A program made the position numbers and the translations under genes. 64,000 nucleotides of DNA, taken from assembly GCF_964213995.1 (NCBI RefSeq), contig NC_135801.1, forward strand, positions 134,168,001 to 134,232,000. The letters run 5' to 3'. This stretch comes from Mustelus asterias. Taxonomy: Eukaryota. The notes under the pieces were generated by a model. That model worked only from the letters and a program-made list of their open reading frames with translations. It was not told where the DNA came from and ran no database searches. Shown piece by piece: positions 1-64,000 of this stretch; the first letter of the stretch is position 1, and each line of letters opens with the position of its first letter.

Positions 1-734
1 CCTTTCTCCTGCCCTTTACCATCATCTAAATGCCTTTATTTCATCCTAAACTAATTTTGGTTTGACTTGCAATCCTTGCTGGTTTTGCTTTCATGCACCT
101 TTGCAAATATTTGTTTTTTGTTTTGGGTTAGATCTTATCTCTTCAGTCAATCACTGAGGTCTTGTTATTGTTTTTTCCTTGTAAGGATATAATTTCATGC
201 GACTTGCTTTAAAGCAGTTGTCATAACTACTGCTCTCTGGCTCTGATTCCCTTTAAATTCGTGCTGGAACTCCTCCTGGGTCTAAAATTTGCTCTCGTAA
301 ATTTGTCCACCATTTTTATTGTGATTTCTAACTTCGTCTACAAGACAATTTCAAATCCACAATGTGCACCAATAGCTAGCAACCATGTGCCCATTCGCCT
401 TCTTGTGGACTTATACAACACAACCTTGTAGTCAGTAGTTTAATTATGTGCTTACCACTGACCTCAAAGAAAGCTGTCCACAAGAATTGGTAATCTTTGT
501 GTTGTAGACTCAACGCTAAATTGAATCTAATGCCAAGTCAAAGGGATTTTGCCCAGAGTTGTCATCAACAGACAGGGTAAGCAGCCAATCACATCAAAAA
601 TTTCTCACAGATGGGAAACCAGGAAGAAAATGCACTGATTACCCATCACTTTTTATAAATTTTACAGAGATAAATAAAGATTGGGACATACACATTGGAG
701 GCTGAAAGATCACAAACAAACTTCAAACAAGATA

Positions 735-1394
735 ACCGAAAAGCAAAATGCTGCAGATGCTGGAAGCTTGAAATAAAAACAAAAAATGCTAGAAATACTC
801 AGCAGGTAGGGCAGATTCTGAAAGAGAGAAACAGATTTAACGTCTCAGGTCTCTGACCTTTTGTTAAGACTGGAAAAATTTAGAAATGTAATGGATTTTG
901 AGCAAGGACAAAAGGACAGCCTGTGATAAGGTGAAAGACAGGAGAGATTGAATGACAAAAGAGTGAATCTTACAGAGTCAAAGGAAATGGTGATGGGTCA
1001 AGAAAAAAAAAGAAACAAAAGATGTGCCTTGAGCAAGTATGCTGCTGATTGAAAGCAAAAGTGAAAAATCAAAACAAGCAAAGACAAGGAAACAAAATGG
1101 GGCAGAAACTATGGTCTCCAATTGTTGATCCCAATGTTTACTCCGGAAGGCTGTATGTAAAGAGCTTAATTTAAAGATGAGTTGCCGTTCCTCAAGCTTA
1201 AAATGGACCTTCATTGGACAGTGCACAAGCTGAGGACAGAGATTGAGGTTGAGAATTAAAATGACAGGCCACCGGAAGCTCAGGGTCATATTTATGGACA
1301 GAACGGAGGTTTTCTGCAAAGTCCTCCCCCAATCTGCATTTGGTCTTCTCAATGTAAAGGAGGCCACATTGTGAGCAACAGCTACAATAGATTA
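735..1394 (-). mobile_element. Penelope-like element 3' part (degenerate GIY-YIG endonuclease + pseudo-LTR)
   Basis: Minus strand IYCSCCSQCGLLYIEKTKCRLG / FAENLRSVHKYDPELPVACHFNS (frameshifted), followed by the aaatgctgcagatgctggaa-type terminal repeat. Confidence 0.8.
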
Positions 1395-1626
1395 AAAAAT
1401 GGATAAAAGGAAATTACTGCAGATGCTGGAATCTGAAGCCAAAAGAGAAAATGCTGGAAAATCTCAGCAGGTCTGGCAGCATCTGCACGGAGAGAAAAGA
1501 GCTGACGTTTTGAGTCCAGATGACCCTTTGTCAAATGGTGATCTGGACTCGAAAGGTCAGCTCTTTTCTTTCTTTATAGATGCTGTTAGACCTGCTGAGA
1601 TTTCCTAGCACTTTCTCGTTTGGGAA
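1395..1626. mobile_element. Penelope-like inverted pseudo-LTR pair (fold-back insertion)
   Basis: Arms ~1437-1528 and ~1536-1624 are reverse complements. Flanked by CTACAATAGATTA at 1382-1394 and 1627-1639. Confidence 0.75.
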
Positions 1627-2499
1627 CTACAATAGATTACTGTGACCGTTAAAGACTGTTGTGGCAAGGATTTCAAATGCACATCTTGAGGAGGAGCAGG
1701 GAATTGCTGACTAAAATGCAGGAATTTTGAATTTAACTATCCCTGGATGCAAGAATTTGCTGTCAATGTCAGAGGGCAATAAAATGAACGTTGATGGTTT
1801 CACTATCATTCTGATTGGAAAATCTGTGACAATATCTTACTCAAGAGCTTCTCCAATACTTTACTTCCTATTTCCTGTTAAGAATAAGTCACAGATTACT
1901 TCAATTAAATGGCTTGGGGCTTTCATTCGTTAAAGCACCTGGTTTGGGAAACTCAAAGAATTGTGGTTCAGAAATATATTTTCTCCAATTTTTGGGTGAC
2001 TCGGCCACACCTGTTCCAATCAAAGTGGGGAATAGCCAGATTGCTTGTACCCACCTCATCTGAATGATTCCGTACCAACTGGTGCACATCAAATGCTGAT
2101 CTCTGCCGAGGCGGTTGAAATAGTGATCAGCAATTAACCTGTCCCCAGGAAAACCAGATAGGTATTTCAAATTTCCAGCATCTGCAGCATTTTGCTTTTC
2201 GGTTATCTTTTTTGAAGTTTTGCTCTGCATGTGTCTATATACAGCACCCAGAGTCAGATCGAATATTATTTATAATTCTCAAAGAAATGAAAAAAATCAG
2301 CTCTGCTCAATATTTTTAGGAGTCCAACAGAACAGGATCTGAGCCTGGCTTGTCCAATATTGGTTTTAAAAAGGGAGAGAGACACGAACATAGGAATTAT
2401 AGACCATTAACAGAGCTTAGAATTAGATCAACCTTTACCGAATTGCTGGAGGGGAGTGTGCTTCAGAACATTATGCTGGATGAGCTGAGCATCCACCTA

Positions 2500-2992
2500 C
2501 TTATACCTCCAGAAAGTCATCTGCATCTGCCCTCCCTCAATTCATCTGCCATTAAAACCCTCATTCATGGTTTTGCCACCTCCAGTACTTGAGTACTTTG
2601 GGCCTGGTCTCACATCCATATCTTTCCCACACCAGTTCCCCCTCACCTACCATCATTGGATCCCAATGCCCTAATATCTCTAAATCAAATTTTTCATACA
2701 CTCATGCCCCAAACTCCAATCCTAGAACACTTTGTTCTTCATCCCACCATTGGCAGCTGTGCATTGAGCTGCCCACAGCCCAAGATTTGGAAATCCCTTC
2801 TTACACCTTTCCAGCTCTCTCCCCTTCTCTAAGGCCCTCTTTACAATCCCTTCTTTGACCATGCCTTTTGGTCCCTGCTCCCATTCTCAATTCTTTGATT
2901 CAGCACCCATTTTTGTCTGATTACGCCTGAGTGAATTGCCTTGGTATGCTTTCTGTATTAAAGCTGCTATATGAATGCAAGTTATTGTTGTC
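2500..2992 (+). mobile_element. Old L2-clade LINE 3' fragment
   Basis: KTLIHGFATS (ETLIHAFVTSR-like) and L2-type tail attaaagctgctatatgaatgcaagttattgttg. Confidence 0.6.
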
Positions 2993-3004
2993 ATATTGTT
3001 GTTG

Positions 3005-3218
3005 GGGGGTTGGTTAGCTAAGCTGACTGGACAGCTGGCTCATGATGCGGAGTGATGCCAACAGCACGGGTTCAATTCCCATACTGGCTGTGTTATCCAT
3101 GAAGGCTTGATCTTCTCAAACTTGCCCCTCACCCGAGGTGTGATGAACCTCAGGTTAAATCACCACCAGTCAGCTCTCTCTCTCAAAAGGTGGGAGAGCA
3201 GCCTGTGGTCCTCTGGAA
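3005..3218 (+). mobile_element. Old tRNA-headed SINE
   Basis: A-box-like GGTTAGCTAAGCTG and B-box-like GGGTTCAATTCCC, followed by a non-tRNA body. Confidence 0.5.
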
Positions 3219-3587
3219 CTTGCACTTAATTTTGTTTAATTGTTGTTCATTATCATTGGTTATTCCTGATAACAAGCAGAGGCAGCCTTAAGGAGTAGTT
3301 AGCATGTTCTCTGAAGGAATATGTCATGTCTTGTTAATCTACTTGGATTATTTTGAGGTTATTACTAAACTAATGGATGAGGGACAGTACAGAGAATATA
3401 ATTAACCTGAGCGCTGGTTCAGAAAACATTTGATATATGTCTGAAACAAGAAAAGGAAAGTTAACACGTTCCCTCCTGCTGTCAGGTTCTCTCCCACCGC
3501 CATTTTAACTGGCCTGAAATACAGCACATGAATGCTCCACCTGGTCTCAGAAGATACCTTGGACCTTCTCTGCCCCTCAGCTTGGTT

Positions 3588-3912
3588 GGGGCAGCATGGT
3601 GGCACAGTGGTTAGCACTGCTGCCTCACAGCGCCAGGGACCCGGGCTCAATTTTGGCCTCGGGTCACTGTCTATGTGGAGTTTGCACATTCTCCCCGTCT
3701 CTGCATGGGTTTCTTCCGGGTGCTCCGGTTTCTTCCCACAGTCCAAAGAAGCACAGGTTAGGTGGATTGGCCGTGCTAAATTGACCCTAGTGTCAGGGGA
3801 TTAGTGGGGTAAATATGTGGAGCTACGGGGATAGGGCGTGGATGGGATTGTGGTCGCTGCAGACTCAATGGACTGAATGTCCTCCTTCTGCACTATAGGG
3901 ATTCTATGATTC
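3588..3912 (+). mobile_element. HE1-like V-SINE
   Basis: tRNA-like head GGTGGCACAGTGGTTAGCACTGCTGCCTCACAGCGCCAGGGACCCGGG, V-domain tggagtttgcacattctccccgt, CR1-type tail ending attctatgattc. Confidence 0.85.
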
Positions 3913-4324
3913 AACCTGATTCTCCACCACAATCATCTGATTGATTACTTATTCATTTTACCATTTATGTGGGTCACAGCAGTGGCCTTAAAACCTGCAC
4001 CAAAGAATTTTGATTCTTCGCCCACCAACAGATGATGCTAGCTTTGGGTGTGCAGCAGTATTGGGCAAGCAAATACAAATCTTCTAAGTTTCACCACTGG
4101 CCTTCATTCCTACTGAGTTAAAATCAGAGCTAAGATTTGTGCAGAAAGTTATGGATCCGGGATTCACAAGAATACCTTGGATCATATACACATCATACAA
4201 ATCAAGTCCTTGGCATTATGGGTAATTTTGTAAGTCAGTATACTGGCATGGAACCTGAACCAATAACAACTCAGACTCATAAAATTACCCCTTACAACAT
4301 ATTTTCAACTGGGTTAGACTTAGA

Positions 4325-4803
4325 AATCGTTCTTTCTGGTTGTATCACAGCTTGGTATGGCTCCTGCTTTGGCCAAGACTGCAAGAAACTACAAAAGATC
4401 ATGAATGTAGTCCAATCCATCATGTAAAGCAGCCTCCCATCCATTGACTCTGTCTACACTTCCCGCTGCCTCGGCAAAGCAGCCAGCATAATCAAGGATC
4501 CCACGTAGCCCGGACATTCTCTCTTCCACCTTCTTCCGTCGGGAAAATGATACAAAAGTCTGAGGTCACGTACCAACTGACTCAAGAACAACTTCTTCCC
4601 TGCTGCCATCAGACTTTTTAATGGACCTACCTTGCATTAAGTTGATCTTTCTCTATACCCCAGCTATGACTATAACACTACATTCTGCACTTTTTCATTT
4701 CCTTCTCTATGAATGGTATGCTCTGTCTATATTGCGCGCAAGAAGCAATACTTTTCACTGTATGCTAATTAATACATGCGACAATAAATCAAATCAAATC
4801 AAT
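4325..4803 (+). mobile_element. Rex1/Babar-like LINE 3' fragment
   Basis: IVLSGCITAWYGSC..QDCKKLQKI motif and (AATCA)n tail; same family as 13515-15180 and 57770-58877. Confidence 0.75.
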
Positions 4804-4860
4804 GGCTATTTTCACTCTTTCGTCCATTTTATCTGTGTCAGTGATGTAAGCTGACAGGAT

Positions 4861-5155
4861 CATAGAATCACTACTGTGCATAAACAGGCCATTCGGCTCA
4901 TCAAGCTTGCACCGACAACAATCCCACGCAGGCCCTAGCCCTGTAACCACACCCTCCTGACACTAAGGGGCAATTTAGCATTGCCAATCAACTGAACCCG
5001 TAGATTTTTGGACAATGGGGGGGAAATCGGAAACCCACGCAGACACAGGGAGAACGTGGAAACTCCACACAGCCAGTCACCACCCAAGGTTAGAATTGAA
5101 CCCAGGTCCCTGGCACTGCGAGGCAGCAGTGCTGACCACTGCGCCACCGTGCCAC
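4861..5155 (-). mobile_element. HE1-like V-SINE
   Basis: Reverse complement of the head, V-domain and tail seen at 3588. Confidence 0.8.
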
Positions 5156-8100
5156 TCCTATTATGCAAACACTGTTCTATCCGAACAAACATCACAGCAG
5201 TTAATGGTGCTTATCCTGGTGAACTGTATGTTTTAACTAAATGTACTTTACTACCCTAAATGTTGGCTTTTGTCAACCTCTGCAAAGGTATTCTGAGCTG
5301 TGGTAAAAATAGTATGTTCCAATGGAAAGAACGTGTGCACCTCATATCAAATTGAGATTCTTCCTATGGGTATTTTGCACTTTTTTGTTTAGGATTTTTT
5401 AATATTTGGTGATGGTTAGCATGTATGGCAGCTAGTTGATAGTTTGTGGAATGGGGTAAAGGAGGATAAGTGCTCAAATTCCTGCCAGAAAGAAGCATTT
5501 TTATAAGATGGTAAATCATTTGAATATTAATCACTGACCACCTGCAGCATTACTCATAAAATCTGATCACTGGGATTTTGTGCAGCACGTGTGCAATCTG
5601 CAAGTGTGAAAGCTTTGACTAGCAATCCCTAAATGCAGGGGCTTTGGCCAAGTGTCTATTAGTTTGCATTTATTTGAGAAGCTTCTTATAGGACATGAAC
5701 TCGGTGAAAGCAGAAAATTTTAAAGACTGCTCTAACCTCCCATTATCCCTTACCTATGATTTGTCTATTCCCTAAATGAAGCAATATGGATGACCAAGAA
5801 TGCAATCAACATGATGCAGTGACCTCCATTGCCTTTTCACTGTTTATATTTCACTCAAACAGAATAATCAGAATAAACATATATCCTCCCACATCTCATC
5901 GCAGCTCAAAATAGTATCATCACATGCCAGATGAGCCTGTTAAAGCATTTGGAATTGTGGAGAGAAAAATTGTTGGAACAAAGAGTTTAATGTGATAACA
6001 AATCAGTTTATACTTCTAAAGGACAAGGGTTCTACTTTCCAAAAAGACAGCCATAGTGGATGAAGAAATAAGAAACTAAAAGAAAAGACATACAGGTATA
6101 ATGCAAAAAACACAAATTCTGGCAAATGGGAGAGAGCAGCAATGAGTGACAAAACAGACAGCAAAAGCTACAATAAAGTATGAAAATGAACTTGCAAGTG
6201 ACGTCAAAATTAATACAAAACCTTTTACAATTAAATTAGGAAATAGGTGGCCAGAAGATATGTGGGTGCCCTTGAAAACTAATAATGTGGTGTTTCCTAA
6301 AATTCAATAAACAGATATTGAAACTGGGCCTTCAACATATGAGGCTAGCTTCCAGGTTAATGATTTCCAGTATGCTGATATCTCTTCCCAAATTCATGTA
6401 GGGTAGATCCCTCCCTCTAACCTGAACTTCTAACCTGGTCCTGGATCTTGCTTTGGTGCATTGATAATACCTATATATATATAATATTTACATTGATGCT
6501 TTGTTCATGCTTGTATACTGTATATGAATACAAGTTGTACATCCTGCCTGTTTTTGCAAATATCTAGTTTATATTACTATTTCAGAGGTAATGTTTACTT
6601 CTTGGGAGGATTATTATGCTGAAGGTAAGGTAATTAAAATGCTGAGCTCGAATGATTGCCAGAACACCTAAAGAATAAGTTTATTTAATAGAATCAGCGT
6701 AAAAGAGATAGAACTATAAAACAACAGGTGGGCTTACTCAGCTGGATCAATTACAAATGAGGGATAATTAGCTCAGGTGTCAGTTTGAGGATAGCTAAGA
6801 ACAGGCTACTTCATCATGGGCTGGGTCAAGCTTCAGGAAGTTCTCTGTTTCATTTTTTCTGGGAGAAGCTTTCAATTGCAGTTTGGACCTTACATGGTTT
6901 GCAGCTCACTGAGGGACGTTAGCCAATATGAATTACATAATGACATGCACTGAGAGCAAAGTAAAACACTAACTTCATCAGGGATTGTGTGAAAGGTGGG
7001 AGATTTAAACTTAGTTTGAATATTGTAAGGAACAGAGCTAGAAGATTGCCTAGTTTGAAGCAAGTGGGAGAATCTACAGTAAATCGCAGAGTGTCTTATT
7101 GCAACCAGCAGATTCGCTTGGAAGTAATCAAAAACTGACCAGCACAAGGGACAAAGGCTTCCACAATCAAGAGATGGTAAGTAGAATTTTTACCTGAGAA
7201 TAGCTGGAGCACAGGAAAGTTCTCCAGAGGATTGTGGCATACTTAAGGGTGGTCCCTGTACAAGTAAATGACTTTAAGTATCTTACAGGAGCATTCTTGG
7301 GAAAGTAGGAAGTAAATCCAAGTGCAATAACATACATAGTTATAAACCACATTGTTAAATTAATAGAGTTTCTGTTTAAATATTGTATATGCAATAACTT
7401 TTTAAAAAGTGAAATCTGAGAGATAATTATATTGAAGAAGCATACTTATGTCAGTTAAAACTAATGCATTCAAATGTTAAAGGTTCCTAACCGATCATAA
7501 CACCATAAATAAATTATCAAAACGTGCATTCAGTATTCATTCTATTGCAGCATGATCTCTCCCTGATCAATTCCCTTAATCTTTCATCTATTTAGTACTG
7601 TAAAACTACCATTTACTCTCTCTGCATTCATCAGCTTCTGCCATTGACTGTTTCCTTAAATTTAACATTTTCTCCCTACATCAATTCTTCAGAAACAATT
7701 TTCTTATTTATTTGCTACTTGCAACTGCGTACTGAATTCATATATTCCTCTGCCCAGGTTATCCTGTATTTCATACACCAGTCCTTTCCAGTTACTGTTG
7801 GCAGTTGTATTGCCAAGTAGTCTTTGTGTCTTCTTCTTTCTGTTCCTAGCTATCTAATCTTGGCTTTACATTTTGTTGTTTGACAGATAGACTTCTATTT
7901 ATCGAATATTTTAATTAACTCAGGACATCCAAAGAACATTACAACTGATTAAGTACTTTAGAAGTGTATTCGCTGCTGCAATGCAGGGAATACAGCAGCC
8001 AATTTGTGCATACAAGATCCATAAATAGCAATATAATAATGTCCAAATTATGCTTTTTAAAAATGTGATGTTGACTGAGAAATAAAATTTGGCCAGAACA

Positions 8101-8658
8101 TCGTTGTTTTTTAATTTTTTCCATATGAGGCAGTGAACATTTCATTCAAAGAGTGGTAAACCATAAAAGTTGTGAGAAAAACACAACTGTAGAAAATGAC
8201 CTGATAGAAAACTTTGATTAAGTGTAGGTTAAGGTATGTGACAATGTAATTTTGTACAAGGATTAATGATTTTGGGAAGACATTGTAAAGTTCTTGGAAG
8301 ATCATACTAAGGTAAAAAGGAAGACCTCCTCTTAGATTATATTCACTAATAGCATTAGTTAAGTTAGGATAAACTTAGGATTGGTTGCTTGCTAAATCTT
8401 TAGTTCCTTATCTATTGTGTTTTAAAAAATCTTACAAATGCAAGCACTTTCTCTTATTATACTTACTGCCTCTGTTATGTGGAATGTTAATATAATTACA
8501 GAATACGAGTAAAATACTTTCCTTTCACTCCTCCCAGCACCAGGGAGTGCTGTTGCATCTACTAACTCCAATACCTCTTCTGGCAAATCAAATTTTGAAA
8601 TTTAAACAATGCAATTACCTGCCTCCTGTTTGCTTCAACATCACACTCCTGACTTTTT

Positions 8659-8957
8659 AGAAACATAGAAACCCTACAGTGCAGAAGGAGGCCATTCAGC
8701 CTATCGAGCCTGCACCGACAACAATCCGACCCAGGCCCTGTCCCCAGAACCCCACATATTTGCCCTGTTAATCCCCCTGACACTAAGGGGCAATTTAACA
8801 TGGCCAATCCACCTAACTCGCACATCTTTAGACTATGGAGGAAAGCGGAGCACCCGATGGAAATCTATGCAGACACGGGGAGAATGTGCAAACTCCACAC
8901 AGATAGTGACCCAAGGCTGGAATTGCTGTGAGGCAGCAGTGCTAACCACTGTGCCAC
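8659..8957 (-). mobile_element. HE1-like V-SINE
   Basis: Same family, minus strand. Confidence 0.8.
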
Positions 8958-9057
8958 TGGGATGTACAAATGGCTCCCTGCTCCAGCTGTCATTTTTCCA
9001 TGGCAAAAAACAGGAGTTGAAGGCAATGGTCCTTTCGTTGCTGTTTTAGAGAGCTGC

Positions 9058-9153
9058 ACAGTAAGAGTTTTAACAACACCAGGTTAAAGTCCAACAGGTT
9101 TATTTGGTAGCAAACACCATTAGCTTTCGGAGCGCTGCTCCTTCGTCACATTA
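9058..9153 (-). mobile_element. Short Penelope-like pseudo-LTR fragment with hammerhead-like core
   Basis: Matches the 60009-60100 family. TSD TTAGAGAGCTGC at 9046-9057 and 9154-9165. Confidence 0.75.
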
Positions 9154-9356
9154 TTAGAGAGCTGCCACAGGTGTGATGGGCCAAATGGAAACCTTCTGTG
9201 CAGTAAAATTCATTCACTTGAACTTTCATGTGAGCTTCATATCTTACCTACAATTAATTTCCTTCTTTGAAATCACTGAGTTTATAATGTCTGGCTGACA
9301 GGTTCTGAAGGATATTTATTATTTAAACATAAGCTTTTCTCAATGATTAACCGGTA

Positions 9357-9382
9357 ATATATATATATATATATATATATAT
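9357..9382. repeat. (AT)n microsatellite
   Basis: Direct inspection. Confidence 0.95.
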
Positions 9383-11604
9383 AACTGAAACATGACAAAA
9401 CAGGAGGTCCCAGCTCAATTGTTTATCTGTGCCAATTTGCCGATTTCAGTCCAGCCAACAGCAATGAGCAACATATTTGATTTTAGTGTCTAAGCCAGAT
9501 GAAGAAAATCTGCTAGGGTACCAATATCCTCTTCATATGCTATGATCTCCGCTTGGTTGGATCTAGTGGCATCATGGTAGTGTCCATATCTCTGGGTTCA
9601 AGACTCACTTCAGGACTCCATGACTCCAGAAGGTGTGTTCATAACATAGCCAAACAGTTCTGTAGAAGAATCATACGTTAATTCTACTCCTCTTTGCACA
9701 GATGCTGCCTGATCTGCTGCCTTGATCCAGCATTTTCTGTTTTTCCTTTTATTTAGTTGAGTTTCAGCCTGTAAATCCTTCCAATATGCCTGATGGCAGG
9801 AGTTAAAGATTGGCAAAGTTTCCTGGTCAGCCATGCTGCAGAAGGCAAATCACTGCAGTACTTTGCTAAGAATGTTCATGGACTAATCCAAGGGAAGTCC
9901 ATGGTCGCCAACACCCTCTTCTGATATGGTACCTGGAGGAGGAGGATTTCTGCTAAAAACCACGAGGAGTTGCGAAAGGACAAAGACTGGCACTGATGCA
10001 ATCACAAATGATCTGAATAGCTTGCCCACCTTGACTACCTAGATTCATACTAAACACAATGACTATTTAGGTGAGGTATAGAAACGTCACTGCCTTCAGT
10101 AAAACAGTATCCCTCCAGGAAACAATATCTTTAGATGAGAAAAGGCAAACTTTGAGCAATTCCCTTATATGTCACAGACTTTCCAAAATGTATTGATTTC
10201 TGGTTCCATTTTTATATTTACTGAAACCTTACATCAATAATGTAATATAACCCCCCCCAAATAAAACTTAAACCAAATGACAATACTACAAGTGATTATT
10301 CTAACACCGCAATTAAAAATAATTAATAGAACACGCTGGACAAGACACAGAAATGGAACATGGTCCATTTTCAGACAACCCTATGCAGTTTCTTCAATAT
10401 TACAAATATCTGCTACAAATTGTACAGTAATACTGAGCTGTTCTTTAATATAAATATATAAAAATCTCTTTGAATCTCTCATACTTTGCAAACAAAAACA
10501 TGTTACACAGCTGATGATCTTTTCCCTACATATTAGATCTTTTGGTTTTATATTTCAATGTAATTAAATAACCTTTCACACATAGTCCTGAAAATAACTC
10601 CTAGAACACCAAAGACAAAGAGCTGCTTCTGCCAGAAAAGGAAGATTCAACGCACAACTCAAGAAAGCATTATAATACGTTAAAAATTGTATTCTCAAAC
10701 ATTTATTGTTTATAACTGTCACATCCTCTCAAGATAATCTGAATCAAAAGTAGGAAAATACAAGTCCCCATTCACTAACTTGAGCCTCAATTTCCTGCTT
10801 CCCCAAAATCTTCCTTCCTTCTTTCTCCCCTACCTTTGGCTCTGCATGCAGTAATTACTGGAAATGCTGGAAATATTCACTAGATCTGGCAGAATCTGAG
10901 ACGAGAGAAACAGAGTAAATGGAGGTCATTTTAACTCACAATTACAGGTGGGTTTCAAACCACTGGGCACTGGGACACTTTGTTTAATAATTCACCTGAG
11001 TCCCGTCATTGGTACACTCCACTCACAACTCAAATGTGCCAGAGTTATGTTTAAAATTGAGTACATCCATTGGTACTAGACCCTGCTTAACTGCAGAGAA
11101 CAATTTATTTTTTCAATGTTTATTCCCAGTAATAACATCTCATCTATGAACAGCAGAAAAATATTCAATCATTTTGATTGCAAATTATATGTTGACCTCA
11201 CCACAGTGAAACAGCAGCAGACTTCAGCATTAATCAAAGCAAGCTCATTCTTGCAGGCTATGTTGCACTGGTTCCCTCCAAAGCTAAGAGCACGACTGTG
11301 CATGCACAGGGCCTTCCATTATCACACATACTTAGCTATTTAGCTGGGGCCTTGGGGGAAGGAGTGAAGAAGAGATGGTGGTAAACCTTGTGGAAATATA
11401 TCGACAAGCCAAATTTCTATGCAGTAATAAACACAAAAGTACATCAAGTATCCTAGAGGGGCACAATGACTCCAAATGTTCTGCAGGATCAGCATTGTAC
11501 TATGTTTGTATTAGTCCACCTTAAAAAAGCTGTCACGGAAAGTTGATCTAACAGCACCATTTGCCAAGGAGATGTTCCACCACTGCACAAAGTTCACACT
11601 TTGC

Positions 11605-12735
11605 TATAAGACCATAAGACATAGGAGCAGAATTAGGCCACTCGCCCATCGAGTCTGCTCCGCCATTCAATCATAACTGATATTTTTCTCATCCCCATTC
11701 TCCTGCCTTTTCCCCATCACCCCTGACCCCCTTATTGATCAAGAACCTATTTATCTCTGTCTTAAAGACAATCAATAACCTGGCCTCCACAGCCTTATGC
11801 GGCAAAGAGTTCCATAGATCCACCACTCTCTGACTGAAGAAATTCCTCCTCATCTGTTTTAAAGGATCGTCCCTTTCGGCTGAGGTTGTGCCCTCTGGTT
11901 CTAGTTTTTCCTACTAGTGGAAACATCCTCTCCATGTCCACTCTATCCAGGTCTCGCAGTATTCTGTAAGTTTCAATAAGATCCCCCCTCACCCTTCTAA
12001 ACTCCAATGAGTACAGACCCAGAGTCCTCAACCATCCCTCATACGACAAGCTCTTCATTCCAGGGATCATTCTTGTCTTCTGGACTCTTTCTAAGGCCAG
12101 CACATCCTTCCTTAGATATGGGACCCAAAACTGCTCACAATACTCCAAATGGGGTCGGACCAGAGCCTTATACAGCCTCAGAATATATCCTTGCTCTTGT
12201 ATTCTAGCCCTTTCGACATGAATGCTAACATTGCATTTGCCTTCCTAACTGCCGACTGAACCTGCACGTTAACCTTAAGAGAATCTTGAACAATGACTCC
12301 CAAGTCCCTTTGTGTTTCTGATTTCCTCAGCATTTTCCCATTTATTAAATAGTCTATGCCTCCATTCCTCCTTCTAAAGTGCATAACCTCACACTTTTCC
12401 ACATTGTATTCCATCTGCCACTTCTTTGCCCACTCTCCTAACCTGTCCAAGTCCTTCTGCAGCCCCCCTGCTTCCCCTACCTGTCCCTCTGCATGTCTCT
12501 GTATCATCTGCAAACTTAGCAATAATGCCTTCAGTTCTTTCCTCCAAATTGTTAATGTATATTGTGAAAAGGTCCCAGCACTGACCCCTGAGGCACACCA
12601 CTAGTCACCGGCTGCCATCCTGAAAAAAACCCCTTTATCCCCACTCTCTGCCTTTTGCCAGTCAGCCAATCCTCTATCCATGCCAGGATCTTACCCGTAA
12701 CACCATGGACACTTAACTTATTTAACAGTCTCCTG
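11605..12735 (-). mobile_element. CR1 LINE, 5'-truncated (RT C-terminal half + 3' UTR)
   Basis: SGVPQGSVLGP, KFADDT and EYCEQFW in broken ORFs; (TCTTATGG)n tail; same subfamily as 47373-49902. Confidence 0.92.
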
Positions 12736-13139
12736 TGCAGCACACATGTCATGTGGCACGCAACCTTACAGATATTTCATTGCTCATCACACATGCCCAT
12801 ACAACAGTAGGACACACATATTTTTGCCATGTGTTACAACTGATACCCTTCACATTTTTAAGTGGTTTCACACAAAATCATTGTAATGGGCTAAATTCTT
12901 GTCCGCACATGGATGCTCAGTGCTGGGAGAATGCCCGGCTTTGCAAACACAGAGATGTATTTGCAATGAAAGACATCGTGCCCTGGCATAGGATCTCAAA
13001 ATGACAGATGGCCCCAAAATGACGAGCAGGTCTCTCACAGCTAGGGAAAGAACTACTTTGAAATCCCTTCCAGAACTCACATCAATCACTGCTGAGTCAA
13101 TCACAAAGGAGGTAGCAGCTTGTTCATGAGCCCCAAGAC

Positions 13140-13512
13140 CTTTATCTAACTCCTTCATGGAAACATACATTGTTTTGACCTCAACTACCTTTCTGTGGTA
13201 GAAAATTCCACAGGCTCACCACTCTCTGGGTGAAGAAACTTCTCATCTTAGTCCTAAAAGGTCTACCCTGTACACTGTCTAGTCCTGTTAGAATTTTGTA
13301 GGTTTCTATGAAATTCCCCTTCATTCTTCTAAATTCCAGCAAATATAATCCTAATCAACTCAATCTATCCTCACACGTCAGTTCCACCGTCCCATGAATG
13401 AATCCAGTAAACCTTCGCTGCACTCTCCCCAAAGCAAGAACATCCTTCCTCAGATAAAGGCCAAAACTTCACACAATATTCGAGATGTGGTCTCACCAAG
13501 GCCCTGTATAAC
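13140..13512 (-). mobile_element. Old CR1 fragment
   Basis: Degenerate YRALVRPHLEYC and FFTQRVV-type sequence. Confidence 0.65.
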
Positions 13513-13514
13513 TT

Positions 13515-15180
13515 TTTGATTTTATTTGATTTGATTTATTATCGTCACATGTATTAGTATACAGTGAAAAGTATTGTTTCTTGCGCGCTATACAAAGCAT
13601 ATTGCACATAGAGATAGAATGCAGAATGTAGTGTTACGGTCCATAGCTAAGGTGTAGAGAAAGATCAACTTAATTCGAGGTAGGTCCATTCAAAAGTCTG
13701 ATGGCAGCAGGGAAGAAGCTGTTCTTGAGTTGATTGGTACGTGACCTCAGACTTTTGTATCTTTTTCCCGACAGGAGGAGGTGGAAGAGAGAATGTCCAG
13801 GGTGCGTGGCATCCTTAATTATGCTGGCTGCTTTGCTGAGGCAGCAGGAGTGTAGACAGAGTCAATGGATGGGAGACTGGTTTGCGTGATGGATTGGGCT
13901 ACATTCATGACCTTTTGTAGTTTCTTACGGTCTTGGGCAGAGCAAGAGCCATACCACGCTGTGATACAACCAGAAAGAATGCTTTCTATGGTGCATCTGT
14001 CGAACATAGAACATAGAAAGCCACAGCACAAACAGGCCCTTCGGCCCACAAGTTGCGCCGATCACATCCCCACCTCTAGGCCTATCTATAGCCCTCAATC
14101 CCATTAAATCCCATGTACTCATCCAGAAGTCTCTTAAAAGACCCCAACGAGTTTGCCTCCACCACCACCGACGTCAGCCGATTCCACTCACCCACCACCC
14201 TCTGAGTGAAAAACTTACCCCTGACATCTCCTCTGTACCTACCCCCCAGCACCTTAAACCTGTGTCCTCTCGTAGCAACCATTTCAGCCCTTGGAAATAG
14301 CCTCTGAGAGTCTACCCTATCCAGACCTCTCAACATCTTGTAAACCTCTATCAGGTCACCTCTCATCCTTCGTCTCTCCAGGGAGAAGAGACCAAGCTCC
14401 CTCAACCTATCCTCATAAGGCATGCCCCCCAATCCAGGCAACATCCTTGTAAATCTCCTCTGCACCCTTTCAATGGCTTCAACATCTTTCCTGTAATGAG
14501 GTGACCAGAACTGCGCGCAGTACTCCAAGTGGGGTCTAACCAGGGTCCTATAAAGCTGCAGCATTATCTCCCGACTCCTAAACTCAATCCCTCGATTAAT
14601 GAAGGCCAGTACGCCGTACGCCTTCTTGACCGCATCCTCCACCTGCGAGGCCGATTTAAGAGTCCTATGGACCCGGACCCCAAGGTCCTTCTGATCCTCT
14701 ACACTGCTAAGAATGGTACCCTTCATATTATACTGCTGCTTCATCCCATTGGATCTGCCAAAATGGATCACCACACACTTATCCGGGTTGAAGTCCATCT
14801 GCCACTTCTCCGCCCAGTCTTGCATTCTATCTATGTCTCGCTGCAACTTCTGACATCCCTCCAAACTATCCACAACACCACCTACCTTGGTGTCGTCAGC
14901 AAACTTACCAACCCATCCCTCCACTTCCTCATCCAGGTCATTTATGAAAATGACAAACAGCAAGAAGTTGGTGAGAGTCGTAGCAGACATACCAAATTTC
15001 CTTAGTCTTCTGGGAAAGTAGATGCTTTGGTCCCTCCATGCCGACACTTAACCATAGTGCCGGCATAGAGGGACCAGGACAAGTAGTTGGTGATCTGGAC
15101 ACCTAAAAACTTGAAACTCTCGACCATTTCTACTTCGCCCCCATTGACGTAGACAGGGGCATGTTCTCCACTACGCCCTC
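13515..15180 (-). mobile_element. Rex1/Babar-like LINE fragment interrupted by CR1 (pieces 13515-14000 and ~14963-15180)
   Basis: EVEMVESFKFLGVQIT, RRLRKFGMSATTLTNF | RCTIESILSGCITAWYG; the sequence is contiguous once the CR1 is removed. Confidence 0.85.
14002..14964 (-). mobile_element. Young CR1 LINE 3' fragment
   Basis: Open frame with KFADDTK and LVRPHLEYC; (CTATGTT)n tail; near-identical to 42204-43167. Confidence 0.95.
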
Positions 15181-16740
15181 CAATTCGCTGGGACTGTTCC
15201 AAAATCTGCAAAATTTTGGAAGATGATAACCAACGCACCCACCATTTCCATGGCCATTTCCTTTAATAGCCTGGGATGTAGATTATCTGGCCCGAGGAAT
15301 TTACCAACTTTCAGTCCTATTAATTTCTCCGGTGCCATTTTTTAGTAAAACTGATTCTCTTCAATTTCTCCTTTTCCTTTCCCGGACATGGTTCCTTAGC
15401 ATTTCTGAGAAGCTTTTTGTGTCTGCCTCTGTGAAGACAGAAAGCAGTTGTTTAACTGCTTTGCCATCTTCTTGTTATCTGTTATAAATTATCTTTTTTC
15501 AGACTGTAAGGCATTTGTCTTCACTCATCTTTTGTTTTTGGGAAAGGGCCAAAACTATCTTAAAAACTACAATAAAAATTAGTATCAAAGTTCAAGTAGT
15601 AGTGTAAAACCAGGTAAGTAGTGTAAAGCATAATAAGGCTAAAAAGCTTCTGAATTTTTAATAGTACTGGCTATGAAGTTTCCCTCAGTTAAGCAAAGGA
15701 GTCCCCAGAGTGATCCTGTCCTAAGCATACAGAAAAATGGAGCCAAGATACATTTAAATACACTGCAATATTTAAATGAAGCTTAAATGAAAGCCATGAG
15801 TCATATTTGGCAAGGCAAGTTCGGGCTGGTGTAAAAGGTCTGTTGGAAATCTCATTCAGTGCCAAAGTGGACCAAATCCAGCTATGTGAATCTGAGCAAG
15901 ATTCTTCAGCTCACTAGCACCTGCTCTGTTGCCACAGAGTGCAGCAATTCAAAAACCTTCACTCAAGAATTGGCAGTGGAGAAAATTGCGGAGAAAAAAA
16001 TAAGTGAAATAAAATACAAGGTGCCAGTGTCATCCATCTCCTTCTGGGCCACATTTGTAAGAAAAGCCTGGAGGATTCACATTATTTGTCAAGGTTCATC
16101 CCAGGTAACTCCATACACAATTTTGTGCTCTGCAGTCTTCACTGGAACAAAAATCAACTGTTGCTGGAAGGCTATCAACTGGGTTTGTTCACTTATTGGT
16201 TTTGCAGGACAAGGAGATGTGTGAGAGCAAGGGCTGGACTTCTAGTTCCCAATGGGACCAATCATGGAGGTGGGCAAGTGTGGCGGGGATCTAATTAAAT
16301 CTACTGAAAGGCTTATTAAAGCTATTGTCAGAGTCAGTCTCATAACACACAGACATAGTTGCCTGAAGATGGTCTCACAGTGGCAGACAGGGTCCAGCAT
16401 TCTACACAGGTTGAAGCCCTCCCTGCCAATCTGCTTCAACTGCATCCACATGCCATCCTGTCGGGAGGTTCCCCCTCCAAAATGCTGGCCCGTCTCTTCG
16501 TCTATTCTTTGCTGTTTTAGAGAAAGCATCTGAAAATGGCAGCATCCTTTCTCTTATTTATTTGAAAGGGCAGTGTGCCCTTCTTCAGTGCTGGCATACC
16601 TCCTTTTGGCCCTCCAGTTTCAAAAGCTTGACTGCTGTCCTCTTTTAGATGTAAGCCCACCCTTCTGCCCCTAATTAGTCAATTTTGAGAAAATAACAGC
16701 CAAGTGACTTCCCCAAAGGGACGGACTTCTGATCCCCATT

Positions 16741-19420
16741 TAGAACCATAGAACATTACAGCACAGAAACAGGCCTTTTGGCCCTTCTTGCCTGTGCCGA
16801 ACCATTTTTGTGCCAAGTCCCACTGACCTGCACCTGGACCATATCCCTCCACACCCCTTTCATCCATGTACCTGTCCAAGTTTTTCTTAAATATTAAAAG
16901 TGAGCCCGCATTCACCACCTCATCTGGCAGCTCATTCCAAACTCCCACCACTCTCTGTGTGAAGAAGCCCCCCCGCTAATATTCCCTTTAAACTTTTCCC
17001 CCCTCACCCTTAACCCATGTCCTCTAGTTATTTTCTCCCCTAACCTCAGTGGAAAAAGCCTGCTTGCATTCACTCTATCATAATTTTATACACCTCTATC
17101 AAATCTCCCCTCATTCTTCTATGCTCCAGGAAATAAAGTCCTAACCTATTCAACCTTTCTCTGTAACTCAGTTTCTCAAGTCCCGGCAACATCCTTGTAA
17201 ACCTTCTCTGCACTCTTTCAACCGTATCAATATCCTTCCTGTAATTAGGTGACCAAAACTGCACACAATACTCTAAATTCGGCCTCACCAATGTCTTGTA
17301 CAACCTCACCATAACATTTCAACTCCTATACTCAATACTTTGATTTATAAAGGCCAATGTACCAAAAGCACTCTTTACGACCCTATCTACCTGTAACGCC
17401 ACTTTTAGGGAATTATGTATCTGTATTCCCAGATCCCTCTGTCATACTGCACTCTTCAGTGTCCTACCATTTACCTTGTATGTTCTACCTTGGTTTGTCC
17501 TTCCAAAGTGCAATACCTCACACTTGTCTGCGTTAAATTCCATTTGCCATTTTTCAGCCCATTTTTCTAGCTGGTCCAAATCCCTCTGCAAGCTTTGAAA
17601 ACCTTCCTCACTGTCCACTACACCTCCAATCTCTGTATCATCAGCAAACTTGCTGATCCAATTTACCACATTATCATCCAGATTATTGATATAGATGACA
17701 AACAACAATGGACCCAGCACTGATCCCTGTGGCACACCACTAGTCACAGGCCTCCACTCAGAGAAGCAATCCTCCACTACCACTCTCTGGCTTCTTCCAT
17801 TGAGCCACTGTCTAATCCAATTTACTACCTCTCCACGTATACCTAGCGACTGAACCTTCCTGACTAACCTCCCATGCGGGACCTTGTCAAAGGCCCTACT
17901 GAAGTCCATGTAGACAACATCCACTGCCTTCCCTTCATCCAGTTTCCTGGTAACTTCCTTGAAAAACTCTAATAGATTGGTTAAACATGACCTACCACGC
18001 ACAAAGCCATGTTGACTCTCCCTAATATGTCCCTGTCTATCCAAATATTTGTAGATCCTATCTCTTAATGCTCCTTCCAATGATTTACCTACTACTGACG
18101 TCAAACTTACCGGCCTATAATTTCCCGCATTACTTTTTGAGCCTTTTTTAAACAACGGAACAACATGAGCTATCCTCCCGTGGATACCGACACTTTAAAT
18201 ATATCTGCCAGGGCCCCTGCAATTTCAACACTAGTCTCCTTCAAGGTCCGAGGGAATACCCTGTCCGGTCCTGGGGATTTATCTACTCTGATTTGCCTCA
18301 AGACAGCAAACACCTCCTCCCCATTAATCTGTATAGGTTCCATGACCTCCCTACTTGTTTGCCTTATTTCCATAGACTCCATGCCAGTTTCCTTCGTAAA
18401 TACGGATGCAAAAAACCCATTTAATATCTCCCCCATTTCTTTTGGTTCCATACATAGCCGACCACTCTGATCTTCAAGAGGACCAATTTTATCCCTTACT
18501 ATCCTTTTTCTCTTAATATACCTGTAGAAGCTGTTAGGATTATCCTTCACCTTGTCTGCCAAAGCAACCTCATGTCTTCTTTTAGCCCTCCTGATTTCTT
18601 TCTTAAGTAGTTTCTTGCACTTTTTATACTCTTCAAGCATTTTATTTGCTCCCTGTTGCCTATACATGTCATACATCTCTCTCTTCTTCTTTATCAGAGT
18701 TCCAATATCCCTCAAGAACCAAGGTTCCTTATTCACTTTGCCTTTAATCCTGACAGGAACATACAAACTCTGCACTCTCAAAATTTCTCCTTTGAAGGCC
18801 CACTTACCATTCACATCCTTGCCACCATTCACATCCTTGCCAGAGAACAGCCTGTCCCAATCCACGCTTTTTAGATCCTTTCTCATTTCTTCAAATTTGG
18901 CCTTTTTCCAGTTTAGAACCTCAACCTAAGGACCAGATCTATCTTTATCCATGATCAAGTTGAAACTAATGGCGTTATGATCACTGGAACCAAAGTGTTC
19001 CCCTTCACACACTTCCGTCACTTGTCCTAACTCGTTTCCTAATAGGAGATCTAATATTGCATCCTGTCGAGTTGGTACCTCTATATATTGATTTAGAAAA
19101 TTTTCCTGAACACATTTTACAAACTCTAACCCGTCTAGACCTTTAACAGTATGGGAGTCCCTATCTATATGTGGAAAATTAAAATCCCCCACTATCACAA
19201 CTTTATGTTTCCTGCAGTTGTCTGCTATCTCTCTGCAGATTTGCTCCTCCAATTCTCGCTGACTATTGGGTGGTCTATAATACAACCCCATTAACGTGGT
19301 CATACCTTTCCTGTTTCTCAGCTCCACTCATATGGCCTCGGTAGACAAGCCCTCTAATCTGTCCTGCCTGAGCACTGCTGTAACATTTTCCCTGACTAGC
19401 AATGCCAACCCCCCCACCCT
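16741..19420 (-). mobile_element. CR1 LINE ORF2 (endonuclease + RT), disrupted, with internal deletion near 18165
   Basis: ORFs 18926-19327 (YRPPN, GDFN, SDH), 18170-18886, 17442-18155 (QHGF, PQGSVLGP, FADD) and 17070-17312. Confidence 0.95.
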
Positions 19421-21549
19421 TCATGACCCTGGCATGGGATCCTGACCTAAGTAGAAAAGTTCCTGCCCGTTTATTGCAGTCTGTGTTATTTCATGGAAAC
19501 CTGCTAAATGATGCAGTGATGTTCAGTGCAAAATGGGGAACACTACAATCTAAAACTCTCTTGCCATTATATTTGTGTACTGAGAGCCTGAATCCAATGT
19601 AACATCCTCTCAGTTTTAATGTTAATAAAACTGAATGTTGAAGGTTACCAGAAACCTCTGGAAACTGCATACCTCCAATGCACATATGGCACCTTCCAAA
19701 CACTTTAGCTAAAAATCATGTAACTCAATACATTCTTTCAAGTGGACAGAAACAAATTTGTCAACACGGTACCTCAATATAAATGTAGCATGCTTTGAAG
19801 TGTCATGTTTGAATACAATATTAACACCAACACTTCTTGGAATGATGTACTGTACCACAACATGTCTTTGAACTGAGATTACAAACTTAAAATACACAAA
19901 ACATTCTTGGACTGCGCTCGTAAATATTTTGTTTTGTTTACAAATTAAGTTCATAATTTTTTTCTGTAGAATGATAGATTAGTATGCATTTCTGGATGGG
20001 AGTAAGAATGAGATACGGTATTTTACCAAAGCATTTAATCCGGTGTGTTTTACATTAGAAAAAGTTAATTGTAGCATAATGCATCGAAGGCAAAACCATT
20101 TTAAAAAATTGCACAGGCCACAATTTATATTTCAACACGTTGCTAAATAAAGTGACGCAAGAGTAAACTAACTAAGGACGTTTATGATAGTCATACTTTA
20201 AAATGGTACCCAAAAGTTTTGACCTTAAAGGAGGGTTTGAATTAATTCCTGAGATGATCTCAATAGACCATACTTTAAACAATGTTAAAGTAGATACTTG
20301 TATGCTATCAGTTAAGGAAGTTACTCAATTAGTTGTTGTTGCAGCATGTTGGTTAATCCAAATGTGGTTTCCCAGAACAATTAGAGTGGGAAGTTCACAT
20401 AAATAAAAGTCCCACAGAATTCTGGTGTATTTTTTTCAATTTAAACTAAGGACCTGTCAAATAAAGCAGTTTCATGCCAAAATCCTGATTTCACAGACTC
20501 CTTTGCAGAATTGATACAGGGAACGAGGTCGTGTTAGATATTCAGACAACAAGAATTTGCCAACCTAAACTTCTCCAATGAACCACGAATACCTGATTCA
20601 GTCAAATTGCTTTTTGCTATCTCAATAACAAGTCTGTGGTTTCCCAAGTGATTGGATATGCTCAGTGAAATATTTCATGACCTGCAAGTAACATGGATGA
20701 CCTCAGGTCATAAGGGGTCAAGAGCACCACCAGAATTTTTAATTTAACATTTTTCTTCTTGTCGTTTTTAAACTTGCTTACAAACAGATATGACTCAGTC
20801 AGAAGAGAAAGAATATCTGGAAGAATACCCAAATAAAACTGACATTTTATGCAAACTACGTAACACATTACCACTTAATAAACAGCTTTTGTTCGCTGAC
20901 CAGATGTCTCGGACACAAGATTGAAAGACTGAAAGAAAAGTTAAAGGCAAACCTTGTGTGGGAGAGGATTGGCTAGGAGAGTAGGTAATGGAAGATCAAA
21001 ATTGAAATATCTGAAAGATGGGTGTGATATCATTTATCTCCTTTTCCACCCATCCCCTTTCCTCCTTCCAATTCAGATTGCACAGTCAATCTTTGGCAGG
21101 TTGCTCTTTAAATATATAGATGTGCCATTCGTTCTGATCCTAATGCAACAACATTGAAAAGTTTGATACTATCCAAGGTCTCTTCCATGGTGGATGCTGA
21201 ATTTAACTATAGCAGAATCTCCAGGCAGAACAAGAAGCAAGCTGATCCCACCACTGCCACCAAATTTGCAGTATTGAAAGGAGACCAGACTGGGCCCCGA
21301 AGCATTATGTAAGTTTTTTTTTCATGCTGCCCAGAACAAATTAAAGAGAAAATCTCCTCCAAGCAAAATGCAGCGTTTCCTTTTAAATATTCTTCTTAAA
21401 AGAGTGGGGGAAATGTGACATACAAAGTGCGGATTTCTTCCACACTAATTTTCTGAGTATTAAAAATCAGTGCTTTCATTGAAACATTTTTCCCTCTTGG
21501 ATCAGTGCTCGGAACACTGATGTTCACAATTTACATAAACAGTTCAGAC

Positions 21550-21870
21550 TTGTAAATTACAAGATAGACATGGAAGTTGTTTCCTCTGGCTGGGGATTGA
21601 ACACAGTCTTAGGTTAAGGGTCCACCATTTAGGACTGAGGTGTGGGAACATGGGCTCATTTTGAGGGTGGTGAATCTTCAGAATCAAACCCCTGATGGCT
21701 ACTCTATTTTGTGTAGACTTAAGGTTGAGAGAGAGAGATTTTTGGTCTCTCATCGAATCAAAGTATACAAGGAAGCAGGCAGGAAAATTATTTTGAGGTA
21801 AAAGATCAGCCATAATCCTATTGAATGGTGGAGCAGGCTTGAGGGGCTATTCTTGCTCCTATTTCATATG
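21550..21870 (+). mobile_element. Old CR1 3' end
   Basis: Resembles the 3' end of 47373-49902 (gatcagccat...attgaatggtggagcaggcttgagggg). Confidence 0.6.
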
Positions 21871-21989
21871 GAGGTTTCAAGCAATTTCAAGATTTGCAGG
21901 TAAAATAATTCAGAGTATGGATAATAGAGAATACTGCTACAAAATACATTAATAAACTTGAAGTATGGATGTCATCATCAAATAAACGT

Positions 21990-22293
21990 GGAATCATAGA
22001 ATTCCCACAGAGCAGGAGGAGGCCATTTGGCCCATCAAGTCTGCACCAACCACAATCTCACCCAGGCCCTATCCCCGTAACCCTAACTCGTCCCCCTGAT
22101 ATTATGGGGCAATTTAGCATTGCTAATCAACCTAACCTGCACATCTTTGGACTGTGGGAGGAAACCGGAGCACCTGAAGGAAACTCACGTAGACACAGGG
22201 AGAACGTACAAACTCCAGTGACCCGAGGCCAGAATTGAACCCGGGTCCCTGGCGCTGTGAGACAGTAATGCTAACTATTGTATCACCGCGCCA
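21990..22293 (-). mobile_element. HE1-like V-SINE
   Basis: Head, V-domain and tail on the minus strand. Confidence 0.8.
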
Positions 22294-22297
22294 CCCA

Positions 22298-23180
22298 ACT
22301 TCAATAAAGATAAGTGTGAAGTGGTACATTTTGGTAGGAAGAATAAGGAGACCACATATTTCTTGGAAATTAAGCATCTTAACATGGTAGAGGAACAGAG
22401 GGATCAGAGTACAAGTACGCAAATCACTAATAGTCAATAAGACATAAAAAAGCACACTAGGGTTCATTTAAAGAGAAATATAATTGCAAAAACACAAAGG
22501 TTATGTTGAGGTTCTATAGAACCTTGGATATGGTGAGCAGGACTGGAGTCTCCATTTTATAAAAAGGATGTATAGAGGAACTGGAGGAGGTGCAATAAGA
22601 TTCACTAGAATGGCACATGAACTGAGAGGTCACATGTATCAGGAAAGGTTGAACAAGTTGCGGCTCTATTCCCAGGAAGAGAGAAGATTGAGCGGTAACA
22701 AGGGGTCGTTAAGAACATACAAATTAGGTGCAGGAGTCAGCCAAGGGGGCCTCAAGCCTGCTCTGCTATTCAATAAGATCACAGCTGATCTGATTGTGGC
22801 CTCAATCCACATTCTGCTGCCTACTCCTGATAACCTTTGACTCCCTTATTAGTCAAGATTATGAAAGGTTTGATAGAGTTGACAGAGAGAAGATACTTTC
22901 ACTTGCAATGGAGGCCAGAACAAGGGCCATTATTTTAAGATAGCTACTGATAAATCCAATAGGAAGTTCAGAAGAAACTTCACTCAGTAACTAGTTAGAA
23001 TGTTAAAATTGCAACCACAAAGTGTAGTTCTGGAAGCCAGGATAGATATACTCAAGGGAAGCCAGATAAATATTTGAGGGAGAAAAGAACAAGGGGGATA
23101 TATTGATGGGGCTAGACTAAGAAAGTAGGGAGAATGACCATGAAGAACATAAATACTGACATGGACTTGTTGGGTTTCTG
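22298..23180 (+). mobile_element. Old CR1 fragment with a nested antisense CR1 3' end (~22710-22855)
   Basis: DKCEVVHFGRKN and YQERLNKLRLYS motifs. Confidence 0.65.
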
Positions 23181-25807
23181 AATTACAAATACTATGAAAT
23201 ATTATGTGGAGTCATATATTTTTATTAATTCATGGGATGTGAACATTTCCATCGAGGCTGTTGCCCATCCTTAATTGTATTTCAGAAGTTGATGGTGAAA
23301 GACATGAAGGCTTTAGAAAGAATGAAGAAAGGATTCCAGGAATGAGGAACTCCTGTTATGTAGATAAACATGAGAAGCTGGGGCTGTCCTCCTTGGAGAA
23401 GAGAAGGTAGAAGAGGGCAGTTAAGAGTCAGCCACATTTCTATGGATCTGGAGTCACACGTAGGACAAACTGGGTGAAAATGGCAGATTTCCTTCCCTGA
23501 TGGACAGAACTTAACCAGATGGGTTTTTATAATGGTCATCATTACTGACATTAGCTTTTTAATTCGAGATCAATTAATTAATTGAACTTAAATTCTACTA
23601 GCTTTTAGTAGATTTTACTTGCATCTCCTGAGCATTCGTCCCATCCTCTGGATTACTAGTAACGTTACCTTCACTATTCCTGCATGTGGATGGTTGCTAT
23701 ACTACTGCCTGAAAGAGTGAGGTAGAGACAGGAACCCTCACATTTAAGAAGCATTTTGATAAGCACTTGAAACAACTTGGCATACAAGGCTACAGACAGG
23801 TGCTGGAAAATGGGATTAGAATAGATTGGTGCTTGATGGCTGGCACAGACATGATGGGTTGAAAGGCCTCTTTTGTGCTGTGAAACTCTATGAATCTATT
23901 ACCTAACGTCTCTACATTGTTTCAAAGAAGTTAATTAAAAGTCAAACAATGCAACACTAATTGGCCCAAATTTTCTGTTCCCCAAAGGGCCGTACGCCAG
24001 AGGTTCTCTTGGAAGTCCCCCGTCAAGCACTGCACAGGAATTGCCCCGGAAGTTCCCACTTCCATTGGGTAATTACTCTGCACATGAATGCCTCTGATAC
24101 TCCAATTTAAAGTTGGAGATTTTGGGTAGTTCCGACTCTGTTAGCAGAATAGGTACTCAAGAAACGTTACACACACTAAAACCAGTTCTAACTCCTGGGT
24201 AACTATACTACTAACCCACTGACCCCTACTGGTCTCCCTCTCTACTCCCCCAATCCCAGAATGACCTCTAACTACCCCTTGAACCCCCACTCCTCAAATA
24301 GAAATAGCACCCCCCAACCCCATCCCCGACCGTGCTCCCACCAATTAACAACCCAACACCCCCCTGACCACCCAACTAATTTCTGCAATGCTGACTAATC
24401 ACATGCCACTTGACTAGCCCCCCCCTCCGAGCCATCTCACTAACCACCCCAACCCCCTCAACTACTCCCATGATCCCCCGATCCCCTGATTAATGTGTTT
24501 TCTTGGTGAAGGATGAAGCAAGATAGCATTGTGAATAACCAGCCTGAGAGTGTGAGATTCTGAGAAGCACAAATGTCCTTTGTTGGCCAGGTGCTTTCCA
24601 GAAGTGAATTTATTTATAAAGGGAAATATCACATACGCTAGGACAGTATCGGAATGTCATCATATTAGTTACCATCAGTTGCTTGGCAAAACCTAATTTG
24701 CTCTTGGAGCAATGTTTTAACTTGTTTTGCACAATATAAGTGAAACGTGCCAATGAGCTCAACTGTTCAGAAATTTCCATCAAAACTAAGTTCCGATCTG
24801 ATTACCTGTTGAAGGGCTGGGTTAGCTTAAATACACAACTCCTGTAACATTATATTACAAATATTGGTGGCGAAATGAAATAGCTTTGACCTGAGAAACC
24901 AGCTATGGATAGTGCATCACATAGGGCTAGATTTCATTGCTGATGATCTTTTCCAGCAATTAAGGTTAGATGTATGCATATTGCTGTAACTTGTTCCTAT
25001 ACACAATAGAGGGTATCTTTTAGGAACATAGTGAACCATCATTATAATTCAGTGATCAGCATTTATTAAAACAGAATTAACACTTACAAATGCAATAAAA
25101 TTCTTCATAAAGCCTTCAGTATGTAGGGTGATATAATATTAATTGCCATATTAGCTAGAAATTATCAAGGATCCTGGTGCAATTACTGAATGTTCACAAA
25201 GTATCCATTCAATAAGAATGTGTTATCAACAGAGTTGTCAAACAGTGGAATGTGCCTCAAAGGCATTTGATTACAAGTTAAGACAGGTTATTCAAATTCT
25301 ATATAATTCATTGGCAATGCCACATTTGGAATACTGCATGCAATTTTGGACAGCCGGCATTCAAAACCATCTTTGTGCATTAGAAAGGGCCCAAAGAAGA
25401 GCAATAAGGGCAATTCAAGGGTTTGACCTCTAAGCATTGGAGAGATACTTATAGAATTAAACTTGTTTTCATTGAGAAAAAAACACTGAGATGGGACTGG
25501 TCTTTAAAACATTGAGAAGCCTAAGTAATGGAGATCTATTAACCCACACTGCATTACTCAAATTGGACTGCACAGTGTAAAATCAACACACCTCAAGCAA
25601 ACAAACTAACTGTTGAAAAGACTTTGCCAAACAAGTTGTTGCTAATTCAAATAATTGCCTGAAAAAAAACCAAGATAAATACCTGGTAAAGAGCAGAATT
25701 TTGGTAATATGGATTGAAACAGTAGAATGCTATGTTATACATAAAGTGTTGTCAGTAAAAACCAACTAGACAAGGTTAATAAGTTTGGTTGTGACTTTAG
25801 TTTAACA

Positions 25808-26440
25808 TTCTCAGCCTTTTTTTAATACTTTTCCAATTCAATCAAATCAAGTCCAATTCAGAGTCTCAACAAGTTGAGACATTTCTGATCCAGGCTGACA
25901 AGACAGGGCATGCAATCCTCTACCCTGTCTTGGGCCTGATCTACATGAGCCAAGCCGATTGGAGTAGGCAGACATCTCCGCCCCCCCCAGGCTTGATCTC
26001 ATTTGCATCTTAGCCAAAAGGCCAAGATACCGCTATTAAAAATTGCTTCATATGAAACATATGAAGCTTAAATGCAACCCAATGGCCACTACCAAGTGCA
26101 GCATCTGCAGACTACACTTGATCTTAGCCAAAAGGCCGAGAAGGTCAAGTGGAGTTTTTGATCCTGCACCTGGTCTAAGCCAATGAGGTTACACCGAGGC
26201 TTCACCTGAAGCAATTTTTTTAAAGCGATCTTGGCCTTTTGGCTAAGATGAAGCTCAGATCAAGCCTGGGATGGGGTGTAATGCCTCAGCCTGTCAGCTT
26301 GGATCTTGTTCGATCGAGCCCAGGAAAGGAACAATGGCCTTCCTTGTCAGCTTGGATCTGTTTTGTCTCTCTTGTGGGGTGTCTGATTGGGCCAAATTGG
26401 ATTTTTGATTGGGAATAAAGTACCAAAAGGTACAAAAAAA
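25808..26440 (+). mobile_element. U2/U4 snRNA-chimeric retroposed element (outer copy; split by inner copy: 25808-25820 + 26141-26440)
   Basis: TTCTCAGCCTTTT...AAGGTCAAGTGGAGT (U2 5' end), AGCCAATGAGGTTACACCGAGGC (U4 5' stem-loop), GCAATTTTTTT, TCTTGGCCTTTTGGCTAAGAT, AATTGGATTTTTGA, AATAAA and an A7 tail. TSD AG(T/C)TTAACATTCT at 25799-25811 and 26440-26452. Confidence 0.8.
25817..26143 (-). mobile_element. U2/U4 snRNA-chimeric retroposed element (inner copy)
   Basis: 26111-26143 reverse complement CTTCTCGGCCTTTTGGCTAAGATCAAGTGTAGT equals vertebrate U2 nt 5-37 as recalled. Same module order as the outer copy; ends in A7. Confidence 0.8.
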
Positions 26441-28279
26441 GCTTAACATTCTTAAATTCTGCTGAATTACCTTCTAGATTTGAAAGAAATTTCCCCTTGG
26501 AGATTAAATAAATTGCTTCAATATTCATTCATTTCCAATACCACTGCACATGTGGAGCCAAGGTGAAGTGCAGTCTTCTGATGAAGCAGGACTAAAAGAT
26601 GGGGGGAATAACTAATTTGGGGCACATAGATATGCAGTCTTCGTTTTAAAGTTAGAAATTCCTTATTTTTTGAGTTCCATTTTAAAATTCAGTCAAATGA
26701 AATGTATCACTGCCTCGGATATTGTAAATATTTTAGGAACAGGAATGTAATTTCAAAAAACAGCTTAATAAAAATATATAATTATGAGGACTGAACAGCA
26801 ACTAGTTTGTGTAATGTCAGTCACAATTACTTCAAGTGTCCTTTGGCAACCAGTTCTCTTGATTTCTTAATGTTTTCTACCATCATAATTTCTTCCTAAA
26901 ATATTGAAATGGCCACCTTTTGACAATCACCACATCTCACTAAGGGTTGTATATCAAAATTAAATCTCAAATACCATTTCACTTACCAGGTGAAGTACAA
27001 ACACAGTTCAAATAAATGAAGGCATTATGCTGTTATGTTATTCACTGCAACAAAATCATAGTCATTGATTATCAGAGCCATATTCTCAATAATCTGTTAA
27101 CACGCTTTTTCCTTTGATCCAAGTTTGCTGTTTATGATTGCCCTCTGTTCAGAACTTCCCTTAGATATTCCCACCTATTCTGTTCCAACATTGGGCAGTT
27201 CTTTCCCAGCGAGAACGTATGCCATTGCCTTTCAAAGTCACAGGTAATTTTGCCTGGCTTATTACAAATAAGCAACTATGGTGTATCATGAAAATTAAGC
27301 TTCACACAGCTTTGCATTAATAAATCCTGCGCGAGTCAAACATTCAGGCTATTTTAAACCAAATTACATTTACAAAGACAAGTGGAAAGCAAAAGAGAGA
27401 CTGGTTTAAAATTAATTTCTGCAATAGTAACCTGCGATATTTTCTGTAGATTAACAAAATGGATATGCAAAATAGACATTGCACCATCACTTTACAAGTC
27501 TTAGAAAGGCATGTAATTCAACAAAATTCCGAGATAGTAACCAATATGAAAAAGATAATTACAGAAGATTATTCAAAGTTGATTCAGAGAGAACAAGGGG
27601 CACAGGTTTAAACTAGCAAAAGTCTAATGCAAGAAAACACTTTCTCACAGAATGGTCAACACATGAAATTGACTTCTGATAGTATAGTTAAAACAGTAGC
27701 ATGAGAGTGGTTGTACATAGATGCGGCAATGCATGAACTAAAATAAGTAAATGGCTTTCTTTATCCAAAATTATCTTGAGATCTTATGGATTAATATAAA
27801 CTGTATGGCCAATTACATTGTTTAATCAACCTATTATGTGAAATTTTATCTATTTAATTCATTTTCCTCTATGGAAGTACCCATAATATTTGAAAGATTT
27901 AATATGTAACTTTTTGTTAAAATATTTATTGCATAAGGAGTTTGGTTTCACCATGAAGCCAAATACACTGTACATCAACTTCTCCTTGCAAATCTCACAC
28001 AAGCTTCGCTAACGATTCAGTCCACCTATTTAATAAGCAGCTGACAAACACAGAGCAGTGTGATCACTGGGCTACATTGAGTTTAAATGTAGCAATGGTA
28101 AGGCAAATAGCCTAAGATGCCTAGAGTTAAGTCATTTTTCTGATAACTATCGAGGAGTTAATAGCATTGAATCATAACTTCGGACAGACTAGATCCTGAT
28201 GTTGTATTCTATCCCCTCTCTAATTGAATATTCTGTCAACACTCACTGTCAAGGTTCATGAACATCTATTTGGGCATTT

Positions 28280-29000
28280 CAGGCAATGGCCATCTCCAAC
28301 AAGGGAGGATCTAACCATCGTCCCTTGACATTCAATGGCATTAGCATCACTGAATCTCAACATCCTTGGGGTTATCATTGACTGGATACTGAACTGGATT
28401 AGCCATATAAATATTATGGCTACCAGAGAAGGTCAAAGGCTAGGAATCCTCCTGACTTGCCTCCAGACCCCTCAAAACTTGTCCACCATCGACAACTCAC
28501 AGGTTAGGAATGTAATGGAACACGCTCCACTTGTCTGAATGGGTGCAGCTCCAACAACACTCAAGAAGCTTGACATCATCCAAGACAAAGCAACCCACTT
28601 GATTGCTACTCCTTCCACTAACATTCACTCCTGCCACCACCAACTAACAGTGACAACTGTCTACAAGATGCAGGAACTCACCAAGGTTCCTTAGGCAGCA
28701 CCTTCCAAACCCACAACCACAACCCCTCGGAAAAAAAGAGCAGCAGATATCTGGGAACACCACCACCTGAAGGCTCCCTTCCAAGGCACTCATCCTGATT
28801 GGGAAATACACCCGCTGTTCCCTCAAAGTCACTAGGTCAAAATCCTGGAATTCCCTCCCTAATTGCACTGTGGGTGTACCTACACCTCAGGGACAGTAGC
28901 TGTTGAAGGAGGTAGCTCACCACCACTTTCTGTAGGGCAACTGAAGATGGGCAAAAAATACTGCCCTAGTCGGTGACACCCACATCCTTAAATGAATTTT
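28280..29000 (+). mobile_element. Old CR1/L2-group LINE 3' fragment (second copy at 63235-64000, minus)
   Basis: NILGVIIDWILNWISHI and SQVRNVMEHAPLV motifs; reverse-complement similarity to the window end. Confidence 0.65.
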
Positions 29001-30959
29001 AAAAAATATTACCAGAGGGTGCTCATCCCCCTTGGACCATTGCTGCATTAAGAAATATATGCCTTCAACCATTGGAAAAGGAGAAGAGAACACTATCTAC
29101 TAGAAAACATTTGTAACTAGTTAAGCTCTCCTCTGGCCAAAAATTTGAAAACAAGTGAAGAGAGCTCTCAGTAAATCATATACCTCCACAAGGCTGTGTT
29201 AACTTGATGCTATTACAATTAAGCAGCTCTTCCTTGAGGCTTTGCCTGTCTGGATAATGCTCTTTAACTACAAAGCTGAAAAGGCTTCCATCTCACTGAG
29301 GAGTCTTCAACCAATGACATTCAATAACCTGCTCTGAAAACTCTGCTCACATTTTGACAGCAGTGATAAATTCCACCAGAGAAGCAGGGACAATTAAAAA
29401 AAAAAATAAAACAATAAAAAATCAATGAAGTAAAACAATCCATAACATTCCAAAAAAAAGGCAATTTGTTCCATCTCCCAAAGTTAATGGGTCCTTTAAA
29501 AATTTCTAAGATCCAAATCCGGATTGGCATCTTCAGTAAAACTAATCAGTTCATCCTCAGGCCATATCCTAGCTGTATGCCACATTTTGTTGAAATCCGT
29601 CTGTTAATTTTGTTTACAGAAAAGTAGGGGGAAAAAGCATTACCTCCGCCCACCTGCAGTTGTGGAGGCAATAAAAATGCTTCTCTCTTAGATCTCCAAA
29701 ACCAAGATTGTCACTTAGATTGTAGTCATGGATGTTGCTTGTAAAATTGTCTAAGAACACCTCAAAGTATAATTTCTGCCTTGCCAGCAGATATTCCATA
29801 TAAAACACACTGAATCATTCACAAACCACTCAAGCTGGCTAACAGTACAGCATGCTTAATCAAACAGAAATTACTTACAACAGCAAGATGCAATGAGCAC
29901 TGGAGGCAGAATTGTCCTAGTTTCCTCTATCTGCTATTTATAAAATCCATTTCTTTACCAATTCCTAAAATGACATAACCTCGTGGTTAGAAAAGGTAAA
30001 AGCAAAGATATGGCTCCCTCAATGTAAAATTAGATTTTCGCGTGCGAGTAAATTATCTGGCATTATTGAAACTTGGTTAGCTTTCCCAGCTAAAAATACC
30101 CTTTCACATTGACCTGATATCTTGTGTTCACTAAAATATTAAAACTTTAATATTTTAATGTTAAAACTTTAATACTTTTGATATGGAAGTCAGCATTCCA
30201 TGACTTCTGTATTAAAAGGGTCCAATATAGAAAAGTAGTAAATAAAAGTATACACTTTATAGTCAACATGGGTTTACAGGCTGGAATGCATCTATTTCCA
30301 GGTCACAACCCTGTCCCATGTCACTACCGCGCACCACATGCTATTTTGAAGTAGGAAGCCAATTAGTTGCCCATTGGTGCATTCTACCATTCAGTATTTA
30401 GTGAGGAATGTGTTGAGGAGATGGAATGTAGATATGGCAGCCTATCTTGGTGCACACGGCAGCCACGATTGTGAACACTGATATTGTTGACAATGCTAGA
30501 GGCCAGAACACATCTGAGAGCAGCATAGCATGCAGCCATGGAGGATATCTCACAATTTGCTAATGGCGCTGTTGGAAACAATGGCAATCCACCCGAGACG
30601 AGGTGAAAGGATGGAGCTCTGTCCATGTTTGTTCACTTCATGCCAATGCATAAACTGCTAAAGGCTGTTATAGTTCTACAGAAGCAGCTACTGGCAAAAT
30701 CGTGTTTTCCTAACAAGTTACTTGACTCCCACGAGCCCAGTTGTGGAGCAGCTGCCTCAGCATACCAATACACTGTAAAAATTTCAGATAAGGAATGGAT
30801 GAGTTGATTGATAATAAAACTAAAAATTTGGCAGTGCCAAACCATCTAAATAATTGGGTCTTATAGAAAAATGTTATGAATTCTGGGTGTTAGAAAGAAA
30901 GAAATTAATAGAGCTCAGTGTCACAAATAACGCTAGGGATAAACAATGGAATGCACTGA

Positions 30960-31210
30960 AATGCATTTCTAAGTATAGAAATTTTGGCAAAATATTCATC
31001 TTTACAGAAGTAATATGACCAACTAAAGATAGGGATGAATTAGGCCAACATTCTAAGTCCTGCTTCATAGGGTCAAAGTTCATCTTATAAAGGTCTCCAA
31101 GGGATCAAGTAATTAAAATTCCTAAATATTTAAAACTGCTTACTGAGATCTTGAAGGAGAGGAGAGAAAGAAGGTAACTCTTCGCAATAAAGTTACTAGG
31201 AAAAGAGTCT
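30960..31210 (-). mobile_element. L1-clade ORF2 fragment
   Basis: SLSLVGHITSVKMNILPKFLYL and FKYLGI-like motifs typical of fish L1 RT. Confidence 0.75.
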
Positions 31211-33224
31211 GCTAATTCTGACTGGCTTCATCGCAAGCAAAGTTGACACAATTGTTGGCCTGGCAAAGACGCCAGAAGAAGTCACTTGTCTTTTGCATTG
31301 GCGCGTGTTGACTGCAAGGTCTTGCAAGCGTCTGCAGCACAGCTCTAGAAGAATTCAGAGGCAAAAAAGTTGAGGGTACTGGGGATTTGACAGCTGATAG
31401 GAAAGCATGGCTATCAGGTCCAGTTGGCGGCAGGTTTTGTTCCAGAAGGTTGCAACATTTTGAACCTCCTGAGCCACTAGACATGTTATGGAAGCGTATC
31501 CGCTATCTGTCCACCCTGTGTGGCACATATAGCCTCCTGGGAACTGAATATCTCTGCTGTCCCCCATCTCCTGTTGACCCGCACTCAGTTCCGTGGGGAG
31601 CAGGTTCTTACTGGTGCATATCCTGCTAGGGGTCATCTTGGTCCTTCCCTGAGACCCAAAGTAATACAAAGTAAGTGACACCCATGTTGGTCAGATGGAT
31701 CAGAACTCCAGAGAGCAGATCAGACCTCTGACCCTCCAAAGTCTGTGAAGTAATGTCTCAGCACAAATACTGTGAACAAACCCTTTCAAACAAGCACATA
31801 AATAAGCAGCTACACATACTCAGTACTTATTCAGCACATTTCCCGGTCATGGCTTCAGTTCCCTCAACTGTCACTTTCTTCTCGCCTTGTTTTCACTTGC
31901 GTGTTCCAGGGAGCATGGGAAATCAGTGGAACCAATGTTAAAACTCCAAAACCTGCGCCAATATTGCTGTAATTGAGTGATTAACGATTAAAATTTGTCA
32001 CAGCTGTTCATACGCAGTCTAAAGAGCTGCAGTTAAATATAGAAGTCAGTGGGTTGGAGCTGACTTCCTGAAATGCTTTCATTTTGCCGAGATTTCATCT
32101 CTCCCCGCCCTCACCCAAACCATTTAACACCTAAGTTTAGTTAATTGTAGGATGTTAGTGACAACTTCTAGTTATACAAGATTGTGTGCATTAACCACTG
32201 AAGTATAAATGAAATTTGTTTAGGTAGCATCATTTTTAAATGTTTATTTACCCACCAAAAATCCTATGTATTACATTTTTATGTAAAGGCATAGGAGCAG
32301 AAATTTGTGTCGGGTGGTATCAAATCAGCTACCTTATGCATAGTACCTGACCCAATTCTGTTTGTTTTGCACTAATGCCCCTTAGAGGAGAATTCTACTG
32401 AAAAAAGTCAAACTGATTAAATCTACAGACTGAAAAGCATCACAGCCCAGTCTGCTCTTTGCATCACAAACTGGGCTATATTTGGTCAATTGATGATCTA
32501 TTTGATGATGTAAGCATGCCAACTACTGTCATACAATCTGTTTTTCAGCATGTTCCAACCAACCGGCAGTGAAATACAAATAACTGCTGACATAAGCTAT
32601 TAATTTCTCTCTGTCAATTTAGTTTTTGAGGGACAATTCAAATTTGTTGGAGCACCGAAGGTTCAATGTTGCTTATGACTGTAAATGGTTTGTGCCACAT
32701 GAAACCTACAGAAGATAATTCATTAGTGATGAGTTACAACAGTCCCTTCACAAATGTAGAAAACTCGTAACTCAAGAGCATCACAAACATCAGTTTACCA
32801 ATATCTGGAGTAGGAATATGAAACTGAAGACTTCTTAAAACATGACTTAAAAATAAAACCAAAAATAAAAAGTATCAAACAGTTTTAAAGAAGTTATCAA
32901 GGAATGAGGGTTTGCAGTTAGGTGGGAAGTTAAGAAGTTTTTTTCCTCAATAGAATTAAGAAGGCTTTTATGATCGAAAAGGGTTATAATACATAGAGAA
33001 ATGATTACCATTTTTGATGTTGGGACACTAATAAGAATGCATAATTTTATATAGCAAGGAAAATAAAGCAAGTTTAGGAAATAGAAATTCACACACAGAG
33101 GATGGCTAGAATACAAAATTATGAGACACTAACAACTATTGAAGCAGAGTTCAAAAATTGCGATAGAAATGGCTTGAAAAAGATTACAGAGAACAGCAAG
33201 AATGATATTATATTTAAAAACACC

Positions 33225-33560
33225 ACTTGATTTGTATCCTTGTGATTAAATCCCTCCATGGACTCGTACTTTATTATCTTTTGTACCTTTCTTTAACTCT
33301 ACACCACTACAGAGCTTGGTGCTCCTCCAAAACTGGCCTTTCCTGCATCCCAATTATAATCACTCCACCATAGGTGGCCGTGCCTTCAGCTGCCTCACCT
33401 TAAATTCTCGAATTCTCTCCCTAAACCTCTCTGCCTCTCTCTCCTCATTTAAGGCTCTCCTTAAAACCAACTTCTTTAACCAAGTTTTTTGTCACCTGAC
33501 CTAAATCTGTGGCTCTGTTAATTTCTTATTTAATAAATGAAAAAGGTTGTTGAAATGCAA
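33225..33560 (+). mobile_element. Old L2 3' fragment
   Basis: STIGGRAFSC...SLSSFKALLKTNFFNQ motif. Confidence 0.7.
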
Positions 33561-35379
33561 TCTATAATAAATTGTATATTTATTTCAATGCAACAATTGA
33601 CAGAGCCAGATATTAAATCCAATGACCGAATGGTGTGTTATGAGGAGGAACTAGTGAGTACCTGTTTCACCCTCTGCAAAGAAAACAAAAGAGAATGAAA
33701 CTGAACAGACCACCCAGCATTGACCTAGGCACTAGAAAGGACAACAGCAAAGCCAGCCCTGTCGACTCTGGAAAGTACATATTACAAAACCACCACCCAA
33801 AGAACCCAAGTGCCAGTCCACACCTTTAGGTACATGCTGACTTTAACTTCTGAGGCATACCCCCTGGTCCTTAAGTTGATATTGAGGCAGGCTTTCTTGA
33901 CTTGGTGCATTAGATGGCTATGGTCTGAGTCCTCGGGGTACCTGAACCCTACTGAGCCCTATATATGGGGTCACCTGCATTTGTGCAGGGCCTGTCTCAG
34001 CAATCAGAGAAGGATCGCCATCTTATTAAAGGGGCTTAGGGTGTGCCTTCAGCTGTGGCGGCACTCTGACAGAAGCCCCATTGCCTGAAGCCTGCCTCTC
34101 TGCTCTTCGAAGCTTCACATTCATTTCCTGTGGTCACCTGGAGTGATTGAGTTCTTGGTTCCAGGAGATCCATGGTTGGCCTATCTAGCCAATTTATTGC
34201 TCTATTGACCTCACTGTTGAGGCAAATTCATGAATGTCTGCTCGCAAATCCTGTATCCGCTTTGTGCTATGCTACATGCATCTCTCCACGAGGGTTGCCA
34301 TTCTGTCAATGGAGGATACCATGTATTCACTTGCCAGTGAAATGTAGCCCTCATGTCATGGATGGACTCCTCATGGATCTTCACTTAAGCTCCCAATGAT
34401 CTTCACACATTTGGTAAATCAGCTAAAGCCTCTGTTGCTTTGCTGATGAAACATAAAGCTTGCCATTTGCAAGGAGCTGAACATCTTTGGGTCTCTCCTC
34501 ATTCCTCTGAGGGAAGTGGCCACAGCTAGCATTCCTCCACTGCTGCCTCCAGGGCATCCATGAAGTGCTCAACAGATAGTTCCACCTATTCTACATGTGC
34601 AACAGGACCGACCAACATGAGTGTCACTGCGCTGGTGGAGGATATGCAGACATCAGGTGGTGCAGTTTCTTCAGCTGATGTTGTATTCTGTGAGCTTTCC
34701 AATGTGGCTGTATCCCTGGTCTGTTCCTCCGCTGCTGCTGGACCTGGTGGAGATAAACTATTGAAGTGAAACCTGTGGTCATTCAACCAAGGCCCCTGAC
34801 CTCTCCTTGGAAAGGAGCTTACACTGGTGGTAAGGACCCAGACAGGTTTCTTATGCCAAATATTGTGTCAGGAATGCTGTACACAACCAAATCTTTACAC
34901 ATTTTCCACACGCCCCTACACCTGACTTGCCCGCAGTGACAGGCTGTAGCAACCTATCCAATCTGGGCAGTCTTCTTCTCCATTGGTGTCACCACGGTGA
35001 TAACAGCTACTCCATCTCTGCTACAATGGTGCTCCCTGACATTTCTAGCACACTTCCTGCCATCACGAACATGGGTGACGCTAGTCCCGTCTCCTGATTA
35101 CTCTTAACTACTAATCACTCTGAGGCAGTGTAAAAGTGGCACACTATGCTGCTGGGTGGGAATGGTGAGGGAGCCATTAAGCCATCTTACTGTAGCATTC
35201 ACCCAGGCCCGAGAATGAATTTTGGGTGCATAATAACTACATGCTTCAAAGTTAACATTGGTGCCTGGCATTGCCCATGCATGGGTCTACCACCTGGCCT
35301 CAAATTTCATGAGTGTATTTCACTTAATACTGGGTTCTCAGTTGCCAACTGTGAAGACCACACATTTTTCTAGCCTGTA

Positions 35380-36160
35380 ACAGGTCATTAAACCACTTCC
35401 TGTATTGCATCCGGGTTTTAGCAACATCATCTCAGCTGTTTAAGACTTCTGCCACCTTCAATCATGCTTTCTTGGTGATGCTTATTGGCCTCCTCCTCCT
35501 GTCTTCAGGAAAGTGGACCTGCAAGCTATCATGGACTGCTTCAGAAAAAGGTAGTTCAAGTGAGATGTTGCTGAAACATGGGGCAACCCTTCCTCTTTCA
35601 ACCATCATCTGTATACTATCTTCTCAGATGTCCACCTGCTCTGTCGTACCTCTGTGACTGCTGCACAGGTGAGTTAAAAAAAACAGCTGCATGCGAGCTG
35701 TCAGCACTCGGGCTTATCCTCCACCAAGAACTAGACAGCTCTCTCAATGGCAATCCCTTAATTAGCTTAAACGTTAAGTATAGGAGAAATCCTGCCTGCC
35801 CTTGTGTGGTCAGGCTCACTGGCCAATCGAACAGTACTCCCATGGTCACACAGGTGCAATTGTGATACCATGCAGAGCAAATCCCACTTCTCTTTGTGCC
35901 TGCAAGATTGCAGTCCGTCTGAAAATGCATCAACCGCCTAGCTCTTACAACTAGGGAATCAGTTACCAGTGACTTGCAGTGGCGTGTTGCCGCTTGTGAG
36001 ACACCAATAAAGTCCACTGCTGACCCATGGAAAGAACTAGAGAGAAAAAGGTTCAAGGCTACAGTAACTTTAATGGCTACCGGCAGGACATAGCTAACAT
36101 CACAGTGAGGTCTAAGCTTTCTCTCATTGAGGATGTGAGGGAAGGAGGAAGAAGGCAAGG
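35380..36160 (-). mobile_element. PIF/Harbinger transposase remnant (HARBI1-like); adjacent 33.8-35.3 kb may be further element sequence
   Basis: LPVAIKVTVALNLFLSSSFHGSAVDFIGVSQAATRHCKSLVTDSL resembles the Harbinger transposase N-terminal region; downstream degenerate KG(Y/C)P motif; many disablements. Confidence 0.75.
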
Positions 36161-37710
36161 GAAGGAAAAGTCAGGTAGGAGGGATAGGGAGGAGAGTGGG
36201 TGAGCGAGTGAGGCATGCGGGGGCGGGGGGAGTCCTGCATAACTCTCACTGAAGAATGAAATAGAAATGAGGCATGAAGTGGAAGAAAATTTAGCAGACT
36301 GCATTCATCAATATCCCTCATATTTGAGAGCGTTAGTACATTATAATAGCAATAGAGACTGTGATAACAGAAAACAGTTGGATTAGCAATGGAAAATTAC
36401 AGCACCACATTTTGCAGGTTAGCACTGGTTCAGAATATACATTTGCACCTTTCAGCATTAAACAAATTATGTCTGCTGTGTACTTCCACAGAATGAAGCT
36501 TTAAGACATTAAAATTAAGTTAGTTTCAAAGCTACGTGGCTTTTTTTCTTTTTAGGAGCTCGTTATTTTTATGGGAAACCGTGAAAGCAAGGCTAAAAAT
36601 GATTGTGTCGAGTTTTAAAATCACATTCTTTCTATCCCACTGTGAATTTTTGAAGTACAGTACAGATGTGTGGCAGTTTATAGATTAAAAAAAACAAAGG
36701 AACAGCTTTATTCCGTTAATATTCTTTCTTTGCAAGTCAAAGCTCTTAATGCCTTTCATTACTTTTGTACCAAAATGAATTGACATCAACATTTAGCTGC
36801 TGGCAGAATACAAATTTGCACAGTCTTAAATATGTTGAAATAACTTTGGAAAGAACACCAGAATGACAATTTTTTCCACAACTGAACTTAATTTTCTACT
36901 ATATCTTAGTTGTTACTAATCCATTAGTCAGCAATTCCACTGAAAAGCAACAGAAGCTTAAAGTTGGAGCAAGTCACAATTTTATAGGTATTGGCAAGGT
37001 TGTTTATCTCTATTAATTACATTTATCGCCTTTCCAAAAGAAAAGTTGCTTTGTATGTTCTATATTATTTTATTTAAAATATGCATACAGCTGCACCAAA
37101 TGTTTGCTGCACAGTTATGTCGTTGATGTACTCTGCCTATTTCCCTCTGAAACCACATGGGTGCACCTTAGAACTTTATGGTGAACTATTCTGAGCTGAA
37201 AGGAAAAACAAAATTTATGTTCTAGAAATGGTGAGTTGTATCCCCAAATGGCGTCTATAAAGGAACATGACAATATGCTTCCAACAGCAGTAAAGTGCTC
37301 ATTAAATCATCCGGTCTCTAAAAATATCATAAAGCTACAGACAGACATGAGGTAACTACCAATTACATATTATCTTTATGTACCTGCACACAGACACACT
37401 CTCAATTAAAATCACGAAAAAACATATTCCAGAGGCATGCCGAGTTATCATGGAGCTTGTTGCATGACTATTCTCTTGGTTTGACATAACTATCATGTCA
37501 AACATTGACTTGCTCACATTCATGGGGCTGTTCAAGACGTGGGCTCTTCAGGGTGGTTCCCAGTCAATGGAAATCAGAATGTTGCTTCAAAATGAATAGT
37601 GGCATTAAAACGTAGAAGTCGTCTGAGAAGACCCCACGCACTAACCTCCTCGAAATTGCCCAGCAAATTTCAACTTCGGTTGGATAATTACTCTGCGTCT
37701 GGAACCTAAG

Positions 37711-38015
37711 AGGGCAGCATGGTGGCACAGTGGTTAGCACTGTTGCCTCATAGCGCCAGGGACCCAGGTTCGATTCCTGGCTTGGGCCACTGTCTGTGCA
37801 GAGTCTGCACATTCTCCCCGCGTCTGCATGGGTTTCCTCCGGGTGCTCCGGTTTCCTCCCACATTCCAAAAGACATGCTGGTTAGGTGCATTGGCCATGC
37901 TAAATTCTCCCTCAGTGAACCGAACAGGTGCCGGAGAATGGCGACAAGGGGATTTTCATAGTAACTTCATTACAGTGTTAATGTAAGCCTACTTGTGACA
38001 CTAATAAATAAATTT
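37711..38015 (+). mobile_element. V-SINE with alternative tail (tail fragment repeated at ~38822-38905)
   Basis: Same head and V-domain as 3588 but a different 3' part, ending acttgtgacactaataaataaa. Confidence 0.8.
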
Positions 38016-38694
38016 TAAAACCCTGATTTAAAGACTTTGGTCTTTTGGTTTGTTCTAATTCACATGGCGAAATAATTATCCAGGAAAAGTTAGGTGGATT
38101 AAAACAAGTGCTAAATCCTGAGTAACAATACTACTAACACCTCCAACCCTCACTGAACCCCCCCCCCCCACCCCAACTAAACCCCATGATGATCTGACTG
38201 GTCCCACACTCTGACTAGCATCCCGACACCCCCTGGCTAACCCCTTCCCACCCAATTACCCTCCTGAACCCCGACTACCCCAACCTCTTCCCCCTCCCCC
38301 ACAACCACCATATGCCTACCCTGTCCAACCCATCCTATCCCATAACCTTACACACTTACTTTCTCTCCTAGCTTGTTTAAGTGACTAAGGCATTTAAACC
38401 TACCCATAACATATCAGCTGGTGCTGTAAAAGGGGAGCATAGCTTTGCTTTCACCGTGTTCCTACACAGAAATACTCCAGGAGCAGCAACATTTCACATT
38501 TCTCAACAGATCAGGTCAGGAGTCTGGGTGAAAAATGTGCGGTTCCAGACCAAGGTAATAAAAATAGAAGCAGAGTGGCAATCTGACAGTGATTGCCACT
38601 TCACAGAAGAATCAGCCCATCTTTTTTTAAAAAGAGTAAAAGGGTTTGAATTGGTAGAAGGAAGTAAATTAAGTAGGACAGTGGAAAGAAAAAA

Positions 38695-38812
38695 AGACTT
38701 GCATTAATGTAACACTTTTCACAACCACTGGACATCTCAAAGCACTTTACAGTCAAGCAAGTACTTTTAGAAATGTAGTCCCTGTTGTAATGTCAGAAAT
38801 GTGGCAGCCAAA
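38695..38812 (-). mobile_element. SacSINE1/DeuSINE-like 3' fragment (related pieces ~7915-8020, ~43950-44075, ~51040-51160)
   Basis: L2-like tail aagtgctttgagatgtcc...gtgaaaagtgttacattaatgcaagtcttt; family assignment is from memory. Confidence 0.5.
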
Positions 38813-38905
38813 AGAGGTCATAGACGTGGCGACTAGGGGATTTTCACAGTGACTTCATTGCAGTGTTAATGTAAACCTACTTGTGACACTAATAAATAAA
38901 CTTAA

Positions 38906-41900
38906 ACAATTGCCCACATTTGGCCCATGTCCCTCTATACCCATCTTACCCATGTAATTGATTAAACACTTTTTAAAAGATGAAATTGCACCCATCTCTA
39001 CTACTACCTCTGGCAGCTCGTTCGACACTCACCACCCTCTGTGAAAAAATTGCCCCTCTAGATCCTTTTGTATCACCTTAAACCTATGCCCTCCAGTTTT
39101 AGATTCCCCTACCTTTGGGAAAAGACGTTGACTATCTACCATATCTATGCCCCTCATTATTTTATAGACCTCTATAAGATCACCCCTAAGTCTCCTAAGC
39201 TCCAGGAAAAATGTCCCAGTCTATCTAACCACTCCTTATAACTCAAACCAACCGGTAGCATCCTAGTAAATCCTTTCTGCACTCTTTCTAGTTTAATTAT
39301 ATCCTTTCTATAAAAGGGCGACCAGAACTGTACACAGTATTCCAAGTGTGGCCATACCAATGTCTTATACAACTTCAATAAGACGTCCCAATTCCTGCAT
39401 TCAATGTTCTGACCAATGAAACCAAGCATGCCGAATGCCTTCTCCACCACTCTGCCCACCTGTGGCTCCATTTTCAAGGAGCTATGAACCTGCACTCCTA
39501 GGTCTTTTTGTTCTATTACTTTCCCCAACGCCCTACCATTAACTGAGTGGGTCCTTCCCCGATTCAAAAATGCATCACCTCAAATTTATCTAAATTAAAC
39601 TCTATTTGCCATTCATTGGCCCACTGGCCCAATTGATCCTGTTGCAATCCTGGATAACCACTATGCCACCAATCTTGGTGTCATCTGCAAACTTACTAAC
39701 CAGGGCTCCTAAATTTTCATCCAAATCATTAATATAAATGACAAATAACAGTGGACTCAGCATCGATTCCTGAGGCACACTGCTGGTCACAGACCACCAG
39801 TTTGAAAAACAACCCTCCAGAAGCACCCTCTGTCTTCTGTCATCAAGCCAATTTAGTATCCAATTGGCTACCTCATCCTGGATCCCGTGAGATTTAACTT
39901 TATGCAACAACCTACCATGCAACTTACCTTGTCAAAGGCCTTGCTAAAGTCCATGGAGACAATGTCGACTGCACTGTCCTCTTCTACCTTCTTGCTTACC
40001 CCTTCAAAAAACTCAATCAAATTCGTGCGACATGATTTTCCACTCACAAAGCCATGCTGACTGTCTTTTTTAAACAGGTGTGACCTGTTTAAAAAAGACG
40101 GGTGGCACTTGAATCCCAGGGGGACCAATATCCTGGCGGGAAGGTTGGCTAAGGCTACTGGAGAGACTTTAAACTAGAAAGGTTGGGGGGAGGGAATCAA
40201 AATGAGGGGACTGAGAGCGAGGAGGTTAGCTCGCAAATAGATAAGGAATGTAGACAGGGTAAGAGGGAGGTTAGACGAGTGATGGAGAAGGGAAGTGCTC
40301 AGGCTGAAGGTCTGAGATGTGTCTATTTTAATGCCAGGAGTGTAGTGAATAAAGTGGATGAGCTTAGAGCGTGGATTGCTGCTTCGAATTGTGATGTGGT
40401 GGCCATTACGGAGACTTGGATGTCTCAGGGACAGGACTGGGTGCTTCAGGTGCCGGGTTTTAGATGTTTCAGGAAGGACAGGGAGGGAGGCAAGAGAGGG
40501 GGGGGAGTGGCACTGTTGATCAGGGATAGTGTCACGGCTGTAGAGAAGGTGGACGCCGTGGAGGGATTGACTACGGAGTCTCTGTGGGTGGAGGTTAGGA
40601 ACAGGAAGGGGTCGGTAACGTTGCTGGGTGTTTTCTATAGGCCGCCCAATAGTAACAGAGATGTTGAGGAGCAGATGGGGAAACAGATCCTGGAGAGATG
40701 TAGGAATAACAGAGTTGTCGTGATGGGAGATTTTAATTTCCCAAACATAGATTGGAATATCCCTAGGGCTAGGGGTTTGGATGGAGAGGAGTTTGTTAGG
40801 TGTGTCCAGGAGAGTTTCCTGACACAGTATGTGGATAAGCCTACTAGAGGAGAGGCTGTACTTGATCTGGTGCTGGCTAATGAACCTGGACAGGTGGAGG
40901 ATCTCTCGGTGGGTGAGCATCTTGGGGATAGCGATCATAATTCTATCTCCTTCACGATAGCATTGGAAAGAGATAGGATCAGGCAGGCTAGGAAAGTGTT
41001 TCTCTGGAGTAAAGGGAAATACAGTGTCATCAGGGAGGAAATTAGACGGGTAAATTGGAAGGAGGCATTCTTGGGGAAAAGTACCGAAGGAAAGTGGAGG
41101 ATTTTCAAGGAATGTTTGTCTGGAGCTCTGCATGACAACGTTCCGATGAGACAAGGGGGTGTTGGTAGGGTACGGGAACCGTGGTGCACGAAGGTTGTGA
41201 TGAACCTGGTGAATAAGAAAAGAGAGGCGTACAGAAGGTTCAGAGAGCTAGGAGGTGTTAAGGATTTAGAGGAGTATACGGGATGTAGGAAGGAGCTTAA
41301 GAAGGAAATTAGGAGAGCGAGAAGGGGTCATGAGAAGACCTTGGCGGGTAAGATTAAGGAGAATCCCAAGGCTTTCTACAAATATGTCAAGAGTAAAAGG
41401 ATGAGATGTGAAGGCACAGGACCCTTAAAAGGTGAAGGGGGAAAAGTTTGTGCGGAACCGTTAGAAATGGCGGAGGTGCTTAATGAATACTTTACCTCGG
41501 TATTCACGGTGGAAAGGGATCTGGGTGGTTGTACTGCTGGTTTGCGGTGGACAGAAAGGATCGAGCATGTGGACATAAAGAAAGAGGAGTGTTGGAACTA
41601 TTGAATGGCATCAAGGTTGGTAAGTCGCCGGGACCGGATGGGATGTACCCCAGGTTACTGTGGGAGGCGAGGGAGGAGATTGCGGAGCCTTTGGCGATGA
41701 TCTTTGCATCGTCGATGGAGACGGGAGAGGTTCCGGAGGATTGCAGATGTGGTCCCTATATTCAAGAAAGGGAACAGGGACAGCCCGGGAAATTACCGAC
41801 CGGTGAGTCTAACCTCAGTGGTTGGTAAGTTGATGGAGAGGATCCTGAGAGACAGGATTTATGATCATCTAGAGAAGTTTAGTATGATCAAAAGTAGTCA

Positions 41901-43950
41901 GCACGGTTTTGTCAAGGGCAGGTCGTGCCTTACGAGCCTGGTTGAGTTCTTTGAAAATGTGACCAAACACATTGACGAAGGAAGAGCGGTGGATGTGGTC
42001 TATATGGACTTCAGCAAGGCGTTCGATAAGGTCCCCCATGCAAGACTTCTTGAGAAAGTGAGAGGGCATGGGATCCAAGGGGCTGTTGCCTTGTGGATCC
42101 AGAACTGGCTTGCCTGCAGAAGGCAGAAAGTGGCTGTGGAGGGGTCTTTCTCTGCATGGAGGTCAGTGACCAGTGGAGTGCCCCAGGGATCTGTTCTGGG
42201 ACCCTTGCTGTCTGTCATTTTCATAAATGACCTGGATGAGGAAGTGGAGGGATGGGTTGGTAAGTTTGCTGACGACACCAAGGTAGGTGGTGTTGTGGAT
42301 AGTTTGGAGGGATGTCAGAAGTTGCAGCGAGACATAGATAGAATGCAAGACTGGGCGGAGAAGTGGCAGATGGACTTCAACCCGGATAAGTGTGTGGTGA
42401 TCCATTTTGGCAGATCCAATGGGATGAAGCAGCAGTATAATATGAAGGGTACCATTCTTAGCAGTGTAGAGGATCAGAAGGACCTTGGGGTCCGGGTCCA
42501 TAGGACTCTTAAATCGGCCTCGCAGGTGGAGGATGCGGTCAAGAAGGCGTACGGCGTACTAGCCTTCATTAATCGAGGGATTGAGTTTAGGAGTCGGGAG
42601 ATAATGCTGCAGCTTTATAGGACCCTGGTTAGACCCCACTTGGAGTACTGCGCGCAGTTCTGGTCACCTCATTACAGGAAAGATGTTGAAGCCATTGAAA
42701 GGGTGCAGAGGAGATTTACAAGGATGTTGCCTGGATTGGGGGGCATGCCTTATGAGGATAGGTTGAGGGAGCTTGGTCTCTTCTCCCTGGAGAGACGAAG
42801 GATGAGAGGTGACCTGATAGAGGTTTACAAGATGTTGAGAGGTCTGGATAGGGTAGACTCTCAGAGGCTATTTCCAAGGGCTGAAATGGTTGCTACGAGA
42901 GGACACAGGTTTAAGGTGCTGGGGGTAGGTACAGAGGAGATGTCAGGGGTAAGTTTTTCACTCAGAGGGTGGTGGGTGAGTGGAATCGGCTGACGTCGGT
43001 GGTGGTGGAGGCAAACTCGTTGGGGTCTTTTAAGAGACTTCTGGATGAGTACATGGGATTTAATGGGATTGAGGGCTATAGATAGGCCTAGAGGTAGGGA
43101 TATGATCAGCGCAACTTGTGGGCCGAAGGGCCTGTTTGTGCTGTGGCTTTCTATGTTCTATGTTCTAATCAGTCCTTGCCTCTCTAAATACCTGCAGATC
43201 TCGTCTCTCAGAAAACCTTCTCACAACCTACCCACTTCAGATGTTAGGCTCACCAATCTCTAGTTCCCAGGCTTTTCCCTGCAACCCTTCTTAAACAAAG
43301 GCACAACATTTGCTACCCTCCAATCTTCAGACACCTCGCCTGTGGCTATCGATGATTCCAATATCTCTGCCTGGGGACCTGCAATTTCCTCCCTAGCCTA
43401 CCACAACGTCCTGGCATACACTTCATCAGGTCCCGGGGATTTATCTACCTTGATGCGCTTTAAGACTTCCAGCACCTCCTTCTCTGTTACATGTACTCTC
43501 CTCAAGACATCACTGTTTATTTCCCCAAGTTCCTTAACATTCATGCCTTTCTCAACAGTAAATACTGGTGAGAAATATTCATTTAGGATTTCACCATCTC
43601 TTGTGGATCCGCACATAGATGATTTTGTTGATCCTGAAGAGGCCCTACTCTCTCCCTTGTTACTCTTTTGCCCTTTATGTATTTGTAGAAGCTCTTTGGA
43701 TTCTCTTTTGTCTAGTCCCCTTTTTGCCCTCCTGATTTCTCTATTAACTCTACTCAAACAACCTCTGTAGTCTTCAAGGGATCCACTTGATCCCAGCTGC
43801 CTATGCATGTCATATGCCTCCTTCTTCTTTTTGACCAAGGCCTCAATATCCTGAGTCATCCAGGGCTCCCTACTTCTACTAGCCTTGCCCTTCAGTTTAA
43901 AAGGAATGTGCTTACCCTGAACCCTGGTTAATGCACTTTTGAAAGCCTTT
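38906..43950 (-). mobile_element. Older CR1 LINE split by a younger CR1 (pieces 38906-40065 and 43166-43950)
   Basis: ORFs 39172-39567, 39602-39922 and 43398-43950; ...ctgactgtc | ctaatcagtcc... rejoins the (L)I(R)DSQHGF region. Confidence 0.9.
40063..43167 (+). mobile_element. Young CR1 LINE: ORF1 esterase C-terminus + complete ORF2 with about three frameshifts + 3' UTR
   Basis: DLFKKDGWHLNPRGTNILAGRL*, ORF 40183-41604 (NARS, ITETW, GDFN, SDH), ORF 41704-42993 (RT), (CTATGTT)n tail. Confidence 0.97.
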
Positions 43951-44502
43951 AGAATATGTGGATAACAAACTCCCACAAATGTCAATGTGATAATAACCAG
44001 ATTTTTGGATTCTGTGATGTTGATTGAGGGATAAACATTCGCCATGTCATTGGTACTAATTCCCCTTCTCTTCTTCAAAATATGAACATAGGAATGCCAC
44101 CCAGCCCCTCAAGCCTGCTCCATCATTCAATTAGATCATGGCTGATCTTCTACCTCAACACCATTTTCCTGCATCATCCCCATATCCCTTGATATCTTTA
44201 ATACCTAGAAATCCATTGGTTTCTGTCTTGAACATGCTCAATGACTGAGCCTCCACAAACCTCTGGTGTAGACGAATTAGGAACGGACAGCAAATGCTAG
44301 CTTTGTCAGCAACAATAACATCCCATCAAAGAATAACAAAGAGGCGGCAGAGAGACTTCACTAAGGAGCATTCTGGGAGAAGTCAGCACAATCACATCTA
44401 CTAAAAAGTGAGAAGGGGAAGAACTGGTGTCAAGGAGCGGATAAGCCCGAAACTCTACATTAGTGTTTCCCTCCCTCTCTCCTCCACTGACCAGAAAAAT
44501 GG

Positions 44503-44595
44503 GTAAGAAGTCTCACAATACCACGTTAAAGTCCAACAGGTTTATTTGGTAGCAAAAGCCATTAGCTTTCGAAGCACTGCTCCATCAGGTGAGTG
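44503..44595 (-). mobile_element. Penelope-like pseudo-LTR fragment within the CR1 5' UTR
   Basis: gttaaagtccaacaggtttatttggtagcaaaagcc family sequence. Confidence 0.7.
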
Positions 44596-47372
44596 AAAAA
44601 AAAGGGCACAGACATTACAGGTCATTAAGTGATGTGAGACCAATGAACACAGCTGAGTAGTGAGTAAGTCCTGGTGGGTATTTCCAAACCATATTAAATT
44701 GAAACTCATTGTTTAGGCAAGGGTAGGGAACTATTTGCTTTTTTTCTTTTTTTATAAAAAATTATAAAGTTTTTAAACTTAAACGGTTTACTCATGTCAG
44801 GAGAGCTTGAAGCTGTGGTTTGCCCTTCTTGCTCCATGTGGGAGGCCGGGCACATTTCCAGTGCCCGGGGCCAGCATGTGTGCAGGAAGTGTGTCCAGCT
44901 GCGCTCCTGGAAGCTCGAGTTTTGGCGCTGGAACAGTGGCTGGATACACTGTGGAGCATTCACGAGTCTGAGAGCATTGTGGATAGCACATTTAGGGAGG
45001 AGGTCACACTGCAGCTGAAGGGACTTGAGGAAGGAAGGGAATGGGTGACCACCAGGCAGCCCAAGAGATGTAGGCAGGTAGTTCAGGAGTCCCCTTGGGT
45101 CTTATCCAGAAATTGGTATTCCATTTTGGAGGCTGATGAGGGAGTTCCTCCAGGGAGTGCAGACAGACCCAAGCTTCTGACACCACAAGCAGCCTGTCCG
45201 TACAGGGGAGAGGGAGGGGGGGAGAGAAGAGAGGCAGGGCAGTAGTAATAGGGGATTCAATAGTGAGGGATACAGATAGGCGCTACTGTGGTCATCAACA
45301 TGACTCCAGGATGGCATGTTGCCTCCCTAGTGCTAGGGTCCGGGATGTCACTGAACGGCTGCAGGACATTCTGAAGGGGTAGAGTGATAAGGCAGAGGTC
45401 ATGGTACATGTTGGTACCAATGACATAGATAGAAAGAGGGATGCGGTCTTGCATCAAGAATTCAGGGAATTAGGCAGTAGACTAAAAAGCAAGACCTCTT
45501 GGTTTGTAATCTCAGGATTACTCCCAATGCCATGTGCTAGTGAGCACAGAAATAGGAGGATAGTGCAGATGAATGCGTGGATTAAGAGATGGTGCAGGAG
45601 GGAGGGTTTTAGATTCCTGTATCACTCAACCATTTCTGGGGAAGGTGGGACCTGTACAAATGGGATGGTCTACATCTGAACCAGAATGGGACTAACATCC
45701 TTGCGGGACGTTGTGCTAGTGCTGTTGGGAGGTGTTTAAACTAATTTGGCTGGGGAAGGGACACAGACTGTTAGCAGAAAAAGGGCATGGAATCATACAG
45801 CAAAACAAACAAGTCAGAGGGAGTGCAGCTGTATTAAATTTCAAGGAAGTAAGGCCAGGCTGGATGGCCTCTTTTTTAACGCCAAGAGTATTGCAAGTAA
45901 AATGGATGAGTTAAGGGCAATGATTAACATGTGGGAGTGTGATATAGTAGCCATCACAGAGATATGGTTGAAGGCAGGACAGAATTGGCAACTCAGCATT
46001 CCAGGATATAGAATCTTCAGATGAGACAGGGGAGAAGGTAAAAGAGGAGGAGGCATTGCATTATTAGTTAAGGAGTCAGTTACTGCAGTAAGGAGTGATG
46101 ATATATTGGAGGTGGCATCAAATTTTGTGGGTAGGGCTTAAGAATAAAAAAGGGCAGGCAGCCACATTATTAAGTTATTATTATAGACCCCAAGATAGTC
46201 AGAGGGATATTGAGGAGCAAATCTCCAGGTCCGAATGAATTGTGCCCTAGGCTGCTGTGGGAGGCAAGGGAGGAAATTGTAAGGACTCTGACCCAAATTT
46301 TCAATTCTTCTCTGGCCACGGGGGGAGGTGCCAGATGACTGGAAAACAGCTATTTGGTTATATGGTTCTGCTATTTAAGAAGGGTTGTAGAGAAAAACCA
46401 GAGAACTACAGACCAGTGAGTCTCACGTCAGTAGTAGGGAAACTATTAGAGAAATTTCTGAAGGACAGCATCTATCTCCACTTGGAGAGGCAAAGCTTGA
46501 TCAGGGATAGTCAAGTTGGCTTCGTTAGAGGGAGGTCATGCCTAACAAATTTGATTGAATTTTTTGAGCAGATGACCAGGTTTGTAGACGAGGGTAGTGC
46601 AGTCTAAGTAGTTTATATGGATTTCAGCAAAACCTTTGACAAGGTCCCACATGGGAGACTTGTAAAGAAAATAAATTCACATGGGATACAGAGTAATTTG
46701 ATAAAGTGGATTCAAAATTGGCTCAGTTGTAGGAGACAGAGGATGTTGACAGAAGGATGCTTCAGTGACTGGAAGCCAGTGTCCAGCGGCACACCACAGG
46801 GATCTGTGTTAGGCCCCCTATTATTCGCAATTTATATAAATGACAATGATGACTATGTGAGGGGTAGGATTAGTAAGTTTGCAGAAGACACAAAGATTGG
46901 ATGGGTGGTCAACAGTGAGGCGGAGCGTCTTGGGCTACCAGAAGATATAGACAGAATGGTCAAATGGACAGATAACTGGCAGATGGAATTTAACCTTGAA
47001 AGGTGTGAAGTGATGGACTTTGGAAGGAGTGATTTGACAAGAAAGTATTCAATGAATGGTAGGGCACTCGGAAGTTCTGTGGAACAAAGGGACCTTGGCA
47101 TGTTTGCCCATAGATCTCTGAAAACGGAAGGGCATGTTAGTTGGGTGGTGAAAAAGGCATATGGGACACTTACCTTTATCAATCGAGGCATAAATTACAA
47201 AAGCAGGAAGTCATGTTGGAGTTGTATAGAACTTTGGTAAGGCCACAGCTAGAGTACTGTGTGCAGTTCTGGTCACCACATTATCGGAAGGCTGTGATTG
47301 CACTGGAGGGGATGCAGAGGAAATTTACCAGGATGCTGACTGGCATGGAACATTTAAGTTATGAAGAGAGGT

Positions 47373-49902
47373 TGGCACAAAATGCACCACGAAATAGAAA
47401 GGGCATGTCAGAAAGGCAAGGTCACAGTGATCATGGGGGATTTCAATATGCAGGTGGACTGGGTAAATAATGTTGCCAGTGGACCCAAAGAAAGGGAATT
47501 CATTGAATGTTTACAGGATGGCTTTTTGGAACAGCTTGTGATGGAGCCCACGAGGGAACAGGCTATTCTGGACTTAGTGTTATGTAATGAGCCAGACGTG
47601 ATAAAAGATCTTAAAGTAAGGGAACACTTAGGAAGCAGTGATCATAATATGGTAGAATTCAGTCTGCAATTTGAAAGAAGGAAGGCAGAATCAGATGTGA
47701 AGGTTCTACAGTTAAATAAAGGTAATTACAGGCGCATGAGGGAGGAACTGACAAAAATCGACTGGAAGCAGAGCCTAATGGGAAAGACAGTAGAACAGCA
47801 ATGGCAGGAGTTTCTGGGAGTAATTGAGGACACAGTGCAGAGGTTCATCCCAAACAAAAGAAAGGTTATCAGAGGGGGGATTAGGCAGCCATGGCTGACA
47901 AAGGAAGTCAGGGAATGCATCAAGGCAAAAGAGAGAGCCTATAATGTGGCAAAGAGTAGTGGGAAGTCAGAAGATTGGGAAGGCTATAAAAACAAACAGA
48001 GGATAACAAAGAGAGAAATAAGGAAGGAGAGGATCAAATATGAAGGTAGGCTAGCCAGTAACATTAGGAATGATAGTAAAAGTTTCTTTAAATACATTAA
48101 AAACAAACGGGAGGCAAAAGTAGACATTGGGCCGCTCCAAAATGACGCTGGTAATCTAGTGATGGGAGACAAGGAAATAGCTGAGGAACTTAATAAGTAC
48201 TTTGCGTCAGTCTTCACAGTAGAAGACATGAGTAATATCCCAACAATTCAGGAAAGTCAGGGGGCAGAGTTGAATATGGTTGCCATCACAAAGGAGAAAG
48301 TGCTAGAGAAACTAAAAGGTCTGAAAATTGATAAATCTCCGGGCCCAGATGGGCTACATCCTAGAGTTCTAAAGGAGATAGCTGAAGAAATAGTGGAGGC
48401 GTTAGTTATGATCTTTCAAAAGTCACTGGAGTCAGGGAAAGTCCCAGAGGATTGGAAAATCGCTGTTGTAACCCCACTGTTCAAGAAGGGAACAAGAAAA
48501 AAGATGGAAAATTATAGGCCAATTAGCCTAACCTCAGTTGTTGGCAAAATTCTAGGATCCATCGTTAAGGATGAGATTTCTAAATTCTTGGAAGTGCAGG
48601 GTCGGATTAAGACAAGTCAGCATGGATTTAGTAAGGGGAGGTCGTGCCTGACAAACCTGTTAGAGTTCTTTGAAGAGATAACAAATAGGTTAGACCAAGG
48701 AGAGCCAATGGATGTTATCTATCTTGACTTCCAAAAGGCCTTTGACAAGGTGCCTCACGGGAGACTGCTGAGTAAAATAAGGGCCCATGGTATTCGAGGC
48801 AAGGTACTAACATGGATTGACGATTGGCTGTCAGACAGAAGGCAGAGAGTTGGGATAAAAGGTTCTTTCTCAGAATGGCAACCGGTGACAAGTGGTGTCC
48901 CGCAGGGTTCAGTGTTGGGGCCACAGCTGTTCTCTTTATATATTAACGATCTAGATGACGGGACTGGGAGCATTCTGGCCAAGTTTGCCGATGATACAAA
49001 GATAGGTGGAGGGGCAGGTAGTATTGAGGAGGTGGGGAGGCTGCAGAAAGATTTAGACAGTTTAGGAGAGTGGTCCAAGAAGTGGCTGATGAAATTCAAC
49101 GTGGGCAAGTGCGAGGTCGTACACTTTGGAAAAAAGAATAGAGGCATGGACTATTTTCTAAACGGTGACAAAATTCATAATGCTAAAGTGCAAAGGGACT
49201 TGGGAGTCCTAGTCCAGGATTCTCTAAAGGTAAACTTGCAGGTTGAGTCCGTAATTAAGAAAGCAAATGTAATGTTGTCATTTATCTCAAGAGGCTTGGA
49301 ATACAAAAGCAGGGATGTACTTCTGAGGCTTTATAAAGCACTGGTTAGGCCCCATTTGGAGTACTGTGAGCAATTTTGGGCCCCACACCTCAGGAAGGAC
49401 ATACTGGCACTGGAGCGGGTCCAGCGGAGATTCACACGGATGATCCCAGGAATGGTAGGCCTGACATACGATGAACATCTGAGGATCGTGGGATTATATT
49501 CATTGGAGTTTAGGAGGTTGAGGGGAGATCTGATAGAAACTTACAAGATAATGAACGGCTTAGATAGGATGGACGTAGGGAAGTTGTTTCCATTAACAGG
49601 GGAGACTAGGACGCGGGGGCACAGCCTTAGAATAAAAGGGAGTCACTTTAGAACAGAGATGAGGAGAAATTTCTTCAGCCAGAGAGTGGTGGGTCTGTGG
49701 AATTCATTGCCACAGAGGGCTGTGGAGGCCGAGACGTTGAGCGTCTTCAAGACAGAAATTGATAAATTCTTGATTTCTCGAGGAATTAAGGGCTATGGGG
49801 AGAGAGCGGGTAAATGGAGTTGAAATCAACCATGATTGAATGGTGGAGTGGACTCGATGGGCCGAATGGCCTTACTTCCGCTCCTATGTCTTATGGTCTT
49901 AT
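47373..49902 (+). mobile_element. Young 5'-truncated CR1 with uninterrupted ~815-codon ORF2 segment
   Basis: ORF 47361-49823 runs from mid-endonuclease (GDFN, SDH) through RT (FADD) to the natural stop; (TCTTATGG)n tail. Confidence 0.97.
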
Positions 49903-50334
49903 GGATAGGTTTGGGTTGTTTTTGTTGTAGCAGCGAAGATTGAGGGGCAACCTGATCACAGTGTACAAAATTATGAGAGACATGGACTGAGTGGATGAGG
50001 AGCAGCTGTTCCCCTTAGTTGAAGGGTCAGTCACGAGGGGACAAAGGTTCAAGGTGAGGGGCAGGAGGTTTGGGGGGGATGCGAGGAAAAACTTTTTACC
50101 CAGAGGATGGTGACGGGCTGGAATATGCTGCCTGGGAGGGTGGTGGAGGTGGGTTGCCTCACATCCTTTAAAAAGTATCTGGCTGAGCACTTGGCACATC
50201 ATAACATTCAGGACTATGGGCCAAGTGCTGGCAGATGAGATTAGGTGGGAGTTCAGGTGTTTCTAATGTATCAGTGTGGGACACGAAGGGCCTCTTGTGC
50301 ACTCTATGATTCTATTCTATGATAAGAAAAAAAA

Positions 50335-50880
50335 TCCTAAACCTCTTATTCTAAGACTGTGCCCCCCTGGTTCTATAAACATCCTTTCTTCTTCTACCAT
50401 GGCAAGCCCTGTAGGAATTTTGTATGCTTCAATATGAGATCACTTTTCATTCTTCGAAGCTCCAGAGAATATAGTCCCAGTTTCCTCAATATGTCCTCAT
50501 GGGACAATCCCATTATTTCAGGGATCATCAGTCTGGTGAAAGCCTGTGGCACTCCCTCTGTGGCAACTATATCCTTCCTTAGATAGAGGATCAAAAGTCC
50601 TCAGTGTACGGCACACTCCAAGTGTGATCTCACCAAGGCTGTATCTAATTACATCAAGGTCAACATACTATTTCTCTTCATAATTGATTGCTGCACCTGT
50701 ATGTTCGCTTTCAGTGACTTTTGAACAAAGACACTCAGGTCCCTTTAAACACAACACTTCCCAATCTCTCACCATTTACAAATTCTGTCCTTCCTACCCT
50801 AGTGGATAACTTCACATTTTTCCACATTATATTCCATGTCCTAGCCCACTCACTTAGCCTGTCCAAATCCCTTGCAACCT
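50335..50880 (-). mobile_element. Old CR1 fragment
   Basis: YLRKDIVATEGVPQAFTRL..LRKLGLYSLELRRM. Confidence 0.7.
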
Positions 50881-50899
50881 TACTGCACTCCCACCTAGA

Positions 50900-51039
50900 T
50901 TTACAACACCAGGTTCAAGTCCAACAGGTTTATTTGGTATCACGAACTTTCGGAGCGCTGCTCCTTCATCAGGTAAGTGGGTTCACAAACACAGCATATA
51001 TAGACAGAGACTCAATTACAAGATAATGGTTGGAATGCA
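50900..51039 (-). mobile_element. Penelope-like pseudo-LTR fragment with hammerhead-like core
   Basis: Minus strand CTGATGAAGGAGCAGCGCTCCGAAAGTTCGTG. Confidence 0.7.
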
Positions 51040-51664
51040 ATAGTGCAGCACTCCCTCAGTAGTGCAGTTGAGTTTCAGCTTTGATTTTTGTACTCAAGCC
51101 CTGGAGTGGGGCTTGAACTCGGAGCCAGAGGTGAGAATGCCACCAACTGAGCCACAGCTCACATTCTATGTAGAAAACAATGAAAATAGGGTTAAAGGAG
51201 AAAAGGGGTCAAAAGGGTGAGTACAGATAAATGTTTCGCACATCTGACTTTGAGTGGTTTTAGCAATAAAGATACTTTGATGATTTGGTGTCTTTATTAC
51301 TATTTTTAATATTAATTCTAGCATCAGTGTATGAACGGCAAATAATTAAATCTGGTCCTGGATATCCAGAGCTGCCAAATGTCTAACAATGAAATCACAA
51401 AAGGTTTTCATTAAACTTGATGTATAACCTATGCAACACCCTCAAATTGATTTTGTAGATGAATGAGGAGAGTTTGTTGATTGCTTTCAGTAAGATTTTA
51501 AATGTTGATTTTTGCCTCAATATTGAAATCCCAGCTGCTCTGAGAACTGACCTTAAAAGTTTGACAGTAATTCTTTTTGTACCTTTCCTCGAAGTATACA
51601 GCATACAGCTTTTAAACAGACATAGCCTCCAGGCACCAAAATGGTAGCAATTTAAAACCCTTAC

Positions 51665-51743
51665 CCATTTCTCATCAACTGTGATGAGTTGCGTGTCTTG
51701 AGTTTGAGTCTTTGCTAGTCGCCATGCAGAAGTGCTCAATGAC
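51665..51743 (-). CDS. NDUFS4: NADH:ubiquinone oxidoreductase subunit S4, internal coding exon 2 (79 nt, phase 2 in, phase 0 out)
   Basis: Translates (R)[26 protein letters not shown], matching recalled human NDUFS4 [27 protein letters not shown]. Acceptor cttctttttgtcttgtactgcag and donor TGG|gtaagg. No exon 1 or exon 3 found in the window. Confidence 0.96.
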
Positions 51744-53429
51744 CTGCAGTACAAGACAAAAAGAAGTAGAAAGTGTTTCATACTGCTACATGGCATAGAC
51801 AGATGAACCTTGCATAAACAGGTTGGTTATTAATATTAATCTTTAAAAAAAGGATTCAGACAGAAAATATAGCAGTCCTGAAATCCTATTTCTCCCCAGT
51901 TAATTCTGTCTGTTTAATTCCTGTCAAAGTCCCATTCAGCAGTTCACAACAGGCTGCACTTTACATCAGCCTGCAGGCTTTCGATCAGAGACTGCCAATA
52001 GCAATGACTGTACTGAAGTGTGCGAATGCATCTGGCTTGTCACGAATAGACAGTGCAATGAGACACCAAGTTCCAAGAAATTTTTTACAGCAAGCTTTTG
52101 TTAAGTACCCAACATAGTTCAATGATTACACAAGTTTAAAGAAATTCCAAATATATATTTTTAATATCTATCCCCACGCAACATTTCGGAAAACTGCAAT
52201 TTACGAGCAAATTACTTGAATTGAATGATTTTATGTATTTTAGTTCATTCTCAAATCCTTCATTCTTGGCACACTATTTTAAACACTCTAATATTCAACT
52301 TTCCAATGGCCTTTAAACTTGTATTACAGATATCTAATTGACAAAATGACCAGGAAAACTTAGGTTGACATTAATCGTCTAAACAATATCTTTTCAATTA
52401 AAATTGTCACTTTTTTTTTCATTTAACAAGCAACACATCAATACAAATGCAGCATAAATGTTGAATGCCACTAAATATGAGCTTACTCCTCAGGGTGAGC
52501 CACAGAATGAAATTCTGGTAAACAAGTACCTCAGCAGGAGTCTACAACTTTTAAGCGTGATGCCAACTGATAAATGATCCAATACTTGCAAAGAGGGATC
52601 CTATAACCAGCATGGACACTGGGGACGCAGAAATCCTGTCAAATTTAATTGCAGAACCTCTATTATATTTTTTTTATTTGGTTTGCCACTTGGTAAACAG
52701 CCAAATTGACAGGCAGTCTGGCTGCAGGCAGGAAAACCAGTGACACAAAACCACAGATGGGGACCATGTGAACAGTCCCTGATAATCAGTAGGAAGAAAA
52801 AGTTAAAGATTGGGGCTGTGGGATCAGGAGTTTGGAGGAAGTTGGATACAATTGTGGGAGGGAGAGAAGCTAAAGGGGGGCTGGGGAAGGGTGTGGTCAT
52901 GGAGGAAGTTGCTTGCAAATATGACTTCTGTGGTTCAGGGGTGAGATGTGAGGAACATTCTACAATCAAAGCAGGAGAGAGAGAAATGGGCAGAAGTAAA
53001 CTAAAGGTATCTTTGAGGCACCAGAGAGAGCACTTCTACTTCTTTTGGCCCATAGGCAGTGACGTGAAAGAATGCTGCACTTAGCTTCTTGAACTGACAT
53101 ATCCTACCTCCCTTTCACTGCTAGGTTCCCAGAACCCTGAAAAACTCAGGCAGCACTCAAGTCAGGCTCCCAATTTACTATATTGGTAAAGTGCCCTCAC
53201 TCTCCAAGGGAGGACACTCACATGTTTCAAAAGCTGTGACTGTGTACAAAGCTCTGATTTACCCCCACTAACCACCAGTTGGAAGGGGTATGAGAATTAA
53301 CATTGAGACCTATATGTCCAATATCAGCATCCATGAACCTGGCTTGGTAAACAACTCAACAGCATATAAATTATTTCAAACGAGCACAGGCAATGAATAC
53401 CAAAGGAAATGGAACACAGAAACAAATTG

Positions 53430-54500
53430 AACGAATATCAGAATTGAGTATTAAATACAATCTCCTGTCCTAAATAAAGGTATGAACCAAGGAGCCAGAA
53501 GATACAAAGGGGTAGTACACAGGACACCGTGGGTCTGGTATTCACTACCAAGGAGTATATTTATACCTTGTATTACTGGGAAAATAAATATAGGAACAAG
53601 AAACCAATGGAGACACTTAACAGGTACAGTTTGATTGAAGAAAGGAATTACTGAGGATAATTTATGAAACTGCAATCCAATGCCAGGGGGAGGGGGAAAT
53701 GCGAACAAGAACAGCTAGAACTGTGTCACTGTGTAAGACACTGGTCAGATCTTACTTAGTGCATTATATGCAGCTCTGGTTAACAAATCCTAACCTTGAA
53801 GTTACAAAGGTAAGCTACAATAGAAGTTATATGGAAGCCCAAAAGAACTAAAGCAAATGTCTACGGCTGCTGAAAGTCTGAAATAATAAAAATACTGGGG
53901 AAGTTGGAAATCTGAAACAAAATCAGAACATGCTGGATGTGGGAGCAATTGTAGAGAAGAAGAGTAAATATTTCAGGTTTGTGGCCTTTCATCAGAACTG
54001 GAAAGGTTCAAAATGTTTTAAACAACTGAAAGGAGGGGGGAAAGGAAATTCTGGCTCACTTCTGCGCATTGCACTTAAGACAGATATAATAGCTTTGGAA
54101 GGTGGGACAGGACAGATTCACCAGGAAGACACAGGGGCTAAAAGGGTTGAATTATCAAGCCAAATATGAAATAGGTCTGTATTTTCTTGAGTTTTGAAAA
54201 GCAAGTGATTATCTAATTACAGTGCTTAAGTCGATAAAAATAAAGTTGTGAAGTCCAGAATAAGAGAGCATAATCTTAAAATTAGAGCTCGGCCATTGAG
54301 AAGCGATGTCAGGAAGCAATTCACATATGGAGTAGTGTTAACTTGAAGCTCTCTTCCCCAAAAAAGCTCTTGAAGCTAGGTCAATTGAAAAACTCAGCAT
54401 TGAGGTTGATAAGATTTTCATTGGGTTACAGTATTAAGGGATATGAAACCAACTGAGGTCTGAATGTCTGACTAAGTCTAAATGGCCTTCTCCTGTTCTT
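53430..54500 (+). mobile_element. Very old CR1 fragments with nested Penelope-like pseudo-LTR pieces (~53850-54040)
   Basis: Degenerate PQGVVHR, KTLVR and DIIALEG motifs; ctggaaatctgaaacaaaa repeats. Confidence 0.5.
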
Positions 54501-56034
54501 TGGCATCTTGTGTAGCTAATGTCTTGTACGACATTAAAAAAATACATGCTTTAAAATCATTTTCCATTCAGTTTTGTTCAGAATTTTTAAAAAAACATAT
54601 ATAATTTATAAGTCTTCAAATTACTTCAATTAGAAAGTTGCTTTATTTCTGGGTACGCAGATGAAGACATTCTTCAGGTAAAATACTAAGGAAGCCTATA
54701 AAAAGTAGCTTTTCTCTCACATGGATTATAGCTCCATAGCACACTTGAGACAAAAAGGATGCAGGTTTTCCACAGGACTGAACCCTGCACTGAGAATTTT
54801 AAAATCCGTTTTTCAGATAAATCCATGCAGTACTTTGATACAAGTTTGAGGTTACAACAAGCAGCAGCTTTGTAGGTGTCATCTAATGTTACACCCTTGA
54901 TATTGCTAAAGATGCAGTCACTGCTCTAACAGAATGACCTCTGATATTCCCAGAATGTTGTCTCCATGCCAAATTAATAAAACAATGCAAAATGCACTCC
55001 ACTAACCAGTCTGCAATTCACTGTTTGAAATAGGTTTACCAAAGTTCAAGGATGAGACAAACAGCTGTCTAGACTTGCGAAAAGGCTTTGTTCTGTCTAC
55101 AGTGCAACAAAGAGTGCATTTAGCACCCATGTACTGAAAGCGCCATTCAATCTGTGACATATGAAGAGGTGAACAAAGAAACTGCAATTTTTTTTGCAAA
55201 GTATCAGACAACCTTGGGGAGAAATGTAGTACTAAGCTTTAGAATAGCCCTGTTTTCACATCAGACAAGATGTGGTGGGTGCACAACTGTGAACTGAAGT
55301 TCATCCTGCCCAAAACAAAACCTAAAAATAGTGATATTCTACAAGAAATTTAAAATCACAGAAGCAAAGCAGTTTGATTTGCATAAGGTAAATCAAACAG
55401 TATTCAAAGAAGATTCAACTTCCATATTTCTTTTTGTGAAGATTTTTTCATGGGAACATGAAAGGCTGTTATAGCTGTATTATAACCCAAAAGCTTTGTG
55501 ACATCTTATCTCAAGTTGATGAAGCATAAATACCATGTGAGAAAATAATTTGAGCACCACAGTACATTTTTTCTACTTGGTATTGCAGGGTTTATTGGTA
55601 AGCTTCTCGAAGAGCCTTCTGGAGAACTTAGCAACCCTGTACACTGTAAACCTTTTCCCTGTGTCTATCTCACACAATAGGAAGGTTGCTAAAAGATAAG
55701 ACTCTCAAAGATCTGCAGCAGATTTGGTTCCCAAGCTGTGGAAAATCTTGAATGAAACAAATCAAATCAGTGGCCTAATGCTAAAGTACTCAATGTTGGA
55801 GAAGCTGACATCATTTTGGCCCTACAGTTTGGAATTTTAGAGAAACTTGGGAATGACAAAAAATAGAGTTATGGGACAGAGGAATAGCTCCGATACTAAA
55901 AATGGCAAAATACTACAAATGGCTGCAATGCTAACTTATGGATGTGAAGCTCAGAGCTTAGCACTTTTTGAAATAGGTAAAATGAGCCACTCTAATATTC
56001 CCCATTTTTTGAGTTTAAGGCTGGGCATTCACCA

Positions 56035-57330
56035 TTCTGAATGGAAGGCTGCGACTAGTGGTGTTCATGATGTGGAGATGCCGGCGTTGGACTGGGGTAA
56101 ACACAGTAAGAAGTTTAACAACACCAGGTTAAAGTCCAACAGGTTTATTTGGTAGCAAAAGCCACACAAGCTTTCGAGGCTCTGAGCCCCTTCTTCAGGT
56201 GAGTGGGAATTCTGTTCACAAACAGAACTTATAAGACACAGACTCAATTTACATGAATAATGGTTGGAATGCGAATACTTACAACTAATCCAGTCTTTAA
56301 GAAACAAAACAACTAGTGGTGTTCCACAGGGATCAGTTCTGGGACCTTTGTTGTTTGTAGTATATATAAATGATTTGGAGGAAAATGTAGCTGGTCTGAT
56401 TAGTAAGTTTGCAGACAACACAAAAATTGGTGGAGTTGCGGATAGTGAAGAGGATTGTCAGAGGATACAACAAGATACAGACCAGTTGGCGACTTGGGCA
56501 GAGAAATGGCAGATGGAGTTTAATCCGGACAAGTGTGAGATAATGCATTTTGGAAAGTCCAATACATCTAGGAATTATACAGTAAATGGCAGAACCCTTA
56601 GGGGTATTGACAGGCACAGCGATCTGGGCGAACATGTCCACCAATCATTGAAAGTGGCAACACAGATGGATAAGGTAGTCAAGAAAGCATACGGCATGCT
56701 TGCCTTCATCAGTCAGGGCATTGAGTATAAAAATTGGCAGGTCATGATGCAGCTGTACGGAATCTTAGTTGGGCCTCATTTAGAATATTGTGTACAATTC
56801 TGGTTGCCACACTACCAGAAGGATGTAGATGCTTTGGAGAGGGTACAGAAGAGGTTTACCAGGATGTTGCCTGGTCTGTAGGGTATTAGCTATGAGGAGA
56901 GATTGGATAAACTTGGTTTGTTCTCACTGGAATGACAGAGGTTGAGGGGTGACCTGATAAATGTCTACAAGATTATGAGTGGCATGGACAGAGTGGATAG
57001 TCAGATGCTCTTTCCTAGGGTAGAAAAGTCAGGTACTAGGGGACATAGGTTTAAGGTGCATGGGGAAAAGTTTAGAGGAGATGTGTGAGGCAAGTTTTTT
57101 TTTTACACAGAGGATGGTGAACGTCTGGAACGCGCTGCCTGGGGAGGTGGTGGGAGCAGGTATGATAGTGGCATTTAAGGGGCAACTAGACGAATATATG
57201 AATAGGATGGGAATGGAAGGATATGGACTCTAAGTGCATACCGTTTTAGTTTAGGCAGGCATCATGATCGGCTCAGGCTTGGAGGGCCACAGGGCCTGTT
57301 CCTGTGCTGTACTTTTCTTTGTTCTATGTG
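56035..57330 (+). mobile_element. CR1 LINE, 5'-truncated, interrupted by a Penelope-like insertion
   Basis: SEWKAATSGV | TSGVPQGSVLGP..KFADNTK..HLEYCVQFW. Confidence 0.92.
56067..56311 (-). mobile_element. Penelope-like pseudo-LTR insertion
   Basis: TSD ACTAGTGGTGTTC at 56054-56066 and 56312-56324; core CTGAAGAAGGGGCTCAGAGCCTCGAAAGCTTGTG. Confidence 0.85.
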
Positions 57331-57769
57331 TTAAGATTTTCTATTTATATGAAACAAAGTGAAGACAGCCAAACTCTCACACTGTTGGGCTTACTGATGG
57401 CCCTATATGAGTGGCCAGTCTGAGGTGCATCATTGGAAAATGATGGTCAAGTCACACCATCGTTATATATGATCCATAATGTAACAGTAATGATCTATAA
57501 TGTAGCAGTAATTTGAGTTTAAAGACCAACAGACCTTGCAAATCAATATTTTAAAATTTACTGTTCAGTAACTTTGAGTGGCCAACTAAATTTGGGGGAA
57601 AAGTGGATTTCAGTCTTCTTGCCATGTAAGAGAAGGCCTTATCAAAATGAAAGGGGGCTTTAACTGAAAATTCTGAAGTTCTAGCCATAGATTTGAAACA
57701 TTGGGTGGAATTTTATCAACTTAATCCCTGTCGCATGGTGGGACCGTGTGCAAGTCAGGATACGAATTG

Positions 57770-58877
57770 TCCGCTGTGACTGGATCCTAGACTTCCTAAC
57801 CCACAGGCAGCAATTAATAAGGATAGGCAACAACACCTCCTTTACAATTATCCTCAACACCGGTGCCCCACAAGGCTGTGTTCTCAGCCCCTTACTATAC
57901 TCCTTATACACCTGTGGCTGTGTAGCCAAATTCCCTTTCAACTCGATTTTAAAGTTTACTGATGTCACCAACGTAGTGGGTCGGATCTCAAACAATGATG
58001 AGATGGAGTACAGGAAAGAGATAGAGAATCTGGTGCGACAACAATAATCTCTCCCTCAATGTCAGTAAAATGAAGGAGATAGTCATCAACTTCAGGAAAC
58101 GTAGTGGAGGACATGCCTCTGTCTACATCAACGGGGATGAAGAGGAAAAGCTCGAGAACTTCAAGTTTCTAGGTGTCCAGCTCACCAACAACCTGTCCTT
58201 GTCCCTCCAAGCCGATGCTATAGTTAAGAAAGCCCACCAATGCTCTACTTTCTCAGGAGGCGAAGGAAATTTAACATGTTTGTTATGACTCTCACCAACT
58301 TTTACAAATGCACCATAGAAAGCATTCTTTCTGCCTTATCACAGCTCCTGCTCGGTCCAAGACTGCAAGAAACTACAAAGGGTCATGAACGAAGCCCAGA
58401 CCATCACTCAATCCAGCCTCTCATCCATTGACTTTGTCTGCACTTCCCATTGCCTCGGAAAAGCAGCCAGCATAATCAAGGACCCCACACACCCCAGACA
58501 TTTCCCAACAAAGAGGCACTTATTCAGGATCAGCAACTTTCTGATCTCCACAGGCAAAATTTAGAGATCCATAGAAGGTCAAGAATGTCTGACCAAGAAC
58601 TTGAGGCATTGGAAAAAACAGAAAATGAGCCACTTCTGGCAGGAAAAAGATACAAACCAACTCAAGAACAGTTTCTTCTCTGCTGACATCAGACTTCTGA
58701 ATGGATTTATCTTAGATTAAGTTGATCTTTCTCTACACCTCAGCTATGACTGTAACACTACATACTGCACCCTCTCCTTTCTTTCACTATGTACGGTATG
58801 CTTTGGCTGTATGGCGCACAAGAAACAATACTTTTCACTGTATACTAATACATGTGACAATAATAAATCAAGTCAAA
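57770..58877 (+). mobile_element. Rex1/Babar-like LINE, 5'-truncated
   Basis: [43 protein letters not shown]; shared 3' UTR with 4325-4803. Confidence 0.88.
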
Positions 58878-59509
58878 AAGAAATGGATTCACTGAGCCAC
58901 AGCATTGGCATTCTACCTTGGGCTGCCCGATCAACTAAGGAGGGCAATGAGATAACATCCTACTCTGTCAAAAGGAGGATTTTAAATTGAAAAGACTAAG
59001 ACATAGGTTACAAGGACTCACGTGCTCTTTGATTTTTAAAGTTGCAACAACTACAGGAAGGGAGAGGGGATCCAGGCTGCTCCCTGGGTATCTCACTCTT
59101 ATCTGGAAGATCCACTATGAGCCAGGCTGCAGTGAGGGGGTGAAATGAGGCGAATGCTTCCAAGGACCCGAGCAAGCAGACAACCTCACAACCTGAAGAC
59201 TGCACCAGAAGGATCCATAAATTTCGGTGTGTGGCAAAAGACTTTCAGCTGCCAAACCCACACCCTGACTTTCCCACCATTCTCCTGCACAGCACCTCTC
59301 AGGACAACATACTTAAACTTTAAACCTTGCAGCTGCATTCATTCATCTCCATGTAGGCAATTCACATCCCCATCTGAGCAATCAACACTTACACTCGCCC
59401 TGTTGCTTTCTCGCACCCGTGCCTCACAATCACTCTCCAGAAAGGTGGCACTCTCCTCTCCACACAAGGCACTATGAATACATACACACCTCTCCTCTCT
59501 CTCCTTGCA

Positions 59510-59715
59510 ACACAACTGGAAAGAGGAAAGACCTGGAGATCATCATTCTATGATGATCTCTTCTGGAGGGAAAAGTGGAGGGCAGCAGAAAGAGAGGTCG
59601 ACCTAGGCTTAGCTGGATGACGGATGTCAGTGTGGTTGCAGACGAGTTCCAGTGGATGTGAGAGAATGATGCGAAACAGATGAGTGGCATACCATAACAG
59701 CAGGAGTAGCTATAA
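59510..59715 (+). mobile_element. RTE-clade LINE C-terminal remnant
   Basis: LLEGKVEGSRKRGRPRLSWMTDV from 59560. Confidence 0.7.
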
Positions 59716-60007
59716 GCGGCAACAGCAATTATTTACCTAACAGATCCGAGGGGGTTCCCAGCTTGCTTTCAATTCTGCTCCAGTGAAACCCAGAAGAGGG
59801 TAGGTGATGTTGAAACCCCGACCTGACCTCAGTACAGGGGTTTAACTCCCCACCTATAACCAAACCAGCTTCCAACTGATAGTTCAAAGTCTGCCTGTTT
59901 ATATTTCAGGGTTTCAATTAACCTCATCACATTATCAAAATAGATACATATCCAACACAAGGCTGGCAGTTGTCATCCAATTCTTACCCATGGACCAGAT
60001 TTTCTGA

Positions 60008-60875
60008 ATAAGAAGCCTCACAACACCAGGTTAAAGTCCAACAGGTTTATTTGGTAGCAAAAGCCACTAGCTTTTGGAGCGCTTGCTGCTCCTTCGTCAG
60101 GTGAATGGGACTTCAGTTCACAAACAGGGCATATAAAGACACAAACTCAATTTACAAAATAATGGTTGGAATGCGAGTCTTTACAGGTAATCAAGTCTTA
60201 AAGGTACAGACAACGTGAGTGGAGAGAGAGTTAAGCACATGTTAAAGAGATGTGTATTGTCTCCAGCTGGGACAGTTAGTGAGCCTTTGCAAGCCCAGAC
60301 AAGTCGTGAGGGTTACAGATAGTGTGACATGAACCCAAGATCCTGGTTGAGGCTGTCCTCATGTGTGCGGAACTTGGCTATCAGTCTCTGCTCAGCGACT
60401 CTGCACTGTCGTGTGTCGTGAAGGCCGCCTTGGAGAATGCTTACCCGAAGATCAGAGGCCGAATGCCCGTGACCCCATCAGCACACATGAGGACGGCCTC
60501 AACCGGGATCTTGGGTTCATGTCACACTATCTGTAACCCCCACGACTTGCCTGGGCTTGCAAAATCTCACTAACTGTCCCAGCTGGAGACAATACACATC
60601 TCTTTAACCTGTGTTTAACTCTCTCTCCACTCACGTTGTCTGTACCTTTAAGACTTGATTACCTGTAAAGACTCGCATTCCAACCGATATTTTATAAATT
60701 GAGTTTGTGTCTTTATATGCCCTGTTTGTGAACTGAAATCCCACTCACCTGACGAAGGAGCAGCGCTCCGAAAGCTTGTGGCTTTTGCTACCAAATAAAC
60801 CTGTTGGACTTTAAGCTGGTGTTGTGAGGCTTCTTACTGTGTTTACCTCAGTCCAACGCCGGCATCTCCACATCA
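60008..60875. mobile_element. Penelope-like element as a large inverted repeat (GIY-YIG C-terminus + two opposed pseudo-LTRs)
   Basis: Arms ~60009-60368 and ~60481-60837. Minus strand GHSASDLRVSILQGGLHDTRQCRVAEQRLIAKFRTHEDSLNQDLGF. TSD AGATTTTCTGA at 59997-60007 and 60876-60886. Confidence 0.9.
60746..60780 (+). ncRNA. Minimal/atypical type I hammerhead ribozyme-like motif in a Penelope pseudo-LTR
   Basis: CAC-CTGACGA-A-GGAGC(AGC)GCTCC-GAAA-GCTT-GTG: core boxes, 5-bp stem II, palindromic AAGCTT in place of stem III, and CAC/GTG stem I. Confidence 0.6.
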
Positions 60876-60991
60876 AGATTTTCTGACCCAGCTTCAGAGA
60901 ATGCACCTATCATCTAATTGAACGTAACTTATTCAAGGCAGTTAGAAGATGGTGTTTTTTAATGAATCCAATGAGGAGCTTTTTTGCTTAA

Positions 60992-61155
60992 GCTGTGCAG
61001 GTTAGATTCTTTGGCCATGCTCAATTGCCCCTTAGTGTCAGGGAGATTAACAGGGTAAATACACGAGGTTACGGGGAAAGGGCCTGGGTGGGATTGTTGT
61101 CAGTGCAGGCTCGATGGGCTGAATAGTCTCTTTCTGCACTGTAGGGATTCTATGA
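60992..61155 (+). mobile_element. HE1-like SINE 3' half
   Basis: Matches 3750-3912. Confidence 0.75.
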
Positions 61156-61159
61156 TAGT

Positions 61160-61430
61160 GTTATGTGCCATTTGCCATCTTGTTGCCCACTCATTTAACC
61201 AGTCTACATCTCTTTGCAGCCTCTCTGTATTCTCGCCACAGCTTACCTTTGCATCTAGCTTGGTATGATCAGCAAACTTAGATACTTTATTCTCTGTCTC
61301 ATCATCTATGTCATGAATACAAACTGTAAACAGTTGAGGCCCCAGTACCAATCCTTGTGACACTCTACTATTCACTGCCAGCCAATTTGAAAAAGCCCTG
61401 TTGATGCCCACCCATACTCTGCTTTCCATC
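61160..61430 (-). mobile_element. CR1 RT fragment
   Basis: SRVSQGLVLGPQLF..SKFADHTK. Confidence 0.8.
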
Positions 61431-63234
61431 CGTTAATTCACAGCAATTAACAGGAACTCCTACTGCTTAGAGGAATTAGTCATTTAGAATATTTACTATT
61501 TCGTACTCATCCTCAGTTTTCAGCCATATTTTATGGTTTTCACCTCAGCTTCGACTGCCCTTTTACTGTTGTGGTATTGAATTTTTTTAAATTATGGTTG
61601 TATTTAGCCTATGTTTTTTCCCATTGTCTACCATTATCTACATACTCCTTTTAATGTGTTTCTGCAATTTTCTTGTCCTAATCCCAGGGAACTGCTCCTC
61701 TTGTGTCAAACTCATAATTCATCACCTCAAATTACTTTCACCACTGGTAACGGACCTATAATTAATAATACTTCACCCCACAGCAGTTATACAGCTCAAT
61801 TACTCTTGCCAGACAACACAAATTAGTACAAAATCTATAACTGTTCTGCTGGGTATCCAAGATAGTCATATTCAAGAGTCAGGGGCATGATCAGTTTTGG
61901 AGCCAGAGAGTTTGAAGAATATTTAAAAAAAACAAGGAGTTGGACATTGTGTAGTTGTGTGTGCAAGTCATATCTAAAATTCAATAGTCATTTAAGCCAT
62001 GCAATTTGCATTCTTCGTCATTGTCTCCAAAATCAAACATAGAAACTGAATGAAAAAATGGAAATAGGGAGGAAAAAATGTTGTACTTCTGAACATAGTA
62101 TCAGCTCTTGACAAGTGAAAAATCATTTTTGACAGGTTAAAGGAAACAGAATTCTTCCTCTCACCCTAAACTATTTTTGTCTTAAGTTGCCATTAACTCC
62201 ACTGCAGGAAATTTTTTTAAATTCTCATAATTATACAATAACATGATGCAGCTGTGTTTATTGATGGTGTAGGCATTATAACAATGTAAGGAAAACATTC
62301 ACCTTGTTACTCAAAAATGTCTGCAGGTGGAGACTGATGAAGGTGATAGAAAAGTCTTGTGAAGAAGGAAAGTATCAAGGAGGAATTTTAATATGTCACT
62401 TGTTTACTGAATACTGTTTATTTGTCCCTTTGATCCTATAGCACTATACCCTCGATTTCAAGACACGCATACATACATACTGAAGTTGCACTTCCATTAA
62501 CCAAGACGTTCGATGGAATGTAAAGGAAGTTGCATAAATCCTCCTTCATCAATTTTTAAAAATACTGTATGTAGTTTGCACTCAACTATACCATCTTTAG
62601 CAGCCACCAAGTTCTATTTAATATGCCTTAGCCAAGTACACTGCATCTCAACTTCAGTCAAACGTGGAATCAATCCCACTGAGAGTCTATTTTGTAATTC
62701 TACTTTCATTCAGCAAGAAATACCTTTGGATGACATCACATTAACCTATCATCCCATTTTGTAAATAACATACTGCCTCATTTTGTTAGAAAAGTCCAAC
62801 TACAATTGTTCTGTTGTGTGTTTGGGATTGTCACTGCCTTACTTGTAGTACCATATGTGGATCTCAAACAAGCAATTCAGTTTTACCAGCCAATTGTAAT
62901 CACAATAAAAATCATCACCACCAATTGTTAGAAAATAAGTAAAGGCCCAATATGATAGTAACAATAGAAACATGCTTAGAAGTTAATAGAATTAATTTAA
63001 TGACCAAATAAACCAAATGACAATGCTTGACATGCACAAAGCTAACCAGAAAATAAACTACTGCAGATACTGGGAATCTAAAATAAAAATGGAAATTCTC
63101 AGCAGCATCTCAGCAGGCAAACAGAGTTAACACTTCATGACCTTTCATTAAATGGGATCATTTTTACACTGGACTCAATATACTCGGTACTTTTTCCACC
63201 CATGTATCTGCTTCTGCGCTTTTTAAAATAAATA

Positions 63235-64000
63235 GTTAATTCACAGGATGTTGGCATAGGAAGTATTTATTAACCATCCCTAATTACACTTAAAGGAATG
63301 GTCATGTGCTGTCTTCTTGAATCACAGCAGTCCCATGTGGTGAAGGTACACTCATAGTGCTGTTAGGAAAGAGTTCCAGGATTCTTACTCAGGAATGATG
63401 ATGGAAAGGAAATATATGTCCAAATGAGGATAGTGTGTGACTTGGAAGGAAATTTGAAGGTGGCAGTCTTCCCATGAATCTGCTGACTTCCCCTTCCTAG
63501 GAAATGTTATCAACGCAGCCTTAATGAGTTACTGCAAGGCATCTTGTAGAAGGTACGCACCATCCAAATTGTGTCAGTCATGGAGGGACTGAATGTTTAT
63601 GGTGCTGGATGAGGTGCCAATCAAGTGGAATGCTTTAACATGAATGGTGTCAAGCTTCTTGAGTGTTAGTGGAGCTGCGCTAATTCAGGAAAGTGCAGAG
63701 CATTCCAACACACTCCTGATTTATGCCTCGAGGCTGATGAAAAAGATTTGGGAAGTCAAAAGGCCATTTTCTGACCTGCTCTTTTTAGCCATAATATTTA
63801 TGTGGCTGTTTCAGTTATATTTTGGTCAATTGTGACCTCCTCCCATCCACCAAATATCGTAAGAGATGAGGTGATTGTAATACTGCTGAAGAAGTGGATT
63901 GCCTGGTAGTTTTGCGGCACAAATGTTATTTGACACTTATGAACACAAGCCTCAATGTTGACCAAGTCTTGCTGAACGCGGGCAGGGACTGTTTCAGTAT
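63235..64000 (-). mobile_element. Old CR1/L2-group LINE 3' fragment
   Basis: Reverse-complement similarity to 28280-29000. Confidence 0.65.

Follow-up and report, generated by a model that had tools for sequence, protein, structure and literature searches.

The window analysed here, a 64,000-nucleotide stretch of Mustelus asterias DNA, contains two nested copies of a retroposon built from pieces of spliceosomal RNAs, the younger lying antisense within the U2-derived head of the older; the observation recorded in an earlier note on this DNA is confirmed as genuine. The outer copy belongs to an older subfamily, O7, and is read on the forward strand between target site duplications (TSDs) at 25799..25811 and 26440..26452, which agree, as claimed, at 12 of 13 positions. 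The final four nucleotides of the left TSD serve also as part of the outer head, of which a stump at 25808..25820 matches U2 nt 6-18 at 12/13 positions and has been severed from the rest by the inner insertion. This inner copy, a member of the young subfamily B36, occupies 25817..26143 on the reverse strand, with an A7 tail at 25823-25817, a second U2 stem-loop I at 26007..26027 and its own U2 head at 26111..26143. The match of that head to U2 nt 5-37 (33/33, read from 26143 to 26111), given in the earlier note, holds against the genome's own U2 gene. The inner copy entered at a T-run of the outer head, where 4-7 nt have been lost and a TSD is absent; unlike the outer copy, it has no kink-turn, U2-type Sm site or AATAAA, and its head is predicted to pair with the arm that comes after. 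Twin priming was considered as the origin of the inverted pair and rejected, since the two copies are of different subfamilies (∼72% alike) and the outer head lies in two parts on either side of the inner one.

The body of the outer copy occupies 26144..26440 on the forward strand. Its U4-derived block at 26178..26200 corresponds to U4 nt 25-47, the kink-turn of the 5' stem-loop. The 20/23 match first reported is borne out against the genome's own U4, although not the statement that all changes fall in the loop, as one mismatch lies in the 3-nt bulge and two in the loop. A short hairpin and then an Sm-like AAT(n) run, which resembles U4 nt 116-124, follow at 26199..26221, the hairpin overlapping the 3' strand of the kink-turn. 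Beyond these lie the second U2 stem-loop I (26228..26249; U2 nt 7-27, 21/21 in the family consensus), a pair of fold-back modules derived by duplication and divergence from U2 nt ∼25-63 (26258..26359), diverged U2 nt ∼45-105 comprising the stem IIa/IIb region and a U2-type Sm site (26345..26408), and an AATAAA with A-tail (26414..26440). Apart from the stem IIa/IIb region, each of these elements, from the second stem-loop I to the tail, had been listed in the earlier note and was found in the sequence. In the O7 subfamily consensus, the score of the match to U2 nt ∼45-105 was reached by 0/2000 shuffles. Scanned against Rfam models, the region gave a match to U2 alone, at 43.6 bits (gathering score 46); U4 was not reported. 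A scan of the whole window at gathering scores returned 0 matches.

Further copies exist throughout the genome, and both window copies belong to a single dispersed family of ∼330 nt. A family motif search gave 12,182 matches genome-wide against 21 in the control, that is, at least 12,000 copies, and a second search gave 6,091 against 0. Thousands of dispersed copies carry A-tails and TSDs, and the length below 500 bp, the fixed structure across many copies and the 3' A-tail are those of a SINEU. Sampled copies of B36 average 96.4% identity to their consensus (n = 29; the inner copy, 96%), and those of O7 93.1% (n = 5). Across the family the U2 head can be exact, at 34/34 over U2 nt 4-37 and 37/37 over nt 1-37, and a start at U2 nt 1 forms the largest class (22 of 98 scored copies). 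A U1 piece was present in 14 of 20 sampled older loci. The name ‘U2-U4-U2 mosaic’ is hence correct as regards U2 and U4, but the existence of older U1-headed forms makes the whole a U1-U4-U2 mosaic. The oldest relatives have one fold-back module instead of two. An Rfam scan of the element found no 7SL, tRNA or 5S family, which as a head with an internal Pol III promoter would mark a classical SINE1, SINE2 or SINE3, and U2 was the only relevant match; several family copies reach or exceed the U2 gathering score, so that copies scored as U2 can inflate snRNA gene counts. Internal oligo-T runs (T4 in each stem-loop I, T5-T6 in 9/9 subfamily consensuses) argue against transcription by Pol III. Separately, 23 sequencing runs share 10-65% of sampled words, a figure that supports no claim about expression or about other species.

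The U4 block is, on comparison with its older relatives, real. Taken alone, the 20/23 score of the outer copy is reached by 10/5000 dinucleotide shuffles, and one could suppose that the block is an antisense fold-back copy of the U2 head which resembles U4 by chance: antisense U2 can be aligned with nt 20-52 of U4 proper, U2-headed subfamilies show pairing between block and head, and an Rfam U4 match never exceeds the gathering score, U4 being undetected in the window and in five other loci. Against this, a form closer to U4 occurs at 491 loci (control 0). In the 20 such loci that were fetched, older and mostly U1-headed, the antisense arm is absent, the block mostly follows a U1 piece and the genome's U4 is matched at 22-24/25 without gaps, although these identities are partly circular because the pattern search selected for likeness to U4. 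The score at one of them, L240, is reached by 0/5000 shuffles, and cmscan places U4 model positions 22-50, weakly (E 0.46-0.94), on 3 of the 20. The U4-closer loci without the arm largely reject a pure fold-back origin, and a chance resemblance is improbable.

A kink-turn of the 15.5K/Snu13 type consists of a C-stem, a 3-nt bulge and tandem G.A pairs that are free to form. Its sequence pattern is seen in five of nine subfamily consensuses and is absent from the four youngest, that of the inner copy included. Folding predictions for the U2-headed subfamilies have the kink-turn strands paired elsewhere in all nine; for most old copies they give a kink-turn closed by a new stem. The suggestion that the RNA recruits 15.5K is not supported in the form proposed: with the kink-turn lost in 4/9 subfamilies, 15.5K binding cannot be required, and we infer that in young subfamilies the kink-turn is vestigial.

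Strong folding is a feature of the family, with z = -8.7 for the inner copy (0/100 shuffles) and z from -2.2 to -8.9 for the subfamily consensuses. Sm sites are of the RAU(n)G type, single-stranded and placed between hairpins. The Sm-like AAT5-6 run lies between hairpins and is kept in 9/9 consensuses, its next base being A, not G, in all nine; the U2-type Sm site is found in three of nine. The folding, the universal Sm-like run and the re-closed kink-turn of old copies might together point to a variant snRNP, a family of structured, snRNA-like genes that serve the host and have a promoter of their own, of which the copies would be retropseudogenes and not a selfish element. We consider this highly unlikely, because subfamilies replace one another in succession, the kink-turn and the U2 Sm site were quickly lost, two-sided changes affect only 4 of 68 predicted pairs (covariation term -1.28, a weak signal), a tail-less source gene was not found among the fetched loci, and internal duplications by themselves account for part of the stability. 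Of 14 distinct substitutions in the 20-nt head arm, nine (9 of 10 transitions) preserve pairing as G-U, which is suggestive only, since the structure was derived from those same sequences.

The likely source of mobility is a co-resident Keno-like Tx1 LINE with a zinc-knuckle ORF1, an APE endonuclease and a reverse transcriptase. Its Pfam matches above the cut-off are Exo_endo_phos, zf-RVT, zf-CCHC and ZCCHC3-type RNA-binding domains; RVT_1 is partial, at 27 bits against a cut-off of 29.6. In U2 genes the 3' junction of this LINE lies at nt 38/39, the Keno site, and the published account likewise has the common 3' flank of Keno and Utopia beginning at U2 nt 39 (PMC4640811). The LINE is also spread genome-wide (1019 candidates; 40 scored, at 96-100%), its age is similar to that of the SINE, and all 13 inspected copies outside the array end in non-U2 DNA, so that restriction to U2 is not strict. 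LINE and SINE stand in tandem at L066, L075 and L062. The U2 head is the only part common to the two, as the similarity of the SINE body to the LINE 5' UTR is reached by 188-454/500 shuffles and that to its 3' UTR by 4-66/500, so that a shared 3' tail is not established and the SINE does not look like a deletion derivative of the LINE. One might suppose that the head stops at U2 nt 37 because the LINE's site is there, but older subfamilies retain U2-like sequence to ∼nt 46-47, so that the head boundary is no proof of this. Overall, the claim of a multi-copy U2/U4 retroposon family moved by Tx1-type machinery is supported; its assignment to a shark lineage is weakly so, the LINE endonuclease match of highest identity being to a Heterodontus-annotated protein (70% over 35% of the query).

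The SINE shares the target of this LINE; the partner, the entry into U2 genes and the U1-headed forms all lay beyond the view of the earlier note. Junctions of A6 with U2 nt 38 number 35 genome-wide (control 1), and all were inspected: 24 follow a LINE 3' end, 10 a SINE (eight clear, and two short 3' fragments read by eye) and one other DNA, a target preference common to a SINE and its Tx1 LINE as in SINEU. The SINEs at these junctions belong to at least four subfamilies, and U2-resident copies lie, among other places, at C24:43.06 Mb, C21:28.06 Mb, C1:80.33 Mb and C14:62.23 Mb. At L150 the SINE head continues seamlessly from U2 upstream DNA (300 nt, with 99% identity to the array's other units), and downstream there is a duplication of U2 nt 38-54 common to the LINE and a second SINE. 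Intact SINEs also lie behind the upstream DNA, a putative promoter, of a second U2 type (L168/L224, L162/L232 and L165). A search for the end of the main U2 promoter joined to the head gave 57 matches, of which 56 lie on the contig that holds the array, and brought to light one SINE fused to the promoter and one dispersed copy; the SINE fused to the main array promoter carries an internal deletion and so is not itself the template for full-length copies.

Taken together, these arrangements suggest, with a probability that we put at roughly 0.7, that the element is a SINEU-type retroposon which is mobilised by Tx1 and, through insertion into U2 genes, recovers a promoter from which it would be transcribed. 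LINE proteins would copy the SINE RNA in trans, and most insertions, falling elsewhere, would lack a promoter and lead nowhere. Occasionally one would hit a U2 gene, and since the head has the same sequence as U2 nt 1-37, the element would there be restored behind a U2 promoter. Pol II RNA from U2 +1 would then again be the full element, and U2 arrays would thus be a nursery for master copies. The RNA is predicted to fold its U2 head, branch-point pairing sequence included, into a long hairpin, which, speculatively, probably serves to stop the RNA acting as U2.

Dispersed copies bear on this directly. A truncated SINE at L228 is followed by U2 nt 38-98 within one TSD, and U2-gene flanks lie inside the copy's own TSD also at L227, L189 and L232, although L189 and L227 could alternatively be U2 retrocopies later struck by a SINE. 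At L160, whose identity to the array copy is 97.4%, TSD and +1 are separated by the final 7 nt of the U2 upstream DNA. L230 is not counted as a proven transduction because a TSD was not found. Such flanks (L228, L227, L232, L160), past the tail or upstream of +1, go beyond what template switching to mature U2 can supply, and that is the process invoked by an alternative in which the same SINE and Tx1 operate, masters owe their transcription to host promoters in the flanks or to read-through, heads are re-added by template switching to U1 or U2 snRNA, as Kojima proposed for crocodilian SINEU (PMC4494074), and U2 insertions are incidental. The post-head sequence, moreover, is subfamily-specific and retains pairing with the head, which is what a single transcript spanning head and body would lead one to expect. 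What speaks for re-addition is that recurrent 5' additions and 5' extensions have been reported (PMC4494074), that stacked heads occur here (U2+U1+U2 in L199, U2+U1 in L251, a U2 piece before the full head in L062), and that U1-headed subfamilies exist, whose transcripts from a U2 promoter would not begin at +1. U2-resident copies are also rare: a U2 junction is seen in only ∼10 copies out of more than 12,000, so that these insertions could be by-products of shared machinery, and B36, the youngest and most abundant subfamily, accounts for 0 of the 10. The SINE was absent from the six U1 gene loci inspected. We regard this alternative as possible but unlikely.

It is far less probable still that the element has an internal Pol II promoter, such that dispersed copies could be masters. 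CCAAT is the NF-Y motif, and the body contains several words like it, in both window copies and on either strand; however, the U4 block and internal repeats account for these words, which vary from one subfamily to another, and no promoter is found in any SINEU (PMC4494074). A bolder extension of the U2-gene route is that the element is an snRNP mimic, which would gain the U2-gene promoter via a U2-targeting LINE, snRNA-like capping and processing, an Sm ring on the U4-derived site, 15.5K on the older kink-turns, and snRNP export and re-import to meet LINE proteins and regain the nucleus, its U2 branch-pairing sequence being hidden to spare splicing. This we hold only tentatively, as rather doubtful; if true, it would describe a retroposon with its entire life cycle on the spliceosomal RNA pathway.

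How SINEUs are transcribed was left as an open question by Kojima in 2015 (PMC4494074), and a passage of a 2018 follow-up still treats such SINEs as newly proposed. The occurrence of a Keno-like Tx1 LINE and SINE copies together at the U2 nt 38 junction is what is new here, and it suggests a route to transcription for promoterless elements. The answer is concrete and testable: target the gene from which the head came, and the promoter returns with each on-target insertion. A literature search found no snRNA-derived SINE from cartilaginous fish and no SINE containing U4; on snRNA-headed SINEs it returned crocodilian SINEUs only, and a shark SINE paper (PMC5499810) has 0 matches for snRNA, SINEU or Tx1. 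So far as that literature goes, the family extends SINEU-type elements beyond crocodilians and adds U4 as a SINE building block, and its succession of subfamilies records a change of heads from U1 to U2 and a rewiring of the RNA structure.

Among known systems, the closest are SINEU-1, -2 and -3 of crocodilians (Kojima 2015, PMC4494074), a likeness that rests on described features and snRNA pieces. Common to both are U1/U2-derived heads that were added repeatedly, U2 pieces and T-runs in the interior, A-tails, a Tx1 partner with a U2 head, and tandem copies sandwiching a TSD. The SINEUs are, however, described from crocodilians only, with Mariner-N4 as target and no U4 module described, and number ∼7,700, 1,600 and 1,058 copies in the three families (PMC4494074), whereas the present family has at least 12,000 copies, a U4 block, the U2 gene as the target shared with its LINE, and copies behind U2 upstream DNA. 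The partner resembles Keno (Tx1 clade) and Utopia, the U2-targeting LINEs, in its APE endonuclease and its 3' junction at U2 nt 38/39, but differs in being widely dispersed as well; the passages of that account that were searched mention neither ‘non-autonomous’ nor ‘promoter’, and no non-autonomous partner (PMC4640811). With the R2 SIDEs and R2/R1 SIDEs, as portrayed by Eickbush and Eickbush (2012, PMC3414825), the SINE shares non-autonomy, insertion where its partner inserts, within a multicopy RNA gene, and, in our reading, dependence on transcription of that gene. Those SIDEs are LINE deletion derivatives whose 5' end is freed by a ribozyme, whereas the present element is an assembly of snRNA pieces whose 5' end falls at the start of the host gene. 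Ordinary snRNA retrocopies and U6/L1-type chimeras also combine snRNA pieces, A-tails and TSDs, but they are one-off products (PMC4494074), while here one fixed architecture recurs in thousands of copies and successive subfamilies.

Two related elements, one inside the other, are seen on inspection of window positions 25808-26440 (the window is G000:C1:134,168,001-134,232,000; genome size 3.68 Gb). The outer copy, on the forward strand, starts at 25808 with a remnant of its U2 head (U2 nt 6-18, 12/13), resumes after the interruption at 26144 and continues to an A-tail at 26440, with a target-site duplication (TSD) of 12/13 identity on its two sides. The inner copy (26143-25817, reverse strand) is antisense to it and sits in the outer head's T-run, where a few bases were lost on insertion; no TSD is present at either of its ends in the window. 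Its head had been described as exact U2, and against the U2 gene of this genome it does match nt 5-37 at 33/33. The earlier note had proposed U4 as a second source: Rfam supports U2, as a partial match, but not U4, the region giving a U2 match alone. Elsewhere in the window, long open frames, measuring up to 821 aa between stops, lie in 40153-49823 and 14082-18925; they are probably other retroelements.

Further genomic copies are numerous, a 21-nt family motif with up to three mismatches occurring at 12,182 places (control, 21). The outer copy as query gave 3,025 first-look candidates, 40 of them scored, with the remaining 39 at 82-90%; the inner copy gave 2,439, with the others of its 40 scored hits at 93-97%. 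For the young group, a junction motif has 6,091 matches (control, 0). Nine subfamilies, under labels coined in this analysis, were defined from 129 distinct near-full-length copies among the loci retrieved (3-29 each), with mean identities to their own consensus of 92.8-96.8%; the set excludes smaller clusters, and the copies are best-hit samples rather than random ones. A crude script, prone both to misses and to false calls, finds duplications of at least 8 nt around 48 of 98 scored copies, and the largest class of 5' starts is at U2 nt 1 (22/98). At 17 of 90 best-hit loci there is a same-strand neighbour within 100 nt, where fewer than 0.001 per locus are expected. Tandem copies usually sandwich the TSD, as likewise reported for SINEU-3 (PMC4494074). 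Most of 52 young SINE tails have a variable run of 1 to more than 8 T before the A-tail, and most of 34 tails of the Tx1 LINE have 1-3 T; uridylation before adenylation, or slippage, could account for such runs.

The modules were compared with the snRNA genes of this genome itself. The head is identical to U2 nt 4-37 (34/34) and the second stem-loop to U2 nt 7-27 (21/21). The 3' part aligns to U2 nt ~39-105, with a score that 0/2000 shuffles reach for four of seven clusters and 22-121 of 2000 for the remaining three. The U4 similarity claimed for the window block is of modest significance (10/5000 shuffles), and older relatives back a U4 source. Because the block also pairs with the U2 head, it might instead be an antisense copy of that head, arising by fold-back. 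However, the U4-like pattern occurs at 491 places (control, 0), and 20 older relatives, hand-picked among 100 matches listed of the 491, are without the antisense arm. They match U4 nt 23-47 at 22-24/25; the search pattern favours U4-likeness, so these identities are partly circular, whereas neither the count nor the family context is affected by this. A U1 piece lies upstream of the U4 block in 14 of the 20 (0/300 shuffles each) and a second U2 stem-loop within 70 nt in 18; in L247 and L251 the U2 match extends to nt ~141-144, with one fold-back module only. The older relatives largely decide for a U4 origin over fold-back. Ahead of one old copy (L246, G000:C4:126582545-126583265), the U1-derived head piece stands in at least five tandem repeats of a ~40-nt unit.

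An unrooted tree of the shared body (28 copies) passes from U1-type forms through the outer-copy group to the inner-copy group. We place the root at the U1-type forms because they match U2 over a longer stretch and have longer end branches. With the root so placed, the ancestral order would be U1, U4 kink-turn, Sm-like run and U2, and the U1 head would subsequently have been exchanged for a U2 head.

The inner copy is predicted to fold strongly (z -8.7, 0/100 shuffles as good), in part a product of the internal duplications that make it up. For each of the nine U2-headed consensuses, the predicted fold has the stretch behind the head pairing back onto it and burying the branch-point pairing region. 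Formal covariation is weak (4/68 pairs), as expected where one side of a pairing is invariant, and 9/14 arm substitutions still pair, via G-U. A U2-type Sm site is present in 3/9 consensuses, AATAAA in 4/9, and a U4-type AAT5-6 run in 9/9, the next base always being A. The kink-turn pattern is kept in just 5/9, so that recruitment of the 15.5K protein, suggested in the earlier note, is not supported as a general property; 15.5K binding appears to be dispensable for the SINE. Inspection by eye suggests, at window 26395-26408 and at the family 3' end, complementary changes relative to U2 in the loop of stem IIa and in the partner downstream of it in the outer-copy group, as though the U2 stem IIc pairing were retained.

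The main U2 genes form an array of 1,833-bp units on C24. In a second array, of 8,035-bp units, alternate U2 genes are split by a 5.6-kb LINE that encodes a zinc-knuckle ORF1, an APE endonuclease and an RT, bears its own U2 nt 5-35 head and has its 3' junction at U2 nt 38/39. PMC4640811 gives Keno and Utopia the same U2 flank and nt 38/39 junction, and the LINE can be called Keno-like by target site and domains rather than by phylogeny; the shark assignment, a tentative one, takes a single partial protein match as its basis. The LINE is also dispersed in the genome, with TSDs in non-U2 DNA. At L084 (G000:C24:44838001-44848000; 1474-7121) it has been amplified within the 8,035-bp tandem unit in 15 near-identical copies. 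In the L084 copy, ORF2 is fragmented and carries an insert of ~350 nt from a very common repeat; the LINE copies in L150, L155 and L223-L226 are free of this insert. Several units of the main U2 array (L157, L158, L159, L149) exceed the normal length by ~16 nt, close to the size of the LINE target duplication; the extra bases are possibly scars of a lost insertion. A second U2 type (175 bits), in 448-bp units on C21 (L223-L226, G000:C21:28.05-28.09 Mb), is ~89% identical to the main type and heavily invaded by the LINE. On contig C1418 (L088 5462-5813/L193), a SINE and the 5' end of a U2-headed LINE are arranged back to back within the U4 gene cluster, with 65 nt between them; a duplicate of this SINE occurs at another place on the contig.

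Junctions of A6 with U2 nt 38-53 number 35 genome-wide (control, 1), and all were inspected. The sequence preceding the junction is the LINE in 24 (15 of these being one amplified array unit), the SINE in 10 and other DNA in one. In L150, where the main array ends, a SINE seamlessly continues 300 nt of U2 upstream DNA that is 99% identical to the other units. Next come U2 nt 38-54 and a truncated LINE, then U2 nt 38-54 once more, another SINE and the remainder of U2. Intact SINEs stand behind upstream DNA of the second U2 type at L168/L224, L162/L232 and L165. Dispersed SINE copies L228, L227, L189 and L232 hold U2-gene DNA within their own TSDs, and at L160 the final 7 nt of the DNA upstream of U2 stand before +1. 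From these copies it is most likely that RNA read through SINE-bearing U2 genes was reverse-transcribed and re-inserted, L228 being the clearest case. Such genomic evidence points to capture of a promoter by the SINE via its U2-targeting Tx1 partner. At L188 (G000:C1991:53429), an unrelated A-tailed sequence stops exactly at U2 nt 38 in a gene of the second type; it may be a further passenger of the LINE.

Several points stand against promoter capture. The promoter-fused SINE of the main array is internally deleted, only a tiny share of the family resides in U2 genes, and U1-headed forms would need a different promoter. Sequence comparison gave no convincing 3' tail common to SINE and LINE. 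The youngest subfamily is absent among the U2-resident copies at the 35 junctions; turnover of U2 arrays, and their possible collapse in the assembly, may bear on this.

The literature searched, with Repbase and Dfam outside the comparison, yielded no such SINE family beyond crocodilians, and in a shark SINE paper (PMC5499810) the terms snRNA, SINEU and Tx1 have no matches. A large SINEU-type family with a U4 module is real and, as judged from this literature, apparently undescribed; supplementary sequences of the SINEU paper (PMC4494074) may bear on U4 content. The SINE works much as crocodilian SINEU does, sharing all the defining features tested, a likeness that may or may not reflect descent from SINEU-1/2/3. 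The route by which it is probably transcribed resembles that of R2 SIDEs (PMC3414825); unlike them, it did not arise from a LINE by deletion. What this family adds to these systems is a U4 module in a SINEU-type element, together with evidence from the genome for capture of a promoter by way of a U2-targeting Tx1 partner.

Follow-up and report, generated by a model that had tools for sequence, protein, structure and literature searches.

The closest described relatives of the element studied here are the families SINEU-1, -2 and -3 (Kojima 2015), which, in the available portion of that paper, are reported only from crocodilians and for which SINE transcription is left open (PMC4494074). A U2-derived 5' head, a length below 500 bp, an A tail, internal oligo-T and repeated U2 pieces are described there, and all of these features recur in the shark family at the present locus. 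Tandem copies around the target site duplication (TSD) and a Keno-related Tx1 LINE as mobiliser are likewise common to both according to the same portion of the source (PMC4494074), the mobiliser of the shark family being deduced from shared targets. SINEU prefers Mariner-N4_AMi as its target and has Tx1-Mar as its partner (PMC4494074, available portion), whereas here the likely partner LINE itself is found between nt 37 and 38 of U2. Compared by description, the shark SINE also departs from SINEU in entering U2 genes and its own head, in possessing an inverted look-alike of the target, and in its young age (2-5% divergence).

Among LINEs, the element of this genome resembles Keno, as presented in the accessible parts of the sources, in its U2 position and conserved 3' flank (PMC6136364, PMC4640811) and in its APE domain and sense orientation in U2 arrays (PMC4494074, PMC4640811, PMC6136364). 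Unlike Keno, it is mostly dispersed, is also found antisense at nt 46 of the SINE, and appears to drive a SINE. Utopia uses the same U2 site, and some of its families display weakened specificity and U2-like junctions; a 5' U2 fragment is lost on its integration, and it encodes a restriction-like endonuclease in a single ORF (PMC4640811, in part). The LINE examined here has an APE domain and a separate ORF1, which set it apart from Utopia. In the literature searched, no report of a SINEU-like family was found from sharks or from any group beyond crocodilians, and the accessible parts of PMC5381603 and PMC5786205 contain nothing on other taxa with SINEU; Repbase, Dfam and subscription papers lay outside the scope of this search, and the family may be catalogued there.

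Structure and age of the nested pair

The stretch of DNA analysed (the window) comprises 64,000 nucleotides of Mustelus asterias, and the nested pair of SINE copies occupies positions 25799..26452. The outer, older copy lies on the plus strand. It is flanked by a 13-bp TSD with 1 mismatch between its sides (25799..25811 and 26440..26452), the final 4 bases of the left side being also the first bases of the U2 head. Its 5' piece (25808..25820) corresponds to U2 nt 6-18 and ends in TTTT, while the rest, which belongs to an older subfamily, extends from U2 nt 23 to the A tail (26141..26440, the tail ending at 26440) and includes an internal U2-like motif at 26229-26253. The inner, young copy (25817..26143) lies on the minus strand and measures 327 bp from U2 nt 5 to its A tail. 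On this strand the U2 head, nt 5-37, is found at 26111..26143, the intact nt-46 site in the 3' arm of the 5' hairpin at 26086..26105, and a second, internal U2-like motif (about U2 nt 7-27) at 26007..26027. Rfam places a U2 head on the minus strand with an E value of 1.9e-6 and 43.6 bits, which is below the 46-bit gathering score.

The initial annotation had observed that removal of 25821-26140 rejoins a U2 sequence with 4 nt lost, and this was reproduced: after excision, 25808-25820 (U2 nt 6-18) meets 26141-26155 (U2 nt 23-37, two mismatches), so that U2 nt 19-22 of the outer copy are absent at the junction. The coincidence of the inner A tail with the target TTTT, noted at the same time, can be seen in the 7-nt T run at 25817..25823, of which 4 T belong to the target and all 7 to the inner tail. 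At the other end, U2 nt 5 (26143) is the first base of the inner copy. The three bases with which this copy opens, U2 nt 5-7, coincide with target nt 23-25 and give the 3-base microhomology already described at 26141..26143 of the plus strand. The geometry of target-primed reverse transcription, to which these features had been ascribed, is supported.

Both copies belong to a family with a unit of approximately 330 bp, arranged as U2 nt 1-37, a fold-back arm, another U2-like motif, then the body and the A tail. The young consensus matches the U2 gene of the same genome at 37/37 positions and departs from it at nt 37, which is the insertion point of Keno. A 5' hairpin of -34 kcal/mol is predicted for nt 10-73, and its arm reproduces U2 nt 19-42 in inverted form. 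The family possesses the features of a SINEU-type element, namely an snRNA-derived head, a short non-coding unit, an A tail, many like copies, and TSDs or target truncations; a TSD was called for 64/135 tails, with a median of about 15 bp, and the flanks of the sampled copies are diverse in appearance. Exact counts in the 3.68-Gb genome gave 4318 occurrences of the young-tail 18-mer and 10770 of the U2 motif. An origin of the SINE body from the 5' end of the LINE was considered and is unsupported, as 280 and 19 of 300 shuffles reach the score. Extra U2 fragments are also present at SINE 5' junctions or flanks (L064:1837-1855, L075:1835-1860, L246/L249 and L166), comparable to the 5' extensions of SINEU-2, and template switching onto U2 RNA seems to be common at the 5' junctions.

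The two copies can be aligned along their length at only about 70% identity. Measured against a consensus of the best 29 relatives of each copy, the divergence from the own subfamily is 2.2% (6/269) for the inner and 6.9% (20/289) for the outer copy (Fisher p 0.009), with about 6.5-6.9% for the part of the outer copy from U2 nt 23 onward; the nearest relatives are 93-97% identical to the inner and 82-90% identical to the outer copy. When 256 family copies were clustered into eight groups, the inner and outer copies fell in different groups. The difference in age and in group therefore indicates two insertions at different times. A single insertion, with template switching or twin priming between two SINE RNAs, had been offered as the alternative, and it would account for the one TSD that encloses both copies and for an inner junction that is a deletion rather than a TSD. 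It is nevertheless very improbable: the copies stem from subfamilies that differ in age, collinearity of the outer copy is preserved across the inner one, and the same geometry occurs with TSDs at other loci, three sister cases retaining 2-8 duplicated target bases. The composite is thus likely to have arisen by two successive insertions.

Other repeats are present in the window. LINE remnants with APE and RT domains are located at 14082-18925 (-), 40153-42993 (+) and 47358-49823 (+) and are unrelated as far as tested, while 21803-21844 and 22750-22791 form an inverted pair of a 42-nt repeat tail, likely two copies of one common SINE or LINE end. Repeats near the locus are, as we presume, reminiscent of shark SINEs.

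Insertion sites of the family across the genome

Among 96 tails sampled by position, 17 are followed by family sequence within the next 130 nt downstream, where chance would give about 0.1%; 11 of these are head-to-tail, 2 are sense insertions at nt 28-29, 2 are antisense near nt 46, and 2 are of other types. Genome-wide junctions were counted with exact patterns and are lower bounds, most of them obtained with a 15-mer tail that is slightly looser than the 18-mer of the denominator. On this basis, at least 276 junctions are head-to-tail, just upstream of another copy, and at least 45 are antisense at element nt 43-49. Sense matches are concentrated at nt 29 (14/19). None of the 19 falls at nt 38 of a SINE head, even though part of that site survives in some subfamilies. 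For seven tails the junction is exactly at U2 nt 38, which is the Keno site; one of these (L253) lies inside a true U2 gene array. The rough rates per intact site are 7/108 for U2 nt 38, 45 per 1456 or more for nt 46, and 4/10770 for nt 18. Control sites within the element yielded no true insertion in these counts: the AATTT of the body had one match, a tandem junction with a mutated head; the internal GAT^GC (the caret marking the nick) had one match, which was nt 29 of a head; nt 73 had none; and nt 105, which has the top matrix score in the element, had 0 true of 2 matches, one case being visible in L180.

Self-targeting is real, and it is centred on sites other than nt 18. The excess of nesting over chance that had been suspected from this one locus is borne out when the whole family is considered. 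Examination of the flanks for enrichment in sibling copies and U2 genes showed that the family enters its own copies as well as U2 nt 38, and the nested insertions concentrate at a few fixed positions.

In the tandems, the younger subfamily lies upstream in 9/10 pairs when subfamilies are ordered by nests only, and in 26/28 with a fuller ranking; the latter was partly fixed after the data had been seen, and 9/10 is the cleaner count. This polarity indicates that an incoming copy goes again to the former target next to the head, not to the A tail, and it speaks against tandems having formed by insertion into old A tails. Separate tandem arrays with an identical target sequence within another abundant repeat were also found (L008 and L085).

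The antisense nests at nt 43-49 are independent events. In 27 of 30 fetched the junction lies at one and the same GAT. Both the length of the TSD and the extent of 5' truncation differ between loci, and some nests are triple; unique flanks in 29/30 examined rule out a composite master copy. The 3-base join observed at the present locus recurs in 6/30 of these nests.

For the nt-18 site, the genome was searched for a young tail lying antisense immediately after the T run of the U2 motif. Sixteen matches were obtained, 4 in U2 motifs of the family, 4 in one other repeat and 8 in unrelated flanks. The family cases comprise three heads (L061, L068 and L075, the present locus included) and one internal motif (L069), and in all 4 the first nick falls after the same T run. 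The nick-site matrix predicts about 0.02 such events, so the 4 observed represent a real excess (Poisson p 7e-9, or 4e-6 if the expectation is 0.1), the expectation being rough because present-day exact motif counts stand in for the targets at the time of insertion. Plain priming of the A tail at a T run followed by GG, in which the U2 motif would play no part, with clustering due to open chromatin or intrinsically cleavable loci, would be in keeping with the 12/16 junctions of the same left context that lie outside the family, 4 of them at one T8-12^GG site of another repeat, and with the low rate of 4 per 10770 motifs. Such an origin is improbable, since 4 events stand against 0.02-0.1 expected, other T-rich or high-scoring sites in the same copies have 0 true hits, and the fixed positions nt 29, 38 and 46 go beyond what chromatin alone would produce.

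The initial annotation had also inclined to a dedicated antisense target in stem-loop I of U2, at nt 18-22. The common position of all 4 first nicks and a count above the matrix expectation speak for it. The comparison of sites speaks against it: 4 of 4318 young tails are found here, against 45 at nt 43-49, 276 upstream of a head and 7 at U2 nt 38, which makes nt 18 roughly tenfold rarer than nt 46 and, in counts, about 70-fold rarer than the upstream site. Furthermore, no true U2 gene is present among the 16 matches (0/4 of the family junctions), and none of the Keno tails proved to lie at nt 18, the sole match being an unrelated Tx1 in other DNA. A dedicated target at nt 18-22 is consequently very improbable, and we infer that nt 18 is a minor, spill-over site. 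The T8-12^GG site of the other repeat, with its 4 insertions (L064, L066, L070 and L071), is a second recurrent target; this repeat has 702 exact 20-mers, the matching subtype was seen in 4/12 sampled, and empty copies are available in L287, L291, L293 and L294.

A nick matrix was built from 46 dispersed SINE sites, after 16 of the 62 called sites had been removed as tandem-internal or family-derived. The resulting signature, (A/T)T^(A/G)CT, amounts to 2.4 bits and is present in 6/10 called TSDs of the LINE. An L1-type TTTT^AA preference was dismissed, as the signature is short and tolerates G. High matrix scores were obtained for the Keno U2 site (30) and for nt 46 (44). The nick context of Keno in U2, CAGAT^ACTACACTTG, and that of SINE nt 46 on the opposite strand, CAGAT^GCTGCACTTG, are look-alikes, since the hairpin arm repeats U2 nt 19-42 in inverted orientation. 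The nt-46 site is thus an inverted, degenerate copy of the U2 target of Keno within the 5' hairpin of the SINE. In the old subfamily of the outer copy this look-alike is poorer, with C replacing the purine after the nick. Positions +4 to +12 of the dispersed sites are unlike the U2 target (2.7 vs 2.4 matches), and re-use of the upstream site, in 6% of cases, is left unexplained by the short signature.

The Keno-type LINE and the U2 genes

True U2 genes form arrays on C24. An 8035-bp U2 unit contains a 5.6-kb LINE between U2 nt 37 and 38 (L218:1429-7276), in a frameshifted copy. The domains of the LINE include a CCHC ORF1 (PF00098), APE (PF03372), zf-RVT (PF13966) and an RT motif, together with a partial RVT_1 below the cut-off. 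It lies in U2 genes 37 nt from the 5' end and has a conserved U2 3' flank in L218, L253 and L269, and additional copies occur at nt 29 and antisense at nt 46. The genome has 695 exact tails of this LINE, mostly dispersed. Seven of 30 sampled tails adjoin the U2 head of a SINE or LINE, U2 nt 38 or the nt-46 site, and a single one is at U2 nt 38. Strict U2 specificity fails, 29/30 sampled tails being dispersed or beside SINE heads, and with 1/30 at U2 nt 38 the element is therefore labelled Keno-type with relaxed specificity.

SINE and LINE share U2 nt 38, nt 29, nt 46 and tandem TSDs as sites. The earlier suggestion of a U2-directed endonuclease is borne out to the extent that the Keno-type LINE uses the same sites as the SINE. 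The 3' ends of the two elements show only weak similarity (a score attained by 19 and 14 of 1000 shuffles), and the partnership consequently rests on the shared targets; judged from these sequence comparisons, the Keno-type LINE is likely to be the partner of the SINE. In L253, located in an array region, a 99% copy of the LINE, a U2 TSD, a SINE and U2 nt 38-191 follow in this order. SINE copies in L247, L251 and L252 have an upstream flank in common with an intact variant U2 unit of L252. The end of the head at nt 37, together with copies in U2 units, suggests that the SINE may be transcribed from the snRNA promoter.

Several further features of the U2 loci were observed. A variant U2, 85-90% identical to the main gene and with its own upstream flank, forms short units on C1, C14 and C21 (L247, L250-L252 and L269) that have many SINE and LINE insertions at nt 38; these units are candidate source loci or 3' transductions of the LINE. 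In L218, a dead LINE with a SINE-like insert lies in the tandem 8035-bp unit and has been amplified along with the U2 genes. In the 1833-bp U2 array of C24 (L219 and L220), several U2 copies have an internal duplication of 16-20 bp that ends close to nt 37 and may be a mark left by aborted cleavage at the Keno site. At L221:3560-3740, what we take to be a U1-like 5' stretch lies shortly upstream of a U2 head that is followed by a divergent Keno-like start.

A model of self-targeting and its meaning

The reading that we consider probable is that the young SINE was placed antisense in the older head by later target-primed reverse transcription, driven by a Keno-type Tx1 LINE with loosened U2 preference. 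Source copies of the SINE inside U2 genes would be transcribed from the snRNA promoter, which would account for a head of exactly 37 nt. The ORF2p of the LINE would have carried the young SINE RNA and been drawn to the U2 head of the old copy. Preference goes to the former target immediately upstream of a head, to nt 46, to nt 29 and to nt 38 of true U2; the poorer nt-46 look-alike of the old subfamily may have made TTTT the nearest usable site. The APE endonuclease would then have nicked the top strand after TTTT (nt 18), and the A tail would have paired with the four T and primed the cDNA, the end of which would have been joined through the 3-base microhomology at nt 23-25, with nt 19-22 lost.

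Relaxed DNA recognition by the Keno endonuclease accounts directly for U2 nt 38 and nt 46, and RNA-DNA pairing or the accessibility of the locus may contribute to the heavy re-use of the upstream site. Homing by pairing, in which the head of the SINE or Keno RNA, or U2 snRNA, pairs with the genomic head and a tethered endonuclease nicks whichever usable site is nearest, regardless of strand, could act jointly with the Keno endonuclease and is regarded as a tentative possibility. The sites in use are grouped near the head, from about -20 to +48 and on either strand, and do not extend deeper into the body, younger copies lie on the head side of tandems, many sense insertions at nt 29 have seamless heads, as if cDNA had annealed to the old head, and the sequence signature alone under-predicts nt 46 about 300-fold. 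On the other hand, nt 46 can be explained without RNA as an inverted look-alike of the Keno DNA target; the equally pairable internal U2-like motif has 1 insertion at TTTT and 0 at the following GAT^GC; body sites are almost unused, yet the whole 330-nt RNA is homologous; and SINEs also stack upstream of 5'-truncated LINE pieces without a visible U2 head (L009, L274 and L276).

The present locus is a minor case of a family-wide pattern of self-targeting. This genome contains a young family with a head that stops at the Keno site, with copies in U2 units and an identifiable partner LINE, and both transcription and mobilisation thereby become directly testable. A further idea, unlikely in our estimation, is that the U2 head serves both as a device for promoter capture and as a homing guide, the RNA head tethering the Keno endonuclease and the hairpin acting as an inverted decoy of the Keno target in thousands of places. 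If true, a non-LTR element would be homing to itself with the assistance of RNA, and there would be a sink diverting Keno from the U2 genes. With thousands of heads and four landing positions of unequal strength, the family offers a natural read-out of how a site-specific APE endonuclease is relaxed and of how a SINE can become the main decoy of its partner LINE.
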